Below are positions 1 to 64,000 of a stretch of 64,000 nucleotides of DNA, in pieces. Numbering within the stretch: position 1 is the first letter of the stretch; every line of letters begins with the position of its first letter. The stretch is taken from the IMG/VR virus record IMGVR_UViG_3300028287_000410, positions 1 through 64,000 of that record; one strand, 5' to 3'. A model generated the notes under the pieces. The model saw nothing but the letters and a program-made list of their open reading frames with translations. It was not told the DNA's origin and ran no database searches. The stretch is from a virus. The position numbers and the translations under genes were made by a program.

Positions 1-50
1 GCTGGTCTCCAAAACCGGAAGCAGGAGTTCGATTCTCCTCACCTGTGCCA
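1..50 (+). tRNA. tRNA-Trp(CCA), 5' part outside window
   Basis: Anticodon arm ctggt-ctCCAaa-accgg, T arm aggag-ttcgatt-ctcct, encoded 3' CCA at 48-50. Confidence 0.85.
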
Positions 51-56
51 AAATTA

Positions 57-133
57 CTCGGTGTAGCTTAGTATGGTAAAGCGCCTGGTTTGGGACCAGG
101 AGACCGTAGGTTCAAATCCTACCACCGAGACCA
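57..133 (+). tRNA. tRNA-Pro(TGG)
   Basis: Acceptor stem ctcggtg/caccgag, anticodon arm cctgg-ttTGGga-ccagg, T arm gtagg-ttcaaat-cctac, encoded CCA. Confidence 0.95.
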
Positions 134-143
134 AAATATACTA

Positions 144-172
144 TTGACAAAATAAAATAAATATAGTATAGT
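144..172 (+). promoter_or_regulatory. sigma70-type promoter
   Basis: TTGACA-17 nt-TATAGT. Confidence 0.7.
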
Positions 173-306
173 ATGAGTTCTATTAAGTTAAAGGCAGATT
201 GCATGGAAGATGAAGAGATAGATGAAGACCATTGGTGGGAAACTTTTTTCGATGATCCATGTGATGATATAAGCGGACTATATCTTCATCTATGGTTTGC
301 ATATAA

Positions 307-390
307 GTCAATGCAGGTTAGCTAACAGTAATCGACACTACAGGCGTCATGTCGTCACTGCGGCGAGGTTCGACTCCTCGATTGACACCA
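307..390 (+). ncRNA. Atypical tRNA-like RNA ending in CCA
   Basis: T arm cgagg-ttcgact-cctcg, 6-bp acceptor gtcaat/attgac followed by A-CCA; no canonical D or anticodon arm. Confidence 0.6.
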
Positions 391-422
391 TTTATCGTCA
401 TATATAAGATAAATATACATAG

Positions 423-656
423 ATGTTTGGGAGAAGCACTATGAAATTTTTATATGTTGATGTTAAAAGGCGCAAATTAGTTGCGGTATTTCAAAACACA
501 ATGGGAGAGAACTTCTATTGGAGTAAAGATGAAGTACAACAACAGCAAAATAAACACCAAATGCTATCAAGTTGGGCGATGATACAACAGTGCGATGATG
601 CACTTGAAGCAATGAATGATTATAAAAAACAAAAGCCTTGGTGGAAATTCTGGTAA
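423..656 (+). CDS. Hypothetical protein (start may be ATG 441), ends KPWWKFW
   Basis: ORF with GATAAATA motif at 408-415 upstream, GGGAG before 441 and a terminator downstream. Confidence 0.65.
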   Translation: MFGRSTMKFLYVDVKRRKLVAVFQNTMGENFYWSKDEVQQQQNKHQMLSSWAMIQQCDDALEAMNDYKKQKPWWKFW

Positions 657-680
657 TATAACAATTATATTAACAATATA

Positions 681-704
681 AACCCAGCTTCGGCTGGGTT
701 TTTT
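681..704 (+). terminator. Rho-independent terminator
   Basis: aacccagc-ttcg-gctgggtt followed by a T run. Confidence 0.9.
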
Positions 705-720
705 GTTATCTGTTTAAAAA

Positions 721-728
721 GATAAATA
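721..728 (+). promoter_or_regulatory. T4-like late promoter variant GATAAATA
   Basis: One mismatch to T4 TATAAATA; about 35 nt before ATG 762; the same motif precedes several other genes. Confidence 0.6.
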
Positions 729-761
729 CACATAAGCAATTTTAATGGGAATTAAACTACA

Positions 762-2111
762 ATGAGACTATTTGATCTATTTGAGAATGAAAATACAAAT
801 CTTGTCGTTGTGTATCCGGGACGTTTTCACCCGTTTCACGTAGGACATGGTAAAGTATTTCAGTATCTAAAGCAAAAGTATAAAGGTGCACAAGTCTTTA
901 TCGCTTCATCTGGAAATACAGATGCACATAAGTCGCCTTTTGAATTCAACGAAAAGAAAAAGATGATGATGCTTGCAGGCGTAGACCCAAATGCAATCGT
1001 ACAAACACGTATCCCATATGTAGCATCAGAGATAACAGATAGATTTGATCCAGATACAACAGTAGTTGTATATGCAGTATCAGAGAAAGATATGGCAGAA
1101 GATGCAAGATTTGATTTTCCTGCTGTAGGTAAGAAACTAAAAAAAGATGGTGACCCTGCACACGTTCAGAAATGGACGGGAATGAAAGATGCGCGTCCAT
1201 TACGTGAACATTCTTACATTGTTACAGTTCCTACATTCACATTTAAGATCCGCGGCGAAGCAGTTAACTCTGCTACACAAATTCGTAATATGATTGCGAA
1301 TGCAAATGAGCGTGAGCTAGTACAAATTCTACAAGACTTATATGGTCGTTCTGATATCCCACATGATGTAGTTGAAATCTTTAAGCGTAAGCTGGGTTCT
1401 AATACAGTAAGTGAAAACTGGGAAGAAGGTTCACTATTCGAATGTCTACTAGAAGTAGAGATTATGTGGGACATGAACATACTTACAGAAGCAGATGATG
1501 ATGATGTACGAGGATTTGATCCAAAGACAGTTAATGCTTTGAAGAATCTAAAAACCAAGTATCCACATGCAGATAATGTTGTAGGAGCATTAGTTGCAGA
1601 TGTTGAGGATTCGCAAAAAGTAAGTAAACAAAATGACATAGAACATGACATTAGTATCGCAGCATTAGAAGATAAAATAGACCAACTTGTGCAACAGCTA
1701 CAAAAACTAAAGAAGACCGAGGGAAGTACAATGAAAATTGAAGATATTGTAAATGAAGATATTACATTGACTGAAGACATTACGTTAGAAGATCATGAAG
1801 ATTTTCATGAAATGTTTGGCGAACTTGCATATTGCGAGAATGGTCTATTCGAAGCAGAATATCAAGGACGTACAGTACAACTAAACAAGCCAATGCAAGG
1901 TGACGTTAAGAAGTTTAAAGTGTATGTAAAGAACCCAAAAGGTAACGTAGTTAAAGTCAACTTTGGTCACGGCGGCACAAGTGCTAAAGGCAAGACTATG
2001 AAGATTAGAAAGTCTAATCCAAAAGCACGTAAGAGTTTTAGAGCAAGACACAATTGTGAGAATCCAGGACCAAAGCATAAGGCACGTTACTGGTCATGCC
2101 GTAAGTGGTAA
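762..2111 (+). CDS. HxGH nucleotidyltransferase (cytidyltransferase-like) domain fused to a basic C-terminal domain; probable virion-internal polyprotein
   Basis: PGRFHPFHVGH and NSATQIR motifs; basic C-terminus ending KARYWSCRKW; several L/I-x-E sites. Confidence 0.7.
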   Translation: MRLFDLFENENTNLVVVYPGRFHPFHVGHGKVFQYLKQKYKGAQVFIASSGNTDAHKSPFEFNEKKKMMMLAGVDPNAIVQTRIPYVASEITDRFDPDTTVVVYAVSEKDMAEDARFDFPAVGKKLKKDGDPAHVQKWTGMKDARPLREHSYIVTVPTFTFKIRGEAVNSATQIRNMIANANERELVQILQDLYGRSDIPHDVVEIFKRKLGSNTVSENWEEGSLFECLLEVEIMWDMNILTEADDDDVRGFDPKTVNALKNLKTKYPHADNVVGALVADVEDSQKVSKQNDIEHDISIAALEDKIDQLVQQLQKLKKTEGSTMKIEDIVNEDITLTEDITLEDHEDFHEMFGELAYCENGLFEAEYQGRTVQLNKPMQGDVKKFKVYVKNPKGNVVKVNFGHGGTSAKGKTMKIRKSNPKARKSFRARHNCENPGPKHKARYWSCRKW

Positions 2112-2122
2112 GGAGAGAATAA

Positions 2123-2965
2123 ATGAACGATTATACACATGATAACGGTGATAGAAATTTATCGGGCCCGCATTATGCAATGGAATATAATGTTGCAGGT
2201 GAACCTGCGCTACGTGTAATTGCTAACCTAAACGGTTGGGGCATTCAGGTAAGTAGTGGCGAAGTTGATGGCGTTTCGTATGTCGAGAAGTTCGGCTATC
2301 AAACTGACGTACCAAACGGTGATATTGCAACAGTATGGGACGGAACCGGATTATATGATTACCTAACAACCGTAACAACAGTAACAGTAACAAGCGATGA
2401 CTCTGATGACAACCCAGCAGGTTCAGGTGCTAGACAAGTAGAAATTCAAGGATTAGATCAAGATCACAATGTTGTGTTAGAAACTGTGGATCTAGGCGGT
2501 ACATCTATTACTACGTTTATTCGTGTATTCCGTGTAAGAGTATGCGTAAGCGGTGGTACAAATCCAAACCAAGGTGTTATCAGTGTAACTGGCGGCGGAA
2601 AAACACTTGCGATAATTGATAAACTTGCAAACAATGCTGACGGTCACGGACAAACAAATATGGCAATATACACTGTGCCTGCAGGTAAAACTGCATATCT
2701 TACACAATGGACAGTGAGCAGTGGCAAACAAAATGCAGACACTATTGCAAAACTAATGGTACGTGATACCTATCATCCAGATGATGGTGCATGGAATGTA
2801 AAAGATATTGTTGAAATTCAGGCAACTAGTTTCAATAAAGAATATAGAGTACCATTACAATTTACTGAAAAAACAGATATCGAAATTAGAGCGTTCAGTA
2901 ATACTGGTTCATCATGTACTAGTACATTCAACTTAATTTTAATTGACAACCCAGTAGAGGAATGA
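2123..2965 (+). CDS. Hypothetical beta-rich protein, possibly structural
   Basis: 280-aa ORF with GGAGAG SD; T/G/V-rich. Confidence 0.6.
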   Translation: MNDYTHDNGDRNLSGPHYAMEYNVAGEPALRVIANLNGWGIQVSSGEVDGVSYVEKFGYQTDVPNGDIATVWDGTGLYDYLTTVTTVTVTSDDSDDNPAGSGARQVEIQGLDQDHNVVLETVDLGGTSITTFIRVFRVRVCVSGGTNPNQGVISVTGGGKTLAIIDKLANNADGHGQTNMAIYTVPAGKTAYLTQWTVSSGKQNADTIAKLMVRDTYHPDDGAWNVKDIVEIQATSFNKEYRVPLQFTEKTDIEIRAFSNTGSSCTSTFNLILIDNPVEE

Positions 2966-2969
2966 TACA

Positions 2970-3770
2970 ATGAAGATCAATGAATTAGATAAAGGTGTTG
3001 GCGTAACACAACAGCAATTAGATGCTTTAGAAAAAGTATTAGATCAAGTGTTCTCTAAAGTGGGTATTGATATTGAATTTACTCGCCATTTCATTGATCG
3101 TGTTAATGATGAACGTAATGTTAAACCTATTACTATTAAAGAACTTGCAATGCTATTCAAAAAAGAGTTTATCAAGTACGGTAAACCAATTGCACAATTA
3201 GGTCCAGATGCACAAGCAGTGATGAAAGACTTAGAAAGTGACATTAATATCCCGTTTGCTTTAGAATGGAACGGCAAAGAATTAGAACTTATCGCCAAGA
3301 CAGTAATGCGTAAGAAGGACTTTAAAACTCCAAACAAAGAGTTCGCAGTAGAACGTAAACTTGCAGAAGACATGGGTTCTATCCCTCCATTAGCAGAACT
3401 TATTGTAATGGCAGTTGTAGCAAAGACAAGTGTTGATGTACTGATTGGTATGTTCAAAGTTGCACTAAAAACCGGTAAGGGACTAAAGAAACTAAATCAA
3501 CTACGCAAAAAAGTCAAGTCAACAGTTGGTGATACAGGACAACGTATCGCAGATTATGCTCTAGGCGAATCAACCCGTGACGAACTACTTGCACAGTTAA
3601 AAGATTCAAAAGAAAAGAAGTTCTACAATGCAGCATTAAATGCTTTACATAGCCTAGTAGTATCAAAAGGTAATAAGCAAAGTATCGGCGGCTATGCATT
3701 TGATATTGCACGTGCATTCAACGGTATTAAAGCTAAAGAACTAGAGAAGATGTACAATGAAATTCACTGA
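2970..3770 (+). CDS. Hypothetical multi-module protein (FTRHFIDR domain, amphipathic segment, helical domain)
   Basis: GAGG SD; MKINEL leader; overlaps next gene. Confidence 0.65.
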   Translation: MKINELDKGVGVTQQQLDALEKVLDQVFSKVGIDIEFTRHFIDRVNDERNVKPITIKELAMLFKKEFIKYGKPIAQLGPDAQAVMKDLESDINIPFALEWNGKELELIAKTVMRKKDFKTPNKEFAVERKLAEDMGSIPPLAELIVMAVVAKTSVDVLIGMFKVALKTGKGLKKLNQLRKKVKSTVGDTGQRIADYALGESTRDELLAQLKDSKEKKFYNAALNALHSLVVSKGNKQSIGGYAFDIARAFNGIKAKELEKMYNEIH

Positions 3771-5433
3771 AATATCTAACACAAAGCTGACAGAAGCATT
3801 TGACAATCCTTATCCATTTGAATTAATAGGACCCAATGACTCACAAGAGTTTTCAGCACTTGCTCAAACGCCAAATGGTATGTTAAGAATGGACTTTGAA
3901 GCAATAGATTACGATAACTTTGGTATCGACTTTTCAGTTGGCAAGAGCATGGGCAAAACAGATGCAGGTGACGAGTTTAGGGTATTCGCAACTGTAGTTG
4001 CAATGATGACAAAGTGGATCAAAACAGTTGGTATTAAACACGTAGAGAGTTTTGATTTTGGTGCTGATAAAACTGATCACGCTAGTGACGGTAGAGCAAG
4101 ACTATATACAAGATTTGCTAAAAAACTTGCTAGTCAACTAGGCTGGAAGTTAGAACAAAGTACTACAGCAAATGGTAGCACATCATTCTTTAGACTAGTT
4201 AATCCTAAACCAGTACCACGTGGACATGAGTACTGGGACGCACTAGATGAAGAAGTTGAAGTATCATTACACGGCGATACTAAAAAAGGTTATGTGTTAT
4301 CTAAGATTGAAGTATCGGGTGATGAGCGTAATGCTGGTCAGGGTACAAAAGCAATGCAAGACATTGTTGACAGAATGGATAGAGAAGGTGCTATTATCGC
4401 TCTAACACCAGATGATGCATTTGGTGGGAATAAGAATAGACTAATTAAGTTCTACAAGCGTTTTGGTTTCGTACCAAACAAAGGTCGCAACAAAGACTTT
4501 CGCTTTAGAGAAACAATGATCCGTTATCCACAAAGTAATGAAAGTGTTAACGAAGTATCAAAAGAAGAGTTTGATGCTATTCAGAATGGATACGTCGATA
4601 TTGAGTTTGATAAGAAATGGTGGCCCCTAAACGATGATTACCCACTGATCAAACATATCGGTAAAGCAATCGGCGCAACTAGTTGGACTAGTTGGGGTAA
4701 AGTTGGTGTCCCATGGTCAGAAACAGAAATGATCGGTGGCGGTGGCACATATATGCTTAAAGGTGATTTCGGTCATATCTTGTTGGATGCGGCTAAGAGT
4801 TTTAGACCAGAACAAATTTTAATGGCACAAATATCAACTTCTAATCGTGGTGGCGGTGTCGGCGTTAAAGTTATGAACGCAATAAAGTCATACGCAGATC
4901 AAAAGGGTTTGCCAATAACAATATATAAAGTAACTAACAAAAAGTTCTTTGATAAGTTTGAATGGTTGACAAAAACAGGCGAAGACACATACGAATATAA
5001 ACTTAATGAAAGTGTTAACGAAGGTTACAAACTACAACTAGAGCGTGACACTGATATGATGGTGTTGAACATTACTGACACAAAGACTGGTAAGCGCACA
5101 GAAGTTCGTGGCAAGAGTGGTTATGAAACTAACAACTATGACGCAAACGATAAGCTACATCAGTTACTAGATAAGATTAGCAAAAGTGCTGATATTTCGC
5201 AACTTATGAACGGCGAGCCTGTAGGCATTAATCCTAAACACCCAGATGGCCCAAGCGCAAAGACAGCAACAACTAAAGCATTTAATGAAGCCGCTGGAGT
5301 TGGTCGTGTTGTAAAAGGCGTAAATACAACTGTTGATGTGGGTGTAGATGAAATCATCAATCAAGTCAAAAAGTTCGGCAACGATGTAGATCGTGACGGT
5401 CTACCAAAAAAGATGCTACGTAAAAAGAAATAG
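3757..5433 (+). CDS. Multi-domain protein with at least two GNAT acetyltransferase-like modules
   Basis: RNAGQGTKAM...LIKFYKRFGF and NRGGGVGVKVM...KKFFDKF acetyl-CoA-binding-type motifs; modules separated by NESVNE. Confidence 0.7.
   Translation: MKFTEISNTKLTEAFDNPYPFELIGPNDSQEFSALAQTPNGMLRMDFEAIDYDNFGIDFSVGKSMGKTDAGDEFRVFATVVAMMTKWIKTVGIKHVESFDFGADKTDHASDGRARLYTRFAKKLASQLGWKLEQSTTANGSTSFFRLVNPKPVPRGHEYWDALDEEVEVSLHGDTKKGYVLSKIEVSGDERNAGQGTKAMQDIVDRMDREGAIIALTPDDAFGGNKNRLIKFYKRFGFVPNKGRNKDFRFRETMIRYPQSNESVNEVSKEEFDAIQNGYVDIEFDKKWWPLNDDYPLIKHIGKAIGATSWTSWGKVGVPWSETEMIGGGGTYMLKGDFGHILLDAAKSFRPEQILMAQISTSNRGGGVGVKVMNAIKSYADQKGLPITIYKVTNKKFFDKFEWLTKTGEDTYEYKLNESVNEGYKLQLERDTDMMVLNITDTKTGKRTEVRGKSGYETNNYDANDKLHQLLDKISKSADISQLMNGEPVGINPKHPDGPSAKTATTKAFNEAAGVGRVVKGVNTTVDVGVDEIINQVKKFGNDVDRDGLPKKMLRKKK
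4536..5023 (+). repeat. Exact 20-bp direct repeat TAATGAAAGTGTTAACGAAG at 4536-4555 and 5004-5023
   Basis: Read directly; each copy encodes NESVNE and the pair brackets one GNAT-like module. Confidence 0.9.
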
Positions 5434-5439
5434 GTTTAC

Positions 5440-6831
5440 ATGAGTTCCTCAAATTTTAACAAAGAAGTTGAAGATATCGAAAAGTCGCCTTTGGTTAAAA
5501 TAAATCCAAATGTACATGATTTATCTAAAACAATGTGCTTTAAGACCTGGAATGATATGATTATCAGTCTACCTCAGCGCACCGTTAAGTGGTGCTGTAA
5601 GGCACAATATACAGAAGAACAACAGAAGCAACTCACATTTGACCTTGATATCTTAGAAAAAGAAGGATTAGATTTCTTTGTAAATAACCCAATACTCACA
5701 CAACGTAAATATGAACTGAGTGGTGGGACACGTTCCGATGATTGTGTAGGTTGCTGGAAAACAGAAGATGCAAGTGGAAGTAGTGTACGTACCGAGTATA
5801 CAAAAAACTTTGAAATACTATGGAAACGAAGATTAGAAAAAGCGGCACATCATCCAAAGAAAGCAATACAATTTCATCAAGAAATTCAACAGCATGATGG
5901 TTTTCGTTTTATTGAATTAGAGCTTACAAACAAATGTAACATGGCATGTGCATATTGTTGGGAAGGTTCTAGTACACGTTGGCAAAAAGAAACTGGTAAT
6001 AGAATGCCAGATACAGATGATGCGATATTTTCAAAAGTAATTGAACTACTTAATGAATATTGGGAAGGTGATTTAGGCAAGAACAACTATGTTAATTTTA
6101 GTCTATTGGGTGGTGAACCGTTCTTTACTAATCACATGTATGAATTTTTAGAAGATTTCATCGTTAACCTAAATGATACGAAACGTACAGAACAGCGTAT
6201 AGTTGTAACCGTCACTACCAATCTAAACTTTCCAAAACACAAGTTTGATAAATTTATGGAACTCGTAAAGAGAACCCCTAATATTCAATATCAAATGCAG
6301 TTGTCAAACGAAGCAGTTGGCAAGCGCAGTGAACTAATACGATGGGGATTGAACTGGAACACTTGGGATAATAATTTAGATGCATTCTTTACAGAATCGA
6401 AGAAGCATAAAAATTTAATATTAGGATTTGGTTGCGCACATAATAGTTTAAGTTATCCTTATTATAAAGAATACCTAAAATACATCAATGAAAAAGTCAT
6501 ACATCATGATTTTAAAAGAACACTAATATTCCATACGAATTGGGTAGATAATCCAAATCATTTAGCTGTGAATATGATTGATCCTAATATGTCAGATGTT
6601 GCACAAGAAATAATCGATTATTTTGAGAATGAGTTTACTGCAAATGTATATCAGAAATCAAAATATACAAATGTATTGCGTACATTAAAAAGACATGTAG
6701 AATCCACGGTCAGTGATGAAGATAAAGAGAATGCGTTCAAGCAATTTAAAATACTTGAAGACCGTAGAAAAATTTCATTCGTAGAACAGTTTCCACACTA
6801 TAATAGTATAGTTAAAATCCCGCATAAATAA
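5440..6831 (+). CDS. Radical SAM protein with N-terminal Cys-rich (twitch/SPASM-like) region
   Basis: CNMACAYC and LGGEPF motifs; N-terminal C...WCC...CVGC. Confidence 0.85.
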   Translation: MSSSNFNKEVEDIEKSPLVKINPNVHDLSKTMCFKTWNDMIISLPQRTVKWCCKAQYTEEQQKQLTFDLDILEKEGLDFFVNNPILTQRKYELSGGTRSDDCVGCWKTEDASGSSVRTEYTKNFEILWKRRLEKAAHHPKKAIQFHQEIQQHDGFRFIELELTNKCNMACAYCWEGSSTRWQKETGNRMPDTDDAIFSKVIELLNEYWEGDLGKNNYVNFSLLGGEPFFTNHMYEFLEDFIVNLNDTKRTEQRIVVTVTTNLNFPKHKFDKFMELVKRTPNIQYQMQLSNEAVGKRSELIRWGLNWNTWDNNLDAFFTESKKHKNLILGFGCAHNSLSYPYYKEYLKYINEKVIHHDFKRTLIFHTNWVDNPNHLAVNMIDPNMSDVAQEIIDYFENEFTANVYQKSKYTNVLRTLKRHVESTVSDEDKENAFKQFKILEDRRKISFVEQFPHYNSIVKIPHK

Positions 6832-6851
6832 CATATAAGATAAATACTATT

Positions 6852-7055
6852 ATGAAAATAAATGAAATCATATCCGAAACTTTCGCTGGCTCATTTGCCG
6901 GGGTGAACACTTCCTTAGGAGGTGGTGATCCTGCTGCGAGTATATATGCCAAGAAGCCTAAGGGTAAGAAGAAAAAAACTAAAATGGGTTACAGTGCAGA
7001 TGTCGGTAATCTTGCATACAATAAACCAGTCAAAACACAAATGATTAAAAGATAA
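6852..7055 (+). CDS. Small basic hypothetical protein with MKINEIISE leader
   Basis: GATAAATA at 6839-6846 directly upstream; leader resembles those of neighbouring genes. Confidence 0.65.
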   Translation: MKINEIISETFAGSFAGVNTSLGGGDPAASIYAKKPKGKKKKTKMGYSADVGNLAYNKPVKTQMIKR

Positions 7056-7066
7056 GGTAGAATAAA

Positions 7067-8830
7067 ATGAAACTGTCACAACTAATCGAGTCTTTTGTAA
7101 TCTCTAATGATGAATTCGAAGATTACCTAAACAGAGCTACGGAACAATTAACACAAGAACTACAGTCAGGTAAGAACCCACGTGACGCAGTTCATGATTT
7201 AGCATTAACATTTGCAGATCAGCACAACAAATCATATGATGCATACACACGTATGTCAGACTCATTATCAGCAAGAATGCATACGTTAGAACTAGATGGT
7301 TCAACGTCTACTGAAATAGCTCCTGCCGATATGACGAACGGACCAGAAATGTCTGACATGGGTGCAGAACCAGAGATGATGACAGATCCAATGGGTGACA
7401 TGGAAATGGAAACTCCAGCACAAGACGAAATGCCAGGTGACAGTGACATGGAAGATTATGCTGCGGTAATGGACAATGAGCCAGAAGTTGAAGAATCAGT
7501 AAGTGAAGGCACAAAAGGCTGTGCTGACTGTGATTGGATTAAAGACGAAACTGATGGTGACGTTGATACATGTGATGAATGTGCGGCAGAAAAACGTCAA
7601 ACTAATGAATCAGAAAAGCGTTGGAAGCAAACTTCAATGTCTTCAGAAGATGCAATTAAACAATACGGCAAAGAAAACGTAAAAGTTAAAAAAGGCGCAT
7701 TGCGTAATGGCAATGACATGGTAGAAGTATTTGTTGAATCACTAAATGAAGACGATGAAGAAAAAGCACGCCAACGTGCGTTTGCTAAAGCAGACGAACC
7801 AGAGCGCGGCGAGAAACCTAAAAAGGTATCTCTAAAGAAAGCACCATGGGAAGAGTCAGTAAACGAAGGCGATGATACAGTTAAAGTAGTCTTTAGAAAA
7901 TTCGATAATGGTGATGTGATTGCATTGTTCCCAGAAGAAGAACAGGGTCGTGGACTGATTGGTTCATACATGGAAATTGGTCAGCATGGTGACGCATCTA
8001 AGTCATTGATTACTGACTTAGAACCAGCATCAAAAGAAGAATACGCAAAACTAGCCGCTGAATTAAAGCGCATTGGTTATGATATTGTTATGGCAGAGTC
8101 AGTAAACGAAGCGGCAGAATGCAAATATTGCGGTGGTGATTGCCCTAATGATGAAGAACATGCATGTGACGGCTACTTGGGTGATATTGACGGACTATAT
8201 GAAGCGAAAGCATCAGTACTAGACCAACTACAACGCATTGTAGATGACAAGCAAGCAAAGTCAATTAAGTTTGATGACGGTTCTTCAAAAGTAGACATGT
8301 TCACAGCATCAGCTATCACACAAGTACATGCTAAAGTAAACGATGCTAACAAAGCAAAGATTGAAAAAATGCTTAACACTCGTACAGGTTTAATGAAGAT
8401 TGCTAAAGTTGCAATGGGCGCATTAAAAGAAGGTAAGCTAGATGAAATTCTTCCAGCAGTAGGTGCTATAGCAGGTGGTATTGCAAGAGCAGCAGTGTCA
8501 AAAGGCATTAAAGGTGCAGCAACACGTGCAGGTATTAAAGGTGTAGCAAGCAAACTGGCACCGAACAATGAAGCAACTGATATAGCTGATAGAATTATGC
8601 GTACAAGTTCACGTCAATCATTCTCAGAGTATAACGAGTTTTATAAAGCACTAGATTCAGCAGCTAAAGCAGGTAAAAAAGCAGGCGACCATATTGAAGT
8701 TGGTGGCAAGAAAGTTAAATTGAAGTCTAATCCAAAGCAAATACATGACTTAACAGATGCAGAAATGGATAAGATTGATGCGTTAGCAAACCGTCTAAAT
8801 GAGATGTGCGGTAAAAAATATAAAAAATAA
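7067..8830 (+). CDS. Acidic modular polyprotein, probable internal head protein
   Basis: MKLSQLIES leader; ESVSE, ESLNE and two ESVNE junctions; two Cys-rich mini-modules. Confidence 0.7.
   Translation: MKLSQLIESFVISNDEFEDYLNRATEQLTQELQSGKNPRDAVHDLALTFADQHNKSYDAYTRMSDSLSARMHTLELDGSTSTEIAPADMTNGPEMSDMGAEPEMMTDPMGDMEMETPAQDEMPGDSDMEDYAAVMDNEPEVEESVSEGTKGCADCDWIKDETDGDVDTCDECAAEKRQTNESEKRWKQTSMSSEDAIKQYGKENVKVKKGALRNGNDMVEVFVESLNEDDEEKARQRAFAKADEPERGEKPKKVSLKKAPWEESVNEGDDTVKVVFRKFDNGDVIALFPEEEQGRGLIGSYMEIGQHGDASKSLITDLEPASKEEYAKLAAELKRIGYDIVMAESVNEAAECKYCGGDCPNDEEHACDGYLGDIDGLYEAKASVLDQLQRIVDDKQAKSIKFDDGSSKVDMFTASAITQVHAKVNDANKAKIEKMLNTRTGLMKIAKVAMGALKEGKLDEILPAVGAIAGGIARAAVSKGIKGAATRAGIKGVASKLAPNNEATDIADRIMRTSSRQSFSEYNEFYKALDSAAKAGKKAGDHIEVGGKKVKLKSNPKQIHDLTDAEMDKIDALANRLNEMCGKKYKK
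7852..8111 (+). repeat. Exact 17-bp direct repeat AGAGTCAGTAAACGAAG at 7852-7868 and 8095-8111
   Basis: Read directly; each copy encodes ESVNE and the pair brackets an approximately 76-aa domain. Confidence 0.9.
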
Positions 8831-8833
8831 CTA

Positions 8834-8862
8834 TTGACATAAGAACACCTCTGTGTTATATT
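8834..8862 (+). promoter_or_regulatory. sigma70-type promoter for the replication operon
   Basis: TTGACA-17 nt-TATATT with extended -10 TG. Confidence 0.65.
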
Positions 8863-8891
8863 AAAGGGAACTCGAATAGAGTTCCTTTTTT
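8863..8891 (+). terminator. Hairpin plus T tract, likely terminator of the late block
   Basis: aaagggaactc-gaata-gagttcctttttt. Confidence 0.7.
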
Positions 8892-8914
8892 ATTGACCTT
8901 ATGAGGAGATTAAC

Positions 8915-9175
8915 ATGTCACTAGATAGCATTTCAAGCGAAGAAAAAGCAAAACTAAAGCAACTTGTAGACGAAGGATGTTCTGTACTACAAGAAGTAGA
9001 TGACCTTAAAGGTGGTCTGCGTGATACAGTGAAAGCAATCGCTGAAGAACTTGATATCAAACCCGCTGTACTCAACAAAGCAATTTCACTTGCACACAAA
9101 GCAAACCTTCAAGGTGCAAAACAAGACTTCGAAGACGTAGAAACTGTACTTGAGACTGTGGGACGCACACTATAA
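8915..9175 (+). CDS. Small dsDNA-binding protein, T4 DsbA/GapR-like
   Basis: 86-aa helical protein with LRDTVKAIAEELDIKPAVLNKAI pattern; GAGGAG SD. Confidence 0.6.
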   Translation: MSLDSISSEEKAKLKQLVDEGCSVLQEVDDLKGGLRDTVKAIAEELDIKPAVLNKAISLAHKANLQGAKQDFEDVETVLETVGRTL

Positions 9176-11971
9176 ATGAGCTATGTAGACGCCTACTACA
9201 ACAAAGATAAAGATATTGTGCAAGTCGTTGAACGTATCAACGGCAAGCGCATTTATCAAGATTATCCTGCGTGGCGTACATTCTATGTACGTGACGATAG
9301 GGGATCTCATACAAGTATTCACGGTGAGAAAGTTCGTCAAGTGAAAGTCAAACGTAAGAAAGACTTGCACAAAGAACTACGTATGCATTCTGATAAGAAG
9401 ATTTATGAGAGTGATATTAAGCCGGAGATTAGATGTCTTGCTGAAAACTATCTTGGCAAGGACTCGCCAAAGTTGAATGTGGCGTTCTTCGATATCGAGG
9501 TTGACTTCGATGCGGCGCGCGGTTTTGCTCCGCCAGAAGATCCGTTCATGCCGATTACTGCAATTACAGTAGCATTGCAATGGACTGGACAACTTGTAAC
9601 ATTCGTTATCCCGCCAGAGCATATGCGTGAAGGTGGGGGACTAGACGAAGCACAACGACTATGTGGTAAGTTTGGAGATACGTTTTTGTATCTTAGCGAA
9701 GCAGATTTGTTGAATGACTTCTTAGCTCTTATCGAAGATGCAGATGTACTCAGTGGTTGGAACAGTGAAGTTTTCGATATTCCATACACTCTTAATCGTA
9801 TTGTGCGTGTGTTGAGTAAGTCACATACACGTAAGCTATGTCTGTGGGACTTGTATCCTACTCCTAAGAAACTTATTAAGTATGGAAAAGAACAAACAAG
9901 TTATAACCTACTCGGACGTATTCACCTCGATTATCTTGAACTGTATCGCAAGTACACATATCACGAAATGCATTCATATTCACTTGATGCTATCGGTGAG
10001 TATGAACTTGGTGAACGTAAGGTTGCATATGAGGGCACACTAGATCAGTTATACAATCAAGACTTCTATAAGTTTATTGAATATAACAGACAGGATACTG
10101 CATTACTCGACAAGCTAGACAGGAAGCTACAGTTCATTGACTTGGCAAACGAGATTGCACACGATAACACTGTTAACATTCAAACTACAATGGGTGCGGT
10201 TGCTGTGACTGAATCAGCCATCATCAACGAAGCACACAGACGTGGTATGGTTGTTCCAGATCGTAAGCGTAGATCATGGGATACAGAAGACGATGATTAT
10301 GAACCTACACGTGAAGAAGAGGAAGCGGCAGAAGCACAGAAAGCGGCTGGTGCATTCGTTGCAGATCCACAGAAGGGTCTGCAAAAGTGGGTTGCAGGTA
10401 TCGATATTAACTCGCTGTATCCTTCTATCATTCGTGCGTTAAACATGTCTCCAGAAACTATTACTGCACAACTTCGTCCTGACTTGACTGATGAAATGAT
10501 TCAGACACGTATCAGAACTGGTCGCGGTGGTAAGAGCAAAGGCTTTGGTGCCGCACAAGCATGGGAAGATACGTTCTCTACAGAAGAGTTTCGTCTGTTG
10601 AATGAAAAAGACAAGACACAAATAATGACTCTTGATATGGAAGATGGTTCTGAACATCAGTTGACTGGTGCAGAAGTAGCAGACTTAGTGTTCAGTGGCG
10701 ATTTGCCGTGGGCTATCAGTGCGAACGGCACTGTATTCAGACAAGACGTACAAGGTATCATTCCTAGTTTGCTTGAGCGTTGGTATGCAGAACGTAAAGT
10801 ACTACAAGCTAATAAGAAGAAAGCAATTGAAAAGGGCGATAAAGAAGAAATCGCTTTCTGGGATAAACGACAGCTAGTTAAGAAGATTAACTTGAACAGT
10901 TTGTATGGTGCGATCCTTAATCAAGGGTGTCGTTTCTATGATAAACGTATCGGGCAATCAACTACTCTATCAGGTCGTTGTATCACACGTCACATGGGTG
11001 CTAAGACTAATGAAGTTATCGATGGCACGTATGACTATAAAGGCAAATCAGTTATCTATGGCGATACTGACTCTATCTACTATTCAATGTATCCTTCATA
11101 TCACAAAGAAATCGATAGCGGTGAGATTGAATGGGATAAAGAGATTGCTCTTACTATGTATGACGAAATTGCAGATCAAGTAAACGCAAGTTTCCCTGAC
11201 TTTATGAAAGACTTCTTTAATGTCCCTCGCAAGCAAGGTGAAATCATTGCTGCAGGACGTGAGAACTTAGCAACGTCTGCTATCTTTATTAAGAAGAAAC
11301 GTTATGCTATGCTTATCTACGATGATGATGGTGAACGCCGTGATGTCGATGGTAAACCTGGCAAAGTTAAAGCTATGGGACTTGACTTGAAACGTTCTGA
11401 TACTCCAGACTATATGCAAACATTTCTTAGTTCGTGTTTGCTTAAAGTACTTACTGGTGGGGATCAAGATGATATCATTGATATGGTCAAAGAGTTTAAG
11501 AAAGAGTTTCGCAATAAGCCGGGTTGGGAGAAAGGTACTCCTAAGCGTGTTAACAACTTGACTAAGTTCAAGAACGATGTAGCAAAATACAAGAAAGCAC
11601 AGAATGCAGACTTCAAGCTACGTAGTTCAGAAGACAAGTTGCAGAAGCCTAGACTTCCGGGACACGTGAGTGCTGCATTGAACTGGAATACATTACGTGA
11701 AATGCATGGGGATCGTTATTCTATTGAGATTACAGATGGTATGAAAACTATCGTGTGTAAGCTAAGAGACAATCCCATGAAGATGAAAAGTATTGCATAT
11801 CCAATTGATGCAGATCGAATTCCAGAATGGTTCCAAGAACTTCCGTTCGATCATGATTTGATGGAAACAACAATCATTGACAAGAAGATTGACAACTTGA
11901 TTGGTGTTCTGAAATGGGACTTGCGCAATGCTAGTAACAGTGAAACTTTTGAAGATTTGTTTTCATTCTAA
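9176..11971 (+). CDS. Family B DNA polymerase (gp43-like) with 3'-5' exonuclease
   Basis: FDIEV, GWNSEVFDIPY, YNRQD, DINSLYPS, KKINLNSLYG and YGDTDS motifs. Confidence 0.97.
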   Translation: MSYVDAYYNKDKDIVQVVERINGKRIYQDYPAWRTFYVRDDRGSHTSIHGEKVRQVKVKRKKDLHKELRMHSDKKIYESDIKPEIRCLAENYLGKDSPKLNVAFFDIEVDFDAARGFAPPEDPFMPITAITVALQWTGQLVTFVIPPEHMREGGGLDEAQRLCGKFGDTFLYLSEADLLNDFLALIEDADVLSGWNSEVFDIPYTLNRIVRVLSKSHTRKLCLWDLYPTPKKLIKYGKEQTSYNLLGRIHLDYLELYRKYTYHEMHSYSLDAIGEYELGERKVAYEGTLDQLYNQDFYKFIEYNRQDTALLDKLDRKLQFIDLANEIAHDNTVNIQTTMGAVAVTESAIINEAHRRGMVVPDRKRRSWDTEDDDYEPTREEEEAAEAQKAAGAFVADPQKGLQKWVAGIDINSLYPSIIRALNMSPETITAQLRPDLTDEMIQTRIRTGRGGKSKGFGAAQAWEDTFSTEEFRLLNEKDKTQIMTLDMEDGSEHQLTGAEVADLVFSGDLPWAISANGTVFRQDVQGIIPSLLERWYAERKVLQANKKKAIEKGDKEEIAFWDKRQLVKKINLNSLYGAILNQGCRFYDKRIGQSTTLSGRCITRHMGAKTNEVIDGTYDYKGKSVIYGDTDSIYYSMYPSYHKEIDSGEIEWDKEIALTMYDEIADQVNASFPDFMKDFFNVPRKQGEIIAAGRENLATSAIFIKKKRYAMLIYDDDGERRDVDGKPGKVKAMGLDLKRSDTPDYMQTFLSSCLLKVLTGGDQDDIIDMVKEFKKEFRNKPGWEKGTPKRVNNLTKFKNDVAKYKKAQNADFKLRSSEDKLQKPRLPGHVSAALNWNTLREMHGDRYSIEITDGMKTIVCKLRDNPMKMKSIAYPIDADRIPEWFQELPFDHDLMETTIIDKKIDNLIGVLKWDLRNASNSETFEDLFSF

Positions 11972-12552
11972 TGGCTAAAAAGACTTACACAGAACTAGTA
12001 TCCAGTTTAGGGAGGAATGCTGCATCAGATGAATGCTATACTCCTCCAGATCAAGTACTTCCATTACTACCTTATTTGGATAAGACAAAGACTTACTATG
12101 AAGCGACTAGTGGAATATCTAGTTTGCTAGTAGAAGGTTTTAAGAAATACGATTACAACATCGTAGCAAGTAATGGGAAAGACTTCTTTGACTGTGAGCC
12201 AGATGATGTACATGATGGGATTATAACTAATCCACCGTATAGTATCAAAGACAAGTTTATTGAGCATTGCTATGCTCTTGGCAAACCTTTTGCACTATTG
12301 TTACCTATCGCAAGTTTTCAAGGAAGCAAGCGTGGCAAAATGTTCATGGAACATGGTATGAGTGCGTTAGTATACAATAACAGAGTTGACTTTACAGGTG
12401 GGGGTAGTCCTACATTTGGTAATGCTTGGTTCATGTGGGGTATACTGCCCAATAATACTATTCATTGGGTTGATAATCCAAAGATAGGAAACACTAAAAA
12501 GAAAACTACACAAGTTGAAGAAAAATCATTTGACAACTTGTTTGACTTGTGA
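11971..12552 (+). CDS. Amino-methyltransferase (N6-adenine/N4-cytosine DNA MTase-like)
   Basis: DECYTP...DFF...IITNPPYS motifs. Confidence 0.7.
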   Translation: MAKKTYTELVSSLGRNAASDECYTPPDQVLPLLPYLDKTKTYYEATSGISSLLVEGFKKYDYNIVASNGKDFFDCEPDDVHDGIITNPPYSIKDKFIEHCYALGKPFALLLPIASFQGSKRGKMFMEHGMSALVYNNRVDFTGGGSPTFGNAWFMWGILPNNTIHWVDNPKIGNTKKKTTQVEEKSFDNLFDL

Positions 12553-12558
12553 TATAAT
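12530..12558 (+). promoter_or_regulatory. sigma70-type promoter
   Basis: TTGACA-17 nt-TATAAT with extended -10 TG. Confidence 0.8.
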
Positions 12559-12586
12559 AGTAATTAATAAAATATAGGAGAACGCA

Positions 12587-13342
12587 ATGCGTGACATTTT
12601 AAAAGATATTGTGAAGCACACACATTCGCTTGGTATCATCCAAGCAGCAAAAGTGACAACAGACAGCGAAGCAACAACACTAGATGCGATGGACGATGAT
12701 CGTACTGTTGTACTACGTGCAAAGCTACATGATCGTGTACCAGAGTTTGAAGGTAAGTTCGGTCTAGGTCGCTTGGGCGTACTGAACGGTTATCTCGGTT
12801 ATGAAAGCCGCAACACTGAAAATGAAGTTGTAGGTACACATGTAGAGATTAATCGCGTAGAGCGCAACGGCGAAGAAGTTCCAGCAGAGTTTAACTTTAC
12901 TATTCCAGGTATTTTGAATTCTACATATCGTGTAATTACAGCAGAACTTGTTGACGCACAGATTAAAACAGCAAACTTCAAAGGCGCGAAGTGGGATGTT
13001 GAAGTAATGCCAACACAACAAGCAATCAAAGATTTGCAAACTGTTGCAGGTATTCTATCAGCGTATGATCCATTGTTCACAGTACGTACAGTAGATGGCA
13101 ATCTACAGTTTACAATCGGTGATGCATCTACAGATAAAGCAGAGATTACATTTGCTCGTAATGTAGAAGGCGAACTTAAATCAGGTTGGTCATTCCCACT
13201 TTCAACAGTGTTGACAATTCTAAAATTGGGTGATACATCATCTATGAGTATTAAAATCTCAGATCAAGGTGCAATGGCTATTCACGTTGATAGCGGGATG
13301 GGCCTGTATGAGTACATTTTACCTGCTAAATCTGGCAATTAA
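12587..13342 (+). CDS. Probable DNA sliding clamp (gp45/PCNA-like)
   Basis: 251 aa, alternating beta/alpha pattern, C-terminal YEYILPA, close to the polymerase; inferred. Confidence 0.6.
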   Translation: MRDILKDIVKHTHSLGIIQAAKVTTDSEATTLDAMDDDRTVVLRAKLHDRVPEFEGKFGLGRLGVLNGYLGYESRNTENEVVGTHVEINRVERNGEEVPAEFNFTIPGILNSTYRVITAELVDAQIKTANFKGAKWDVEVMPTQQAIKDLQTVAGILSAYDPLFTVRTVDGNLQFTIGDASTDKAEITFARNVEGELKSGWSFPLSTVLTILKLGDTSSMSIKISDQGAMAIHVDSGMGLYEYILPAKSGN

Positions 13343-13385
13343 CCTAAATAAGAGTATAACAATATACAAAAGGATACAATAATAA

Positions 13386-14948
13386 ATGGTTAAAGACTTA
13401 GGTAAAAACAACATCAGTAGCGGATATGCAGTATTTCTGCCCGCTATTTCTAACTTCTATGTTCGTAAGGTATCACAACATTACGCAGGAACAACAGACA
13501 TGTTCCCTCCTGAGCGTATCCCTCAGGGATTTGAACATGGACTAGATGGATTAAACATCTTAGACAAAGATAAAGGCTATGTGTACTATTCGCATGGTCT
13601 TTATTCTGCTGGTCATGCTGAACTAGACTTAGAAAAAACTAAAATCGAAGACGGTATGATTGTTAATCGCAATAGAGAAGAAACAGTTCTAGTAGGGGAT
13701 TCAGGTGGGTATCAGATTGGTACTGGTGCTTGGAAACTAGACTGGTCTTCATTCTATGATAAAGAAGGTGATTGGGCAAAGACACGTCATGGTATTATGG
13801 CGTGGCTTGAAGAATATTGTGATTATTCTATGACACTTGATATTCCAGGATGGGCATGTTTGCCACAGTATCGTGATAAGAACGGTATCAAAAACTGGGA
13901 TGAATGTGTAGACAAAACAATCTTCAATCATGAATACTTTATCAACAACCGCACACCAGGCAAGACTAAGTTCTTAAACACTCTACATGGTTCTAATTGG
14001 GATACTAGTGAAAAGTGGTATGAGAAGGTCAAGCACTTCAATGATAAGTCAGTATATGGCGACAGAGCATTTGAAGGCTATGCGATGGCAGGGGATCACG
14101 CAGGTGATGCGGAACTACTACTACGTAGACTTATTCGTTTACGTGATGATGGTCTGCTTGGACAAGCAGACCAATCAGATGTTTGGATTCACACTCTTGG
14201 CATAAGCGTTCTCCCATGGGGTGCTATGTTAACAGCAATCCAACGACAGCTACGAAAGCATGTTAATCCAAACATCACAATCTCTTTTGATGCGGCTTCC
14301 CCCTATATTACTGCATCGAAAGGGTTGGCTTATGACTATCCTGACTTGAATGGTAACGCTTGGTCTTACAAGACTAAGAAGTTGAATTGGCGTCAAGATA
14401 TCAGTAATGATAAACAACCCTGGTTGTATGAAGGGGAAATCGGCTCACGTTTGAATATGCGAGATATCAATTACATGCAACCCGGTATGCTCAATCGCAA
14501 CAAGAAAGAAGCTAAATCAAGTTGGGATAGTCTAAGCTATATTTTAATTCAAGCACATAATGCTGAATATCATATTCGTGGTATGCAAGACGCAATACGC
14601 AGGTTCGATCATGAGTATGAAATGTTGCATGATAAACTAGATATCAACAACATGAATTTGGGTAAAACTAACGTACTATCCGATGTAGTTCCAGATAGAG
14701 TTCTGTACTTCGCTAAGTTCGTAGAAAAATTGTTTGACCCAGAAACTAAAGATCCTATGCAAATGCTAGGAGACTTTAAAGCGTTTCTACGAAAATGTGA
14801 AGGATCGCGTGTCCAAAACATTTCTACTACTCCTGACTTTATGGAATTTGAAGAATCAAATGTAAAGACAGAAGAATTTGTAGAAGCAGTTAAGGGAAAG
14901 AAGAAAGAATATGAAGAACCTGAAGGAATAGCAGAATTATTCGGATAA
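13386..14948 (+). CDS. dpdA: DpdA-like 7-deazaguanine DNA transglycosylase (TGT family)
   Basis: GDSGGYQ, MTLDIP, HTLG and SFDAASP TGT-type motifs; clustered with folE and queE. Confidence 0.8.
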   Translation: MVKDLGKNNISSGYAVFLPAISNFYVRKVSQHYAGTTDMFPPERIPQGFEHGLDGLNILDKDKGYVYYSHGLYSAGHAELDLEKTKIEDGMIVNRNREETVLVGDSGGYQIGTGAWKLDWSSFYDKEGDWAKTRHGIMAWLEEYCDYSMTLDIPGWACLPQYRDKNGIKNWDECVDKTIFNHEYFINNRTPGKTKFLNTLHGSNWDTSEKWYEKVKHFNDKSVYGDRAFEGYAMAGDHAGDAELLLRRLIRLRDDGLLGQADQSDVWIHTLGISVLPWGAMLTAIQRQLRKHVNPNITISFDAASPYITASKGLAYDYPDLNGNAWSYKTKKLNWRQDISNDKQPWLYEGEIGSRLNMRDINYMQPGMLNRNKKEAKSSWDSLSYILIQAHNAEYHIRGMQDAIRRFDHEYEMLHDKLDINNMNLGKTNVLSDVVPDRVLYFAKFVEKLFDPETKDPMQMLGDFKAFLRKCEGSRVQNISTTPDFMEFEESNVKTEEFVEAVKGKKKEYEEPEGIAELFG

Positions 14949-14958
14949 GGAGGTATAT

Positions 14959-15138
14959 ATGACACCCGAAAAGAAACAAGCACGACTAGAAAGCCTAAGA
15001 AAAAAGCACAGAGAACTTGACAATCATATCAAAAAAGAGTATAACTTACACTTAGATGTGAATCATTTAAAATCTGAGAAACTACGAATGAAATCAGAAA
15101 TTTATGCTTTAGAGCAGGAACTTGGAGATAATGGGTAG
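14959..15138 (+). CDS. 59-aa coiled-coil protein, DUF465/YdcH-like (not in ORF track)
   Basis: AGGAGG SD; translation MTPEKKQARLESLRKKHRELDNHIK...LKSEKLRMKSEI. Confidence 0.7.
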   Translation: MTPEKKQARLESLRKKHRELDNHIKKEYNLHLDVNHLKSEKLRMKSEIYALEQELGDNG

Positions 15139-15586
15139 TTACTATAATTATATGCTAACAGAAACTAGGAAAGCAAACATGAAAGACGATATGGAAAAAC
15201 AAAAACAAAATGCAAAACGTTGGATTTGGGTTACGTTTCAAAAAGAAGGTATTCACAAGTATCCTGCAGCATTGACAGATCCTGCTCTTGCGACAGGTGA
15301 TGAATACGATGTATCTTTTTTGGGATATCCGCATCGTCACATGTTTCATTTCCGTGTAGCAATTAAAGTAACACATAATGACAGAGATATTGAATTCATT
15401 CAATTCAAGCGTTGGTTAGAAAATCTATACAAAGATAATGTTATCGAACTTGATTATAAATCATGCGAAATGATGTCTGATGATTTGTTTGATCAAATCG
15501 TCGCAAAGTATCCGGGACGTGATATCAAAATCGAAATCTCCGAAGACGGAGAAAACGGAGCATTAGTAGAATATGACGCTCAGTGA
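15131..15586 (+). CDS. QueD-like T-fold protein (possible DpdL-type paralog)
   Basis: LGYPHRHMF, SCEMM and SEDGENGA motifs; directly downstream of dpdA. Confidence 0.75.
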   Translation: MGSYYNYMLTETRKANMKDDMEKQKQNAKRWIWVTFQKEGIHKYPAALTDPALATGDEYDVSFLGYPHRHMFHFRVAIKVTHNDRDIEFIQFKRWLENLYKDNVIELDYKSCEMMSDDLFDQIVAKYPGRDIKIEISEDGENGALVEYDAQ

Positions 15587-16097
15587 AGAAATTCAAGCGA
15601 TGGTTAGAGTAGTACCTGATCATCCGCAACCAGGTATTATGTATCAGGATATGGCTAGTATCTTTAATCATCCTTCGGGATTGACTAAAGTTATTCAAGC
15701 ATTTCAAGAACAGAATATCATCTACGACAGAATCGTAGGATTAGACGCACGTGGCTTTCCAATGGCTGGTGCGCTAAGTGCTATTACAGGCAAACCGTTT
15801 GTTATGGCACGTAAGAAAGGTAAACTTCCGGGTGAGACTATCTCAACGGAATATGAATTAGAATACGGCACAGACGAACTACACCTTCAAACTGACTCAG
15901 TGTTAGACGATGACCGTGTTCTAATAATTGATGATGTTATTGCAACTGGTGGGACACTACTAGCGGCTACATCATTGATAGAACGAATGAATGGTAACAT
16001 AGTTGGTATTCATTCGATTATGGACTTGACTTTTTTAGGCGGGTCTGATAAACTGAGAGCTAAGGGATATCCCGTGTTCTCAATATTAAGTGAGTAA
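15573..16097 (+). CDS. apt: Adenine phosphoribosyltransferase-like protein
   Basis: GLDARGF, ARKKGKLPG, YELEYG and IIDDVIATGGT motifs. Confidence 0.9.
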   Translation: MTLSEEIQAMVRVVPDHPQPGIMYQDMASIFNHPSGLTKVIQAFQEQNIIYDRIVGLDARGFPMAGALSAITGKPFVMARKKGKLPGETISTEYELEYGTDELHLQTDSVLDDDRVLIIDDVIATGGTLLAATSLIERMNGNIVGIHSIMDLTFLGGSDKLRAKGYPVFSILSE

Positions 16098-16120
16098 CTG
16101 GCAAAACGAATAGGAATCTA

Positions 16121-17188
16121 ATGTTATATCTTATAGACTTGGAGAGTGTTGAATCCCGCTACACAAAGCAATGGAAGACACATCTCCCCACATTGTTACG
16201 AAGCAACGGTATTGATGTTACTGTGATTGACGGTCCAACCGACATTCCAGAAGCCACTACACCTGGTGCATTTCTCAACTTTGGTGGTACAAATATCTAT
16301 AAGAGCGCACAATTAGAAAAGATAGCAAAACTGATCTGTGATGGCGAAGTCAAAGATGGTGACTATTTTCTCTATACAGATGCGTGGAATCCCACTGTCA
16401 TCCAGCTTAAATATATGGCAGAATTACTTGGGATAAAACTCCGTATCGGTGGTTTATGGCATGCTGGTAGCTATGATCCGCAAGATTTCTTAGGTCGTTT
16501 AATTGGCGATGCTTCATGGGTTCGTAAAGCGGAAATGAGTATGTACGATTGTTATGATGATAACTTTTTTGCTACTAAGTTTCATATTGATTTGTTTACA
16601 AATACATTCTGGGACGATGACCGTGATATCGACAGGCAACTGCTTCACTCTATACGACAAGTGGGTTGGCCTATGGAATACATCGAAGAGGATCTTAGTG
16701 AGTATAAGAATATGGCGAAAGAGGACATCATAGTATTCCCACATCGTATTGCTCCTGAGAAACAGCCAGAAGTTTTTGACTACATTGCTGAACAGATGCC
16801 AGAGTATCAGTTCATTAAATGTCAGGACTTGAACTTGACAAAGCCAGAATACCACACCTTACTTGGCAAAGCTAAGTTAGTGTTTAGTGCTAACTTGCAG
16901 GAAACTCTGGGTATCTCAGTATACGAAGGTCTGCAAGTTGGTGCTATTCCTATGGTACCAGATAGATTATCATACACAGAAATGTGGAGTGATCATTTCA
17001 AGTATCCAAGTGAATGGACTTCTTCATTAGATGCAACAAAGAAAAACATTGAAAATATTAAAGCATATATTCATATGCAAATGTCGAAGAATAGTGACCT
17101 AACTTGGACAATGAATGAAGAACTGCGTAATGTAGAAAAGTTCTATTCGGGAAATAAACTAATAACATATCTCAAAGAAAACACATGA
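16121..17188 (+). CDS. GT-B (GT4-like) glycosyltransferase
   Basis: FPHRIAPEKQP and QETLGISVYEG (ExxGxxxxE) motifs. Confidence 0.75.
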   Translation: MLYLIDLESVESRYTKQWKTHLPTLLRSNGIDVTVIDGPTDIPEATTPGAFLNFGGTNIYKSAQLEKIAKLICDGEVKDGDYFLYTDAWNPTVIQLKYMAELLGIKLRIGGLWHAGSYDPQDFLGRLIGDASWVRKAEMSMYDCYDDNFFATKFHIDLFTNTFWDDDRDIDRQLLHSIRQVGWPMEYIEEDLSEYKNMAKEDIIVFPHRIAPEKQPEVFDYIAEQMPEYQFIKCQDLNLTKPEYHTLLGKAKLVFSANLQETLGISVYEGLQVGAIPMVPDRLSYTEMWSDHFKYPSEWTSSLDATKKNIENIKAYIHMQMSKNSDLTWTMNEELRNVEKFYSGNKLITYLKENT

Positions 17189-17244
17189 TAAATACATATG
17201 ATAGAGAGTATCCCAGCTTTCTATCATATTTTGGGAGAAATAAT

Positions 17245-17547
17245 ATGGCTCGTTACAGAGGTATGATCACCAACAACATTAAGTTTGATGCAACAATCAA
17301 GGTTCGCCGTTCGATTGACTTACGCGAACTATCAGACTTTGGTTCAATCACTTATGCAGCACAAGATTTACCAACATCAGGTGCAACACATCGTAAAGCA
17401 ACAGGTGGTTCAACTTCAGCAACACGCGGACACGCAGATTTACGTGATATCCACAGTGAAGCAGTAGTTGATCGCCAAGATATGGGTTCAATTGCTGATA
17501 CAGCAAGAGACACACTTGGATATAACGATGAACCTTATCTACACTAA
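17245..17547 (+). CDS. Hypothetical late protein (start revised from 17185)
   Basis: GATAAATA at 17187-17194 and GGGAG SD before ATG 17245. Confidence 0.65.
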   Translation: MARYRGMITNNIKFDATIKVRRSIDLRELSDFGSITYAAQDLPTSGATHRKATGGSTSATRGHADLRDIHSEAVVDRQDMGSIADTARDTLGYNDEPYLH

Positions 17548-17564
17548 TTAATTTAAAATAAGTG

Positions 17565-17610
17565 TTGACAAAATAACCCACTTGTAGTATTATAATATTA
17601 TGAGTGGGTT
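17565..17610 (+). promoter_or_regulatory. sigma70-type promoter overlapped by a 36-bp imperfect palindrome
   Basis: TTGACA-17 nt-TATTAT; aacccacttgtagtatta/taatattatgagtgggtt at 17575-17610. Confidence 0.65.
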
Positions 17611-17642
17611 TACCATATCATAGTAATAAAGGAACATAGTAT

Positions 17643-18368
17643 ATGACTAAAGATGAACTTAAAGCAATCCTAGATAACCATATTCTGTGGCTCCAGGATA
17701 ATAAAGAAGGAGTTCGTGCTTACTTGATTGGTGCTGACTTAGAGAATGCTGACTTGAGTGGTGCTGACTTGAAAAATGCTAACTTGTGGTGTGCTGACTT
17801 GAGGGGTGCTAGCTTAGAGAATGCTAACTTAGAGGGTGCTTACTTAGAGGATGCTAACTTGAGTGGTGCTAACTTAGAGGTTGCTAACTTAGAGGGTGCT
17901 TACTTAGAGGATGCTGACTTGAGTGATGCTTACTTGAGGGGTGCTAACTTGAAGGGTACTAACTTGAGGGAGGCTTCCTTGAAGGGTGCGTACTTGAGGA
18001 ATGCTGACTTGAGTGGTGCTATCTTGAGGAGTGCTAACTTGAGTGGTGCTTACTTGTTTGGTGCTAACTTGAGGGAGGCTTCCTTGAGGAATGCTAACTT
18101 GAGGGGTTCTGACTTAGAGGATGCCGACTTGCGTGATGCTAACTTGAGTGGTGCTGACTTAAAGAATGCTTACTTAGAGGGTGCTAACTTGAGGGATACT
18201 AAATTGGAAAAAGCAATATATGCGGCTACCATTGAGTACTCAACTAAATATGGTGAAGATTCAGTGCGAAAATCCTCACTTTCATTCAAAGAATCAATGA
18301 CAAGTGATTTCATTGAACAGTCCCGCGAATCACCGCAGTTTTATAAGGGGTACAATTCTAATGATTGA
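17643..18368 (+). CDS. Pentapeptide-repeat protein
   Basis: About 32 A(N/D/Y)LxG-type repeats. Confidence 0.92.
   Translation: MTKDELKAILDNHILWLQDNKEGVRAYLIGADLENADLSGADLKNANLWCADLRGASLENANLEGAYLEDANLSGANLEVANLEGAYLEDADLSDAYLRGANLKGTNLREASLKGAYLRNADLSGAILRSANLSGAYLFGANLREASLRNANLRGSDLEDADLRDANLSGADLKNAYLEGANLRDTKLEKAIYAATIEYSTKYGEDSVRKSSLSFKESMTSDFIEQSRESPQFYKGYNSND
17718..18197 (+). repeat. 15-bp tandem repeat, 32 units, consensus GCT NNC TTR NNN NNT
   Basis: Units counted directly in the sequence. Confidence 0.9.
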
Positions 18369-18410
18369 GTTGTTCCCTGTGTCATGGGATGCTCTTAAGG
18401 AGGAATATTA

Positions 18411-18668
18411 ATGTATAGTATTGAGTTATACGAAATGGTTTACTGGTTTGAGTCGGAGGATACGTTTAAGCAAGCCCTTAATAGCAATAGCAGCAGGGCT
18501 CACAGGATATGGTATTCAGACGTGGCTTTTAACAATGCAACTCGTGAGGTTGTTAAGTGCAGATACGATCTAAAAGAAATAATAGATTCTTGGATGTATC
18601 GAAGGTCTCACCAAGACAATATGAATAAGATGGAGCAGAATGTGTTTAGCAAAGGAGAAACACAATGA
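18411..18668 (+). CDS. Hypothetical protein
   Basis: AGGAGG SD; overlaps next start (ATGA). Confidence 0.65.
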
Positions 18669-19200
18669 CTAAAGATGAACTTAAAGTAATCCTAGAAAAA
18701 CATAAGCTGTGGCTCCAGGGTAATAAAGAAGGAGTTCGTGCTAGCTTGAGGGGTGTTAACTTGAGGGGTGCTGACTTAGAGAATGCTAACTTGAGGAGTG
18801 CTAACTTGAGGAATGCTAATTTGAGTTTTGCTTGCTTAGAGAGTGCTAACTTGAGACATGCTATCTTGTGGGGTGCTAACTTGATGGTTGCTAACTTGAG
18901 GGGTGCTTACTTAGAGGAAATTAACTTGATAGGTGCCAACTTGAGACGTGCTGACTTGAGTGGTGCTAACTTGATGGGTGCTTACTTAGAGGGTGCTGAC
19001 CTAAGCTATGCTGATCTTAAGGATGCTAACTTGAGGGGTGCTATCAGATGAAAGTCGTGGCCTTTATTGGCAAGTCACAGAAGATGATGGCACAGGTTGT
19101 ATCACAGTAAAGTTTCACAATGTAGAAGAAGAAGAGGAAGAGACAAGATGAATAAGATGGAGGAGAATATGTTTAGCGAAGGAGAAACAGAATGACAAAG
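18614..19200 (+). repeat. About 60-bp imperfect direct repeat (18614-18673 and 19141-19200) containing an SD and start codon
   Basis: agacaa-atgaataagatggag-agaat-tgtttagc-aaggagaaaca-aatgac in both copies. Confidence 0.85.
18665..19051 (+). CDS. Pentapeptide-repeat protein, paralog of 17643-18368
   Basis: Near-identical MTKDELK...KEGVRA N-terminus; about 20 repeats (18740-19039). Confidence 0.92.
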
Positions 19201-19878
19201 ACTTCCGAAATAAAGGAACGCTTGATTAAAAATAATATCAGGCATTGGGCAGGGGACAATATTAGTCAAGTCCTACAGCCCGGAGACAAAGCCATTCTAA
19301 TAGATGAAGCAACAGATGCATTCGAAAATGTACTTGATGCACTTCTTATTGATCGTGAAAATGATCCTAACTCTCAAGGTACAGCAAAGCGCCTAGCTAA
19401 AATGTATTACAACGAGATTATGGCAGGACGTTATGATGCAGCACCTAGCGCAACAGCGTTTCCTAATGACAATGGGCATACATATAAAGGTATGCTAGTA
19501 GTACGTAGCGAACTTAAATCAATGTGTTCGCATCATCATCAACCTGTTACTGGGATTGCATACATAGGTATCATTCCTGGTGAGAAAGTTATTGGACTTT
19601 CGAAATATACTCGCATTGCACAGTGGTGTGCAAGACGTGGTACATTACAAGAAGAACTGTGCAATGATATCATGCGTGAAATTATCAAAGCGACTGATAG
19701 TGAGCATGTAGGTGTTTATATTCAAGCAACACATGGTTGTTGTGAAAATCGTGGCATTATGGCACACAGTTCACTTACGCAAACAACTGTACTTAATGGT
19801 GGGTTCTTAGATGACCCAAGTGTTAAGAAAGAATTCTTTGACAACATCAAGCTACAACAGGAGTTTGCTCCAAGATGA
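19192..19878 (+). CDS. folE: GTP cyclohydrolase I
   Basis: SMCSHH, VIGLSK, LQEEL and HGCCENRGI motifs. Confidence 0.93.
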   Translation: MTKTSEIKERLIKNNIRHWAGDNISQVLQPGDKAILIDEATDAFENVLDALLIDRENDPNSQGTAKRLAKMYYNEIMAGRYDAAPSATAFPNDNGHTYKGMLVVRSELKSMCSHHHQPVTGIAYIGIIPGEKVIGLSKYTRIAQWCARRGTLQEELCNDIMREIIKATDSEHVGVYIQATHGCCENRGIMAHSSLTQTTVLNGGFLDDPSVKKEFFDNIKLQQEFAPR

Positions 19879-20069
19879 TAGATCCAAAAGTAACAAAGCT
19901 AGTAAAAGAACTTGAACAACAAATTAAGCAAGTTAACGAAACATGGGCAAAATTACAAAAGAATAATGTATTTGTTCGTGCAGAATTTAAAGGTACACAT
20001 TCACATGATGAACCCAAATCAATCGTAGTAACTAAAATTACTCAAAATGTTGAATATCTGAAGGGTTAA
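19875..20069 (+). CDS. Hypothetical protein
   Basis: Overlaps folE stop and fills the gap to queE. Confidence 0.6.
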   Translation: MIDPKVTKLVKELEQQIKQVNETWAKLQKNNVFVRAEFKGTHSHDEPKSIVVTKITQNVEYLKG

Positions 20070-20073
20070 AAAT

Positions 20074-20946
20074 ATGAAACTAAGATATAGCGAAGCGTTC
20101 TATTCTCTTCAAGGTGAAGGTAAGTTTGTAGGAGTACCTAGTGTATTCCTACGCACATTTGGTTGTAATTTACGTTGTCAAAATTTCGGACTAAATAAAG
20201 ATAGAGAGAAATCAAGGTATAATCCTGAGGTTGAACAACTTATTAAGGATGGGGTACATGAGACTACAAAACGATTTGAAGACTTACCTATTATACACAC
20301 AGGATGCGACACATATGCTAGTATCTATCCTGAGTTCAAGCATCTAGTTCACGATTCTACAATCGATGAAGTAGTAGAGCATCTACTTTCTCTCACTCCA
20401 CAGGGTAAATGGACACAAGACGATGGACAAGATGTACATCTTATTTTAACAGGCGGTGAACCGTTGTTAGCGTGGCAACGACTTTACGTAGAACTATTCG
20501 AACATCCACGTATGCAGGACTTAAAGAATGTTACATTTGAAACAAACACTACACAACCTTTACATGAAGAGTTCTTCTATTATATCAATTATAACGAAAG
20601 AATTCGATTCACTTTTAGCTGTTCGCCAAAGCTCTCCGTTTCAGGCGAGTCTGTCGATATTGCTATTAAGCCTGACATTGCTTATCAGTATTCCAGTGTT
20701 ATTGGTAGCGATATCTACTTTAAGTTTGTTGTGGCTGATGAAGATGATGTTAATGAAGTTACTAGGACTGTTCAGCGATACAGGGATGCCGGGGTACAAT
20801 GTCCGGTCTATCTTATGCCAATGGGCGGACGCAGTGAAGAATATTCCCTCAATGTTAAAGACGTGGCGGAAGCCTGCATGGCGAGAGGGTGGCGATTTAC
20901 ACCAAGACTACACATTTCACTCTTCGGAAATGCCTGGGGAACTTAG
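20074..20946 (+). CDS. queE: 7-carboxy-7-deazaguanine synthase (radical SAM)
   Basis: FYSLQGEG, FLRTFGCNLRC...GCDT, LTGGEP, SPKL and RLH motifs. Confidence 0.92.
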   Translation: MKLRYSEAFYSLQGEGKFVGVPSVFLRTFGCNLRCQNFGLNKDREKSRYNPEVEQLIKDGVHETTKRFEDLPIIHTGCDTYASIYPEFKHLVHDSTIDEVVEHLLSLTPQGKWTQDDGQDVHLILTGGEPLLAWQRLYVELFEHPRMQDLKNVTFETNTTQPLHEEFFYYINYNERIRFTFSCSPKLSVSGESVDIAIKPDIAYQYSSVIGSDIYFKFVVADEDDVNEVTRTVQRYRDAGVQCPVYLMPMGGRSEEYSLNVKDVAEACMARGWRFTPRLHISLFGNAWGT

Positions 20947-21012
20947 GCAAAATGAACAACTACGTAGAGCGATGGAAGCTCCAATAGACTATGAAAAACT
21001 AAGGAAACAACT

Positions 21013-22101
21013 ATGAATCAAAACTATATTTTTACGAGCGAAAGTGTTAGCGCAGGACATCCGGATAAGGTTGCAGACCAAATTTCAGATGCTCTAGTTG
21101 ATGCCGGGTTCAAAGCAGGCGATGAAACAACACGTGTTGCTGTTGAAACACTTGTAACTACCAATCATGTAACATTGGCGGGCGAAGTAAAAAACTTTAA
21201 CGTAAGCAGAGATGAAGTTAAAGAAATCGTGCGAAACAAAGTTAAAGAAATTGGTTATGAGCAAGAAGGGTTTCATTGGGATAACTTAAATATCTACAAT
21301 GAGCTACATGAACAAAGCGCAGACATTGCATTGGGAACTGATGATTTTGGTGCAGGCGATCAAGGTATCATGTTTGGATACGCATGTAACGACAACGATG
21401 CATATCTCCCAGCGCCTATATACTATGCACATGAAGTTCTTAAAGAACTTAAAACTCAAAGACAGCATGTATTAGGCCCAGATGCTAAATCACAAGTAAG
21501 TGTACAGTACGATGGCGGACGTGTACAGCGTATCGACCAAGTTGTTATTAGTACACAGCACGGAGAAGGACAAGTAGAGCAAGCAAGAAATATTAGTAAA
21601 CTTGCTGCAATGAATGTATTAGGAGATTTGATTGATGATAAAACTGTATGGCACCTTAATCCTACTGGTAACTTTGTTATTGGTGGGCCCGACGGTGATG
21701 CTGGTGTTACTGGGCGTAAAATTATCGTGGATACTTATGGCGGATTTGCTCCTCATGGCGGAGGTGCTTTTAGTGGCAAAGATCCTACAAAAGTTGATAG
21801 GTCAGCAGCATACATGGCTCGCTGGCTCGCTAAAAATGTGGTAGCAGATGAAATGGCAGACTGGTGTAACATTCAGTTGTCGTATGCTATTGGTGTAAAG
21901 CAACCAACAAGTATCTATGTTGAGTCTAATGGATACAGCAAGAGTATTGAAAAGTTTATTCGTGAGAATATTGATCTAAGCCCAAAAGGAATCATTGATC
22001 GTTTCGATATGTTTAATTTTTATAACTACAGTGAGAACTGTGTATATGGACACTTCGGAGATAAAGATGTTCCGTGGGAAAAGATAGGATGGGATGTATG
22101 A
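21013..22101 (+). CDS. metK: S-adenosylmethionine synthetase
   Basis: FTSESVSAGHPDKVADQISD, GAGDQG and GGGAFSGKDPTKVDRSAAY motifs. Confidence 0.97.
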   Translation: MNQNYIFTSESVSAGHPDKVADQISDALVDAGFKAGDETTRVAVETLVTTNHVTLAGEVKNFNVSRDEVKEIVRNKVKEIGYEQEGFHWDNLNIYNELHEQSADIALGTDDFGAGDQGIMFGYACNDNDAYLPAPIYYAHEVLKELKTQRQHVLGPDAKSQVSVQYDGGRVQRIDQVVISTQHGEGQVEQARNISKLAAMNVLGDLIDDKTVWHLNPTGNFVIGGPDGDAGVTGRKIIVDTYGGFAPHGGGAFSGKDPTKVDRSAAYMARWLAKNVVADEMADWCNIQLSYAIGVKQPTSIYVESNGYSKSIEKFIRENIDLSPKGIIDRFDMFNFYNYSENCVYGHFGDKDVPWEKIGWDV

Positions 22102-22439
22102 GTTTTTATAAAACAAATGAAGAGCAAGAAGTTATTTCAATTGATGAATTCATTGCCGAATGGTATGACCGAGAAGCATACGTCCTTGTTGATATCAGAG
22201 AAGAAACCGAAATAGCAGAACAAGGCAGTATTAAGAATTCATTCAATATTTCAATGTATGATATTCCAGAAAATATCAATATGGCACCTACATACATTAT
22301 ATGCATTCTAGTATGTGATAATGGTGCAAGGGCTGAACAGGTTGTGAAGTATTTAAAGAACAATGACTATAACAACATGTTTGCACTAGAAGGCGGCATA
22401 GGAAAATTATTTGAAGCACTACCGGAAGTGAAGGGATAA
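22098..22439 (+). CDS. Rhodanese-like domain protein
   Basis: LVDIRE, active-loop CDNGARA and LEGG motifs. Confidence 0.75.
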   Translation: MSFYKTNEEQEVISIDEFIAEWYDREAYVLVDIREETEIAEQGSIKNSFNISMYDIPENINMAPTYIICILVCDNGARAEQVVKYLKNNDYNNMFALEGGIGKLFEALPEVKG

Positions 22440-22440
22440 T

Positions 22441-22908
22441 ATGATTAATTTACTAAAACCAAAGACTTGGTTTATGACTGATGAAGAAATCAAGCGAAGT
22501 GAAGCAAGACAAATCGAAAACGAAAAAGTCATGGAAGAACGTATATCTGAGATTGATTTAGAATTTGGTCGTATCACCCAAGATGAACACGCTAAAAAAG
22601 TAGCAACCTTAAATGGCGATCCGTATGTGAAAGTTCTTAATATTGATTTAGATGAAAATGCACCTGGTGCTGGATTCTTTGAACTAGATTTCAATGAACA
22701 TTTCGTAGAGTATCTAGCTAATAGTGGGTACGAAGGCGTAGAGCCAGATGAAATCGTAGATAACTGGTTCAACGACTTGTGCAAGAATATTGTACTAAAT
22801 GACTTAGAAGATGAAACGGGTGATCCACGTAGCTTCGATGTAGCGAGTAAAGAAGGCTTAATCATTAATCGTTTAAAAACTGATGATGGAACCGCAGAAT
22901 ACTCTTGA
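22441..22908 (+). CDS. Hypothetical acidic protein
   Basis: ORF in the operon. Confidence 0.7.
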   Translation: MINLLKPKTWFMTDEEIKRSEARQIENEKVMEERISEIDLEFGRITQDEHAKKVATLNGDPYVKVLNIDLDENAPGAGFFELDFNEHFVEYLANSGYEGVEPDEIVDNWFNDLCKNIVLNDLEDETGDPRSFDVASKEGLIINRLKTDDGTAEYS

Positions 22909-22933
22909 CACCAATTCAATAAACGTGTAAGAT
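22905..22933 (+). promoter_or_regulatory. sigma70-type promoter
   Basis: TTGACA-17 nt-TAAGAT. Confidence 0.6.
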
Positions 22934-22961
22934 AGAATCAAATTACAATAGAGGATTATTA

Positions 22962-23963
22962 ATGGCTACTTTTATTCTTGTTGACAGTCTCAACATGTTT
23001 CACCGAGCAAAGCACGTAGGACATCGTGGTGCTGATATCGATACTAAGATCGGTATGGCGTTCCACATTATGATGTCTAGCGTTAAGATGTGCTACAATA
23101 TGTTTGATGCTGATCACGCTGTATTCTGTTTAGAAGGTCGCTCATGGCGCAAAGACTTCTATACTCCATATAAAGCACAACGTCGAGCCGCACAAGCTGC
23201 TAAATCTGTGCGTGAACAAGAAGAAGATGGCATCATGTTCGGTGCGTATGACAGTCTCGTAGAGTTTGTCGAAACACGTACTAACTGCACAGTACTTCAG
23301 AATAAAGAAGCAGAGGCAGATGATATGATTGCTCTATTCATTGCATCACATCCCAATGATCATCACATTATCGTATCAAGTGATGGTGATTATCAGCAGT
23401 TGATTTGTGACAATGTAACACTATACGATGGTGTTCAAAATCGTATCATCACACCTGATGGTTACTTTAAAGATGATAAGAGGCGCACTCCGATCAAAGA
23501 CAAAAAGACTAAAGAAGTTCTCCCTCCCCCTGACCCTGAGTGGTTGTTGTTTGAGAAATGTATCCGTGGTGATACATCAGATAATATCTTTTCAGCATAT
23601 CCAGGTTGTCGCACGAAAGGGACTAAGAATAAAGTCGGTATGATTGAAGCATTTGAAGATCGTAATAGTGGTGGCTTTAGTTGGAATAACTTTATGCTAC
23701 AGCGTTGGACAGATCACAACGGTGAAGAGCATACAGTACGTGATGATTATGAACGCAATAAGAAACTAATCGATCTTAATGAACAACCACATGATCTTAA
23801 AGTTAAGTTCCTTGAGACTATTGCAGAACGTAGTGTTCCTAAGAACAAAGCGGGTGTTGGTATTCACTTCCTTAAATGGTGTGGGCTATGGGACTTACAG
23901 AACTTAGCTAAAGCTCCTGATGAAATGGCAGCTATTCTTAACAAAGGCTATCCACATGCTTAG
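22962..23963 (+). CDS. 5'-3' exonuclease/flap nuclease (T4 RNase H-like)
   Basis: ILVDS, WRKDFY..YK, EADDMIA, VSSDGDYQQL and GDTSDNI motifs. Confidence 0.9.
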   Translation: MATFILVDSLNMFHRAKHVGHRGADIDTKIGMAFHIMMSSVKMCYNMFDADHAVFCLEGRSWRKDFYTPYKAQRRAAQAAKSVREQEEDGIMFGAYDSLVEFVETRTNCTVLQNKEAEADDMIALFIASHPNDHHIIVSSDGDYQQLICDNVTLYDGVQNRIITPDGYFKDDKRRTPIKDKKTKEVLPPPDPEWLLFEKCIRGDTSDNIFSAYPGCRTKGTKNKVGMIEAFEDRNSGGFSWNNFMLQRWTDHNGEEHTVRDDYERNKKLIDLNEQPHDLKVKFLETIAERSVPKNKAGVGIHFLKWCGLWDLQNLAKAPDEMAAILNKGYPHA

Positions 23964-24663
23964 ATACATCTTTGATGTAGATGGTACAATAACTCCAAGT
24001 AGATGTGCTATTGATCCAAAGTTTTTACGATTTATGCTGAAATTCTGCAAAGAGAATTATGTATACTTTGCTACGGGCAGTGACGCACCGAAGACTATCG
24101 AACAAGTTGGTGATATGTTATTCAACAGTGTAACACGTTCTTATAACTGTAATGGTAACTCTGTATGGGAAAAGGGTATTAATATCCGTAATAATCCATG
24201 GAAACTTCCTGACCTTGCAAGAACTTTTTTAATTAGTTGCAAATACGAAAGTGATTTTAGCATACGCACAGGCAATCATATCGAAGAACGACCTGGCATG
24301 GTAAACTTTAGTGTTGTAGGCCGTAATGCTACTCTAGAACAACGTACTGCATATGTAGACTTCGAAGCGTGGAATGGAGAACGTAGAAAAATTGCAGATG
24401 CTTTTAATACAATGTTTCCAGACTTGCAAGCAACAATAGGCGGTGATACTGGTATTGACATTGCTCCCACTGGATCAGATAAAAGCCAAATACTTAAAGA
24501 TTTTACAAAGTCTGATACAATTATATTCTTCGGTGATGCTATCTTTGATGGTGGTAATGATTATACAATCGCGCAAGCAATTAAGAAAAAAGGTGTAGGT
24601 AGAGCCCATAAAGTATCTGATTGGGAAGAAACTTACAAAATATTGACCGATGTATACAGTTGA
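23956..24663 (+). CDS. HAD-IIB phosphomannomutase (eukaryotic PMM-like)
   Basis: FDVDGT, TGSD, IEERPGMVNFSVVGRNA and FFGD...GGND motifs. Confidence 0.85.
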   Translation: MLRYIFDVDGTITPSRCAIDPKFLRFMLKFCKENYVYFATGSDAPKTIEQVGDMLFNSVTRSYNCNGNSVWEKGINIRNNPWKLPDLARTFLISCKYESDFSIRTGNHIEERPGMVNFSVVGRNATLEQRTAYVDFEAWNGERRKIADAFNTMFPDLQATIGGDTGIDIAPTGSDKSQILKDFTKSDTIIFFGDAIFDGGNDYTIAQAIKKKGVGRAHKVSDWEETYKILTDVYS

Positions 24664-25147
24664 AATTATAAAAGATAGATTTTGGATTGTAGAAGACGCA
24701 GGAATAAAACTGGGTCTTATCCGTAAGACCCAGTCTTCTGACTTTGAAGTTATCATGCAGGATGCTCTAGCTCTAGCTATAGAAACTCTACCATTCGATG
24801 CTCTTACTTCAAAGTACGGAAGTAAAATTCTTGAATCTAAGCAAGTAAAGAAAATAGAAAGTGTAGAGTACGGAAAAGACTTAGATGATGTAGATGGAGT
24901 TCCTACTAAGCATAAAGCGTTCAATAAACAATCTGTAGTTATAGCAGAAAAAGATATCCCAACATATACCAAAACTGAAAAGTCACAAGTTGTATACGCT
25001 GCAGGATATTATGGATTGAAATTTCCAGAAGCTGGATGGAAGAATGCGTATTGCGTTAAGCTAGAAACACTATATAATTACGTATTCATTGGACCATTCA
25101 ATTCTAAAACACAGTTAGAAGCAGAAATACATCGTGCAAACATTTAA
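24650..25147 (+). CDS. Hypothetical protein
   Basis: Overlapping ORF in the operon. Confidence 0.7.
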   Translation: MYTVEIIKDRFWIVEDAGIKLGLIRKTQSSDFEVIMQDALALAIETLPFDALTSKYGSKILESKQVKKIESVEYGKDLDDVDGVPTKHKAFNKQSVVIAEKDIPTYTKTEKSQVVYAAGYYGLKFPEAGWKNAYCVKLETLYNYVFIGPFNSKTQLEAEIHRANI

Positions 25148-25325
25148 GAATATAAAGAACTTTTTAGCAATTGTCAACCGTGCTTCAATCAAAGAAGAAA
25201 AGCACATTCGCATGACAACTGCTGACGCAACTAAACTACATACAGAGATTAGTTTATTGTTGCTAGAACTAAAAGAAAGTGAGCGGCCGGCTCGTATAAC
25301 AACATTAGACGGAGGTAATTTCTAA
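25134..25325 (+). CDS. Hypothetical protein
   Basis: Overlapping ORF in the operon. Confidence 0.55.
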   Translation: MQTFKNIKNFLAIVNRASIKEEKHIRMTTADATKLHTEISLLLLELKESERPARITTLDGGNF

Positions 25326-25645
25326 TGCCAGATTTTAACGCAGTAATGATTATTGGGCACTTTGTAGTAAGTGTATTCAATATTCCACTAGGACAACCAT
25401 TGTATCAGTTCGTACCATTTCCAAATATGGAAATCTGTCAGGAACACGTACAATATCAAGTTACACCACAAACAGGACATCAAATGAGTCTTGAATATAA
25501 AATGTACAAAAATGCACAGTGTGTAACACGCGAAGAGTTTGAAGCGCAGATGAATGCTCAGAGACAACAGCAAGCTCCTGTTGCTCCACAAGATACGTTG
25601 CCTGATACAACTCCAATCATTCCAAAAGGCTGGGAGCAAAAGTAA
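25325..25645 (+). CDS. Hypothetical protein with hydrophobic N-terminus and two Cys
   Basis: GGAGG SD. Confidence 0.6.
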   Translation: MPDFNAVMIIGHFVVSVFNIPLGQPLYQFVPFPNMEICQEHVQYQVTPQTGHQMSLEYKMYKNAQCVTREEFEAQMNAQRQQQAPVAPQDTLPDTTPIIPKGWEQK

Positions 25646-25689
25646 AAGATAAATACTAGGTAATAATAAATTATTTAGGAAACTAGTAC

Positions 25690-26553
25690 ATGTCATTTTT
25701 AAAAAAAGTAGTGAACTTTATCACAGACGCAATTAAATCAACATGGATTTATACAAAACTAGAATACATCATCAAACGGCCACTCTTATTAATTCTAGTA
25801 TTACTAGTCTTAGGACTTTCTTATAATCAGGGAAATATGTATTATGAACAATATGCAGCAGAATACAAGCGTTTAAATTCTGAAAAGAAAAAAGATGCAG
25901 ATGATACGTCTGATAATCTAGTATTCAAAAAAGTAGACGACTTTTTATATACATTGACAGGTTCAGTTGGAGAAGGCGACTGTGATAGAATTTCACCGTT
26001 GATGCCTTCAGATTTTACTCTTATTTTAGAAAGCCCAGGCGGCAATCTAGCAGAAGGATCATGTCTTGCGGCTCACATTAAATTAAGAAATGTTGTTACT
26101 GTTGTTCGTAATACTCCAGTAATGAACGCAGAAGGCAAAATAATCTATGCGCCAGGCGAAGTAAGCGCAGAGTTAGGAATTGATCATCTAAAGGACAAAG
26201 TAGTATGTGCATCAGCATGTGGTTTACTATTCTTAGGTGGCGAAAGACGATATCTTATTGGAGATGTTTGGTTCGGTATTCACGGTCCAGGTACTCCAGC
26301 AGAATTTATCGGCAAAATGAATCCAATGCAAGCGGAATCCGGTGCATACCGCACTGCTTCTAACTTGTTAGGATTACTAGAGCAACTGGGCGTTGAAGAT
26401 CCAGAAGTTCGTAAACTATTTGTTCAGATACCAAATCAAACAATGTATTGGTTAAAGCCAAGAGACTTTGAGATTAAACCAAATCTTATTAAACTAGCTA
26501 CTAACTATGTAGATTTTTGGGATCTAACAACAGCGACATTGGATCCAATCTAA
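25690..26553 (+). CDS. Membrane-anchored ClpP/crotonase-fold protein
   Basis: N-terminal TM helix; LESPGGNL, CASACGLLFLGG and GIHGP motifs; GATAAATA at 25648-25655. Confidence 0.7.
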   Translation: MSFLKKVVNFITDAIKSTWIYTKLEYIIKRPLLLILVLLVLGLSYNQGNMYYEQYAAEYKRLNSEKKKDADDTSDNLVFKKVDDFLYTLTGSVGEGDCDRISPLMPSDFTLILESPGGNLAEGSCLAAHIKLRNVVTVVRNTPVMNAEGKIIYAPGEVSAELGIDHLKDKVVCASACGLLFLGGERRYLIGDVWFGIHGPGTPAEFIGKMNPMQAESGAYRTASNLLGLLEQLGVEDPEVRKLFVQIPNQTMYWLKPRDFEIKPNLIKLATNYVDFWDLTTATLDPI

Positions 26554-26577
26554 GTCGCTCTAACGGAGGACTAAAAT

Positions 26578-27618
26578 ATGCTAAAGAGTTTCTTTGCAAC
26601 GTCCGACCGCGCTTTATATGCTTGGCTAATGCTTGCTTGGCTACTATTCATCGGTTGGTATAACGTACAAATTCTCGTATACTACAACGCATGGAACCGA
26701 GAGTTCTATGACGCAATCCAAACACTACAAGAAGAAAGATTTTGGCAACTGTTCTGGAGTTTTGATCTAGCACGGTTCATTGATTTTTTAACTTTTAATA
26801 TGGATGAAACAACAACAGTTCCAAGTTTCTTAGAAATCTTACTTATCTATGTGCCAATGGCAACGTATGCAACATGGCAAACACAGCGTTACACATTTGC
26901 TTGGCGTGAAGCCAATACATTCCACTATCTACGCAGATGGGAAACATCGACTGCAAAGATTGAAGGTGGTTCACAGCGTATCCAAGAAGACTTAATGATT
27001 TTCGGTAAGACACTGCAATCTCTATTCACTGGCTTTGTAAACAAGATTTTCATTCTTGCTGCATTTATCCCAGTATTATGGACACTAAGTGAAGGTCTAC
27101 CTATCTGGAACGGTCAAATCATTCCTGGCTTCCTAGTATGGGCTGCACTAACTATGAGTATCGGTGGCACACTATTGTCATTTTTACTAGGTATTAAACT
27201 ACCAGGTCTAGAATACAGAAATCAAGTTGTTGAAGCTAAGTTTCGTAAGAAGCTAGTATATTCAGAAGATGATTTCAGTGAGCGTCTAACCGCAGACCTG
27301 TTCCCAATGTTTGCAGCAGTTAAGCGCAACTACTATCGTCTATTCAACTACTACATGGGCTTTGGTGTATGGCAAACAGGCTTCTCACTACTAGCAGGTA
27401 ACGTTGCTATCATCGTACTAGCACCAAGTTACTTCGCACAGTTGATTACATTCGGTGTTCTTATTCAGGTGCTTAATGCATTTGGTCGAGTAGAGGGTGC
27501 TTTGACATTCTTTATCGATAGATGGACAACGATTGTTGACTTCCAGTCAGTTATCAAACGTTTGAATGAATTCAATCGTGTACTTGATGATGCTGAAAAA
27601 GAAGCAGAAGCAGCGTAA
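26578..27618 (+). CDS. SbmA/BacA-like (ABC transmembrane-type) peptide transporter
   Basis: Multiple TM helices; NAWNREFYDAIQ, WREA, IEGGSQRIQED, NQVVEAKFRKKLVYSED and QVLNAFGRV motifs; no ATPase domain. Confidence 0.85.
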   Translation: MLKSFFATSDRALYAWLMLAWLLFIGWYNVQILVYYNAWNREFYDAIQTLQEERFWQLFWSFDLARFIDFLTFNMDETTTVPSFLEILLIYVPMATYATWQTQRYTFAWREANTFHYLRRWETSTAKIEGGSQRIQEDLMIFGKTLQSLFTGFVNKIFILAAFIPVLWTLSEGLPIWNGQIIPGFLVWAALTMSIGGTLLSFLLGIKLPGLEYRNQVVEAKFRKKLVYSEDDFSERLTADLFPMFAAVKRNYYRLFNYYMGFGVWQTGFSLLAGNVAIIVLAPSYFAQLITFGVLIQVLNAFGRVEGALTFFIDRWTTIVDFQSVIKRLNEFNRVLDDAEKEAEAA

Positions 27619-27621
27619 AAT

Positions 27622-27651
27622 ATATTGGACGGCTACTTAGTCGTCCAATAT
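27622..27651. terminator. Hairpin between convergent genes
   Basis: atattggacggcta-ct-tagtcgtccaatat, 14-bp stem with one G-T pair. Confidence 0.6.
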
Positions 27652-28853
27652 TCTTCCCACTCTGGGAAGTAATCAAATACACGCTTTCCAAAGATTTCAT
27701 CTAATCTATCAGTGTATCTACAAAAATTATCCCATTCATCTTGATTTCGTTCTTTCGCAGATAGCATCGCTACTGTGAAATCTCCTACCTCATGAGCTGC
27801 ATGTAGTTCATCATCTGGTAGTGTTGCTACAAAATCATTCCATTCTTGCAAATATCTGTCTTTTAATTCTTGTGGTAAGTTAATTGGGTTTAACATATCA
27901 GGTCGTAATACTTCACACATACTGTATTTGTTAGGGGTCGAGAACGTCTTGAAGTCATTGTATATTTCAATTAGACGTGCGCTTTGCATATTAGATACTG
28001 TAATTACAGGGTTAATAGATGCTTGCGGTAGTCCTTCTCTAAGAGATAGAATGTTCTTAATAACTCTATCCCAATCACCGCCTTCTCTAAAGTAATTATA
28101 AAAAGATGCAGAACCATCAATACTGAACTTTAGACTAATACTATTGTATGGTTTCAGAATATCAATAACATCATACCCTTTCCACTTGCCTGCAATAGAA
28201 CCGTTACTAGTTGTAATAAGATTAATCTTATGTGCATGAGGTGCAAACTTAATTAAACATTCATAAAATTCACGTTGAAAGAAAGGTTCACCACCGGTGA
28301 TTTCTAGTTCTAAGAATTCTCCATCATCTAATTTTTCAATATATGGGATCATTGTATCTAAATCTAAGAACTGTGCATAACTCGTATCATGCTCTAAATG
28401 ATTTATATCAAATGTTTTTAAATCAGGATTATTACGTACAGTCTTTGTCCACAATGTACTGTATTCTGCACTACAATGTCTACATGCATAATTGCATACA
28501 TTACTAAATCTAAACTCTACACGATGTAGCTTGTTCATCTTACCAGTAACTGAATCAACATTATCTATATACCAAGTATCTGGTTTATCGCTTAACTTAA
28601 TACGATTACGATAACTAGTTGCGCCTTTGTCCTCCATGTGCTTACAGTCATTGCATTGTGGTAATGGCCACTCACCATTACGCAACATTAATCGTTGTCT
28701 GTTAAGTTCTGGATCATTCATTACATCTTCAAACGTTTTATGTTTCTCATACGTGCCTTCAACAGCACGATAGCACATGTCAGTTCTGTTATGTTTAAAA
28801 TTTAACCCTGCCATACCCATATGACATGACAATGGTTCTTTTTTCTGCGACAT
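27633..28853 (-). CDS. Radical SAM protein with N-terminal Cys-rich region
   Basis: CNYACRHC, TGGEPF and SIDG motifs. Confidence 0.88.
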   Translation of the reverse strand: MSQKKEPLSCHMGMAGLNFKHNRTDMCYRAVEGTYEKHKTFEDVMNDPELNRQRLMLRNGEWPLPQCNDCKHMEDKGATSYRNRIKLSDKPDTWYIDNVDSVTGKMNKLHRVEFRFSNVCNYACRHCSAEYSTLWTKTVRNNPDLKTFDINHLEHDTSYAQFLDLDTMIPYIEKLDDGEFLELEITGGEPFFQREFYECLIKFAPHAHKINLITTSNGSIAGKWKGYDVIDILKPYNSISLKFSIDGSASFYNYFREGGDWDRVIKNILSLREGLPQASINPVITVSNMQSARLIEIYNDFKTFSTPNKYSMCEVLRPDMLNPINLPQELKDRYLQEWNDFVATLPDDELHAAHEVGDFTVAMLSAKERNQDEWDNFCRYTDRLDEIFGKRVFDYFPEWEEYWTTK

Positions 28854-28881
28854 TAATACACCTCATTTATGTTCTTATATG

Positions 28882-28889
28882 TATTTATA
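28882..28889 (-). promoter_or_regulatory. T4-type late promoter TATAAATA
   Basis: Exact match on the minus strand about 30 nt upstream of 28853; divergent GATAAATA at 28913-28920 on the plus strand. Confidence 0.6.
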
Positions 28890-28968
28890 TACGTAGATAA
28901 TCAGAGATATTAGATAAATATACGTAACGATATACAACATATGTTTATTTTGAGGAAGACACATAAGA

Positions 28969-29256
28969 ATGGCAAGACCAAAACCTACTATTATCTTAGA
29001 ACATACTGACAACAAGACATACCGTAGTGAGCAAGTACTCAAAGCGGATGCTGTCTATGCAGTATTCTACAAGGGAGAAGCTATCAACTTGCGTTCCCTT
29101 AATTCATTAGTTAACTTCCCAGGACCGAAGTATAAGAAATGCTCCTTCTCTAATCCAGGGCATGCAATCAATTTGGCTGAACGTTTGAACGACCTATTCA
29201 AATGTGATGATTTCGAAGTTTTTATTTTAACCAAGGGTAATAAACTAGAACCCTAA
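28969..29256 (+). CDS. Hypothetical protein
   Basis: GAGG SD; late-type motif upstream. Confidence 0.7.
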   Translation: MARPKPTIILEHTDNKTYRSEQVLKADAVYAVFYKGEAINLRSLNSLVNFPGPKYKKCSFSNPGHAINLAERLNDLFKCDDFEVFILTKGNKLEP

Positions 29257-29259
29257 CTT

Positions 29260-29610
29260 ATGACTAAACTAGAACTAATAAAATATTTAAACGATAACAC
29301 TAAAGGCAGGAAAGCTGGCAGAAAAGAGTTTAAAATGAATGATATCTTTATCAGTTCAACAAGAGATTCAACAAACTTTCGTTTGACCCGTTACGGTAAG
29401 GATGTAATTGAGAAACATTTTAGAGCATATAAAATTAATCTAACAACAAAAAATGTAGAAGTAGGAGCAAAGATTATAACAATTGATCGTTATATGAATT
29501 CTCCTTACTACCTAAATAACTCTACACTCATAGTATACGAAGAAGGTGTAGCGGCTGAGCTACTATTAATAGATGGCGACTTCGATCTTTGGGTCGAAAA
29601 CAAGACTTGA
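29260..29610 (+). CDS. Hypothetical protein
   Basis: ORF in the operon. Confidence 0.65.
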   Translation: MTKLELIKYLNDNTKGRKAGRKEFKMNDIFISSTRDSTNFRLTRYGKDVIEKHFRAYKINLTTKNVEVGAKIITIDRYMNSPYYLNNSTLIVYEEGVAAELLLIDGDFDLWVENKT

Positions 29611-29641
29611 CTTTTTACAGAATATAGAGTAACATACATAG

Positions 29642-30904
29642 ATGACTGATAACGGAACTAAATGTAAATACTTCTGGAACCACGTTGCACTGTTCAACGG
29701 GAAAACTGCTACCCCATGTTGTAGATATGACAGTAGTACTAAGAATGGCAAGACCCCCACTGTTGACATGAAAAAGCCATTTACTACGTTTACAGAATCT
29801 ATACATTCACAAGAATGGGAAACTCTACGTGACAATGCTGAAAAGGGAATAAAAGAACCGGGGTGTTGGAAATGTTATGCAGATGAAGAAAAAGGAAACG
29901 ATTCTTTACGTCTGGTAGCAAACAGAATGTGGGAAGATGAACCTGTTGAACCGCAACTTCGGTATCTTGAAATAAATCTAGGAAATTTCTGCAATCTAGC
30001 ATGTAACATTTGTTGTTCTGATAACAGTAATCTTTGGTATAAAGATGATAAAGAACTGAGTAAAACACCAGAATATCGTAGAGGAACATACCAACCAGAC
30101 CACGAAAAAGGCATCAGTCTAAATTATGATGATTATAAGAATGTAAAACTAATTAAGTTTGTTGGCGGTGAACCGATGATTCACCCAAAGTTTATAACAT
30201 TATTAGACTTCTTAATCGATAATGAATTGCATAACACAATAGAGATACAAGTGTTCACTAACGCAAGTTGGATGCCGAAAGAAAAAGTAATCTCACGTTT
30301 GAAAAAGTTCGCAGTCTCAACTATCAGTTTAAGTGTAGATGGTATAGGACAGGTAAACGACTACTCTCGTTGGCCTAGTAAATGGGCAGTTGTTCATGAA
30401 TCAGTAAAAGAGTGGATCAAAACATCACATGAGAATGAAAATTTCTATGTAAGATGGGAGCCTACTATATCTATTTACAACTCTAATCATATACCTGCAA
30501 TGGTATGTTGGTGGATAGAAACCACTATGTCAGTTACCGGGCTTCCAATGGAAGATGCGTTATACGATCCTCAATCGGACGATATCAATATTATCTTTAA
30601 TAATGTGCTGTGGCCATTGTACATGAAGCCCAACTTATTGCCTACTAGTGACCGGGAATGTGAAAGAATTGATAATGCTATGTCCAAGATATACAATCGC
30701 CATATAGATGTTTCAAGAGACTTTTCTAAACTTATGTTACGTAAGCTAGAGCAGAGATTAGAACAAGCAAAAAGGTTTATTTCACCCGATACGGATAAAG
30801 AAAGTCTAGATACATTCCTCAAGTTCACAAATGATTTGGATAAATTGAGAAATAATAACTTTGCTGAACAACTTCCCATGTTATTTTCTGCATTAAAAAC
30901 TTGA
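29642..30904 (+). CDS. Radical SAM protein with N-terminal twitch-like Cys region
   Basis: PCC...GCWKC, CNLACNIC and VGGEP motifs; TTGACT-17 nt-TAACAT at 29607-29635. Confidence 0.88.
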   Translation: MTDNGTKCKYFWNHVALFNGKTATPCCRYDSSTKNGKTPTVDMKKPFTTFTESIHSQEWETLRDNAEKGIKEPGCWKCYADEEKGNDSLRLVANRMWEDEPVEPQLRYLEINLGNFCNLACNICCSDNSNLWYKDDKELSKTPEYRRGTYQPDHEKGISLNYDDYKNVKLIKFVGGEPMIHPKFITLLDFLIDNELHNTIEIQVFTNASWMPKEKVISRLKKFAVSTISLSVDGIGQVNDYSRWPSKWAVVHESVKEWIKTSHENENFYVRWEPTISIYNSNHIPAMVCWWIETTMSVTGLPMEDALYDPQSDDINIIFNNVLWPLYMKPNLLPTSDRECERIDNAMSKIYNRHIDVSRDFSKLMLRKLEQRLEQAKRFISPDTDKESLDTFLKFTNDLDKLRNNNFAEQLPMLFSALKT

Positions 30905-30959
30905 CAAACTAGACGAATCACACTATAGTAATTAAGTAATCAAAGAGAGGAACTTAATT

Positions 30960-31136
30960 ATGTATACTGTTGAATATGGCTACTACAACTATCCCAAAAA
31001 GACAAAAGAATTCAAAACGTATGAAAGTGCGAAGAAGTTCTTCTATTATATTGGAAAGCGTAACGGTGTAAAGAAAGTCAGTTTCAAATGGCAGGAACTT
31101 GACAAATGCTCAAACCATGCTATATTAATTAAGTAA
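30960..31136 (+). CDS. 58-aa basic hypothetical protein (not in ORF track)
   Basis: GAGAGG SD after a promoter cassette; MYTVEYGYYNYPKKTKEFKTYESAKKFF... Confidence 0.6.
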   Translation: MYTVEYGYYNYPKKTKEFKTYESAKKFFYYIGKRNGVKKVSFKWQELDKCSNHAILIK

Positions 31137-31156
31137 TCAACGAAAGAGAGAATCAC

Positions 31157-31345
31157 ATGTTTGACAATTTTTACAACGATATGATCAACTTCACTAATGA
31201 AAATGAAAACAAGAACCCAGACGGGTCTGTTAACTGGAATTTCGTTGATAGTGATATGTTTGAGAAATATCAAGTCATTCTAGATGGTGAAACCTACTCT
31301 GAGTACTTTGACAAAGCCGCTGATATTGTCGAAAGTGCTGTTTAA
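31157..31345 (+). CDS. Small acidic hypothetical protein
   Basis: Own promoter cassette and SD. Confidence 0.65.
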   Translation: MFDNFYNDMINFTNENENKNPDGSVNWNFVDSDMFEKYQVILDGETYSEYFDKAADIVESAV

Positions 31346-31407
31346 AAACTTGACAAATCTTGCGAATCACACTATAGTAATTAAGTAATCAAACAAAGGA
31401 ATACAAT

Positions 31408-32538
31408 ATGTCTGCAAAAGTTTCAACCCACGATATGGATGTTCGTCTAGTTCGCCCGAGCGATATTCGAGCAGAAATTAACTACGCTATGAATCGTAAG
31501 CGCCCAGTCTTCATCTGGGGTCCCCCCGGTATCGGTAAATCTGAGATTGTTGATTCAATCACACAAGAGCGTTCAGGTTACATGATTGACATGCGGCTTG
31601 CTCTTATGGAACCCACTGACTTGCGTGGTATCCCAGTACCGAATATGAATACAGGCTTGATGGAGTGGCTTCCGCCTGCTGACTTGCCTACTCAAGAACT
31701 TGCCGATCAATTCGAATGTATTGTACTATTTCTTGATGAAATGAATCAGGCACCACAGTCTGTACAAGCTGCTGCGTATCAGCTAATTCTTAATCGTCGG
31801 TTGGGTAACTACAAACTTCCTGATAATGTTCTAATCGTTGCCGCAGGCAATCGTGAAAGTGATCGTGGCGTTGCATATCGTATGCCTAGTCCGCTTGCTA
31901 ACCGTTTCGTTCACTTAGAAATGACTACAGATTTCGAAGATTGGCAGACTTGGGCTTTGCAAAACAATATAGATGCTGAGGTTGTAGGCTACGTTACTGC
32001 AAACAAGATGGATCTAATGAACTTTGATCCTCGCACTGCATCACGTGCTTTTGCTACTCCTCGTTCATGGACTTTCGTATCTCAAATGCTTCCAATGGAA
32101 GGTGAGCAAATCTCTGATAGTCGCTTGCACGATTTGATTGCAGGTACTGTCGGTGATGGTATCGCTACTAAGTTCATGGCACACCGTGCGATTTCAGGCA
32201 AACTTCCTAACCCAACAGATATCTTGAATGGTACTGTAAAAACACTAGGTAAAGAAGGTAGTGAAATCTCTGCGATGTTCTCACTGACTGCTTCACTTTG
32301 CTACGAACTACGTGACTTCGTTGATCGTAACGGTAAAGAGAAAATGGATGAGTTGTACAAAATGGCTGACAACTTCTTCCGCTTCATGATGGATAACTTC
32401 GAAACAGAAATGACCGTACTTGGTGGTCGTACTGCACTAAAAGTTTACAAACTCCCACTTGAGCCGCGTAAAGTTCCTTGCATCGAGGAGTTCTTCAAGA
32501 AGTATGGTAAACTAATCATCGAGGCGCATAACGCTTAA
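31408..32538 (+). CDS. MoxR-like AAA+ ATPase
   Basis: Walker A GPPGIGKS, Walker B LFLDEM, AAGNR, LANRF and TPRSW motifs. Confidence 0.92.
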   Translation: MSAKVSTHDMDVRLVRPSDIRAEINYAMNRKRPVFIWGPPGIGKSEIVDSITQERSGYMIDMRLALMEPTDLRGIPVPNMNTGLMEWLPPADLPTQELADQFECIVLFLDEMNQAPQSVQAAAYQLILNRRLGNYKLPDNVLIVAAGNRESDRGVAYRMPSPLANRFVHLEMTTDFEDWQTWALQNNIDAEVVGYVTANKMDLMNFDPRTASRAFATPRSWTFVSQMLPMEGEQISDSRLHDLIAGTVGDGIATKFMAHRAISGKLPNPTDILNGTVKTLGKEGSEISAMFSLTASLCYELRDFVDRNGKEKMDELYKMADNFFRFMMDNFETEMTVLGGRTALKVYKLPLEPRKVPCIEEFFKKYGKLIIEAHNA

Positions 32539-32557
32539 TTGCAGACTAAGCGTTATC

Positions 32558-32591
32558 AAAGGGGGAAGTGTCTTGACATTTCTCCCTTTTT
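32558..32591 (+). terminator. Terminator hairpin overlapping the next -35 box
   Basis: aaagggggaagtgtc-tt-gacatttctccctttt; a second hairpin at 32528-32556. Confidence 0.7.
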
Positions 32592-32601
32592 ATAGTATAA
32601 T
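32573..32601 (+). promoter_or_regulatory. Consensus sigma70 promoter for the biosynthetic operon
   Basis: TTGACA-17 nt-TATAAT. Confidence 0.8.
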
Positions 32602-32608
32602 AAGAATA

Positions 32609-33976
32609 ATGATATATCAAACATTTAAACAAACTGCAAAAAGATTTCCAAATAAGGATGCACTTATTTGCGGTGACAAAACATACACATATTCAGAACT
32701 AGCGACTAGTGTTGATAACTTGATTGCTGTACTTAGTACGGCATTTATGCCAAATGAGCGTGTACTATTTGCGAGTGAACGTTGGCATAATTATGTGCGT
32801 ATGGTTTTGGCATGTGATGCTCTAGGTGTTACTTTTATGCCGACATATTATGATTTGCCCAAAGCAGTTATCGATGATATATCAAAAGCAAGCAAACCGG
32901 ACCATATCATTCTAAACGAAGATGATGCTATTAATCTTAGACCGCATAATAAGGGATTAGTTTGCGTTAAGGGAAAAGAATACGTTTACACTGTTCTATT
33001 CACTAGCGGTACTACAGGAGCTCCTAAGGCTGTCGCACATAGCAACAAGGCGTGTTATGATGCTTGTATTCAAAACATTGACATATTCAACATGAATGCA
33101 GACGATGTTATTTTAGCTCAACTCCCACCTCCGACAGTAGCAGGCTTATATCTATTCCCACTACCAGCACTTATGATAGGTGCTACGGTTGTCATGGAAG
33201 CATTCAATCCAAGACGCTATGCAGAACTAAATCTAACATATAAACCAACTGTTGGTATTATTGTTCCAGCTATGATTGTTGCTATGAATAGAGTGCGCAG
33301 TTGGCACGAACTTGATATGTCACATTGGCGTGAACTAAGTGTCGGTAGTACAGTTATTCCAGAAGAAATGTTAAACATGTTATTTGACAAGGGTGTTCCA
33401 GTCATACGTGATTTATACGGATGCACTGAAACTCATGTACCTCCGTTTACATATCTAATCGAACCAGATACTCAACACAAGCTACAATTAGAGTGTACTC
33501 CAAACTATCAATACAAACTTGATAGATACGGAGTCATGTGGATCAAAGGCTCACCAGTAATGATGGATTATCTTAATGATGATGCAAAGTTTGACGAGAA
33601 TGGATACTGGTGCACCGGTGATGTATTTGAACGCAGACACAATAAACTATTCTATAAATCACGTCAGAAAGATTTGATTAAAGTGAATAGTTATAATGTA
33701 TCCCCAGTATCAATCGAAAATGCAATTATGGTATTCCCAGATATAGAGGAAGTATGTGTGACGTTTCGAAGCAGGGAAATGTTGGGAGAAGTTGAGATTG
33801 TAGCATTGGTAAAGTCAGAAAAAGAGATAAATATAAGTGAACTACAGTTATCTATCAAAGATAAATTATTCCCTTATGAAATCCCCAAAGAAATAATTAT
33901 TGTTGATGAACCACTTACCAGGAATCAAATGGGGAAAATTCAACGGGAAGCTAACAGAGAGAAATTTGTAACATGA
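32609..33976 (+). CDS. AMP-binding acyl-CoA/acyl-AMP ligase (ANL superfamily)
   Basis: FTSGTTGAPKAV, YGCTE, TGD, KDLIK...VSPVSIE and MGKI motifs. Confidence 0.92.
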   Translation: MIYQTFKQTAKRFPNKDALICGDKTYTYSELATSVDNLIAVLSTAFMPNERVLFASERWHNYVRMVLACDALGVTFMPTYYDLPKAVIDDISKASKPDHIILNEDDAINLRPHNKGLVCVKGKEYVYTVLFTSGTTGAPKAVAHSNKACYDACIQNIDIFNMNADDVILAQLPPPTVAGLYLFPLPALMIGATVVMEAFNPRRYAELNLTYKPTVGIIVPAMIVAMNRVRSWHELDMSHWRELSVGSTVIPEEMLNMLFDKGVPVIRDLYGCTETHVPPFTYLIEPDTQHKLQLECTPNYQYKLDRYGVMWIKGSPVMMDYLNDDAKFDENGYWCTGDVFERRHNKLFYKSRQKDLIKVNSYNVSPVSIENAIMVFPDIEEVCVTFRSREMLGEVEIVALVKSEKEINISELQLSIKDKLFPYEIPKEIIIVDEPLTRNQMGKIQREANREKFVT

Positions 33977-35670
33977 AATCACAGGTAAAAAAGATTATTA
34001 TTTTAGGTGGTGGAGCAGCCGGATGGTTTACTGCTGGTTATCTCAAAACAAAAAATCCTGAAATTGATATTACCCTTATTGAGAGCAAAAAGATCGGTAT
34101 CATTGGAGTTGGAGAATCTACAATCCCACAGTTAGGTGATTTCTTTGCAGAAATGGGTATCGAAGAACGTGATTGGATGTCCAGTACAAATTCACTATAT
34201 AAACTAGGTAATAAATTTGTTGGCTGGAACATTGAAGGTAAACGTCACCACGTATCAAATCATTGGTGGTGTTCTAAGTTTGATGAACAGTACTTTACAT
34301 TTTCTTTTGCTATGCCAGAGAACCAACTAACACGTTCATATTATCATCAAATCAAAACAGACGATTACTTCAACAATTCTAAAGGCGATCCGGGAGTAGA
34401 TGATAAATGGAATGACTATTGGTTACACCTTGAACGTCAAGGTCGTAGAAACTGGTGGGAAATGTCAGAGGATATGTGCGAACAAACCTTCCTGATGGAC
34501 CACAATAAAGCGCCATTTGATATGGATGACAATCAACTAGTAGGTGATTGGCAAGCAAAGACATATCACGTAGATGCAGAACGGTTTCCAGAAGTAGTAC
34601 GTGATAGAGTTGCAATACCAAAAGGTGTTAAACACATTTGGGGGCATGTTGCTGATATTGTAAAATCAGAAGATGGATACATTGAAAAACTTGTACTAGA
34701 AGATGGCTCAGAGCATGAAGCGGACTTGTTCTGCGATGCTACAGGCTTTAACCGTATCCTGACAGGTACAATGGACAACGGTTGGCACGACTACGAGCAT
34801 ATCTTTACACGTGATGCTATCGTGGCGCCAGTTAAGTATAAAGACGTTAAAACAGAAATGCGTCCGTATACACAGTCGTATGCACAAGATGAAGGGTGGA
34901 ATTTCATCATCACTCTATACAATCGTATGGGGTCAGGTTATATTTTTGATCGTACAGAAATTTCACCAGAAGACGCTATGGTGAAGTTTAAAAAGTATTG
35001 GGAAGGGCACGAGTTTATCAAAGAGCCACGACACATTTCTTGGGATTCCGGTCGTATGGAAACTCCTTGGAATAAGAACGTTGTTGGTATCGGTATGGCA
35101 GGAGCGTTTGTTGAGCCAATGGAAGCCAACTCATTATACGTAGCACAGGCATGTATTCAGTTAACTAACCGTATTATCAATCGTGCGAAAGAAGAAAATG
35201 CTATTATTACACCATCACAAATTCACGCATATAACAAAAATATGAGTAAACTAGAAGACGGTATTGCTGACTTTGTTGCGTATCACTTTACACTGTCCGA
35301 CCGAGAAGATACACCGTTCTGGCGTAAACAAAAACAATATGGTATTAACCATAATCACAAAGAAGCGTGTTGGGAACATTACCGTCGGCCTGTGAACTAT
35401 GTAGGTAACGGCGTATACCCAGACTTTATGTGGGCCATGCTTGCTGTGTATATGAACAAGTTTGATGATAGCGTAAAACTAAACACCATCAAACCTGAAC
35501 TAGTAGAAAAAGCAAATATGACTTGGGACTTCATTCATAAGTCAAGTAAAGAGAATGGTCGTTACGCACCACACGCATATGATTGGCATCGTAAATTTTT
35601 ATTCGACGGCAAATCACACGAAAAAGTATTGGAGGAAGCACTTGCTAAAATATCTAGAAACATTGTTTGA
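33973..35670 (+). CDS. Flavin-dependent halogenase, tryptophan halogenase (PrnA) family
   Basis: GGGAAGW, IGVGEST, YKLGNKF (catalytic-Lys position), DATGF and FVEPMEA motifs. Confidence 0.88.
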   Translation: MKSQVKKIIILGGGAAGWFTAGYLKTKNPEIDITLIESKKIGIIGVGESTIPQLGDFFAEMGIEERDWMSSTNSLYKLGNKFVGWNIEGKRHHVSNHWWCSKFDEQYFTFSFAMPENQLTRSYYHQIKTDDYFNNSKGDPGVDDKWNDYWLHLERQGRRNWWEMSEDMCEQTFLMDHNKAPFDMDDNQLVGDWQAKTYHVDAERFPEVVRDRVAIPKGVKHIWGHVADIVKSEDGYIEKLVLEDGSEHEADLFCDATGFNRILTGTMDNGWHDYEHIFTRDAIVAPVKYKDVKTEMRPYTQSYAQDEGWNFIITLYNRMGSGYIFDRTEISPEDAMVKFKKYWEGHEFIKEPRHISWDSGRMETPWNKNVVGIGMAGAFVEPMEANSLYVAQACIQLTNRIINRAKEENAIITPSQIHAYNKNMSKLEDGIADFVAYHFTLSDREDTPFWRKQKQYGINHNHKEACWEHYRRPVNYVGNGVYPDFMWAMLAVYMNKFDDSVKLNTIKPELVEKANMTWDFIHKSSKENGRYAPHAYDWHRKFLFDGKSHEKVLEEALAKISRNIV

Positions 35671-36442
35671 TAAAATATCATACGAGAGAAGAATGCATAT
35701 TCAGTGGTCGTTTAATGCCATTGTAACTGCAATTGCGGTCCCATACTGTATATATACAGAACAATATGCTATTCTGGGATGGGGATTTTTGTGGGCATAT
35801 CTAGTAATGTGTATCGGTGCAAATGCAGGATTCCATAGATGGGCATCGCATCATAGCTGGAAACCAAGTGAACCAATTAAATGGGTTATGATGACAATGT
35901 TTATGTTTGGATCTCCGGGATCCCCACTAGTGACTGTTTTATTCCACAGATATCATCATAAACATAGTGACCATGAAGACGATCCGCATTCACCACATGT
36001 AATTGGTTGGTTTAGAGGTGCTACAGGTCGCTTCCAAAAGTCAGGCGGATATCTATCTTCTGGCAGAGATATGTTTAAAGAGCCAAGTGTAGTATTCTAT
36101 CACAGACACTACTGGAAGTTCCAAGCCGTTATATATCTGTCTGCATTATTAATTGGTGGTCCTCTATTTTTTGCAATCTTTATCTGTTTCAGTGGTTTCT
36201 ACAATGCAACTATTGCAGGACATATTTTAGATGGGGTTCTATCGCATTATAAGTGGTTAGGTTATCGTTGGTTTGAAACTAAAGATCAGTCGAATAATAA
36301 TCCTATCTTTGCGTGGTTGAGCGGTGGCGAAGCATGGCACAATAATCATCATGCAAAGCCCGGTAGATGGTACTTTGGACACAAGTGGTGGGAATTTGAT
36401 CCTGCTGGCTTTCTAATCTGGGCGGTGTTAAAACGTATTTAA
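35642..36442 (+). CDS. Membrane fatty-acid (delta9-type) desaturase; start probably TTG 35642
   Basis: His boxes HRWASH, HRYHHKHSD and WHNNHH; GGAGG at 35631. Confidence 0.9.
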   Translation: MLKYLETLFDKISYERRMHIQWSFNAIVTAIAVPYCIYTEQYAILGWGFLWAYLVMCIGANAGFHRWASHHSWKPSEPIKWVMMTMFMFGSPGSPLVTVLFHRYHHKHSDHEDDPHSPHVIGWFRGATGRFQKSGGYLSSGRDMFKEPSVVFYHRHYWKFQAVIYLSALLIGGPLFFAIFICFSGFYNATIAGHILDGVLSHYKWLGYRWFETKDQSNNNPIFAWLSGGEAWHNNHHAKPGRWYFGHKWWEFDPAGFLIWAVLKRI

Positions 36443-37042
36443 ATGTTACTTAAAAATTTTACAGGTGCGGACAAGATAGAGTTTTCTTTACATCGAGTAG
36501 ATGAAAGCAACATAGTAGAATTCAAAGAATTCCTTGTTAAATGTGGCAAAGACGGCGGCACTAATAATTCATCATTAAAAGCTATTAAGTTTTGTAAATG
36601 GGGATCAGAGGAAGCGTGGTGGTTCGTAAAACATAAAGATACTATTGTATCTATGTGTGGCGCACATTATCTTCCTCATGTATCTCCAAAATGCTATATG
36701 ATAGCGTATCGTGTATATACTCTTAAAGCATGGAGAGACACCGCATCGTCCACTAAAGACCACAAAATGCTTAATGAATTTCATCACGGTGCAGTACAAC
36801 CGTTTGCAGTAGAATGGTGTTTATCACGTGGTGCTGACACAATTGTTACTACTGTGAATACCGAGAAGAACCTAGTACAAGATCCTAACGGATTAGATTA
36901 TAAGTTTTCCAGAGTAGCAAGAATTATGTTTCCACGTGGAGGGAAATATACATTACTACATAAAGACTTTCTGTTGTATAACAAATATCAGGATGTATGG
37001 AAGCTAAACTACAAAGACTTTAGAACAATGGAACCGCTATGA
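36443..37042 (+). CDS. Hypothetical protein, possibly GNAT/N-acyltransferase-like
   Basis: Beta-strand pattern WWFVKHKDTIVSMCGAH...YRVY and EWCLSRGADTIVTTVN; weak. Confidence 0.45.
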   Translation: MLLKNFTGADKIEFSLHRVDESNIVEFKEFLVKCGKDGGTNNSSLKAIKFCKWGSEEAWWFVKHKDTIVSMCGAHYLPHVSPKCYMIAYRVYTLKAWRDTASSTKDHKMLNEFHHGAVQPFAVEWCLSRGADTIVTTVNTEKNLVQDPNGLDYKFSRVARIMFPRGGKYTLLHKDFLLYNKYQDVWKLNYKDFRTMEPL

Positions 37043-38190
37043 CTGTTTATATCGAAAACATATCCGCTTTTACCCCATTCGGTAACTTAGAACAAACCTG
37101 GAAATCTATTATCAACAATGAAGTTGCGTATGGTCCTATAACTAAATTTGATCCAAATGCTAGTCGTTATACTAGAAGTAAAGTGGCAGGAGAATTTCAT
37201 TTCAATGCAGAAGATTATCCTATCATTACAGAGGCCGAGCGTGACAGATTACCCGAACATATGCAATGGGCATTAGCACTGACAAGTGATTTGATTGGTG
37301 ATAGACAATTACCAGAAGAAAGAACAAGTGTTATTGTATCTCCGGGATTTTCTATGTACTTAGAAAGTCTAAGAGCAAACAGAGAGAATACAGACAATAG
37401 CTATACATTCTGTCCTAATATGATTGCACACAATATCAACATCAAATATGGGTACACAGGACCCAGTACAATGACCATGAGTGCATGTAGTACAGGCATA
37501 TATAGTATTATTATGGGGTGTATGCTTATTGAAACAGGACAAGCAGATTATGTTATTGCAGGGTCAGTTGACCAATGTATCAGCGAAGATGCATTTAAAC
37601 AGATGGGTAAACTACGTGCATTGTCTACGAAGTATAATAATAATCCCACTGTAGCAAGTAGACCTTGGGATAAAAAACGTGACGGACTAGTACTAAGCGA
37701 AGGTGGTGCGCTATTTCTTTTAACCAAAGAAAAAACAGAAAACACTATCTGCGAAATTACAAAATACGCAATGACAAATGACGCATTTCAAGTTGTCGCC
37801 CCACATCCAGAAGGCAAGCATATCGAAAGATGTATGTCACAATGCATCGACAGTAAGCCAGATTTAATTAATGCACACGCAACATCCACACCTATGGGCG
37901 ATGTTGTAGAGTTAGATGCAATTAATAGATTAGGTATGAAAGATGTCTACATAACTGCAAATAAATCACAACTTGGACATATGATGGGCGCTGCTGGTGC
38001 AGTAGAGACAGCAATAAGTGCCATGAGTTTAGTTAATAACACTATAACACCATCACTAAATATTGATATACTAGAAGATAGATATAAACCAAAGTATGTG
38101 ACTACTGCAACAAAACATGACATAAATTCTGTTCTATGTAATAGCTTTGGATTTGGTGGCACTAATGCAAGTATACTATTAACAAAATGA
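37039..38190 (+). CDS. fabF: Beta-ketoacyl-ACP synthase II-like ketosynthase
   Basis: Cys-His-His triad in SACSTG, NAHATST and KSQLGHMMGAAG; NSFGFGGTNAS. Confidence 0.9.
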   Translation: MTVYIENISAFTPFGNLEQTWKSIINNEVAYGPITKFDPNASRYTRSKVAGEFHFNAEDYPIITEAERDRLPEHMQWALALTSDLIGDRQLPEERTSVIVSPGFSMYLESLRANRENTDNSYTFCPNMIAHNINIKYGYTGPSTMTMSACSTGIYSIIMGCMLIETGQADYVIAGSVDQCISEDAFKQMGKLRALSTKYNNNPTVASRPWDKKRDGLVLSEGGALFLLTKEKTENTICEITKYAMTNDAFQVVAPHPEGKHIERCMSQCIDSKPDLINAHATSTPMGDVVELDAINRLGMKDVYITANKSQLGHMMGAAGAVETAISAMSLVNNTITPSLNIDILEDRYKPKYVTTATKHDINSVLCNSFGFGGTNASILLTK

Positions 38191-38585
38191 CATTTCAAGA
38201 TTTATTTAAAAACAACCCTAACATATGGATGCCAATAGCAGACATGTTAGACAATGTTTTAACATCAGGGATAAACGATAGATTTACACGCGCTGAACGT
38301 GAATACATGTTTGCACACTTTTCAAAAGAAAATAGTTGCGACTTTTGCTATGAACATCATATAGATTTCGCATATGATTTAGGTTATAACAATAGTATTA
38401 CAGTCAAAGACTTGATGGACGAAGACGCATTAGAAAATATATTTTGGATCAAAAATATTGCACTGTTAGTCAATACTGCGATAAAAGAGTATGATATAAA
38501 ACAAATTAATTCAGAAAATAAAAAACTGAAGAATACAACTATAAAAGAATACGGTTATAACTATAAAAAGAATATACGGAGTTAA
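38187..38585 (+). CDS. AhpD/carboxymuconolactone decarboxylase-like protein
   Basis: RAERE...SKENSCDFCYEHH (CxxCxxxH) motif. Confidence 0.7.
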   Translation: MTFQDLFKNNPNIWMPIADMLDNVLTSGINDRFTRAEREYMFAHFSKENSCDFCYEHHIDFAYDLGYNNSITVKDLMDEDALENIFWIKNIALLVNTAIKEYDIKQINSENKKLKNTTIKEYGYNYKKNIRS

Positions 38586-38587
38586 AA

Positions 38588-39313
38588 ATGAAAAACATAA
38601 GCATCGATAACTTAAATGAAGTTATAGAAAATCTAATTTATTTACCTCTCAATATCAGTAATCCACCTGAGGGATGCATTGACGGGATAGAAGAAATAAC
38701 AGATGACATGATGAAGTGGGACGAATTCAGATCCTGTAACCTTATCCCCCTTGCTATCGACTACAGAGAAAAAGATGTCATTGAATGGGTGCCAAAATTT
38801 ATTGATAAATTTCCAAAACTAAAGACTTGGCTAGAACAAGAAGTTTTTACTAAGGTAGGTTTTGGTAGAACACTGATAATCGTTACAGACCCAGATGAAA
38901 CAAATGCTCCCCATATAGATGCGGCGCAGGATACATTCGTAGGTATATTAAATCATAAACTGCGATATGTATTACAAGGAAACGTAAGTGACTTAGTTTT
39001 CATTTCTAAGGATAATACGACTGTTATCCCAGAAATCGACAAACCTTATATTATGAATGGTAAGTGGCCACATATGATGCACAATACATACGATAAAAGA
39101 AAATACACATTAGCTATTGGTGCACCTTGGGAGCCAAGCATTGACGATGAACAATATAGAAACCTAATAACAGATGCTTATAGTAAATTTAATAAAAATT
39201 ATATTGGGTCAACTGGCATTGAGCTACCAGAAAACTGGAAGGAAATGTTTGAGGACTATGATAAAAATAAATCAAACCATGTCGATGCCAAAAATTTTAT
39301 TGAAAAAACTTGA
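38588..39313 (+). CDS. Putative 2OG-Fe(II)/cupin oxygenase
   Basis: PHID (HxD), distal WPHMMHN and KYTLAIG. Confidence 0.55.
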   Translation: MKNISIDNLNEVIENLIYLPLNISNPPEGCIDGIEEITDDMMKWDEFRSCNLIPLAIDYREKDVIEWVPKFIDKFPKLKTWLEQEVFTKVGFGRTLIIVTDPDETNAPHIDAAQDTFVGILNHKLRYVLQGNVSDLVFISKDNTTVIPEIDKPYIMNGKWPHMMHNTYDKRKYTLAIGAPWEPSIDDEQYRNLITDAYSKFNKNYIGSTGIELPENWKEMFEDYDKNKSNHVDAKNFIEKT

Positions 39314-39338
39314 CAAACTGAAACGCAGATGCTATATT
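39310..39338 (+). promoter_or_regulatory. sigma70-type promoter related to the cassette family
   Basis: AAAACTTGACAAA, 17-nt spacer, TATATT. Confidence 0.7.
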
Positions 39339-39370
39339 ATTAGAGTAAGTTAGACAAAAAGGCGAATCAT

Positions 39371-40711
39371 ATGCAAATCGAACCTAAGAAAATTGTAACA
39401 GAAGACGATTTTAACTCTGTGTTAGATGATCTACTCAAAGAAAATGGTATCGAGGTTGATGAAAACTCAGAAGAGCCTGTAGTATTTGAATACACTGATC
39501 AGGAAGTTAAAGAAATGATTGTGTCAGGTCGTGTTCGCATGTTGATTAAGCATCCGTTTTTCGGTACTCTCGCTACACGACTAAAACTAGTCGAAGCTGA
39601 ATGGTGTCCGACTGCTGCTGTTGATGGTAAGCACTTCTATTATAACTGTGATTTCTTCCGTACACTAACTTCTGAAGAAATTGACTTTGTTGTAGGTCAT
39701 GAAGTATTTCACTGTGTATATGAACACTGTGGTGAAAATGGCCGTCTGATGGATTATAAAGATGAAAATCGTGATCCTAAGTTGTGGAACATTGCTGCTG
39801 ATTATAAAGTTAATCAAGGCTGTGTAGAAGCTAAAATTGGCACAATGCCCAAGATGGCTCTTTATGATCGCAAGTATTACAAATCATATACAGAAGAAAT
39901 TTATGCTGATCTACTTCAACAGAAAGAAGATGGCAAAGACTTTAGTGGCACTGAAACACTTGATGAACATTTGTTCGGTGATGGTGATGGTGCTGGTAAA
40001 GAAGGTCAAGGTAACGATCCTTCAGGACGTAAAGCACCTATTAAAATATCTAAAGAAGAAGCTAAAGCTATCAAGGATCAGATGAAACAAGCTGTTCTAC
40101 AAGCTGCACAATCTGCTGGAGCAGGTAATCTACCGGGTGATGTAAAACGTATCATTAAAGATATGACTGAACCAAAGATGGATTGGCGTGAGCATTTAAA
40201 TCTTAATATTCAATCTTCACTAAAATCTGACTTCACATGGATGCGTCAATCACGTAAGTCACGTTCACTAGGTATCTATCTACCGGGAACTGACAATGAT
40301 TTTCGGGTTGATGCTGCTATTGGTATTGATGTTTCTCTTTCTATCTCACACGATATGGTACGTGACTTTATGGGAGAAATCTCAGGCATCATGGATCAAT
40401 TTCAAGATTTTCGTCTGCGTGTGTGGACTTTCGATACTGAAGTGTATGAAGAATCTTTTAAAGAATTTACACCTATGAACGCAGATGAAATCAAAGACTA
40501 TGAAATCATTGGCTGTGGCGGAACTGACTTCGAATGTAATTTTAACTTCATGGAAGAAAACGAGATTATTCCTGACAAGTTTATCATGTTCACAGATGGT
40601 TATCCGTTTGGATCATGGGGCAACGAAGCATACTGTGATACACTATTCGTTATTCACGGTTCACCTAACATCACCCCACCATTCGGCGACCACACATACT
40701 ACTCTAACTAA
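39371..40711 (+). CDS. DUF2201-like metallopeptidase plus VWA domain protein (MoxR partner)
   Basis: PFFG, PTAAVDG, HEVFH, WNIAAD, MIDAS-like DVSLS, GGTDF and FTDG motifs. Confidence 0.88.
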   Translation: MQIEPKKIVTEDDFNSVLDDLLKENGIEVDENSEEPVVFEYTDQEVKEMIVSGRVRMLIKHPFFGTLATRLKLVEAEWCPTAAVDGKHFYYNCDFFRTLTSEEIDFVVGHEVFHCVYEHCGENGRLMDYKDENRDPKLWNIAADYKVNQGCVEAKIGTMPKMALYDRKYYKSYTEEIYADLLQQKEDGKDFSGTETLDEHLFGDGDGAGKEGQGNDPSGRKAPIKISKEEAKAIKDQMKQAVLQAAQSAGAGNLPGDVKRIIKDMTEPKMDWREHLNLNIQSSLKSDFTWMRQSRKSRSLGIYLPGTDNDFRVDAAIGIDVSLSISHDMVRDFMGEISGIMDQFQDFRLRVWTFDTEVYEESFKEFTPMNADEIKDYEIIGCGGTDFECNFNFMEENEIIPDKFIMFTDGYPFGSWGNEAYCDTLFVIHGSPNITPPFGDHTYYSN

Positions 40712-40727
40712 AAGTATAAATATCACT

Positions 40728-41267
40728 ATGAGCGATACACTACTCTTGAATGCTGATGGCGCACCTCTGAGCGTTACTCCACTTTCAACCCTCACGTGGC
40801 AAGAAAGTATCAAACTTATCTGGCTAGACAAAATAAATGTCCTAGAATGGCATGAAGATTGGGAGGTTCGATCTCCCAATCATACTTTACTTGTACCAGC
40901 AGTCATATCAGTACGTGACTATGTTAAGAGCGCAGGTGATGTTAATTTCTCTCGCAAGAATATCTTTATAAGAGACAATCACAAATGCCAATACTGCCTA
41001 GAGACATTCAAAACATCAGAACTTACCCTAGACCACGTTATTCCTAGATCCAGAGGCGGTAAAACAAGTTGGACAAACATCGTAAGTGCATGTAAAAAAT
41101 GCAATCATGCAAAAGCGAATAGAATGGATATTCGACCAGTAATAATGCCGAAACAACCTAATCTTTATCAGATGATAGGTAATAAGAATTTTACACTATC
41201 AATCAGACATGGAATCTGGCTTAAATACCTTAACTGGCCAGAAGAATTTGTTCGCAGAGTAGCATAA
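40728..41267 (+). CDS. HNH endonuclease (McrA-like); start revised to 40728
   Basis: LLLNAD, RDNHKCQYC, TLDHVIPRSRGG and CKKCN motifs; TATAAATA at 40715-40722. Confidence 0.9.
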   Translation: MSDTLLLNADGAPLSVTPLSTLTWQESIKLIWLDKINVLEWHEDWEVRSPNHTLLVPAVISVRDYVKSAGDVNFSRKNIFIRDNHKCQYCLETFKTSELTLDHVIPRSRGGKTSWTNIVSACKKCNHAKANRMDIRPVIMPKQPNLYQMIGNKNFTLSIRHGIWLKYLNWPEEFVRRVA

Positions 41268-41280
41268 CAACAAAAAAGTG

Positions 41281-41309
41281 TTGACAATCACAAAATAATT
41301 TAGTATAAT
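41281..41309 (+). promoter_or_regulatory. sigma70-type promoter
   Basis: TTGACA-17 nt-TATAAT. Confidence 0.8.
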
Positions 41310-41381
41310 AGTATTATGATTAGATATGTTCTATTCATATTATATATAATTAAATGACATCAACCTATAGGAGAATATAAA

Positions 41382-41621
41382 ATGTCAGAAGAAACTCAAG
41401 TAGAAGCACAAGCTGAAGCTCCAGCAGTAACAGTTAATGATTTGGCTAACGTATATGCAGTAATCGATCTTGCATCAAAGCGTGGTGCATTTCAAGCTGG
41501 TGAACTTTCAGCAGTAGGCGCAGTTGCTAATAAAATCAAATCATTTATTGATTTTGTACAAGCACAACAGGCAGAGCAGGCAGAGGGCGAAGCACCAGCA
41601 GAAGCTCCTGCAGAAGGTTAA
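41382..41621 (+). CDS. Hypothetical protein
   Basis: AGGAG SD. Confidence 0.75.
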   Translation: MSEETQVEAQAEAPAVTVNDLANVYAVIDLASKRGAFQAGELSAVGAVANKIKSFIDFVQAQQAEQAEGEAPAEAPAEG

Positions 41622-41624
41622 GAC

Positions 41625-42263
41625 ATGGCTTTTCTAAAACATGTCGGTAGACACGAAGGTACTGGACAACGTTTGAGTGTTGTCTTCCTTCAGCTACCAG
41701 ATGATAAAGAAAACGCACTTGTTGTGTATAGTGATTCATTACCGGATCGATACCATGATGATTTCATGCAGGCGGTAGAATCACCAGAAGGTCAACAATC
41801 AGCAAACTTGTATGAAGTACTGGGACGTAAAGTATTTTGGCATGGTACCACTATGCTTGACACATTACACAAAGAAGGACATTTAGTAAAGATTCCAACA
41901 GGATCAATTATTATGACTCCTAACTCTAATACTAATGTTCCGCTAAATGACATTCTTGCTCAAATGGATGCCGATGACATCGAAGTCCCAGCAACGAATG
42001 ATACAACGCAGACTCCAGCAGATTCACAAGTTGATGCAAATGTAGCAGAATCTCAACAAGATGAAAATAAAGCTATTGCACAAAATCTTATGATTCAAGC
42101 AAATCTTCTACAGCAAGATGCGGATGCAAAACGTAAGGAAGCATATACATATGATCCTTCGCTTGCACCAAAGACTGAAGCAAAGCCGAAAGTACGTGTT
42201 ACTAAAGCTAAAACATCAGACGCACCAAAGAAGCGTGGTCGTCCGAAGAAGTCTGAGGCGTAG
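41625..42263 (+). CDS. Hypothetical protein with C-terminal AT-hook-like KKRGRPKK
   Basis: ORF and motif visible. Confidence 0.7.
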   Translation: MAFLKHVGRHEGTGQRLSVVFLQLPDDKENALVVYSDSLPDRYHDDFMQAVESPEGQQSANLYEVLGRKVFWHGTTMLDTLHKEGHLVKIPTGSIIMTPNSNTNVPLNDILAQMDADDIEVPATNDTTQTPADSQVDANVAESQQDENKAIAQNLMIQANLLQQDADAKRKEAYTYDPSLAPKTEAKPKVRVTKAKTSDAPKKRGRPKKSEA

Positions 42264-42264
42264 T

Positions 42265-42537
42265 ATGTCAATCAAGCGTAATAGTATTATAGACCGTATT
42301 AAGCAGGAACGTGAACGTCAAGTTGAAATTCCTGGTAGCGAATTTGATGCAAAGAACTCTCCGAATGATTGGATTGCAATTGCAACTTATTATCTTGCGC
42401 AAGAGACTAGACGTGCTACTATGCTTGAAGCACCAAGTTCGGTTGAATTTGAAAAAGAACTAATCAAAGCTGCGGCAGTAATTGTCGCGGCTTTGGAACA
42501 CACAGAACTAATGAAAGAAGAAGGTAAACTTTCATAA
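42265..42537 (+). CDS. All-alpha NTP-pyrophosphatase (MazG-like) candidate
   Basis: ERERQ...W...ELIKAAAVIVAALE pattern; start revised to ATG 42265. Confidence 0.5.
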   Translation: MSIKRNSIIDRIKQERERQVEIPGSEFDAKNSPNDWIAIATYYLAQETRRATMLEAPSSVEFEKELIKAAAVIVAALEHTELMKEEGKLS

Positions 42538-42854
42538 TGGATTTCGATAGAGACGGCGAATTTGATAGACTCATGGAAGAAATCTTCCCTATGAGTATTC
42601 CAGCACAGTTTGTTAAGTCAATCATTGTTAAGATGAAAAATGGACAAGACATTGAACTAACCGGAGATGAACTGCTACATCCATTGCCGATGGCAGAGAA
42701 TATGGGTTGGGATAAACTCGCATCACACTTTGAACAAATTGATGATATCGAAGTACAAATTGATGTAGATGGTATTAAAGAAAGCGTAGTTATGAACGTA
42801 CAAACTATTCTTTCAAATCACTTCAATGATGGATCGGGGGGAACAATTGGTTAG
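42537..42854 (+). CDS. Hypothetical acidic protein
   Basis: Overlapping ORF in the operon. Confidence 0.65.
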   Translation: MDFDRDGEFDRLMEEIFPMSIPAQFVKSIIVKMKNGQDIELTGDELLHPLPMAENMGWDKLASHFEQIDDIEVQIDVDGIKESVVMNVQTILSNHFNDGSGGTIG

Positions 42855-42855
42855 T

Positions 42856-43362
42856 ATGATTTTTGCCTGTGATAAAGCAGGAGGTATTGGTTTTAAAAAC
42901 GGTCTTCCTTGGCCTCATATCTCAGAAGATTTACAGCATTTTAAACGTATAACTGAAGACAACGTAGTAGTTATGGGTAGCAACACTTGGAACAGTCTTG
43001 GTGGTCTAGCACCACTTAGAGGCCGTATTAACTATGTGATTACTGCTAATGACTTGTCAAATTTTGCAGGAGCTTTTGACTGCTATGACTATACACAGTA
43101 TACAATGGAAAACATTATTACTGCAATTGATTTTAGGCATCCAGGTAAGGAAACTATTATCATTGGCGGCAAGAAGATTTATGATGAAGCATACAAATAT
43201 TGTAGCACAATATATATGACAAGGATTATGGATACATATAAATGTGATACAGTAGTAGATGTCGATATGTATCTAGATAATTTTGCATGTCGTTCTGCAC
43301 GTGCCGAGATAGGCAATCAGCATAAACCATCTATTTCAATTGAACGTTGGGAAAGAACATGA
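42856..43362 (+). CDS. folA: Dihydrofolate reductase
   Basis: GIGFKNGLPW..SEDLQHFK, VVMG..TWNSL and IIGG..IY motifs. Confidence 0.92.
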   Translation: MIFACDKAGGIGFKNGLPWPHISEDLQHFKRITEDNVVVMGSNTWNSLGGLAPLRGRINYVITANDLSNFAGAFDCYDYTQYTMENIITAIDFRHPGKETIIIGGKKIYDEAYKYCSTIYMTRIMDTYKCDTVVDVDMYLDNFACRSARAEIGNQHKPSISIERWERT

Positions 43363-44234
43363 GTAGTCATAACTGGAACGAAGATATGTATCTAGACTTA
43401 TTGCATACTGTGTTACATACAGGTGAGCAACGAGGACAAGAACGTACAGGAGTTGGTACTCGGGCACGATTTATGTCATGGTTAGATTTTGACTTACGTA
43501 TTGGGTTCCCACTACTAACAACTAAGAAAGTAGCTTTTAAAAGTGTACTCAGTGAATTACTTTGGTTTATCGAAGGTTCACAAAATGAACGTAGGCTTGC
43601 TGAAATTCATTATGGTAAGCCAAGAAACGAATTACGAGACAAGACTACTATCTGGACTGCCAATGCCAATAATCAAGGCAAAGCACTTGGTCATTACAAC
43701 AGTGAAGATAATAAAGACTTAGGTCCCGTCTATGGTGTACAATGGCGCAACTGGAACGGAGTAGATCAATTAGCTAATCTCATTGAAGGGATTAAAAATG
43801 ATCCTCAGGGACGTAGACATATTTTAAGTGCTTGGAATGTATCTGACTTAGATCAGATGGCTCTGCCACCGTGTCATACTATGTCACAGTTTTATGTGAA
43901 TAACGAAGGTGAACTAAGCTGTAGTCTATATCAACGTAGTGCAGACTTGTTCTTAGGTGTTCCATTTAACATTGCAAGCTATGCTCTATTAACACATATG
44001 ATTGCACACGTTTGCGGATTGAAAGTTGGGGATTACTATCACACTATTGGTGATGGTCACATCTATAATAATCACGTAGATGCAGTTAACGAACAACTAA
44101 CACGTGAAGCTACGAAGTTTCCTAAACTAAAGATTATCGGTGAGCATAAATCTATTGATGATTTTACTATGGATAGTTTCGAGATTGTGGGTTACGATCC
44201 ACTTCCATTCATTAAAGCGCCAATGGCAGTTTAA
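43359..44234 (+). CDS. thyA: Thymidylate synthase
   Basis: RTGVGT, FPLLTTK, GPVYGVQWR, MALPPCH and YQRSADLFLGVPFNIASY motifs. Confidence 0.97.
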   Translation: MSSHNWNEDMYLDLLHTVLHTGEQRGQERTGVGTRARFMSWLDFDLRIGFPLLTTKKVAFKSVLSELLWFIEGSQNERRLAEIHYGKPRNELRDKTTIWTANANNQGKALGHYNSEDNKDLGPVYGVQWRNWNGVDQLANLIEGIKNDPQGRRHILSAWNVSDLDQMALPPCHTMSQFYVNNEGELSCSLYQRSADLFLGVPFNIASYALLTHMIAHVCGLKVGDYYHTIGDGHIYNNHVDAVNEQLTREATKFPKLKIIGEHKSIDDFTMDSFEIVGYDPLPFIKAPMAV

Positions 44235-44235
44235 T

Positions 44236-45291
44236 TTATTCTACTAAGTTTAGACCGTCTATAACATCCCCATCAATGACCATATCAACCGGATGTTTTT
44301 CACCATAGAATTCATTCTGTTCCCAGCACTGGTCTTCTTCATTCCAATCAAACCAAGGGCTAACTGCTAATACGTAGTTAGTCCTTTTGTACCCTGGCAT
44401 TGGCTTTGCTACATATGGGCGATGTGTCACATATGTATCCCAAACATACCAATTTCCGGGAGTAAATGACTTTGTTCCATAATCTTCAATTTCAATACCA
44501 TATGCATTCTCTGGATTATCAAGTGCTAAGTTTATACGAAGTTCGTAAAACCAGCTTTCATCTCTGTGCCATAGGAATTTGTTTGCAGTCTCTTGTGTTG
44601 CTTTATCATCGATGCCTTTAATCTGAGCAATGCGACTACGCACAGGCGAAGACTTAATTCTATCCCTTAGTGTGCCTAAATATTCATGTCCAGAACATTC
44701 ACTCCAATTTCTAAATCCCCATGTGTCTGGGTACGTATCTTTGTTGATACGTTCACCTACGTCTTTTCTATCTTCGTATGTATCTAAAAGTTCATTTAGT
44801 ACAGTATCGTCAATTATACCATGTTGATGTAAATATCTAAACCCATGATGCATCCCAAACTCCTGGGTCTCACTCCACAAGTCTTTATCTAGACGTTTTT
44901 CCATAATCTTTTCAAATAATGAAAAGTTCTTCATAAACAGTTCATCTGGAATGTTATTTCTAGGATACCCTAATGTCTGTGCATTCTTTGGAATATTGTC
45001 ATATCTATATGTAGGATTAGTCACCAAACTCAATCCACCATAGTTAGAACTTCTAGCAAATTTACCTTGATATATGTTTAGAAACCCATACCAACCATAC
45101 TTTACGAATGCGTCTTCGATACTGTCTCTTAGTGTGTCCACATCTAATTTCGTATCTTCAAATTCGAACAATACACCTTCTTTGCTTGGTTTCATTGTTT
45201 TAGCATATTTGTCAGTATCCAGAGTTTCTGCAATCCAGGCATGGACTGCTTTTCTATCTGGGCAATCTTTTATGTAAAATCTTTTCTTCAT
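44236..45291 (-). CDS. Putative 2OG-Fe(II) oxygenase
   Basis: WHRDE, distal THRP and RTNYVL in a beta-rich C-terminal domain. Confidence 0.55.
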   Translation of the reverse strand: MKKRFYIKDCPDRKAVHAWIAETLDTDKYAKTMKPSKEGVLFEFEDTKLDVDTLRDSIEDAFVKYGWYGFLNIYQGKFARSSNYGGLSLVTNPTYRYDNIPKNAQTLGYPRNNIPDELFMKNFSLFEKIMEKRLDKDLWSETQEFGMHHGFRYLHQHGIIDDTVLNELLDTYEDRKDVGERINKDTYPDTWGFRNWSECSGHEYLGTLRDRIKSSPVRSRIAQIKGIDDKATQETANKFLWHRDESWFYELRINLALDNPENAYGIEIEDYGTKSFTPGNWYVWDTYVTHRPYVAKPMPGYKRTNYVLAVSPWFDWNEEDQCWEQNEFYGEKHPVDMVIDGDVIDGLNLVE

Positions 45292-46463
45292 TTTTTATAA
45301 CTCACATCTCCGGGATAGATAGGAACCATTGCGCCGGGCGCACGTTTTGGAATTTTACTGTCAGCACTAGATACACAACTATCTGAAATACACACCTTAG
45401 GCGCATCGAATAGTTTAAACCCACTCTCAATATACCCTAAGGGCTCGTCAGAACAACTGTAAGAGCGTTTAATAGACCCATCAGGCTCACGTATAATAAT
45501 ACCCTTAAACCCGCTTGTACAATCCCAACCTTTAAACTTGTTAAAGTTAAACGCATTAAAGCGTTCTGCTTGGTCCATGTAGTACTTGTCACCTTTACTA
45601 TCTTCGAACTCTACTTGCATGATAGGTGGGACATTCTTATCATCGCCATTAATCATATCCATCTTCCACATGCTTCCTGTGCGTGGCTTTGGACGCATTG
45701 CTTTAATAGTATTCGCTTTTTCAATAGTATCAGTGTACGCACGTTGTGGCATACCATTCTGCATCATCTTTAGTTGTTCGTCTGTGTATCCGTCTACAAC
45801 ACGTGATGCAGTAGGATCTGACTGTGGTTTTAGAGTAACATTGATTCCACGCTCATGAAAGTACATTGCGTTATTCCAATCTCTATCAAACCAGTCTGGT
45901 ACAAGTACCATATTGATTGTTACTTGCACATCATGTTCCATACAGAATAGAAGTTTGTCAGCAAATTCATCCATCTTTGCATATTCACTGTGATAAGATG
46001 CAGTAATACTTGCACGATGAAACTTTGCAACAATGTCACAATATTTCTGAAACCAATCCATCTTACGTGCCATATTTGTTGTCATATGAACAGAGGTATA
46101 ATTAGTGTTATCGACATCATCAGCCAAATGCTGCAAAATATCCAAGTATCCTGGATGAAAAGTAGGCTCACCGCCAGACAAAGAAAAATGGAAACTATTA
46201 AAACTGTTATCACGTGCTTGCCTCTTAATTTCATCTATGGTCGCTAGACACAACTCTGTTGGTCTATGATCTTTTCTATCACTTCTGGCATAAGGCCAGC
46301 AGTACGAACACTTGTAGTTACAGAAACGTCCTAATAACCAAGACACTGAAAACAAATCCCTGTATAAAAGTGTTCGTTGACCTACCTTAACGATATCATC
46401 ATACGGCGTTGCTGTAAAGTCGTATTGTGACCAGTAGTCTGCATCTTTTTCAATCTTATCCAT
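45288..46463 (-). CDS. Radical SAM protein with C-terminal Cys cluster
   Basis: CNYKCSYC and SGGEPT motifs; C-terminal C...C...CxxxxC. Confidence 0.88.
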   Translation of the reverse strand: MDKIEKDADYWSQYDFTATPYDDIVKVGQRTLLYRDLFSVSWLLGRFCNYKCSYCWPYARSDRKDHRPTELCLATIDEIKRQARDNSFNSFHFSLSGGEPTFHPGYLDILQHLADDVDNTNYTSVHMTTNMARKMDWFQKYCDIVAKFHRASITASYHSEYAKMDEFADKLLFCMEHDVQVTINMVLVPDWFDRDWNNAMYFHERGINVTLKPQSDPTASRVVDGYTDEQLKMMQNGMPQRAYTDTIEKANTIKAMRPKPRTGSMWKMDMINGDDKNVPPIMQVEFEDSKGDKYYMDQAERFNAFNFNKFKGWDCTSGFKGIIIREPDGSIKRSYSCSDEPLGYIESGFKLFDAPKVCISDSCVSSADSKIPKRAPGAMVPIYPGDVSYKK

Positions 46464-46465
46464 TA

Positions 46466-47893
46466 TTATACCTTGTATTTTTTCATCGCGTTATATAGTT
46501 CTGGCAACTGACGTTCCATATCTTCGTCGCGGATGTCATCTAACTTGCTGTTATATTCCCAAAACTTTTTATTGTTTTCTTCTGTGAACCAATCTTCTCC
46601 GTACATGAAATTAATATTCGTGTCTAACAGATTATCCATTTTCTTGATAGCCCACTCTGCATTTGCAGGTTTTATCATTCCTATTACGTTTGGATTTTTC
46701 TTAACTAGACTATGAAAATCAATAGTGTGTACTATTTCTTCTTTAAATTCAGTCCTAAATGCTTCCCAACTATCACGTACTTCATCCTTTACATCTTTCG
46801 GTAGGAAACGAGTACTTAATTCATGTGGTTTGTGAATAGGGTGTACATTTGCAAAAGGTTTTAAGTTATTCTTCAGTATAGGAGAGATAACTGCAAAATC
46901 TTGTTCAATCTTCCATTTTAAAAACTCTGGCAAATGAAATGCATTTAGGGAACCGATAGTAAATGCAATCCAGGCTCTAAAATTCATAGTCTGTGTGCCT
47001 ACTTCATCTAGTTTCTTTAGATTTTTTTCTATTAGTTTTGACTTCAATGGGTTGCGTACATATTCTAGTGTGTCTCCGATACCGTCCATAGAGATACCAA
47101 ACTGTACTTGCTTAAAGTTAGTCCATAAGTCTAACGCACGTGGTTGGATATTTGTTAGGTTAGTATTATACTCAAGTGTCATTTCTTTTGCTTTACCTTG
47201 CTCTACACAATACTTTAAGAAATCATAATGTCTTTCAATAATAAGTGGTTCGCCGCCTACTAGATATACGTGTTGCATACCAGCTACGTTCTCTTCTAAG
47301 TTCTCCCAGAAGTGATCTTTGTGTACCCAATCGTAATCATCAGCGACATACTTTCCCTTCTTATTCTTATACATTTCAACGACACCATGTGTGTCTTTGA
47401 ATTTACTTGATCCCCACATTTTAACATAGTCATCATACCAAGCACTAGAATCCATCGGTGAACACATACGACATTTTAAGTTACAAAAGTTACCTAATCG
47501 AATATCGTAATACGTTTGCTTAATATGCTCTAAGTCTATTGTACCATCTTCTTCTGTATGAGCTACCGCCTGATCCCAAGTAATGTGTTGTGCAAAACGT
47601 TCACCATCATTGATACGTCGAGATTTCATACCTGCTTTTTCTTCACGTACACAACGAATACATTCCTTATGCCACTTACCTTCAAGCATAGTAGAACGAA
47701 TTTCTTTTGCTAATGGAGAGTTAATCGCATCAGTGATTTGGTCATGATGCAAATTATAGTTTGTTCCGTCTTCTTTCTTGTAAATACCACGTGTCGGTCC
47801 TTGATTAGCATGACAACACACACGCAAATCTCCATTTGCACGTGTCGAAATGTTTATCCATGGTAGAATACAGAATGTATCACTCTTTTGCAT
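46466..47893 (-). CDS. Radical SAM protein with N-terminal twitch domain
   Basis: FCILPW...RVCC...CIRC, CNLKCRMC and GGEP motifs. Confidence 0.9.
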   Translation of the reverse strand: MQKSDTFCILPWINISTRANGDLRVCCHANQGPTRGIYKKEDGTNYNLHHDQITDAINSPLAKEIRSTMLEGKWHKECIRCVREEKAGMKSRRINDGERFAQHITWDQAVAHTEEDGTIDLEHIKQTYYDIRLGNFCNLKCRMCSPMDSSAWYDDYVKMWGSSKFKDTHGVVEMYKNKKGKYVADDYDWVHKDHFWENLEENVAGMQHVYLVGGEPLIIERHYDFLKYCVEQGKAKEMTLEYNTNLTNIQPRALDLWTNFKQVQFGISMDGIGDTLEYVRNPLKSKLIEKNLKKLDEVGTQTMNFRAWIAFTIGSLNAFHLPEFLKWKIEQDFAVISPILKNNLKPFANVHPIHKPHELSTRFLPKDVKDEVRDSWEAFRTEFKEEIVHTIDFHSLVKKNPNVIGMIKPANAEWAIKKMDNLLDTNINFMYGEDWFTEENNKKFWEYNSKLDDIRDEDMERQLPELYNAMKKYKV

Positions 47894-49115
47894 ATTCGTT
47901 CATCTCCGTATCTTCAAAGTTCTCTTCGCCGTTGCCTCTGAAGTCTAATTCTTTACCACAAGTCTTACCGCAAATCCAAAGACGTTCATCTGAATTTGTT
48001 TCCCAGCTTGCTACTAAGTCATTTGCAAAATATGGGGTTTTGAGTATATCAAATAATGAATGTTTTGATAAATCATTGAAATCTTTGCCATATCGTTTCC
48101 ACATATTCTTATTGTCTTCGATACGTCTTGGCGTTGCCATATCGTGTCCTATTTTACTATAGTAATGTCCCTGCCAACAGCAAGGCCATACTTTACCCTG
48201 ATAATCGATAAAAATACTCTTATCTCTTTTAGTTTGACATGCTATTTCTGTAACCTTTACATAATTATCAAACCCTTTGTGCTTTTTAATTACATCATCT
48301 ACTTTATTAGTAGTATTAGATTTTGTTTTTGTAGGTTCTGCTAAAATAGTTGCAAGTGCTTTCTCTTTTTGTTCTGTTGTCTTACTTTCAATTTTCTTTT
48401 TGTTTTTTGCTACATGTTGTTTAGCAACAAATGTTAATTCTTTTTTAGTTTCAATAGCTTCGACTTCTTCTCCCTCGTAATGTGTAGGGATAACATATCT
48501 ATTTGATTTCTTATATCTAAACTTGACAAAGCCCATGTCTTCTGCTAGTTGTCTCGCTTCATCTATCTGATGCTCATTGTGTGCAAAGCCTATGAAGTCC
48601 CAACGTGCAATGCCACCATTAGCAATGAATGCTTTTGCATTACGCATAATAATATTCCACTTAGAATTCACACGATACAAATGATTAGTGTCTTCTAGTC
48701 CATCGATAGCAAAGATAACCTTGTCTGGCTTTCGCATAATAGATGCAAGTTCAATCCACCACGCTTCCGTCTGTGCAGAACCGTTTGTACTCAACGTAAC
48801 TTGTGCTACTCCCATATCTTTGCACATCTTTACCACTTCTAGTAAATATGGATACATGATAGGATCACCGTAGTTCCCATTAATGAATACGTGATTAGGA
48901 AGAAACGGTTTCATGTCTTCCAATGCTTGTTGTATTACTCTAGGATCAGTATCAGTTAAGTCTAAATCATCACGCTTCTTTAGCTTTATGTTATCTCCAT
49001 CCATGCCAGTTGTTCTTCCGCACATCGGGCACAGTAAGTTGCACCTAGAAGTAAGTTCTAAATGCATCACACCTACATCAAATTTGATGTACTCTAAGTT
49101 CTCTGATTTCGCCAT
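47880..49115 (-). CDS. Radical SAM/SPASM protein
   Basis: CNLLCPMC, GNYGDP and GKVWPCC...CGKTCG motifs. Confidence 0.9.
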   Translation of the reverse strand: MAKSENLEYIKFDVGVMHLELTSRCNLLCPMCGRTTGMDGDNIKLKKRDDLDLTDTDPRVIQQALEDMKPFLPNHVFINGNYGDPIMYPYLLEVVKMCKDMGVAQVTLSTNGSAQTEAWWIELASIMRKPDKVIFAIDGLEDTNHLYRVNSKWNIIMRNAKAFIANGGIARWDFIGFAHNEHQIDEARQLAEDMGFVKFRYKKSNRYVIPTHYEGEEVEAIETKKELTFVAKQHVAKNKKKIESKTTEQKEKALATILAEPTKTKSNTTNKVDDVIKKHKGFDNYVKVTEIACQTKRDKSIFIDYQGKVWPCCWQGHYYSKIGHDMATPRRIEDNKNMWKRYGKDFNDLSKHSLFDILKTPYFANDLVASWETNSDERLWICGKTCGKELDFRGNGEENFEDTEMNEYAKE

Positions 49116-50689
49116 CTTAAAAATATTTCTTTAGGTAAGTTTCTGTATGCATGATTCAGTTCTTTAATTTGCATTCCTCTAGTAGGAGTGCCGTCCCAGT
49201 CAGCACTATGTAATCGAATTCTATTGTTTAATTTACTAACATCATTAACAAAACGTTTGTATACGTCCCGTCTTTCTTCATATGATTTAATCCACATTGT
49301 GTAACGTGTAGTTATATAGTTACTACTCCACATAACATCCTCAGTTGTATCATCTTGTGTAGTGTCGATCATTGGAAGTAAAGAACTCCAGTCAGTGATT
49401 AAGTTTGCTTGTGTATATGTTACTTTATTATCCCTTACTCTTTCAAAGAACTCATACCATTCTTCCATGCTGTTAAAGATACGCAAGATACTTGCTTCGT
49501 ATGCTTCTTTAGCACGTTCACGTTCTGATGCCCAGTCCTCAGACATATAATCGAAATCTTCATATATAGAGATTAACCCTATATCTTTATTATAATAGTT
49601 TTCTTTCAAAAAGTCAAGATACATATTAAAGTTTCTTGGATCCCATTCTTCATGGACCCACTTGCGTACATCTAATGCATTTTGTGAAATGTCAAAGTAA
49701 TTAATATTAACTGCGTCTATGTCTGTATCAGCATGCCAGTTTCTTAGAAAAGCAAATGTTTTAAATCCTGCTGCAACTGAATACACGTTACGCAACGGCT
49801 TTTTGTTAGGTACCATTTGAATATCGTTTACACTTTCTGTATTTAATATCCACATGGCATGAGGAGAACGTTCAACTGTAAATTGCTGATAACGTAGGAA
49901 TGCAGATTTAGAATCGCCCAAGTCTGACTCCCAATGTTTAAAGTCAGCACATCCTTCTTTAAAGAATTGTTTAAACTCAGTTTGTTCTTCTTTAATTTCT
50001 GGATATAAGTATGTCTTTGTAGCTCTTACATCTTCATCAAAGTTTCCTATAGCAATGCCATTCTCTAGACTAGTGTTTATAAAGTTCCACCCAAATCCAG
50101 TACGAGTAATTTTTTCATAAGCTGGTCCGGGTGCAATATACTTAGGAGTATGCTCATCGTGAAAGTTCTCTATACTACGAAGTGCTTGTCTTACTTCTGT
50201 AGGACGAACACTAAAATCACCGAATGCAGGCTCTCCTAGTTCTTTCCATAATTTATAATTGATTATAAAACATTGCTCATGAAATCTGAACCATCTATCT
50301 TTATGACGTTCATCAAGTATATGTCCCAATATTAGGAATTCATTATTCTGTGCCTTAGGTAAGTATTCGTGATTGCAGTATTCTCTGAATAAACTATATC
50401 CGTGTTCTAGTGGCTTCCAAGCATCATAAAATATATTACCGTATGCTTGAACTACAACCATATCAATATCAGATTCTTTATCATCTGTTTTCATTGCTTG
50501 TAAAATTTTATCTACACTGTCTTCTTCGTAAATAGTATGCTTAAAAAAACTATAATTATTTCGCAAGAAATTATAAGTGATTGCTTTCATGTAATCACTA
50601 ATTTCAGTATCACCTATTGTTTTAGATGTATCTAATACAGCACATCTAATCTGTGGATAAAAGTTATATGATCTTTGTTGCTTCTTCAT
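49094..50689 (-). CDS. Hypothetical 531-aa protein (possible GT-like N-terminus and Rossmann-like C-terminus)
   Basis: Long ORF in the operon; YSVAAGFK...YFDISQNAL segment; weak. Confidence 0.55.
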   Translation of the reverse strand: MKKQQRSYNFYPQIRCAVLDTSKTIGDTEISDYMKAITYNFLRNNYSFFKHTIYEEDSVDKILQAMKTDDKESDIDMVVVQAYGNIFYDAWKPLEHGYSLFREYCNHEYLPKAQNNEFLILGHILDERHKDRWFRFHEQCFIINYKLWKELGEPAFGDFSVRPTEVRQALRSIENFHDEHTPKYIAPGPAYEKITRTGFGWNFINTSLENGIAIGNFDEDVRATKTYLYPEIKEEQTEFKQFFKEGCADFKHWESDLGDSKSAFLRYQQFTVERSPHAMWILNTESVNDIQMVPNKKPLRNVYSVAAGFKTFAFLRNWHADTDIDAVNINYFDISQNALDVRKWVHEEWDPRNFNMYLDFLKENYYNKDIGLISIYEDFDYMSEDWASERERAKEAYEASILRIFNSMEEWYEFFERVRDNKVTYTQANLITDWSSLLPMIDTTQDDTTEDVMWSSNYITTRYTMWIKSYEERRDVYKRFVNDVSKLNNRIRLHSADWDGTPTRGMQIKELNHAYRNLPKEIFLRWRNQRT

Positions 50690-51486
50690 TTTGTTGTTTT
50701 AGCCCAACTCTTTAAAATTAAATCTTCAAAATCTGATCCACCATATTGTCCATGAACAATCATATGCACACGAACTTCATCAGTATCATTCATTACTGCA
50801 TGACGATGACCTACATTCATCTTAAACATATTACCTGGCTTCCACGGAACATACGCATTGTCATCAATCATTTTAAAATGACAATTTTCTGGATTGTTCA
50901 ACGATATATTTAGTGGTCCTAATTTGTTGTGTTCATAATCTGTATGTGGTGTTATATAACCTCCCGGCTCTAAGTACATGTAACGAACTCTATCGAATGC
51001 TCTGTAACCCGGAATAGATTTAATCATCTTAACAGTCTCTGGACATTTATCTGCAATTTCAGTCCAATGATATGCTGCTCTTGCTTCACGTTCATCTGCA
51101 TACACAAAGCCTGCTGCGGCAACATCTTTACTATCCCAATGTTGAGATACATGCTTACCTAACCCATGTAGTGTCAGGGAGCGCCATCCTCTGTGTCCAT
51201 AGTCATCGGGGTTGTTCTCATCATAATCGTTCTTTCTATGTTGAATTGCTTCATCGTAAACTGCCATTGCTTCATTATAACATGCATTCCAATCAAACTC
51301 AGGGACATCTAATTTTAACCATGGGATACCTGACTCGTGTGTAACCCATTTTGCTTGTCTGAAACGTGCTGATGGTGGGAATCTAGGCTCATTCATCATA
51401 GCATCTACAAATGTACCTGGCATCGTATCAAAGCTATAACTATTTCTATCTTTAAAATGTTCTTCTATTGTTTTTGGGTATTCCAT
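50686..51486 (-). CDS. Aspartyl/asparaginyl beta-hydroxylase-like 2OG-Fe(II) oxygenase
   Basis: LEPGGYITPHTD, HRHAVMN and RVHMIVH motifs. Confidence 0.8.
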   Translation of the reverse strand: MEYPKTIEEHFKDRNSYSFDTMPGTFVDAMMNEPRFPPSARFRQAKWVTHESGIPWLKLDVPEFDWNACYNEAMAVYDEAIQHRKNDYDENNPDDYGHRGWRSLTLHGLGKHVSQHWDSKDVAAAGFVYADEREARAAYHWTEIADKCPETVKMIKSIPGYRAFDRVRYMYLEPGGYITPHTDYEHNKLGPLNISLNNPENCHFKMIDDNAYVPWKPGNMFKMNVGHRHAVMNDTDEVRVHMIVHGQYGGSDFEDLILKSWAKTTK

Positions 51487-52142
51487 TATACCAATCTCCC
51501 GAATGCCCATTTACGTTCTTCGCACCACCAACATTTACCACAATGTCCAGTGACTGGGTCTTCTATGTTTTCAAAATAATTACTAGTAGGATCATATTCA
51601 CAACTTCTAGTAATCGGATAAAGTTCTTCAAGTAAATTTGCTTCTTTATACATTTCTGCAATTTTTAGTTTATCGGAATTAAACCATGGCGTGTAAAATG
51701 TATTATTATGATGCATATATGGATTGTTGCCTGGTGTTCTGTTTGTTTCTGTAACTGGCAATCCAAATGTATCTGTGACTTCTTTTGGAGGGTTTGATGT
51801 TATACCAGTATATATAATTCCTGTTGTGTTACTATCTAAGTATACCTGCAATTTAGGAAATAATTCTTCACGTGTTTGTATTTCACAGTAACTAATATGA
51901 TGTTCAATATTACTATTACTAGTTAACTGAATAATTTTCTCTACTACATTTACTGCCGCTTGAACATTATATCTTGATCTCTGATTATTACCAGTAGTAA
52001 AGATATGTATTGTATCTTCTTTTTCTCGCATTAAATGATAAAGCAAAATAGAACTATCTGCTCCGCCGCTACAACTCACTCCGATCGGACCAGAGTGAAT
52101 ATCTAAGTTTACACCAGCTGGAGAAATAGAGTAATTAATCAT
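51486..52142 (-). CDS. QueC-like PP-loop ATPase
   Basis: SGGADSS PP-loop; TRSC...HCGKCWWCEER Zn-type motif. Confidence 0.8.
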   Translation of the reverse strand: MINYSISPAGVNLDIHSGPIGVSCSGGADSSILLYHLMREKEDTIHIFTTGNNQRSRYNVQAAVNVVEKIIQLTSNSNIEHHISYCEIQTREELFPKLQVYLDSNTTGIIYTGITSNPPKEVTDTFGLPVTETNRTPGNNPYMHHNNTFYTPWFNSDKLKIAEMYKEANLLEELYPITRSCEYDPTSNYFENIEDPVTGHCGKCWWCEERKWAFGRLV

Positions 52143-53697
52143 CAGTATCCAACTCCTGCTGATTAACGTGAAATCCGTTATCTTCTAGTTCTTTTAATAG
52201 TCTGTCATCAAACTCACCATCCCAGTCATCGCCTGCTTCTGGAGTCCAATCTAGTAATGGTGCCATCTCAGGGAATACATCTCTGAAGTTTGTATCTCTG
52301 ATAGCATCCATCTTTTCAATATATTCGATAAATTCTGGCATACGTTCACGTGACCAGTCGCCGCTTGTCATAAATGATATCATACCGCGTAGACGCTTCA
52401 CACCATAAGCAGCATGTAACCACTCATCTTTTCTTACTTGTGATTCAGTTACACCATCGCATTTTTCCCAGTTCTCTTCTAACCATTCGATAAATGTATC
52501 GAACTTAGCCGCACACATTTGCTTGAACCAGTTAGGAAGAACTTTGACGTTTAGATGTGGTGGGTGATAAACAAAGTGATAGTTAATCATGCCTGCGCCC
52601 AAAGGCCATAAGTTAATTTTCTTAAAGTTTTGTTCAATTTTCCACTTGACAAAATCAGGAAGATAGTATATGTTTAGTGCTTGTACAGCACAGGCTACTG
52701 TAACTTCTACGTTAGGACCTGTATTGTCTAGCACATGAAACATATCTACAGTATGTTGCCAAGTTGATGGGAAACGAATGTAATCATTCATCTCGCCGAT
52801 TGAATCAACTGAATAATGAAAACGTACACGCTTGAATAGTTTCCATAAGTCGAACAAACGCTGTGGCATCTCTAAGCCATTGGAGTTATAGCGTAGTTCG
52901 ATCTGTGGAGCGTATCCTCTACGAACAACTTCTTCAAGTAGAGTGTAATGCTCTTCAATAATTGTTGCTTCACCACCAGCAAAGTATAGTTGCTTCATGT
53001 GTGGGATTTGCTCATACAATTGTTCCCAGAATGCTTCATTCTTTTTATGCCAGTTGTAACTCGCGCCATCAATCTGACCTTTGTTGCCCCACTGCATTGT
53101 TTCTTTCAGTGATTCGTTTTCAATAGTTGGATGTAATTTAAGCCAATCTTTAACCCACATTGAACTATCGTGCGGTGAACACATAATACATTTCAAGTTA
53201 CATTTTGAACCAAGACGTAAATCTAAGTATCTGATCTTCGGAGGGATTTCACCTTCGTCAGATGTCTCATCGATGATTTGTTCCATATCTACTCGGCGTG
53301 ACCAGTACTCAGTTTCCCAAAAACGCTTAGACATATGACCAGCATCTTCTTCGTTGTAGCATTTAATACACGACGGCGGTTTTTTATTATTAAGCATCTG
53401 CTTTCGAACATTTTTCATGTAATCATTATTCCATGATGACATTAAATCTGTATGGTTCAAGTTTGCAGGTTTACCATCTGCATTCTTTAGAACTCCTACT
53501 TCACCGCCATGTTCTTTATCATTCGTTGGTCCAACAGAACTCGCATTCGCTGTACAACAAACTCGCATATGCCCATTTGGACGAGTAGACAAGTGTACCC
53601 ATGGTAGTAAACAAAATGTATCGCTAGGTGCGTATGGCACTCGCTTACGAAACTCTGCTAAATTCTTATTAAGTTCTTCTGATTTGTTGTCGGACAT
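52135..53697 (-). CDS. Radical SAM protein with N-terminal twitch domain; start revised to 53697
   Basis: FCLLPW...RVCC...CIKC, CNLKCIMC and AGGE motifs; GGAG SD and GATAAATA (53726-53733, minus strand) upstream. Confidence 0.9.
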   Translation of the reverse strand: MSDNKSEELNKNLAEFRKRVPYAPSDTFCLLPWVHLSTRPNGHMRVCCTANASSVGPTNDKEHGGEVGVLKNADGKPANLNHTDLMSSWNNDYMKNVRKQMLNNKKPPSCIKCYNEEDAGHMSKRFWETEYWSRRVDMEQIIDETSDEGEIPPKIRYLDLRLGSKCNLKCIMCSPHDSSMWVKDWLKLHPTIENESLKETMQWGNKGQIDGASYNWHKKNEAFWEQLYEQIPHMKQLYFAGGEATIIEEHYTLLEEVVRRGYAPQIELRYNSNGLEMPQRLFDLWKLFKRVRFHYSVDSIGEMNDYIRFPSTWQHTVDMFHVLDNTGPNVEVTVACAVQALNIYYLPDFVKWKIEQNFKKINLWPLGAGMINYHFVYHPPHLNVKVLPNWFKQMCAAKFDTFIEWLEENWEKCDGVTESQVRKDEWLHAAYGVKRLRGMISFMTSGDWSRERMPEFIEYIEKMDAIRDTNFRDVFPEMAPLLDWTPEAGDDWDGEFDDRLLKELEDNGFHVNQQELDTDD

Positions 53698-53728
53698 ATT
53701 AACTCCAATACTTTGATTATGTACGTAT

Positions 53729-54745
53729 TTATCTTTTAGTTTTAGCTGTCTCAATGTCAGCAATACAACTGCACCAATCCCATTTACAGACTGTAGGTTC
53801 CACTGGGAATAGTATATCATGTGGGAAATCAATATGACCGTGACTACATTCATGATTACAACTGCTTCCAGATGTTACATTTCCGTCCATTGTAATCACA
53901 ATCGTTTCAAGTCCGATATTACATTTCCAACCCTTCCAAGTATTTTTACCTGTGCGCATTAGTTCGTTTGGTGTTACTTCTACGGTCTCTTTATTATTCT
54001 TAAATTTTAACCTTTTAGCAAACATGTTTTTTTGTTCATCGTCTGATAAATTGTTGATTGTCCAAACAGGTATATCATCAAATTTAAGTATATCGTCTAG
54101 ATATTCGTTGTCGTATTTGAATGTCTCATGTGAACCTAAAGTCTTGCGTAAAGTTTTAATTATCACACTATTGCATTTAGAATTGTTATAAAAATATTCT
54201 GCGGCTTCTCTACATTTATCAAGATGTAATGGATAGAGACATACTTGTATCGTATGAAATACTCCGTGTTCTCTAAGAATACTTGACACATCACAAATAT
54301 GATTTATGTCTGCACTTTCTGGGTGATAACTTATAACAATATCATCTAAGAACGGTGACGCTTTTGCCCACCAATTTAAAGTTCTTGACCCATTAGTTAA
54401 TACACGAATTCTGTTATCAGGATCATATTCTTTGAGTCTTGAAATGAAAGGTATAAAATCTTTCCATACAGTTGGCTCACCGCCTAGCAAGTTCCATAAC
54501 AATTGCTTGCCTAAACTTTTATAATGTATAGTTGCAACTCTGCAAAACTCTAATGCAGTATCTATGGACTTCCATTGCACACTACCATCATTAGCATAAT
54601 CGTCACAATATGTACAGCTATAGTTACATACATTTCCCATATTCCAATCAATCGTAACAAAATCAACATCGGACGAACTCACTAGTTCGTCATACTGATT
54701 AAGTAGACTGGTATCTGGTTCTGTAATAAACTTTATTTCTTGCAT
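53729..54745 (-). CDS. Radical SAM protein with C-terminal Cys cluster
   Basis: CNYSCTYC, LGGEPT and WKCNIG...CKWDWCSC motifs. Confidence 0.88.
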   Translation of the reverse strand: MQEIKFITEPDTSLLNQYDELVSSSDVDFVTIDWNMGNVCNYSCTYCDDYANDGSVQWKSIDTALEFCRVATIHYKSLGKQLLWNLLGGEPTVWKDFIPFISRLKEYDPDNRIRVLTNGSRTLNWWAKASPFLDDIVISYHPESADINHICDVSSILREHGVFHTIQVCLYPLHLDKCREAAEYFYNNSKCNSVIIKTLRKTLGSHETFKYDNEYLDDILKFDDIPVWTINNLSDDEQKNMFAKRLKFKNNKETVEVTPNELMRTGKNTWKGWKCNIGLETIVITMDGNVTSGSSCNHECSHGHIDFPHDILFPVEPTVCKWDWCSCIADIETAKTKR

Positions 54746-55833
54746 TATTTGAACTGTTCAGCAAACGCATCAAACTCTTTACCGCACTTTTGAGAACATA
54801 CCATCGGCTTACCAGTATGTGTATTAGGTTTACCCCAACTGTCAACCAAGTTCTTAGAAAAATAATCATTCTCTAGTACTGCTTTAAGGCCATGTGCCTT
54901 AGCATCGAATGCATCTTTGCCGCCACTCTGCTGAATTAGTTCCCACACTTGGTTTTGACCAGGCTTCTGCCACCACTTATACATGTTACCTGCAACCCAA
55001 CAACAAGGTAGCACAAGACCTTCTGCACTCAAATACATATTCTTTTCTTTAGCAACCTTACAGCTAATCTCTACATTATCAAAATATTGTTCTAATGAAC
55101 CATGCTTTTCTTTCAGTTCAGTAATCTTATCTAATGCTTTGTTCTGATACTTAACTTCTTTTGGCTTCGCAAGTAACTGTTGCTTTTCACCTTTTCGGTT
55201 CATAGCTTGATGTTCCTCTTTGCCTGCTACTTTCATAGTAGAAAAGAAACGCCCAGTCTTCTTTGGAATAAACTTACGAAAGCCTACTTTCTCAGCAAGC
55301 GCACGTGCCTCTTCTACTTGATGTTCATTGTGTTCAAAGATTAAGTAATCCCATTCTGCTTTACCACCTGCTTCGATAAATGCAAGCGCATTTTCCCAAG
55401 CGATATCCCAGTTAACACCCTGACGATATAAGTGATTAGTATCACCTAGTCCGTCAAATGAAAACTTTAGATAACTCCAGTTACCAAGTGTCTTTGCAAG
55501 TTCGCGCCACCAATCGGGCTTCTTAGCGCCTGCATTAGTATTCATACCAAGAGTAAGCTCTTTCTTACATGAACGGAAATACTGAAATACTTCTAGTGTA
55601 TCTTTAGCAACGATAGGGTCACCAAAGTTACCACACATATAAATTCTGTCAAGTTGCTTGACAAACTCTGGTGGCATAATTCGTCGTACATCTTCAAGCG
55701 ACAATTCATGCAACCCTAGATTTGGATTGTCTGCTCCGCCATTTTGATTTCTATCACACATAGGACATGTCGCTTGGCACTTCTCTGTGATTTCTAAATG
55801 AACAACTCTTACGTCTTCATATCCGTATATCAT
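54745..55833 (-). CDS. Radical SAM/SPASM protein, paralog of 47880-49115
   Basis: CQATCPMC, CGNFGDP and GLVLPCC...CSQKCG motifs. Confidence 0.9.
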   Translation of the reverse strand: MIYGYEDVRVVHLEITEKCQATCPMCDRNQNGGADNPNLGLHELSLEDVRRIMPPEFVKQLDRIYMCGNFGDPIVAKDTLEVFQYFRSCKKELTLGMNTNAGAKKPDWWRELAKTLGNWSYLKFSFDGLGDTNHLYRQGVNWDIAWENALAFIEAGGKAEWDYLIFEHNEHQVEEARALAEKVGFRKFIPKKTGRFFSTMKVAGKEEHQAMNRKGEKQQLLAKPKEVKYQNKALDKITELKEKHGSLEQYFDNVEISCKVAKEKNMYLSAEGLVLPCCWVAGNMYKWWQKPGQNQVWELIQQSGGKDAFDAKAHGLKAVLENDYFSKNLVDSWGKPNTHTGKPMVCSQKCGKEFDAFAEQFK

Positions 55834-57028
55834 TGTAATCCTCTTTTATAAAATCCCATATTTCTGGGACGTAATCCTTAATATGTTGATTTCGAACTTT
55901 ATCGATAATCTTTGTATGTCTTGCTAAATGAATTGGATCTAATTCGTCTTCGTCTTCATATATTTTTTCTAATACAGGCAACACTTTATTTTTAATTTGT
56001 GTCCTAGATAAGTCTTCGTGAATATCCATATTCTCTATTAGTTTAATCATAACAGGTATACGCTTTTTTCGTATAATCTTTGGTATAGATTTACAACTTA
56101 ATGCTTCTGGATACATCAGTAATTCAGGGCGAATATACACTCCTTTATTATTACTCCATACTATAGAATCAATAAGATTGAAAAAGTTGTATGCTTGTAT
56201 AGTATAGCTTATTTCACCGTACAAAGCAAGGTTGTTATAAGTTATTATATTCTTATTTATTGATTTAAATTTTACTGGATGCCTGATGTATTCAACCACC
56301 TTATCAATGCCATCGACACTGTAATTAAATGTTATTTGATTGAACTTAGAAATCTTTTCTATAAATCTGTTGTTATCATTTGTTAAGTTTGTAGTAAAGT
56401 GTATCGGAACATCAAGCATATCACGTTCAATGAGAATGTCAAGAAACTTATCTACTTCTGGCATAATAGTTGGTTCACCACCAAGAAACTTAACTCGCTT
56501 GCCCTTCTCTGCATTCTCTAATAAGAACTCTATATTCTCTTGTATATCTAATGTGTTTGTAACATCGATATTACCAGCGCCCATAATAGATTCCATTATA
56601 GCGTTATTCTTTATCTCTTTTTGTAATTGAGAACTACACGCAGGTCCGCACATTCTACATGCTAGATTACATAAATTACCCGGACGTATATCTAAATCGA
56701 TAGGAGAACCATACTGATTGCCATTACCTATATTAGGTAAGATATTTTCATCCTGATATAAATCGGCAAATCTAGTTCTATCACTTTTTCCGCCACTATC
56801 TTCAAGTGAGAAACATTTCACACAAATATCTGGACGTTTGTTATCTAAGAATTCAGTTCTTATATTTCTTAGATGCTCATTTGTCCATCTAGTTTTCAAA
56901 TTAGTTTCAGTATCTGGTGTTGCCACTGAGTGTTCTGTTGTCATACAACATACACGTTCACCCTCATTGCTATGTACATACATATGTACAAAGGGAGCAT
57001 AACAGAAATTATTAGGCAACTCAGACAA
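55817..57028 (-). CDS. Radical SAM protein with N-terminal twitch domain
   Basis: FCYAPF...RVCC...CVKC, CNLACRMC and LGGEPT motifs. Confidence 0.9.
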   Translation of the reverse strand: MSELPNNFCYAPFVHMYVHSNEGERVCCMTTEHSVATPDTETNLKTRWTNEHLRNIRTEFLDNKRPDICVKCFSLEDSGGKSDRTRFADLYQDENILPNIGNGNQYGSPIDLDIRPGNLCNLACRMCGPACSSQLQKEIKNNAIMESIMGAGNIDVTNTLDIQENIEFLLENAEKGKRVKFLGGEPTIMPEVDKFLDILIERDMLDVPIHFTTNLTNDNNRFIEKISKFNQITFNYSVDGIDKVVEYIRHPVKFKSINKNIITYNNLALYGEISYTIQAYNFFNLIDSIVWSNNKGVYIRPELLMYPEALSCKSIPKIIRKKRIPVMIKLIENMDIHEDLSRTQIKNKVLPVLEKIYEDEDELDPIHLARHTKIIDKVRNQHIKDYVPEIWDFIKEDYNDIRI

Positions 57029-58438
57029 TTATTTTCTCCCGATTACCATATATCTATCATACTTTTCCAAGTTAAGTGTGCCTTTGAAGATTATTTCTGA
57101 AAGATTTAGTTTTTCTACCCAATCTTTCTCACTTGAAATTACGTTTACAACAGTTTCATCATCATGCTCTACAAAGTTATTGTTTTGCATAATGACAAGA
57201 GTTCCTTTTGGGATACCAGAGAACCATTCATCAAAATTTTCAATGTGTTCGCAACTAGTATTTATTACACATGTAGGAGCATCAATCTCATGTAGCGTTT
57301 CAGTCCGTTCAAATGTAGTGGCATCGCTGTACTTGTAATGATTGATTGGAAGAGTTTGTGGTTCATACTTTAATCCACGTACATCATTTACAAAACTCTT
57401 AAAGCGCATACCGTCCATGATGTATTCTTTGTTTAGTGTGTCTGCTGGATTATCCGTGCTTGGGTCCATGTCGAAACTATACACATGTTTGATATTTTTA
57501 ACTCTTTCAAACAATAATGCGCTCAATACACCATACCAACCTGCACAAACATATACGTTTTCGCCCAAATCAAGTTCTAGTGCATTTACCATATCAACTA
57601 ACCAAGCCTTTGAACGCAATTGTCCACGTGAGAATGCATCAGTCAATGCTTGTCCTTCGAAACGATTAATCATTTTTTTCATGTTAGTTGGGATAATGAA
57701 TTTGTTCCCTGTAATGAAATCAACTGTTTCTGCTATCTTCGTTTTCATCAGCGTATTAGATTTAAGTAAAGCAATCTCTGCACAGTCTGGATTGATAGCT
57801 TGTATCACTTTAAACAGCAAGAATAAATCTGGCTCTGCTTCAACTGCAACGATATTCTTTAACGCATCTAAGATTTCTTCTGTCGGGTCTGGCAATGAAG
57901 ATACTAATCTGAATAGAAGCTCTGTCTGTAACATGACGAAACGATTAGTCCCACATGCATTCTTTAATGCACCAAGTGCCTCACTCTCTCCCAATGCACG
58001 TTCAATCACATTGAATAGAACAAAGATGTTATCACGTGAGAATTCGCCGTCGCCACATGTGATGTTCTTTAGGTTATCAATGAAGTCTGTTTCATCTGGG
58101 TACATGCCATGTAGAACTCTGAATACAAGATATAGCTTTTGTCTGTCTGGTGTGTCAACTGCCATAAAGTTTCGTAGAGCATCTAGTGCATCATCATCCT
58201 GAGAAATAATATTGATTACTTTGAATAGAACAAATACGTTATCATCCTCTGTACGTTCATACACAAGGTTCATTAGCGCACGAATTGTTTCACTGTATTC
58301 TCTGCCCAAGAGTACTTGTGCAAGTGTAAAAATACTACTAAGCTCTTCTGTGTTTACTACTCGTTCTAATTCTTTTATATGAGGGTATGTTTCACCGTAT
58401 AATAAACTTAGCCTGTCTGCGATTTGATATGGTTTCAT
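57029..58438 (-). CDS. Helical-repeat protein with C-terminal class I SAM methyltransferase-like domain
   Basis: Repeated F.LF.VI...ALKN units; VYVCAGWYG, SFDMD and INTSCEH motifs. Confidence 0.65.
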   Translation of the reverse strand: MKPYQIADRLSLLYGETYPHIKELERVVNTEELSSIFTLAQVLLGREYSETIRALMNLVYERTEDDNVFVLFKVINIISQDDDALDALRNFMAVDTPDRQKLYLVFRVLHGMYPDETDFIDNLKNITCGDGEFSRDNIFVLFNVIERALGESEALGALKNACGTNRFVMLQTELLFRLVSSLPDPTEEILDALKNIVAVEAEPDLFLLFKVIQAINPDCAEIALLKSNTLMKTKIAETVDFITGNKFIIPTNMKKMINRFEGQALTDAFSRGQLRSKAWLVDMVNALELDLGENVYVCAGWYGVLSALLFERVKNIKHVYSFDMDPSTDNPADTLNKEYIMDGMRFKSFVNDVRGLKYEPQTLPINHYKYSDATTFERTETLHEIDAPTCVINTSCEHIENFDEWFSGIPKGTLVIMQNNNFVEHDDETVVNVISSEKDWVEKLNLSEIIFKGTLNLEKYDRYMVIGRK

Positions 58439-59385
58439 TATCTGTATCCTATCTTTAAGTAGTATTGTTTTTCACCGTATGTGATAACACCTGTATATAA
58501 TTCAAAACTCATAGGGAATTGTTTATTGAAGTTTTGTGAACTTGCAAAAGGTTTCGGCACATCACCTGTTTCACCAACTAACACAAGTCTACGCATGTCT
58601 GGAATCATCTTGTACCAATCTTTATAGTTCTTCAAGTAACTAATATTAGTATTGATTAATGTTCCGGGTATCTCTACGAATGGATCGCTTAAATCGCCGT
58701 TCTGCAATTGTGTGATAAATGTATGCTCATCATATCCGATATTGAATAAGTCCAGTGTTGTTGCTTTGAAGCGCCAATCTGCTAGTAATTCTTTACTCAT
58801 CATCTCATCTGCCAGAAATTGACAAACGCCATTAATATCAAATGAACGAATATTTTCAAATCGTAATCTAGTATCGAATAACATCGCTGGAAGGATCCCC
58901 ATACCACCACCAAGAACATATATTGCACCAAGATACATTTCACCGAACGCATGTTGCATCTGTTGTGTAATCCAACTGTACACTTTTGCATTCTCTTTAT
59001 TAACGAAAGATGAAATATCAACGTTTGGGTATGAGTAAATGATTTCTTTTAGTCTGTCTGTTAGCTTATCATCAATTGGCGGAGTAATATGAGTCAAGAA
59101 GTCCATTGCTTGTCGATAGTTACCCAGTTGCTGTGCCACGTTCTCTTTTGAGTATGTTACTGCCATATCTTGATAATCATAATCAAGTTTTGCTAACGGC
59201 TTTTCACGTCTACGACTAACACGCTTGTAATTGATTGTTTCAGTAATCTCTGGTTCTTCTTCCAGTTCTTCTTGTTCAATCAAATCTGCTACGCCAACTT
59301 CATCATACAATTCATCATTCTTTTTGATGTTTGCCGCTCTGCGATTTCTACGATCACGTATATTACTCATTGTTTTGTTCCTCAA
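58438..59385 (-). CDS. Class I SAM methyltransferase-like paralog
   Basis: YVLGGGMG, SFDIN and INTNISY; collinear with the adjacent gene's domain. Confidence 0.6.
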   Translation of the reverse strand: MRNKTMSNIRDRRNRRAANIKKNDELYDEVGVADLIEQEELEEEPEITETINYKRVSRRREKPLAKLDYDYQDMAVTYSKENVAQQLGNYRQAMDFLTHITPPIDDKLTDRLKEIIYSYPNVDISSFVNKENAKVYSWITQQMQHAFGEMYLGAIYVLGGGMGILPAMLFDTRLRFENIRSFDINGVCQFLADEMMSKELLADWRFKATTLDLFNIGYDEHTFITQLQNGDLSDPFVEIPGTLINTNISYLKNYKDWYKMIPDMRRLVLVGETGDVPKPFASSQNFNKQFPMSFELYTGVITYGEKQYYLKIGYR

Positions 59386-62300
59386 ATTTTTCTGCTAGCC
59401 ATTCAAAATCATTAATCTTACCTAGCATTTCATCATTATCTGCATGTTTAGTCCCCCAAGCACGTCCAGCATTAGCTCCTGCAATTGCGTATGTTCCGAA
59501 CTCTCTATCAACTCCTTTAGTACACCATGCTTCTAAGCGTTCATCATCTTCATCTTGCTTATTACGATGAATGATACTAGATGCAAGTTTAGTACACTCA
59601 CGGAAAGCAGACTTCCAAGTATTGAATGGGTCTGTATTGAATGCTGTATAGTTAGCTGGTGTTGGCATTGGCTTGAACTTCTCAGAGATAGACGTTGTAA
59701 AGTCAATACGCCAATCTTTTGCATCACGCAATAACTGTGTTGGGAATAGTTTCAGACCACCATAACCATAAATCAAATCATTCACTGGGTTCTTAGACTT
59801 CCAAGTATGCACCGTGTCTTCATCCCATACACTTGGGAAGTATTCAAAGTTAAACTCTTCTAGCAACAATGCATCAGCGTCAATTACATAAAACATGCGA
59901 GTGTCAGCTAAGTTTGCGGCTGCTTGGTGAGCATTAAAAATACCTTTAACTCCGTGTACACGCTTTGCATGTGGTACACGCTCTAATAGTTTAGCATAAT
60001 GTTCGTCTGCAAGTTTCTCTTGGTAACTCAACATGATAACATCATACGGAATATCTCTTGTTGCTGCTTTGGCTTTCTTAACTGGTTTCTTATTCTTAAA
60101 GTTCATCTTGCGTAACTTATCTGCGTCTGGCTTTAATTCTTTAATAGCACTTGCTGGAATAAGTTTTAGACCACCGAACTGGTGAATGTATCCTGTATAA
60201 GGACTTTCTTTAGGCCATAGATGAAAGTGTGATTTATGGTGACGATCAACATAAAACGTTCTATCAAAGTCATCAATCATTTCTACGTCATTGTCTAATG
60301 CCCAGAAATAACCAGTCTTTGTCATCTTTGCAGCTTTCTGATATGCTGCTGCTAAATCAGATGCATCGATAACATCAATGTTCTTATGTTCTGTGAACTT
60401 TGCAGTGTTCTCTGAATACATACCTTCATCAAAATAGAATGCAGGATGCCCAGTAACACGTGATGCTACTTGATCTACACGAATGATATTCTTAAATCTA
60501 TCGAATGAGAAATCATCTTCACTTGGATTGAATTGCTCAAGATGCGGTCTGTGTACAAGATATACACCTGCATCTGCTTCGCCTTCACTCTTAAACGCAA
60601 ATACGTTTTCAATACTATGGATGTCTGGATAGTAGTCAAAATCAAATTCATCTACTAGTTCTACAACTGTATCTACAACCCAATAGAATACATGCTTCTT
60701 AGCTTGCGTATACGCTTTATATGGGTCACGTGTGTAATACTTTTTGATATTGTGCTTATCTGGGATACGTGCTACAACTTCATCATGATAGATAACATTC
60801 TCTGGATGATAGTCTACGTTAGATAGAGCAAGTCCGCCATGTCCCAACTCTACTCCCTTGCGAGATGTAAACTTCCAAATATGAGTAGGGCCAGTGTCAT
60901 ACAAGTCTGGATAGAAATCATCAATCGTAGTATCTGTTAATTGTAAGTCCGGGTTAACCATCCAGAATATGTTAGATGTTGCAAGCGTAACTGCTTCTTC
61001 AACTGTACGTGCTTCAATGCGTTCTGGCGAAGTTAGTTTACCGACAACTTGGTCAACATCTTTTTGTTTGTCTAAGTCTGCATTATACGGCACTAGACGT
61101 ACACCATTGCGCACTGTCTTACCGCTTGATAATTCTACATCAAAATTATGAATGTATGTTCTATCATATAGTGGAGGAATATAGTCTGTTATAGCATCTG
61201 ATACGTCAGTGTGTACCATCCAAACCATTTCAGTATCACAATTCTTAATGGTGTTCAAATCTAACAAATCATTTACTATAGCTACATCATAGCGTTCTGG
61301 TTTAATTGCGGTTGTCTCTTGATACAATGCTTTGCGTCTGAAGTCGAACCTTTGATATTTTCGTTCTTCAAACAAATCATAATCTTTTCTAAATAGACCT
61401 ACCCCATGATATTCTAGTGCATTATCCTCCCAGTCAGTTTTTTGCCACACAACAATCTGTTGGCGACCTTCTTCTGTCATAGAGAATTCAAACTCGTAAT
61501 CAAAGTTAAAATCAGTTACCGTTGTATCACTTGTAATTACATAATAGTAGCTGTATGCTGAATTCGCTTGTGCATACTCATGTAATTCAACCATTGTATC
61601 TACTGATACTTCTTGTATGCGCGAAAATCTTGATCTTAATTCTATAAGATTTTGCTGTCCAAAGCCACGATCCCAGAAAAAGATATCGTAATCGGGGACT
61701 TTTGCTGCTACTATATCGTGGAACTTTAGATTGTATTTGTCATACTCACTAGCAACAAATACAACACCTTTTTCAAATATATGTGCGCTTGCTAAATCAT
61801 ACAAGTCAGGATAGAAGTCAAAGTTCTCTACCAATTGGACTGCTAGATCAACAATAACAAAAGGGTAAGTTTTTAAATTATTCAGTCCGCTCTTCAAGGT
61901 ACTTGCTTGTACAATCAGTGTTTCTTTTAGTTTGCCGATAACGTCTTGTACATCTTTTTGCTTATCTGTGTCTGCATGTTTAGGAACAAGACGAATACCA
62001 TTACGTACTGTCTTGCCATTTGCTGTCTTTACTTGAAAATTATGAATGAACTCACGATCATACGAGAACGGATAAAACTCTGTTATGAAATCTTCAACAT
62101 CTTCGTGTATCAACCAATACATATCTGCATCAACTGAGTGATTTAGATTATGCATATCAGTAGTACGAATTACAGGGAACTCTAAGTCACGTGCAACGGG
62201 ATCTTTTTCGTATACTGCTTTGCGCCTAAAGTTAAAGATAGCATACTCACGCTCTTTAAACATTGGACCATCTTTAGGAAATAGCCCCACACCATGATAC

Positions 62301-63022
62301 TCTCTGACTAATTCTGTCTTTGGATTTTCTTTCTGCCAGACTACAACTTTTTGATTTTCTTTATCAAGTCCAAATGCAAATGAATAGTCAAAGTCAAATG
62401 TATCAAAAATCTCTGTATTTGGATGCACTAGATAATAAAAATCAGTACGTGCTTCTTTACGACACAATTCATGCACATCGATATTAGTATCTCCGCGAAC
62501 TAAGTTTATACCTGGAAAACGTTCTTTTAATTTTTCAAAGTTTGCTTTTCCATAATCTTTCTCCCAATAAAAGATATCATACGTTTCTGTAGTCGGCTTG
62601 TATTCTACTTTATCAGTAGTATGCTCTTTAAAGTCGCCAGTCAAGTAATATGCATCTTGGATATACTGAACTTCTTTATTCTTTACGTCACTTGTTTTGA
62701 ATAGCTTGACACCAACAACTGAACGAAAGACATTGCGCTCATCTGCATTCCAAACATGTACTACATCCTCGTCCCAGCTATCGGTTTGAAAATCGAAATC
62801 GAAATCTTCATCGACATATACATCTGGATCAATAATCCAGAAGTGTTTTGTGTTTGTAATAGAGGCAATTTTACTAATTGCTTTATCAATCTTTGGATCA
62901 CTCCAATCCTCTAGATTGATTTTAACCATGCGAAAGTTAGGATATTTTTCACGTATCCTATCTAAACGTTCATTAGTTTCTCTATCTGATTTGTAAGTTA
63001 GATAAAAACCGTCGTATGCCAT
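59363..63022 (-). CDS. 1219-aa protein of tandem GT-A (GT2-like) glycosyltransferase repeats
   Basis: Repeating YDIF...FYVIDAD-like...FDFDY.P...H.W...G..L units; intact DAD in the last unit. Confidence 0.7.
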   Translation of the reverse strand: MAYDGFYLTYKSDRETNERLDRIREKYPNFRMVKINLEDWSDPKIDKAISKIASITNTKHFWIIDPDVYVDEDFDFDFQTDSWDEDVVHVWNADERNVFRSVVGVKLFKTSDVKNKEVQYIQDAYYLTGDFKEHTTDKVEYKPTTETYDIFYWEKDYGKANFEKLKERFPGINLVRGDTNIDVHELCRKEARTDFYYLVHPNTEIFDTFDFDYSFAFGLDKENQKVVVWQKENPKTELVREYHGVGLFPKDGPMFKEREYAIFNFRRKAVYEKDPVARDLEFPVIRTTDMHNLNHSVDADMYWLIHEDVEDFITEFYPFSYDREFIHNFQVKTANGKTVRNGIRLVPKHADTDKQKDVQDVIGKLKETLIVQASTLKSGLNNLKTYPFVIVDLAVQLVENFDFYPDLYDLASAHIFEKGVVFVASEYDKYNLKFHDIVAAKVPDYDIFFWDRGFGQQNLIELRSRFSRIQEVSVDTMVELHEYAQANSAYSYYYVITSDTTVTDFNFDYEFEFSMTEEGRQQIVVWQKTDWEDNALEYHGVGLFRKDYDLFEERKYQRFDFRRKALYQETTAIKPERYDVAIVNDLLDLNTIKNCDTEMVWMVHTDVSDAITDYIPPLYDRTYIHNFDVELSSGKTVRNGVRLVPYNADLDKQKDVDQVVGKLTSPERIEARTVEEAVTLATSNIFWMVNPDLQLTDTTIDDFYPDLYDTGPTHIWKFTSRKGVELGHGGLALSNVDYHPENVIYHDEVVARIPDKHNIKKYYTRDPYKAYTQAKKHVFYWVVDTVVELVDEFDFDYYPDIHSIENVFAFKSEGEADAGVYLVHRPHLEQFNPSEDDFSFDRFKNIIRVDQVASRVTGHPAFYFDEGMYSENTAKFTEHKNIDVIDASDLAAAYQKAAKMTKTGYFWALDNDVEMIDDFDRTFYVDRHHKSHFHLWPKESPYTGYIHQFGGLKLIPASAIKELKPDADKLRKMNFKNKKPVKKAKAATRDIPYDVIMLSYQEKLADEHYAKLLERVPHAKRVHGVKGIFNAHQAAANLADTRMFYVIDADALLLEEFNFEYFPSVWDEDTVHTWKSKNPVNDLIYGYGGLKLFPTQLLRDAKDWRIDFTTSISEKFKPMPTPANYTAFNTDPFNTWKSAFRECTKLASSIIHRNKQDEDDERLEAWCTKGVDREFGTYAIAGANAGRAWGTKHADNDEMLGKINDFEWLAEKFEEQNNE

Positions 63023-63049
63023 ACTTACCCTATAGTTGCAATTTCTTAC

Positions 63050-63078
63050 ATTATAACAGATTAATCGTCCGTTGTAAA
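63050..63078 (-). promoter_or_regulatory. sigma70-type promoter
   Basis: TTTACA-17 nt-TATAAT with extended -10 TG on the minus strand. Confidence 0.7.
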
Positions 63079-64000
63079 GACTTTAATTCCATAATGCTTC
63101 GAAAAATCTTCTGCATCTTTAATGTCATTGACAATAGGTTGACCTTTAATGTTCAACGATGTATTTACTAAGATTGGACAACCAGTCTTTTCTTTGAACT
63201 TAGTTAGCAGTTCGTATAACCCCGGATGTGTTTCTTTGTTTACTGTCTGTACACGTGACGTACCGTCTTTGTGTATGATAGCAGGAAACTGTTCTGGATA
63301 CTTGCACTTGGCAACAAACTGCATGTAAGGACTTGCAGTGATATTCTCTGGCATATCAAAGTAATCATGTACGTCTTCTTCTAGTATCATAGGAGCAAAC
63401 GGTCTGAACTTCTGTCTACGTTTGATTTCATTCATTCTGTCTTTGATAGTGTCGCCACGAGGATCAGCAGTTAAAGTACGATTGCCTAATGCTCTTGGTC
63501 CAAACTCCGCACGTCCATTAGCAATGCCAATGATATCTCCGTTTAGCAATGCTTCTAATGATTTCTCTACTGGATACGTACCTTCAATGTTATGACCTAG
63601 ATATGCAGTCTCCCAGTTAATACGTTCTTTAAAGAACATCTGTGATGCACCAATACAACTACCAGCATCACCAGGGTTTGGCATGATCCATACATTATCA
63701 TAGTTGTGAGTGATGTTGCTGTTAGCACTACAATTAAGTGCGCAACCGCCCATAATAACCAAGTTCTTACTATCTACTTTTTCTTTAGCATCCTCAATAA
63801 TAGCAGCAAGCATTTGCTCATATACGTATTGTGTAGCTGCCGCTAAGTCAAACATATCTTGCTCAGTAGTTAGTTCTGACAAGAACCATTTACAACCACG
63901 GTGTAAGTTCTTTTGAAAATTCACTAAGATATAATATTCTAAATTACTATTGTTTAAAATGATTTTAAATTCATCGTATATATGTGCGATTAATGACTTG
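63061..64000 (-). CDS. Carbamoyltransferase (NodU/CmcH family), 5' end outside window
   Basis: GGCALNC, PNPGDAG, EFGPRALGNR, FRPFAP, DGTSRVQTV and NTSLN motifs; frame open to the window edge. Confidence 0.92.
   Translation of the reverse strand, partial: KSLIAHIYDEFKIILNNSNLEYYILVNFQKNLHRGCKWFLSELTTEQDMFDLAAATQYVYEQMLAAIIEDAKEKVDSKNLVIMGGCALNCSANSNITHNYDNVWIMPNPGDAGSCIGASQMFFKERINWETAYLGHNIEGTYPVEKSLEALLNGDIIGIANGRAEFGPRALGNRTLTADPRGDTIKDRMNEIKRRQKFRPFAPMILEEDVHDYFDMPENITASPYMQFVAKCKYPEQFPAIIHKDGTSRVQTVNKETHPGLYELLTKFKEKTGCPILVNTSLNIKGQPIVNDIKDAEDFSKHYGIKVFTTDD

Follow-up and report, generated by a model that had tools for sequence, protein, structure and literature searches.

A candidate head-cargo locus in a giant T4-type phage, with protein modules joined and exchanged at putative prohead-protease sites

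Introduction

The capsid targeting sequence of phage T4 and the cutting rule of its gp21 protease are textbook knowledge, polyvalent proteins form an established class in bioinformatics, and T-even tail-fibre adhesins swap domains at conserved His-box motifs. The capsid targeting sequence and the rule of cutting after L/I-x-E are set out in PMC9026906. The T4 internal proteins IPI, IPII and IPIII and Alt carry a short N-terminal leader that ends in hydrophobic-x-Glu before Ala, Ser or Gly; they are single, small proteins cut at the leader only, Alt also at its C-terminus. T-even internal-protein loci are hypervariable, with more than 30 variants (PMC2839356), and place unrelated cargo after a leader that they share (PMC9026906, PMC2839356); PeSLs mediate modular shuffling in T4-type genomes (PMC2839356). 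Polyvalent proteins, among them the DarB-like and PLxRFG giant virion proteins, combine unrelated conflict-type domains in one polypeptide and are extensively mosaic (Iyer et al. 2017, PMC5512222); those described embed peptidase domains or remain uncut. In phiKZ, 201phi2-1 and SPN3US, inner-body and ejection proteins are cut by a diverged gp21 homologue. For many of these head-internal proteins the cut follows the Glu of a three-residue motif; sites are redundant, and for some proteins several fragments are retained (PMC9026906).

Here we describe a block of seven genes, five of them with a leader tag, at positions 762-8830 of a 64,000-nt stretch of DNA (the window) from an uncultured, giant, T4-type phage. 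The contig (107,762 bp, 109 ORFs, 34,170 residues) covers roughly 30% of a genome, and the window encodes DsbA and a DNA polymerase of the T4 type. The block is best explained as the cargo locus, hypervariable in content, of a T4-core jumbo phage, corresponding to the internal-protein loci of T-even phages. We put at roughly 55% the probability that its products are head-packaged cargo, akin to T4 internal proteins and polyvalent proteins, whose joints would be cut by the prohead protease.

The T4 system offers the closest match. A T4-type S77 protease is found in both (here it is known from a relative, G001), the promoters are late in T4 and late-promoter-like here, and tRNA genes adjoin the block as they adjoin T4 ipI. 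Unlike T4 internal proteins, the putative cargo here has chains of 450-790 aa with three to seven unrelated modules and a fixed five-residue joint, and modules are exchanged in frame within genes, not just gene by gene. Domains of the polyvalent type are also present: GNAT, nucleotidyltransferase and Zn-ribbon-like modules here, and ParB_N in a G001 homologue. A single 558-aa protein joins DUF6934-like, GNAT, GNAT-like and two further modules, and so holds at least two unrelated effector-type domains. In contrast to described polyvalent proteins, there is no peptidase domain, every joint fits the head-protease motif, and this T4-core jumbo myovirus apparently targets through a T4-type leader instead of a MuF/portal-associated domain. 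The phiKZ-type proteins belong to a different phage lineage and are cut at S/A-x-E, whereas the motif here is hydrophobic-x-E; a shared leader or cassette-like joint repeats are not described there. As with His-box and PeSL shuffling, short conserved sequences are recombination points that shuffle modules in a T4-type genome, but here the motif is found within putative cargo genes and would also be a protease site. The literature searched contains no account of a T4-type phage in which one leader heads a whole chain of cargo modules and head-protease sites are the in-frame joint throughout.

Results

The open reading frames and five leaders listed in an earlier note on this DNA read as described. 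The upstream unit ends in an intrinsic terminator-like hairpin, recognised from the sequence at 680..701 (+ strand, like the genes and elements below), and a late-promoter-like GATAAATA at 721..728 lies 41 nt 5' of the first tagged gene (762..2111). Its 449-aa product has a leader at aa 1-8 ending in L-F-E, a cytidylyltransferase-like module at aa 17-115 (PF01467), and a C-terminal phrog_7595 module directly after a further L-F-E at nt 1845-1853; the G001 homologue is without leader. The adjacent 280-aa protein (2123..2965) has no leader and is homologous to a cyanomyovirus 'virion protein'. One homologue, S-SCSM1 gp031, sits in the structural module of that phage, and we count this leaderless virion-protein homologue within the block in favor of the cargo reading. 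A basic 266-aa tagged protein (2970..3770) follows, with the leader M-K-I-N-E and a module at aa 12-126 common to Melnitz and the phiM12 group.

Two larger polyproteins dominate the remainder of the block. The 558-aa polyprotein (3757..5433) consists, in order, of a 13-aa leader ending in L-T-E (nt 3757-3795), a DUF6934-like module (aa 14-165), an L-D-E joint (4243-4251), GNAT 1, an ESVNE joint (4540-4554), GNAT-like module 2, a second ESVNE joint (5008-5022), module D, an F-N-E joint (5281-5289) and a small C-terminal module. A second GATAAATA at 6839..6846, 13 nt 5' of the start codon, precedes the gene for a 67-aa tagged peptide (6852..7055) whose leader ends in I-S-E at aa 9; the 58 aa after it are very basic (pI 10.3) and resemble a T4 internal protein. 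The acidic 587-aa polyprotein (7067..8830) has a leader ending in L-I-E (7082-7090), a helical N-domain, an acidic Met/Asp/Pro-rich stretch and modules that include two Cys-rich mini-domains. Its joints lie at 7493-7507, 7736-7750, 7853-7867 and 8096-8110, with an additional L-Y-E at 8195-8203. The block ends at a strong sigma-70-like promoter (11/12; 8834..8862) that opens the next unit, with dsbA and the DNA polymerase gene.

The leader pattern M-[KR]-hydrophobic-x-[EDQ]-hydrophobic is present in five of the seven block genes. A regular expression for it (M, K/R, hydrophobic, one or two residues, E/Q/D, hydrophobic) matches only six of the 109 ORFs on the whole contig, and five of these six are the tagged block genes. 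The five leaders span 5-13 residues and end in L-F-E, I-N-E, L-T-E, I-S-E and L-I-E; relatives contribute more than 50 distinct tagged proteins, and Melnitz, a marine T4-like phage, has similar leaders. Among the T4 proteins, the leader of IPI is 19 aa long and ends in I-T-E before Ala, gp24 starts M-A-K-I-N-E-L-L-R-E, and gp22 and gp21 start similarly; the block leaders resemble those of IPI, gp24 and gp22. Counting against the cargo reading, the leader of the 266-aa protein is maybe just five residues, compared with ten in the T4 tag.

We consider it improbable that leader and joint serve other machinery in proteins that stay outside the capsid, be it tail or baseplate docking, another phage or host protease, or an A-rich, translation-enhancing start. 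A-rich codons do encode M-K-I-N-E, the block in one relative (L041) adjoins tail-fibre-like genes, and some cyanophage homologues of the 280-aa protein are annotated as tail fiber protein. However, the leaders match the N-termini of T4 IPI, gp24, gp22 and gp21, which are cut by gp21 inside the head, as well as that of a G001 head-core protein encoded beside the protease, and a translation enhancer is not expected to recur internally at module borders.

The joints are equally restricted. The motif E-S-[VLI]-[NS]-E occurs six times in the 34,170 residues, always in the two large ORFs (3757-5433, at aa 262 and 418; 7067-8830, at aa 143, 224, 263 and 344), whereas 300 residue shuffles averaged 0.21 and never exceeded 2. 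LTE, LDE and LFE are also found at module borders, again as the earlier note had it, and some sites are doubled or tripled in tandem. The five tagged proteins have about six times the density of the tripeptide [VLI]-N-E found in the remaining proteome, and within them it is confined to leaders, joints or a position eight residues from a C-terminus. Hydrophobic-x-Glu in general accounts for about 1.8% of all tripeptides and is found within predicted folded regions as well, which counts against the cargo reading. The proposed coincidence of domain boundaries with the motifs holds: outside homologues start and stop at joints, PHROG and Pfam ranges agree, and the joints fall in coil or low-pLDDT stretches of AlphaFold models that are themselves poor (mean pLDDT 48-50). 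Both AGY and TCN codons are used for the joint Ser at one same junction, and the joint is kept in homologues at 44-56% identity, suggesting constraint at the protein level. Conservation over five residues goes beyond the known gp21 requirement, a further point against the cargo reading, and the capsid and core proteins of G001 do not use the five-residue joint; a single E-S-I-D-E occurs.

We compared module borders across about 50 related viral contigs. Hydrophobic-x-Glu stands just before nearly every tabulated module N-terminus, whatever lies upstream, and a single module obeys this rule in nine distinct upstream contexts. Some copies of the EKAR module have Thr-x-Glu instead, and the junction rule therefore has exceptions. 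Modules also change partners. GNAT-like module 2, behind a joint here, is a 161-aa stand-alone gene directly after a 9-aa leader in L047; module D, likewise behind a joint here, directly follows an 11-aa leader in another contig; and module 268-343 of the 587-aa protein has small stand-alone homologues. Leader and joint thus appear interchangeable, with the same module either fused behind a joint or placed in its own gene behind a leader.

Indels between relatives start and stop at the joints, which double as 19-20-bp DNA repeats. An exact 20-bp direct repeat (4536..4555 and 5004-5023) encodes the joint flanking GNAT-like module 2, and a second 20-bp repeat (19/20; 7849..7868 and 8092-8111) encodes the joint flanking module 268-343. 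Precisely this repeat-to-repeat interval around module 268-343 is deleted in L011 and L012, and in other relatives the Cys-rich module is missing or has moved with duplicated flanks. Module order is permuted in L040, L042, L048 and L052, and gene and module content varies among L037, L039, L041, L045, L047 and G001, making the locus polymorphic. Comparison of module content among relatives, which the earlier note had proposed, hence finds modules swapped, dropped, moved or split exactly at the motifs. That the joint-coding repeats are in-frame recombination points for module insertion, deletion, movement, fusion and splitting is better shown than cargo processing, and was missed by the earlier note.

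Such repeats could also be all that the internal joints are, namely fusion scars or flexible linkers left by old gene leaders and recombination-prone repeats, in which case the multi-module proteins would act uncut as polyvalent proteins and the leaders themselves may still be real propeptides or tags. The 449-aa protein retains a former leader, M-K-I-E-D-I-V-N-E, with its Met intact (nt 1731-1757), and relatives encode its C-terminal part on its own, as a tagged gene of 124 aa; indels map to the joints, which are repeats at the DNA level; and many polyvalent proteins, such as the N4 virion RNA polymerase, are thought to act or be packaged unprocessed (PMC5512222). We nevertheless regard this explanation as unlikely. 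The joints lack an upstream Met-Lys remnant, and their peptide is maintained at the protein level, since Ser codons of both families encode it and diverged homologues still have it. In eight to nine contexts P3 and P1 are constant while P5, P4 and P2 vary, and the tandem sites recall the protease-redundant propeptides of phiKZ (PMC9026906).

The joints would be cut by a prohead protease, and the 108-kb contig, a fragment, carries neither that gene nor other head genes, which counts against the cargo reading. The protease gene, which the earlier note had proposed to locate, is found as PF03420 in G001, a distant 300-kb relative that encodes a portal, the gp21-type protease (Peptidase_S77), a scaffold and a Gp23 capsid protein. 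The 71-aa head-core protein beside the protease has the same kind of leader as the block proteins; homology between it and the N-domain of the 587-aa protein was not detected, a point against the cargo reading. Located with reference to the conserved capsid core shared with T4 gp23, the predicted cut in the G001 capsid protein falls after L-A-E, where T4 has L-T-E. Among G001 proteins of at least 100 aa, the scaffold, a canonical class of gp21 substrate, is densest in [LIV]-N-E (P 5e-4), and the G001 polyprotein is likewise enriched (P 9e-5).

Late-type promoters had been claimed at 721 and 6839. Motifs are present at both sites, but they read GATAAATA and not the canonical T4 TATAAATA. The same motif recurs upstream of genes on the present contig, and in G001 10 of 13 copies precede a start codon by at most 80 nt; the portal gene and a head-core gene are among the genes so preceded. 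A sigma-70-like site (11/12) at 2943-2971 makes earlier expression possible, which counts against the cargo reading.

One block gene (5440..6831) encodes a radical SAM protein without leader, which is probably not cargo. It lies between the two polyproteins and adjoins the 67-aa peptide gene, in G001 the equivalent gene, for a 55-aa peptide, is overlapped by one for a radical SAM protein, and Cys-rich modules are present. These features would fit a RiPP-like multi-core precursor, in which Cys-rich or small peptides between recognition motifs are modified by the embedded enzyme and then released. We give this very little credence. The radical SAM protein here has no homology beyond the CxxxCxxC motif to those of the G001 block and head module, and the blocks of L041 and L045 lack the gene; a conserved pairing of precursor and maturase was thus rejected. 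Most modules are folded enzymes of 80-160 aa, such as GNAT and nucleotidyltransferase, the Cys patterns are zinc-ribbon-like (CxxC...CxxC), and many radical SAM genes lie elsewhere in these phages.

Discussion

Our analysis partly supports the earlier note's reading of the block. Of the four checks listed there, those on the protease gene, the domain boundaries and the modules of relatives all turned out favourably. The points at which unrelated modules are joined, and at which relatives exchange them, coincide exactly with a peptide that obeys the protease rule. The modules therefore probably enter the head, are separated there and travel with the DNA. In the mechanism we propose, the genes would be transcribed late from GATAAATA promoters, and the N-terminal leader (M-K/R-hydrophobic-x-acidic-hydrophobic, ending in hydrophobic-x-Glu) would steer the products into the prohead scaffolding core, a role modelled on the T4 capsid targeting sequence. 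A gp21-type prohead protease would take off the leader and cut the large proteins after hydrophobic-[N/S/T]-Glu joints, mostly Glu-Ser-Val-Asn-Glu. The freed modules (nucleotidyltransferase, two GNAT-type modules, DUF6934, Cys-rich mini-domains and basic peptides) would remain in the head and exit with the DNA.

Tentatively, and at somewhat less than even odds, the joint may be dual-purpose: the peptide a head-protease site, and its 19-20-bp coding repeats, kept similar within a gene, an in-frame recombination site. If so, this would account for the interchange of leader and joint. With joints on both sides, any module could then be inserted, deleted, moved, fused to a leader or split off with one while function is kept, a natural plug-in system for combinatorial capsid cargo. 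The cargo reading, if true, would explain how giant T4-core phages diversify the proteins delivered with their DNA. Its leader and joint rule would allow metagenomes to be searched for virion cargo and the ends of the mature proteins to be predicted, and the locus would offer a natural design in which one gene loads several proteins into T4-type capsids.

The label 'effector' for the modules is by analogy only, drawn from the DarB-like/PLxRFG-related GNAT here and the ParB_N domain in a relative. The Atu_ph07 homologue of the GNAT carries no virion-protein annotation, which counts against the cargo reading. DarB-like and PLxRFG proteins have a domain homologous to GNAT 1; phrog_10691, a profile of 3925 positions, is a further homologue, and the G001 homologue of the 558-aa protein combines ParB_N, GNAT-like and other modules.

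A candidate cargo block in a jumbo myovirus fragment

The parent contig, a 107,762-bp viral sequence from IMG/VR whose first 64 kb form the window, is ~30% complete by CheckV. Its family-B DNA polymerase (9176–11971) shares 42–50% identity with Sinorhizobium phage Phosso, Agrobacterium phage Atu_ph07 and Rak2-like jumbo phages, and a T4-type DsbA gene lies upstream. Polymerase kinship and DsbA therefore mark the contig as part of a T4-core jumbo myovirus genome. No near-identical DNA was found among cultured phages. Ahead of dsbA, seven plus-strand ORFs (762–8830) are bordered by a terminator hairpin (680–701) upstream and a strong sigma-70-like promoter (8834–8862) downstream. A tRNA-Pro gene (57–133) precedes this block, and T4 ipI likewise adjoins a tRNA cluster (71–74 kb of the T4 record, L076); the shared placement may be conserved or coincidental.

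The earlier note had described similar leaders on five genes of the block and Glu-ending joints between their modules. Both are confirmed in 762–8830. Five of the seven ORFs begin M-[KR]-hydrophobic-x(1-2)-[EQD]-hydrophobic, a pattern matched by 6 of the 109 proteins called on the contig, five of them the tagged genes of the block. Six copies of the pentapeptide E-S-[VLI]-[NS]-E are present among 34,170 residues, all of them in ORFs 3757–5433 and 7067–8830, against a mean of 0.21 and a maximum of 2 in shuffled residues.

The first ORF (762–2111) combines an 8-residue leader with a cytidylyltransferase-like domain (PF01467), contains a fossil leader with its own Met (nucleotides 1731–1757, plus strand), and ends in a phrog_7595 module that starts immediately after L-F-E. 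ORF 2123–2965 is leaderless and encodes a homologue of cyanomyovirus virion proteins, among them S-SCSM1 gp031, which is flanked by tail fibre and terminase genes. The product of ORF 2970–3770 is basic and begins M-K-I-N-E. ORF 3757–5433 opens with a 13-residue leader ending L-T-E, followed by Ala; its modules run DUF6934-like, GNAT, second GNAT-like, module D and, at the C-terminus, a small one, with borders at L-D-E, two pentapeptides and F-N-E. An ESM Atlas search yielded only unnamed viral clusters and the DUF6934 lead. ORF 5440–6831 encodes a leaderless radical SAM protein, and ORF 6852–7055 a 67-aa peptide with 58 residues (pI 10.3) beyond I-S-E. The last product (ORF 7067–8830; 587 aa, pI 4.7) is acidic. 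Besides a helical N-domain it contains an acidic stretch rich in Met, Asp and Pro, as well as four pentapeptide joints and several small modules, of which two are Cys-rich. We do not claim its N-domain as a gp67/68 homologue, because it lacks homology to the head-core protein of G001, a distant relative. Close to its end, L-N-E (8795–8803; residues 577–579) sits 8 residues ahead of a basic C-terminus. Relatives keep this motif or carry L-S-E instead, which hints at trimming of the C-terminus, a process reported for T4 Alt and gp21.

Modules are gained, lost and moved at the joints

Two scans of IMG/VR yielded 56 related loci, across which we compared module content. When 15 homologues of the 587-aa protein are aligned, indels start and stop at joints. 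A pair of 20-bp repeats (7849 and 8092) delimits exactly the interval that is missing in two relatives (L011 and L012), which have an additional Cys-rich module ahead of a joint. The family's other Cys-rich module is missing in four relatives and has moved in three others, with duplicated joint sequence on its flanks. The 558-aa family (ORF 3757–5433) is permuted: module D is C-terminal in the window protein and behind the leader in four relatives (L040–L042 and L048), and other relatives carry ParB_N or further modules.

We tabulated the residues preceding each module from all six-frame translations of the collected loci. In nearly all distinct contexts, hydrophobic-x-Glu abuts the module or ends 2–4 residues before it, and a single module can have as many as nine different upstream contexts. 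The exception is the EKAR module, before some copies of which Thr replaces the hydrophobic residue. One related locus (L047) encodes the second GNAT-like module as a gene of its own (161 aa), and the 9-residue leader there runs straight into the same residue as the joint does in the window. Stand-alone tagged genes elsewhere likewise encode module D, the small C-terminal module and the end of the 449-aa protein (ORF 762–2111), and the nucleotidyltransferase homologue in G001 has no leader. Leader and joint can thus stand in for each other, the constant feature being hydrophobic-x-Glu before the module.

Joint copies within one gene are near-identical as DNA (20/20 and 19/20), and this identity, together with the repeat-to-repeat deletion in relatives, indicates that the repeats also act as recombination points. 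Both AGY and TCN codons encode the Ser of the joint, and both can occur at one junction when close homologues are compared. Its Val and Asn codons vary too, and the joint is retained in homologues at 44–56% identity. The joint is therefore more than a DNA recombination signal. It is conserved over more residues than a three-residue cutting rule requires; this excess and the shortness of the rule are weaknesses of the protease reading.

Borders seen from outside homologues agree with the joints. Homologues and profile matches from outside begin and end at joints in four proteins: residues 365–449 of the 449-aa protein, 12–126 of the 266-aa protein (ORF 2970–3770), 155–259 of the 558-aa protein, and 272–344 and 385–454 of the 587-aa protein. 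These borders are stronger evidence than the AlphaFold2 models, which were built from 14-sequence alignments and are poor (mean pLDDT 50 and 48). In those poor models all six pentapeptides, along with the L-D-E joint and both leaders, are coil, in or bordering low-confidence stretches between secondary-structure blocks, a placement that agrees with the proposed cutting but is weak evidence for it. Two cultured phages were set aside. Atu_ph07 was rejected as a stand-in for virion content: its sole homologue, a GNAT, belongs to a paralogue array without virion annotation, its locus is not syntenic, and it is too distant. phiM12 gp159 has one module in common, and its annotation and sequence are uninformative. 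A comparable block with similar leaders is present in Melnitz, a cultured marine T4-like Methylophilales phage (L074, 12–26 kb of the record); one leader there belongs to a 650-aa protein homologous to the nucleotidyltransferase protein, and three window modules also have homologues in that block.

Leaders resemble those of T4 head proteins

The earlier note had invoked a prohead protease. Neither its gene nor a capsid gene was found on the 107,762-bp contig (~30% complete), but a Peptidase_S77 gene is present in G001 (299,910 bp, 86% complete; the record behind locus L049), where a homologous block adjoins dsbA and polymerase. The T4 head module of G001 comprises a portal (PF07230), a core protein of 71 aa whose leader is of the same kind, an acidic core protein, the Peptidase_S77 protease (E 5.5e-26), a scaffold and a Gp23 capsid protein. 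By position relative to the conserved capsid core, which T4 gp23 has in common with it, the G001 capsid propeptide would be cut after L-A-E; T4 gp23 is cut after L-T-E. Among G001 proteins of at least 100 aa, [LIV]-N-E density is highest in the scaffold (4 in 363 residues versus 0.98 per 1000 in the proteome; P 5e-4), and a 716-aa polyprotein has six copies (P 9e-5).

In T4 itself (NC_000866), IPI has a 19-residue leader ending I-T-E, followed by Ala; IPII and IPIII have 10-residue leaders ending I-A-E; and gp24 begins M-A-K-I-N-E-L-L-R-E, with gp22 and gp21 starting alike. Similarity to the block's leaders thereby spans IPI, IPII, IPIII, gp24, gp22 and gp21. Cutting at L/I-x-E and targeting propeptides of 10–19 residues have been described, with the suggestion that the tag may let T4-like phages load varied proteins (PMC9026906); two internal-protein loci are highly variable, with >30 variants (PMC2839356). 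Against this likeness, it is improbable that the leader is a tag for some other machinery. A weakness of the protease reading is that its protease gene is that of G001, a distant relative.

Late-type promoters had been placed at 721 and 6839. The canonical TATAAATA is absent from both sites; each reads GATAAATA in its place, a motif common to the portal and core genes of G001, where it lies at most 45 nt upstream. In that genome, 10 of 13 copies fall within 80 nt of a start codon. Further intergenic copies, at 408, 25648 and 28913 in the window and at 66093, 66183, 95335 (minus strand) and 53733 (minus strand) on the contig, lie upstream of other genes, one of which belongs to a tail-fibre-like cluster at the contig's far end. 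The GATAAATA sites could serve as a map of the lineage's late regulon. A sigma-70-like promoter (2943–2971; 11/12, extended -10 TG) ends on the start codon of ORF 2970–3770, within the presumed late unit.

A T4-style cargo locus is the best-supported reading

Taken together, a T4-style cargo locus is the best-supported reading of the block. Its genes would be expressed late; the leader would bring the proteins into the prohead core and then be removed; and a gp21-type protease would cut the chains at the joints, leaving separate modules in the head. The earlier note's proposal of packaged polyproteins, with packaging, cutting and injection as predicted steps, is partly supported and passes every in-silico test. 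The cargo is similar to that of polyvalent proteins (PMC5512222): GNAT 1 has a relative among the domains of DarB-like and PLxRFG giant proteins, and one related phage has a ParB_N domain. By this resemblance, the cargo could plausibly act early in the next infection. What would be new is T4 internal-protein targeting joined to polyvalent proteins, with putative protease-site joints doubling as in-frame recombination points.

The joints could instead be scars of fusion in proteins that act uncut, a reading we consider unlikely. That the block is a RiPP system is very improbable. We rejected this reading since the radical SAM genes of different phages are non-homologous and the block can do without them; beyond CxxxCxxC, the window enzyme is not homologous to either of those in G001. 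Leaderless radical SAM genes recur among head and cargo genes: at 5440–6831 in the window and, in G001, at two minus-strand positions (L061, 2125–3186; L070, 6949–7971). One of the G001 genes is in the cargo block, with an overlap of 35 nt with a gene for a 55-aa basic peptide; the other lies between the portal and core genes of the head module. Separate from the cargo-block finding, long minus-strand gene runs in the window (44236–63022) and at 77–89 kb of the contig encode many radical SAM-like proteins with an N-terminal Cys-x-Leu-Pro-type motif.

Follow-up and report, generated by a model that had tools for sequence, protein, structure and literature searches.

A seven-gene operon in an uncultured marine jumbo myophage: a putative pathway for a halogenated acyl compound

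Described systems and how the phage locus compares

VirX1 and the genes for a 'tryptophan halogenase' in T4-like cyanophages and in Pelagibacter phage HTVC008M encode, as does the locus studied here, marine myophage flavin-dependent halogenases of the PF04820 family with the catalytic lysine. Iyer et al. 2021 (PMC7824862) predicted a halogenated secondary metabolite as the product of a 10-gene cyanophage halogenase cluster; the same kind of product is predicted for the present cassette, and 2OG oxygenases are sometimes found nearby in both cases. The partner genes differ, however, being carbamoyltransferases, a HemK methylase and HAD phosphatases in the cyanophage cluster and a ligase, a ketosynthase (KS), a desaturase and a GNAT-fold protein here, and the halogenases share only 25-30% identity, with the WxWxIP and Fx.Px.SxG motifs non-canonical in the present enzyme. 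Delta9 desaturases are well established among the auxiliary genes of cyanophages (PMC5776448), and these DesC-like lipid desaturases resemble the enzyme described below in being phage-encoded membrane di-iron proteins with Delta9-type His boxes. In contrast, the present desaturase lies inside a biosynthetic operon, is optional or duplicated in the cassette, and may have as its substrate, in place of a glycerolipid, an acyl chain bound to ACP or CoA.

Sets of ligase, ACP, KS, desaturase and halogenase are presented in PMC9772203 and PMC10088813 as a standard logic for fatty acid incorporation. The cyanobacterial starter cassettes JamA-JamB-JamC, with the halogenase JamD, and NocH-NocG (PMC10088813, PMC12645471) have this enzyme logic in common with the phage cassette: adenylation by a ligase, an ACP, desaturation of the tethered acyl chain by a membrane enzyme, a KS, and halogenation of an activated carbon by a flavin-dependent enzyme. 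The likeness is one of logic; unlike the cyanobacterial sets, the present operon is carried by a phage, has no ACP gene inside it, contains a GNAT-fold protein, lacks PKS/NRPS modules and uses a ligase that resembles CoA ligases. Since the desaturase is optional in the phage cassette, its halogenase does not depend on an alkyne.

With respect to gene organisation, PeSL motifs are composite terminator/promoter cassettes through which T4-type phages shuffle genes in modules (PMC2839356, PMC4122927). The present locus resembles them in having a stem-loop and an early sigma70-type promoter at the cassette borders, and in that close relatives differ in the genes between the motifs, which may be present, absent or replaced. 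Unlike in PeSL motifs, the -35 box here falls within the loop and the first gene is apparently leaderless, and the cargo is a multi-enzyme operon of 3-8.5 kb, not a single small ORF or a handful of them. The genes on either side, encoding a MoxR ATPase and a peptidase-vWA protein, form a conserved pair in group 2.2 jumbo phages and have been proposed to work in virion assembly (PMC7824862).

The cassette at the MoxR/vWA junction

The window analysed comprises 64,000 nucleotides (positions 1 to 64,000 of IMG/VR virus record IMGVR_UViG_3300028287_000410), and the contig it comes from, 107.8 kb long, is part of the genome of a marine jumbo myophage akin to Atu_ph07 and Phosso. Viral origin was borne out by a T4-type DNA polymerase that shares 50% identity with its counterpart in Sinorhizobium phage Phosso. 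An ORF scan recovered, on the + strand between 32573 and 39313, all seven of the tightly packed genes that a first-pass annotation had reported there; neighbouring genes overlap by 4 bp or are separated by 0-22 bp, and the seven genes are translationally coupled.

The single consensus promoter that had been proposed for the operon was recovered from the sequence as a perfect sigma70 element (TTGACA-17-TATAAT, 12/12, at 32573-32601), forming part of a composite terminator/promoter (32558..32601, + strand). A stem-loop at 32558-32589 is followed by a T run, and its loop holds the -35 hexamer TTGACA (32573-32578). The -10 hexamer TATAAT (32596-32601) lies only 7 nt ahead of the ligase ATG, so that the ligase mRNA is probably leaderless, and this layout, with the -35 box embedded in the loop, was retained in 11 of the 13 cassette loci checked. 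The true ligase start is ATG 32609, its M1 and I2 being invariant among relatives. A start at TTG 32573 was rejected, as that TTG is part of the -35 hexamer.

Upstream of the cassette lies the gene for a MoxR-type AAA+ ATPase (31408..32538, +; Pfam AAA_5, AAA and a weak bpMoxR match), which has a sigma70 promoter of its own (11/12, at 31350-31378). The protein is 50% identical to the PA5oct ATPase and has 491 relatives in IMG/VR, with a dN/dS of 0.02. Its partner, a metallopeptidase (DUF2201_N) and VWA-like protein (39371..40711, +; PF13203 E 4e-35, PF09967 E 9e-13), follows a sigma70-type promoter (39310..39338, +; 11/12 with a TG extension) that marks the downstream edge of the cassette and resembles the one preceding vWA in relatives lacking the cassette. 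MoxR, cassette and vWA each have a promoter of their own.

The claim that the cassette was inserted between MoxR and its vWA partner held among 80 related IMG/VR loci: the two genes are adjacent in 25, lying 78-207 bp apart and including relatives whose MoxR is 90-95% identical, while 41 carry a ligase-containing cassette of 3-8.5 kb at the junction. In a distant lineage an unrelated acyl-CoA dehydrogenase occupies the same site, which is empty in close relatives. The cassette is best explained as a mobile accessory operon in a clade of marine jumbo myophages whose relatives include Atu_ph07 and Phosso, and it would move by recombination at the PeSL-like motifs.

The cassette is conserved, mosaic and under purifying selection. 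Its genes were found together in many relatives, as the proposal of a functional cluster had envisaged. The ligase and the GNAT-fold protein orf199 are shared by nearly every form, and halogenase and KS always occur together. Not every form has a desaturase (0, 1 or 2 per cassette), the CxxC protein or the oxygenase; in some, ligase and orf199 occur with neither KS nor desaturase, and one small form has an Aminotran_4 gene beside ligase and orf199. Each core gene has a dN/dS of 0.03-0.15, and catalytic residues are invariant across 15-18 distinct relatives. None of the GenBank phages carries the cassette. The pathway had been described as acquired, but the idea of transfer as a block from bacteria gained no support: one scan of cellular genomes, using the halogenase motifs, found no such cluster.

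A carrier encoded elsewhere had been suggested for the operon, and an ACP gene was located on the contig at 67218-67382. Phage ACP genes track the cassette: 10 of the 12 records with a cassette have them and none of the 14 without one does (Fisher p about 1e-5, uncorrected for relatedness), an association that may reflect shared ancestry. In five cassette-less relatives the DUF6071 neighbour of the ACP gene is kept and the adjoining cupin-ACP pair is missing. The contig's only ACP gene lies 28 kb off, beside a radical SAM gene, and it may serve a radical SAM module instead. A complete 342.6-kb relative encodes AcpS and three ACPs; no FabD, SDR, FabA/Z or flavin reductase was found in that genome.

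Enzymes of the cassette

The first gene encodes an ANL-superfamily acyl/aryl-CoA (or acyl-ACP) ligase of 455 aa (32609..33976, +), and its assignment as an AMP ligase was upheld by AMP-binding (E 1e-41) and AMP-binding_C domains and by the motifs TSGTTGAPK, YGCTE, TGD and the A10 Lys; motifs A3, A5, A7, A8 and A10 are conserved. The best NCBIfam model was a long-chain fatty-acid-CoA ligase, under its cut-off, and the best solved relatives were FadD13, 4-coumarate-CoA ligases and MenE. Because the enzyme is nearest to these CoA ligases and not to known acyl-ACP ligases, loading of an ACP is a guess.

The flavin-dependent halogenase (565 aa; 33973..35670, +) belongs to the Trp_halogenase family (PF04820 E 6e-90), scoring about 190-200 bits against solved Trp halogenases and VirX1, with Thal, PyrH, VirX1, PrnA and RebH as solved relatives. 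The 'PrnA-family' label fits this family membership. Two of the three signature motifs of flavin-dependent halogenases deviate, with W-x-F-x-I-[SPT] in place of WxWxIP and a likewise non-canonical F/M-x-E-P-M-E-A/G-N. GGGxxGW, K77 and E381 do not vary among 18 distinct relatives, and dN/dS is about 0.1. The enzyme is of the free-substrate Trp-halogenase type and not of the carrier-dependent PltA type.

A membrane di-iron desaturase of the SCD/DesC (Delta9) type (249 aa; 35693..36442, +) follows. The reading frame is open from 35555, and the start is probably ATG 35693, rather than an overlapping one at 35555. The Delta9-type call was confirmed by an FA_desaturase domain (E 5e-10), the His boxes HRWASH, HRYHH and HNNHH, and matches to mouse and human SCD1 (E 3e-9); in 15 relatives, a second paralogue among them, none of the eight His in the three boxes varies. 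A weak relative occurs in Pelagibacter phage Mosig, and tblastn at E <= 0.001 matched no cyanophage record. Unsaturation had been put forward as a property of the product, but it is not a core one: 12 loci with a complete cassette, of the form ligase-halogenase-GNAT-KS-fam5, have no desaturase.

The near-constant companion of the ligase, orf199 (36443..37042, +), returned no sequence match in Pfam, NCBIfam, PHROG or PDB, and its family comprises 231 clusters among 1.84 billion proteins, with functional annotation absent. It had been called GNAT-like, and its AF2 model (pLDDT 92.4) is of the GNAT fold, as judged by Foldseek (prob 1.0) and VIA (Z 11.1). The N-acyl amino acid synthase FeeM, SbzI of altemicidin biosynthesis and RpaI-type AHL synthases share this fold and are all among the tied matches to the predicted structure, FeeM using acyl-ACP (Z 10.0) and SbzI being carrier-dependent, and the genomic partner of orf199 is an adenylating enzyme. 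However, orf199 has no detectable sequence similarity to these proteins, and the structural scores do not separate FeeM or the others from ordinary acetyltransferases. An acyl-CoA pyrophosphate-binding motif was not recognisable in the sequence. One distant protein, a singleton, is an ANL domain fused to an orf199 domain.

The FabF-like beta-ketoacyl synthase (383 aa; 37039..38190, +) has ketoacyl-synt N and C domains, and its best solved relatives are KAS II (FabF) enzymes. The Cys-His-His triad that had been noted is intact, and C150, H280, H314 and K309 are invariant in 17 relatives. Like bacterial KAS II, the protein combines the two thiolase-fold domains with the triad, the Lys and a GFGG loop; unlike it, the phage enzyme is about 30 residues shorter, scores 255 bits against an equivalog cut-off of 494 for the FabF model, and is phage-borne and linked to a halogenase in a genome without other FAS genes. 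In IMG/VR it is confined to the present phage lineage.

The last two genes are accessory. The small protein orf132 (38187..38585, +), present in only 3-4 loci (L014, L015, L016), was reported as an AhpD-like CxxCxxxH protein; the motif (CDFCYEHH) is there, and the likeness to AhpD was weak, a TIGR04030 AhpD-type HMM reaching only E 0.0012, so that the protein is possibly AhpD/CMD-like. Nothing was matched in PDB or PHROG. Found in only 3 loci, orf241 (38588..39313, +) has an AF2 model (pLDDT 92.0) with the fold of a 2OG-Fe(II) oxygenase and is of the type of Asp/Asn hydroxylases or proline hydroxylases. The HxD..H oxygenase-like call is consistent with this fold and with H109-x-D111...H162, whose three residues are invariant in 23 relatives. 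Foldseek matched the model to proline hydroxylases, P4H and AspH (prob 1.0, TM 0.41-0.50), and the nearest named Atlas clusters are PF05118.

A candidate pathway and the alternative readings

The best interpretation of these data, held with somewhat better than even confidence, is that the cassette encodes a carrier-protein-dependent pathway for a halogenated acyl amide, with a chemistry that we infer as follows. The ANL ligase would adenylate a carboxylic acid and load it onto a phage ACP (or CoA), and the FabF-like KS would append one malonyl unit supplied by the host. As no ketoreductase, dehydratase or FabD of the phage was found, the product would stay a beta-ketoacyl thioester unless host enzymes acted on it. 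The halogenase, with FADH2 made by the host, would then halogenate an activated carbon. Flavin-dependent halogenases act on aromatic or enolate carbons and cannot halogenate an unactivated alkyl chain (PMC9772203, PMC10088813); the site must therefore belong to an enolate, to an aromatic ring or to an alkyne, and the simplest choice is C2 of the beta-keto thioester. In cassettes that have it, the SCD-type desaturase would bring in unsaturation, and orf199 would off-load the acyl group to an amine, giving the acyl amide. In the form of the cassette found in the window, the 2OG oxygenase and the CxxC protein would perform tailoring or redox steps. The product could be a signal, an antimicrobial or a membrane lipid; virion lipidation, also suggested previously, is pure speculation.

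It could be, instead, that the cassette remodels host membrane lipids, a reading considered unlikely but credible. The ligase would turn salvaged free fatty acids into acyl-ACP or acyl-CoA, which the FabF-like enzyme would feed into the host type II FAS for elongation, and the desaturase would raise unsaturation as the cyanophage DesC-like genes do, the halogenase and GNAT protein serving an unrelated purpose. The kinship of the KS with KAS II and of the desaturase with SCD/DesC is as expected, elongation would need the host FAS in a phage without KR, DH and FabD, and both the established cyanophage genes (PMC5776448) and the weak relative in Mosig provide precedent. However, the 12 complete cassettes without a desaturase keep halogenase and KS, other forms retain ligase and orf199 without KS and desaturase, and the KS is far under the FabF cut-off. 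The halogenase-KS linkage, the dedicated ACPs with AcpS, and the GNAT member are left unexplained.

A doubtful alternative is that the halogenase acts on a free aromatic amino acid or indole, which the 2OG oxygenase, or the class IV aminotransferase of other cassette forms, would tailor and which a FeeM-like orf199 would join to acyl-ACP from the ligase and KS. This N-acyl halo-amino-acid pathway would suit a free-substrate halogenase with top scores against Trp 5-, 6- and 7-halogenases, the free-proline hydroxylases that are the best fold matches of orf241, the Aminotran_4 gene adjoining ligase and orf199, and the place of FeeM among the tied GNAT matches. Against it, the C-terminal substrate-binding region of Trp halogenases was unaligned (the PrnA match stops at residue 410), so binding of Trp is unsupported; the halogenase co-varies with the KS and not with amino-acid-tailoring genes, FeeM is undistinguished from ordinary acetyltransferases, and orf241 is rare.

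Quite improbably, the other enzymes would prepare an acyl group that the GNAT protein transfers to a protein of the phage or host or to part of the cell envelope, a possible target being a virion protein handled by the MoxR/vWA chaperones. Many of the top fold matches of the GNAT protein are protein N-terminal or lysine acetyltransferases (RimL, RimI, Naa proteins and the PAT-Acs complex), and the neighbouring genes are those proposed for virion assembly (PMC7824862). The position is, however, explained by a recombination hot spot, given a site that is empty in close relatives and filled by the acyl-CoA dehydrogenase in the distant lineage; the separate promoters also argue against it, and nothing links the cassette to structural genes.

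That the locus is an assembly chimera, which the first-pass annotation had named as grounds for refutation, or a bacterial contaminant fused to phage DNA, has practically negligible probability: nothing was found in its favour, both flanking genes are phage genes, the G+C of the cassette matches that of the remaining contig, gene order and junctions are the same in two other, independent metagenome assemblies (per-gene nucleotide identity 92.7-100% in the cassette and 90-96% in MoxR and vWA), and the same junctions recur in about 40 more distant IMG/VR contigs, including the complete 342.6-kb genome with terminal repeats.

Insertion site and layout of the operon

The seven open reading frames placed at 32573-39313 by the first-pass annotation were all present on the plus strand, joined by 4-bp ATGA overlaps or separated by gaps of 0-22 bp, and two of their start sites were amended. 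A σ70 promoter matching the consensus at 12 of 12 positions (TTGACA-17-TATAAT, 32573-32601) lies at the head of the operon, and the TTG at 32573 is its -35 box; from the sequence the ligase is therefore taken to start at ATG 32609, and both Met1 and Ile2 of that reading frame are invariant among relatives. This ATG is located only 7 nt after the -10 box, and so the cassette transcript is probably leaderless. A stem-loop (32558-32589), followed by a T run, carries the -35 box inside its loop, and the same composite stem-loop/promoter layout recurred at 11 of 13 loci with a cassette, drawn from various clades. The desaturase frame is open from 35555, and its start is probably ATG 35693, which escapes a 116-bp overlap and is preceded by a purine-rich stretch. 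The operon is flanked upstream by a MoxR-type AAA+ ATPase gene (31408-32538) and downstream by a gene for a DUF2201_N metallopeptidase plus VWA-like protein (39371-40711), each with its own 11/12 promoter and an ordinary leader, and the two are parted by 6.8 kb of cassette.

The window covers the opening 64 kb of an IMG/VR virus record 107,762 bp long, with a CheckV completeness of 30%. Its T4-type DNA polymerase (phrog_262) shares 50% identity with the enzyme of Sinorhizobium phage Phosso and 45% with that of Agrobacterium phage Atu_ph07, its MoxR protein shares 50% with the MoxR of Pseudomonas phage PA5oct, and the largest relative is 342,607 bp in length with terminal repeats; these features identify the source as an uncultured marine jumbo myophage. 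MoxR and peptidase-vWA form a chaperone pair typical of the group 2.2 jumbo phages (Iyer et al. 2021, PMC7824862), and both proteins are encoded in the window.

A search with MoxR in IMG/VR gave 491 relatives, and the loci of the best 80 of these were compared. The MoxR and vWA genes were adjacent, 78-207 bp apart, in 25 of the 80 loci, including relatives with a MoxR 90-95% identical to that of the window, while 41 of the 80 carried a ligase-containing cassette of 3.1-8.5 kb at the same junction, 3' of MoxR. At the empty site the MoxR stop codon is followed by a GC-rich stem-loop with a T run, a TTGACA promoter and then vWA, an arrangement of the PeSL type of composite motif, as in T4-type phages, where such motifs mediate gene shuffling (PMC2839356, PMC4122927). 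The proposal that the cluster splits a MoxR/VWA pair is thus well supported, both by the empty and filled sites and by the PeSL-type junction. These empty- and filled-site relatives provide a clean natural case of cargo exchange at a terminator/promoter junction beyond the classical T4-like phages. An assembly chimera, the artefact that the first-pass annotation had named as fatal to the cluster, was rejected, since independent assemblies contain the same cassette.

Other genes were observed around this site. In a distant lineage (loci L074, L076 and L077, MoxR 58% identical) the MoxR-vWA gap holds a gene for a 575-amino-acid acyl-CoA dehydrogenase (about 11126-12853 in L074), and acyl-metabolism cargo has thus settled at this site repeatedly. 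An HNH endonuclease frame (40485-41267) lies directly 3' of the vWA gene and, as called, overlaps its 3' end; the protein is kept downstream of vWA in most relatives at about 180 amino acids, so that the gene probably begins after 40485. Just upstream of MoxR, 29642-30904 encodes a 420-amino-acid protein with a CxxxCxxC motif (CNLACNIC), a likely radical SAM enzyme. Only the two nearest assemblies share it at 98%, and identity elsewhere drops to 23-27%, making it another variable cargo gene. Across the region, σ70 promoters matching at 11-12 of 12 positions precede single genes or small units at 30901-30929, 31099-31126, 31350-31378, 39310-39338 and 41281-41309, and this succession suggests that the whole region is an early hyperplastic zone transcribed by the host RNA polymerase.

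Enzymes encoded by the cassette

Each cassette enzyme is a member of a known family. The ligase belongs to the ANL superfamily, with Pfam AMP-binding (E 1e-41) and AMP-binding_C domains and motifs A3, A5, A7, A8 and the A10 Lys (TSGTTGAPK, YGCTE and TGD in the translation), and its best relatives are CoA ligases.

The halogenase matched Trp_halogenase (PF04820) with 302.6 bits (cut-off 21, E 6e-90), and solved halogenases with 129-202 bits among the 30 chains listed. Its flavin motif GxGxxG (GGGAAGW; G12-G13-G14-x-x-G17-W18) stays unchanged in 18 distinct relatives. K77 (YKLGNKF) and E381 (EPME), which by motif position we take to correspond to the catalytic Lys and Glu, K79 and E346, of PrnA, are likewise invariant among relatives. 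Three signature motifs, including Fx.Px.SxG, serve in the genome mining of flavin-dependent halogenases (PMC12645471), and two of the three are departed from here. In place of WxWxIP the protein has W309-x-F311-x-I313-[S/P/T], the second Trp being replaced by Phe in 18 of 18 relatives, and in place of Fx.Px.SxG it has F/M-x-E-P-M-E-A/G-N-x, in which the Ser and Gly positions are lost. Both divergent motifs are conserved in relatives.

The ketosynthase (KS) contains both Pfam domains of a β-ketoacyl synthase with a two-domain thiolase fold, and its Cys-His-His triad and Lys (C150, H280, H314 and K309) do not vary among 17 relatives; the translation shows the motifs ACSTG, HATSTPMGD, GHMMGAAG and FGFGG. 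The protein scored below the FabF equivalog cut-off of NCBIfam (TIGR03150, 254.6 bits versus 493.75). The desaturase matched FA_desaturase (PF00487, E 5e-10, 39.9 bits, cut-off 29.7) and SCD1 (E 3e-9). The eight His residues of its boxes HRWASH, HRYHH and HNNHH are all invariant in 15 relatives across both paralogues, and it is assigned from sequence as an SCD/DesC-type membrane desaturase with a predicted Δ9 position.

Sequence searches of Pfam, NCBIfam, PHROGs and the PDB gave nothing usable for the remaining proteins, orf199, orf132 and orf241. For orf199 (199 amino acids) an AF2 model built from 28 relatives had a pLDDT of 92.4 and displayed a GNAT fold (Foldseek probability 1.0; VIA Z up to 11.1 over 138-158 residues), with viral GNATs among the structural matches. 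Sorting it into one kind of GNAT enzyme by structure failed, as FeeM (Z 10.0), RpaI (9.7), SbzI, PAT and plain acetyltransferases were tied. In an alignment judged by eye, the canonical acyl-CoA pyrophosphate-binding motif Q/RxxGxG/A was not seen after strand 4. The family comprises 231 clusters in 1.84 billion representatives, nearly all of them unnamed marine metagenome proteins; one singleton joins a distant ANL domain to the orf199 domain, and the N-terminal domains of the other fusions had no family assignment.

The orf241 protein (241 amino acids) carries an HxD...H facial triad (H109, D111 and H162) that is invariant among relatives, and its model (pLDDT 92.0) matched the fold of 2OG-Fe(II) oxygenases, among them proline hydroxylases, P4H and AspH. 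Although there was no Pfam match, an Atlas lead to PF05118 agrees with the oxygenase fold. With its triad and modeled double-stranded β-helix, orf241 is assigned as a 2OG-Fe(II) oxygenase. The orf132 protein (132 amino acids) has the motif CDFCYEHH, that is CxxC(xxxH), and matched the AhpD-type model TIGR04030 at E 0.0012 (19 bits; cut-off 233), making it at best weakly AhpD-like.

Cassette forms and carrier proteins

The forms of the cassette were defined by clustering every open reading frame between MoxR and vWA in the related loci. Twelve loci have complete cassettes of the form ligase-halogenase-GNAT-KS-fam5, none with a desaturase; about 10 have ligase-halogenase-desaturase-GNAT-desaturase-KS; and the window and three others have ligase-halogenase-desaturase-GNAT-KS, with or without orf132 and orf241. 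Smaller forms combine the ligase, the GNAT and a DUF6356 protein with either a second ligase fragment or a class IV aminotransferase, and at one locus (L056) the ligase is present but a GNAT gene is not. The ligase and GNAT are thus found in nearly all forms and the halogenase and KS always occur together, while the desaturases, orf132 and orf241 are accessories. The fam5 proteins (about 270 amino acids; PHROG 2319/3628, no Pfam match) are encoded 3' of KS in the desaturase-less forms and also in minimal forms, at L028 18568-19389, L029 16151-16957 and 16 other loci; the family is absent from the window.

The cassette is evidently mosaic. In locus L016 the flanks are 95-99% identical in protein and the interior genes only 45-79%, and nucleotide identity to the nearest assembly varies from gene to gene between 90% and 100%. 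All core genes had dN/dS values of 0.03-0.15. The operon is conserved, under selection, mobile, driven by its own promoter and composed of intact enzymes, and it co-varies with phage carrier proteins. Co-occurrence in other genomes, on which the first-pass annotation had made the cluster depend, was borne out by the recurrence of cassette forms across the related loci.

The KS family at 62% identity or above was confined to about 32 IMG/VR contigs, all of this phage's lineage. Halogenase relatives fell into 23 clusters of at least 59% identity, a sister tier at 42-48% and ordinary bacterial Trp-halogenase-family proteins at about 30%. A motif-based halogenase scan of 185,579 cellular species genomes, which as a pattern search can miss relatives and does not prove absence, gave one locus, a Marinicaulis MAG with tandem halogenases at 31% identity and no cassette. 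Against GenBank phages, megablast of the region gave zero matches and tblastn gave none for orf199; for KS and ligase it gave only unannotated or host-like records at 22-40% identity, so that KS, ligase and orf199 of the cassette kind are absent from that set. GenBank phages do contain halogenases 25-30% identical (cyanophages, HTVC008M), and a Pelagibacter phage has a weak desaturase match. A literature search found no phage cluster with such gene content. The cassette logic resembles the fatty-acid-incorporating starter cassettes of bacterial natural products; the gene combination, its residence and diversification in jumbo phages, and its distributed ACP and AcpS support appear undescribed.

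The operon itself lacks an acyl carrier protein (ACP) gene, and the suggestion that a carrier might be encoded elsewhere is supported. A candidate ACP gene is located on the same contig beyond the window, at 67218-67382, 28 kb downstream of the operon, within a segment (64714-69410; L011 714-5410) that encodes DUF6071 (-), a cupin (-), a radical SAM protein (+), the 78-amino-acid ACP (+) and then proteins of 333 and 340 amino acids, neither of a known family. The radical SAM-ACP-333-aa module is also found in the complete 342.6-kb relative at 244-246 kb, and that genome encodes three ACPs together with a phosphopantetheinyl transferase of the AcpS type, while FabD, an SDR reductase, FabA/Z and Flavin_Reduct are all absent from it. 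At least one ACP gene was present in 10 of 12 cassette-bearing records versus 0 of 14 cassette-less ones (Fisher p ~1e-5, with the kinship of records ignored). Five cassette-less relatives keep DUF6071 at 64-80% identity and lack the neighboring cupin-ACP pair, and AcpS was found in none of the five largest cassette-less records.

A second phage ACP type was observed in the complete relative at L098 393-2825 (about 33-35.5 kb of that genome), its gene lined up with genes for a nitroreductase-family flavoprotein (a weak match of 25 bits), an IscA-like protein of Fe-S assembly and an ExbB-like protein. The first of these three is a candidate for the flavin reductase that would serve the halogenase.

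Proposed pathway and alternatives

The most likely interpretation of these data is that the ligase would activate an acid and load it onto a phage ACP or CoA, KS would carry out one decarboxylative condensation with host malonyl-ACP, an activated carbon would be the target of the halogenase, and the GNAT-fold orf199 may then move the acyl group onto an amine. The product proposed by the first-pass annotation, a halogenated unsaturated acyl metabolite or N-acyl amide, remains a plausible prediction.

The simplest site of halogenation would be C2 of the β-ketoacyl thioester made by KS, because strict co-variation links the halogenase to KS rather than to the desaturase, and because no KR or DH is encoded. 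Flavin-dependent halogenases are described as acting on electron-rich aromatic or enolate carbons (PMC9772203), one of them, JamD, acts on terminal alkynes (PMC12645471), and the halogenation of alkyl chains belongs to other enzyme classes (PMC10088813). It could be that halogenation falls instead on an aromatic acid used as starter or on an aromatic amino acid that serves as acceptor, and both are real alternatives. For the operon as a whole, an N-acyl halo-amino acid product, remodeling of the host membrane and acylation of a macromolecule all compete with the pathway set out above.

The most specific form of that pathway proposal, which we consider improbable as it stands, is that infected cells contain a phage-made, diffusible halogenated β-keto acyl amide, acting as an analog or antagonist of acyl-amide signals or as an antimicrobial, and that its pathway is spread over the genome (the operon, two or three dedicated ACPs, the cupin and AcpS) and diversified by recombination at promoter/terminator junctions. 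If true, a virus would encode a natural-product pathway that depends on carrier proteins and for which no counterpart has so far been found in cellular genomes.

Auxiliary genes of phages mostly tune host primary metabolism through single enzymes. In this widespread clade of marine jumbo phages, selection maintains an operon of several enzymes whose members are continually shuffled, and the operon is accompanied by phage carrier proteins and a phosphopantetheinyl transferase. Should a discrete halogenated acyl compound be made, the pathway would join the few virus-encoded natural-product pathways, add a new source to the organohalogen chemistry of the ocean, and offer compact, possibly substrate-tolerant enzymes, namely a halogenase whose motifs are unusual, a ketosynthase that stands alone and members of a new GNAT family.

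Elsewhere in the window, a long gap-free operon on the minus strand (44236-64000) encodes large enzymes, including several radical SAM proteins (PHROG matches at 46466-47893 and 52135-53853) and a 1219-amino-acid protein with no PHROG match; another radical SAM gene is located at 5440-6831 (+). The minus-strand operon resembles a further modification or biosynthetic module, distinct from the cassette.
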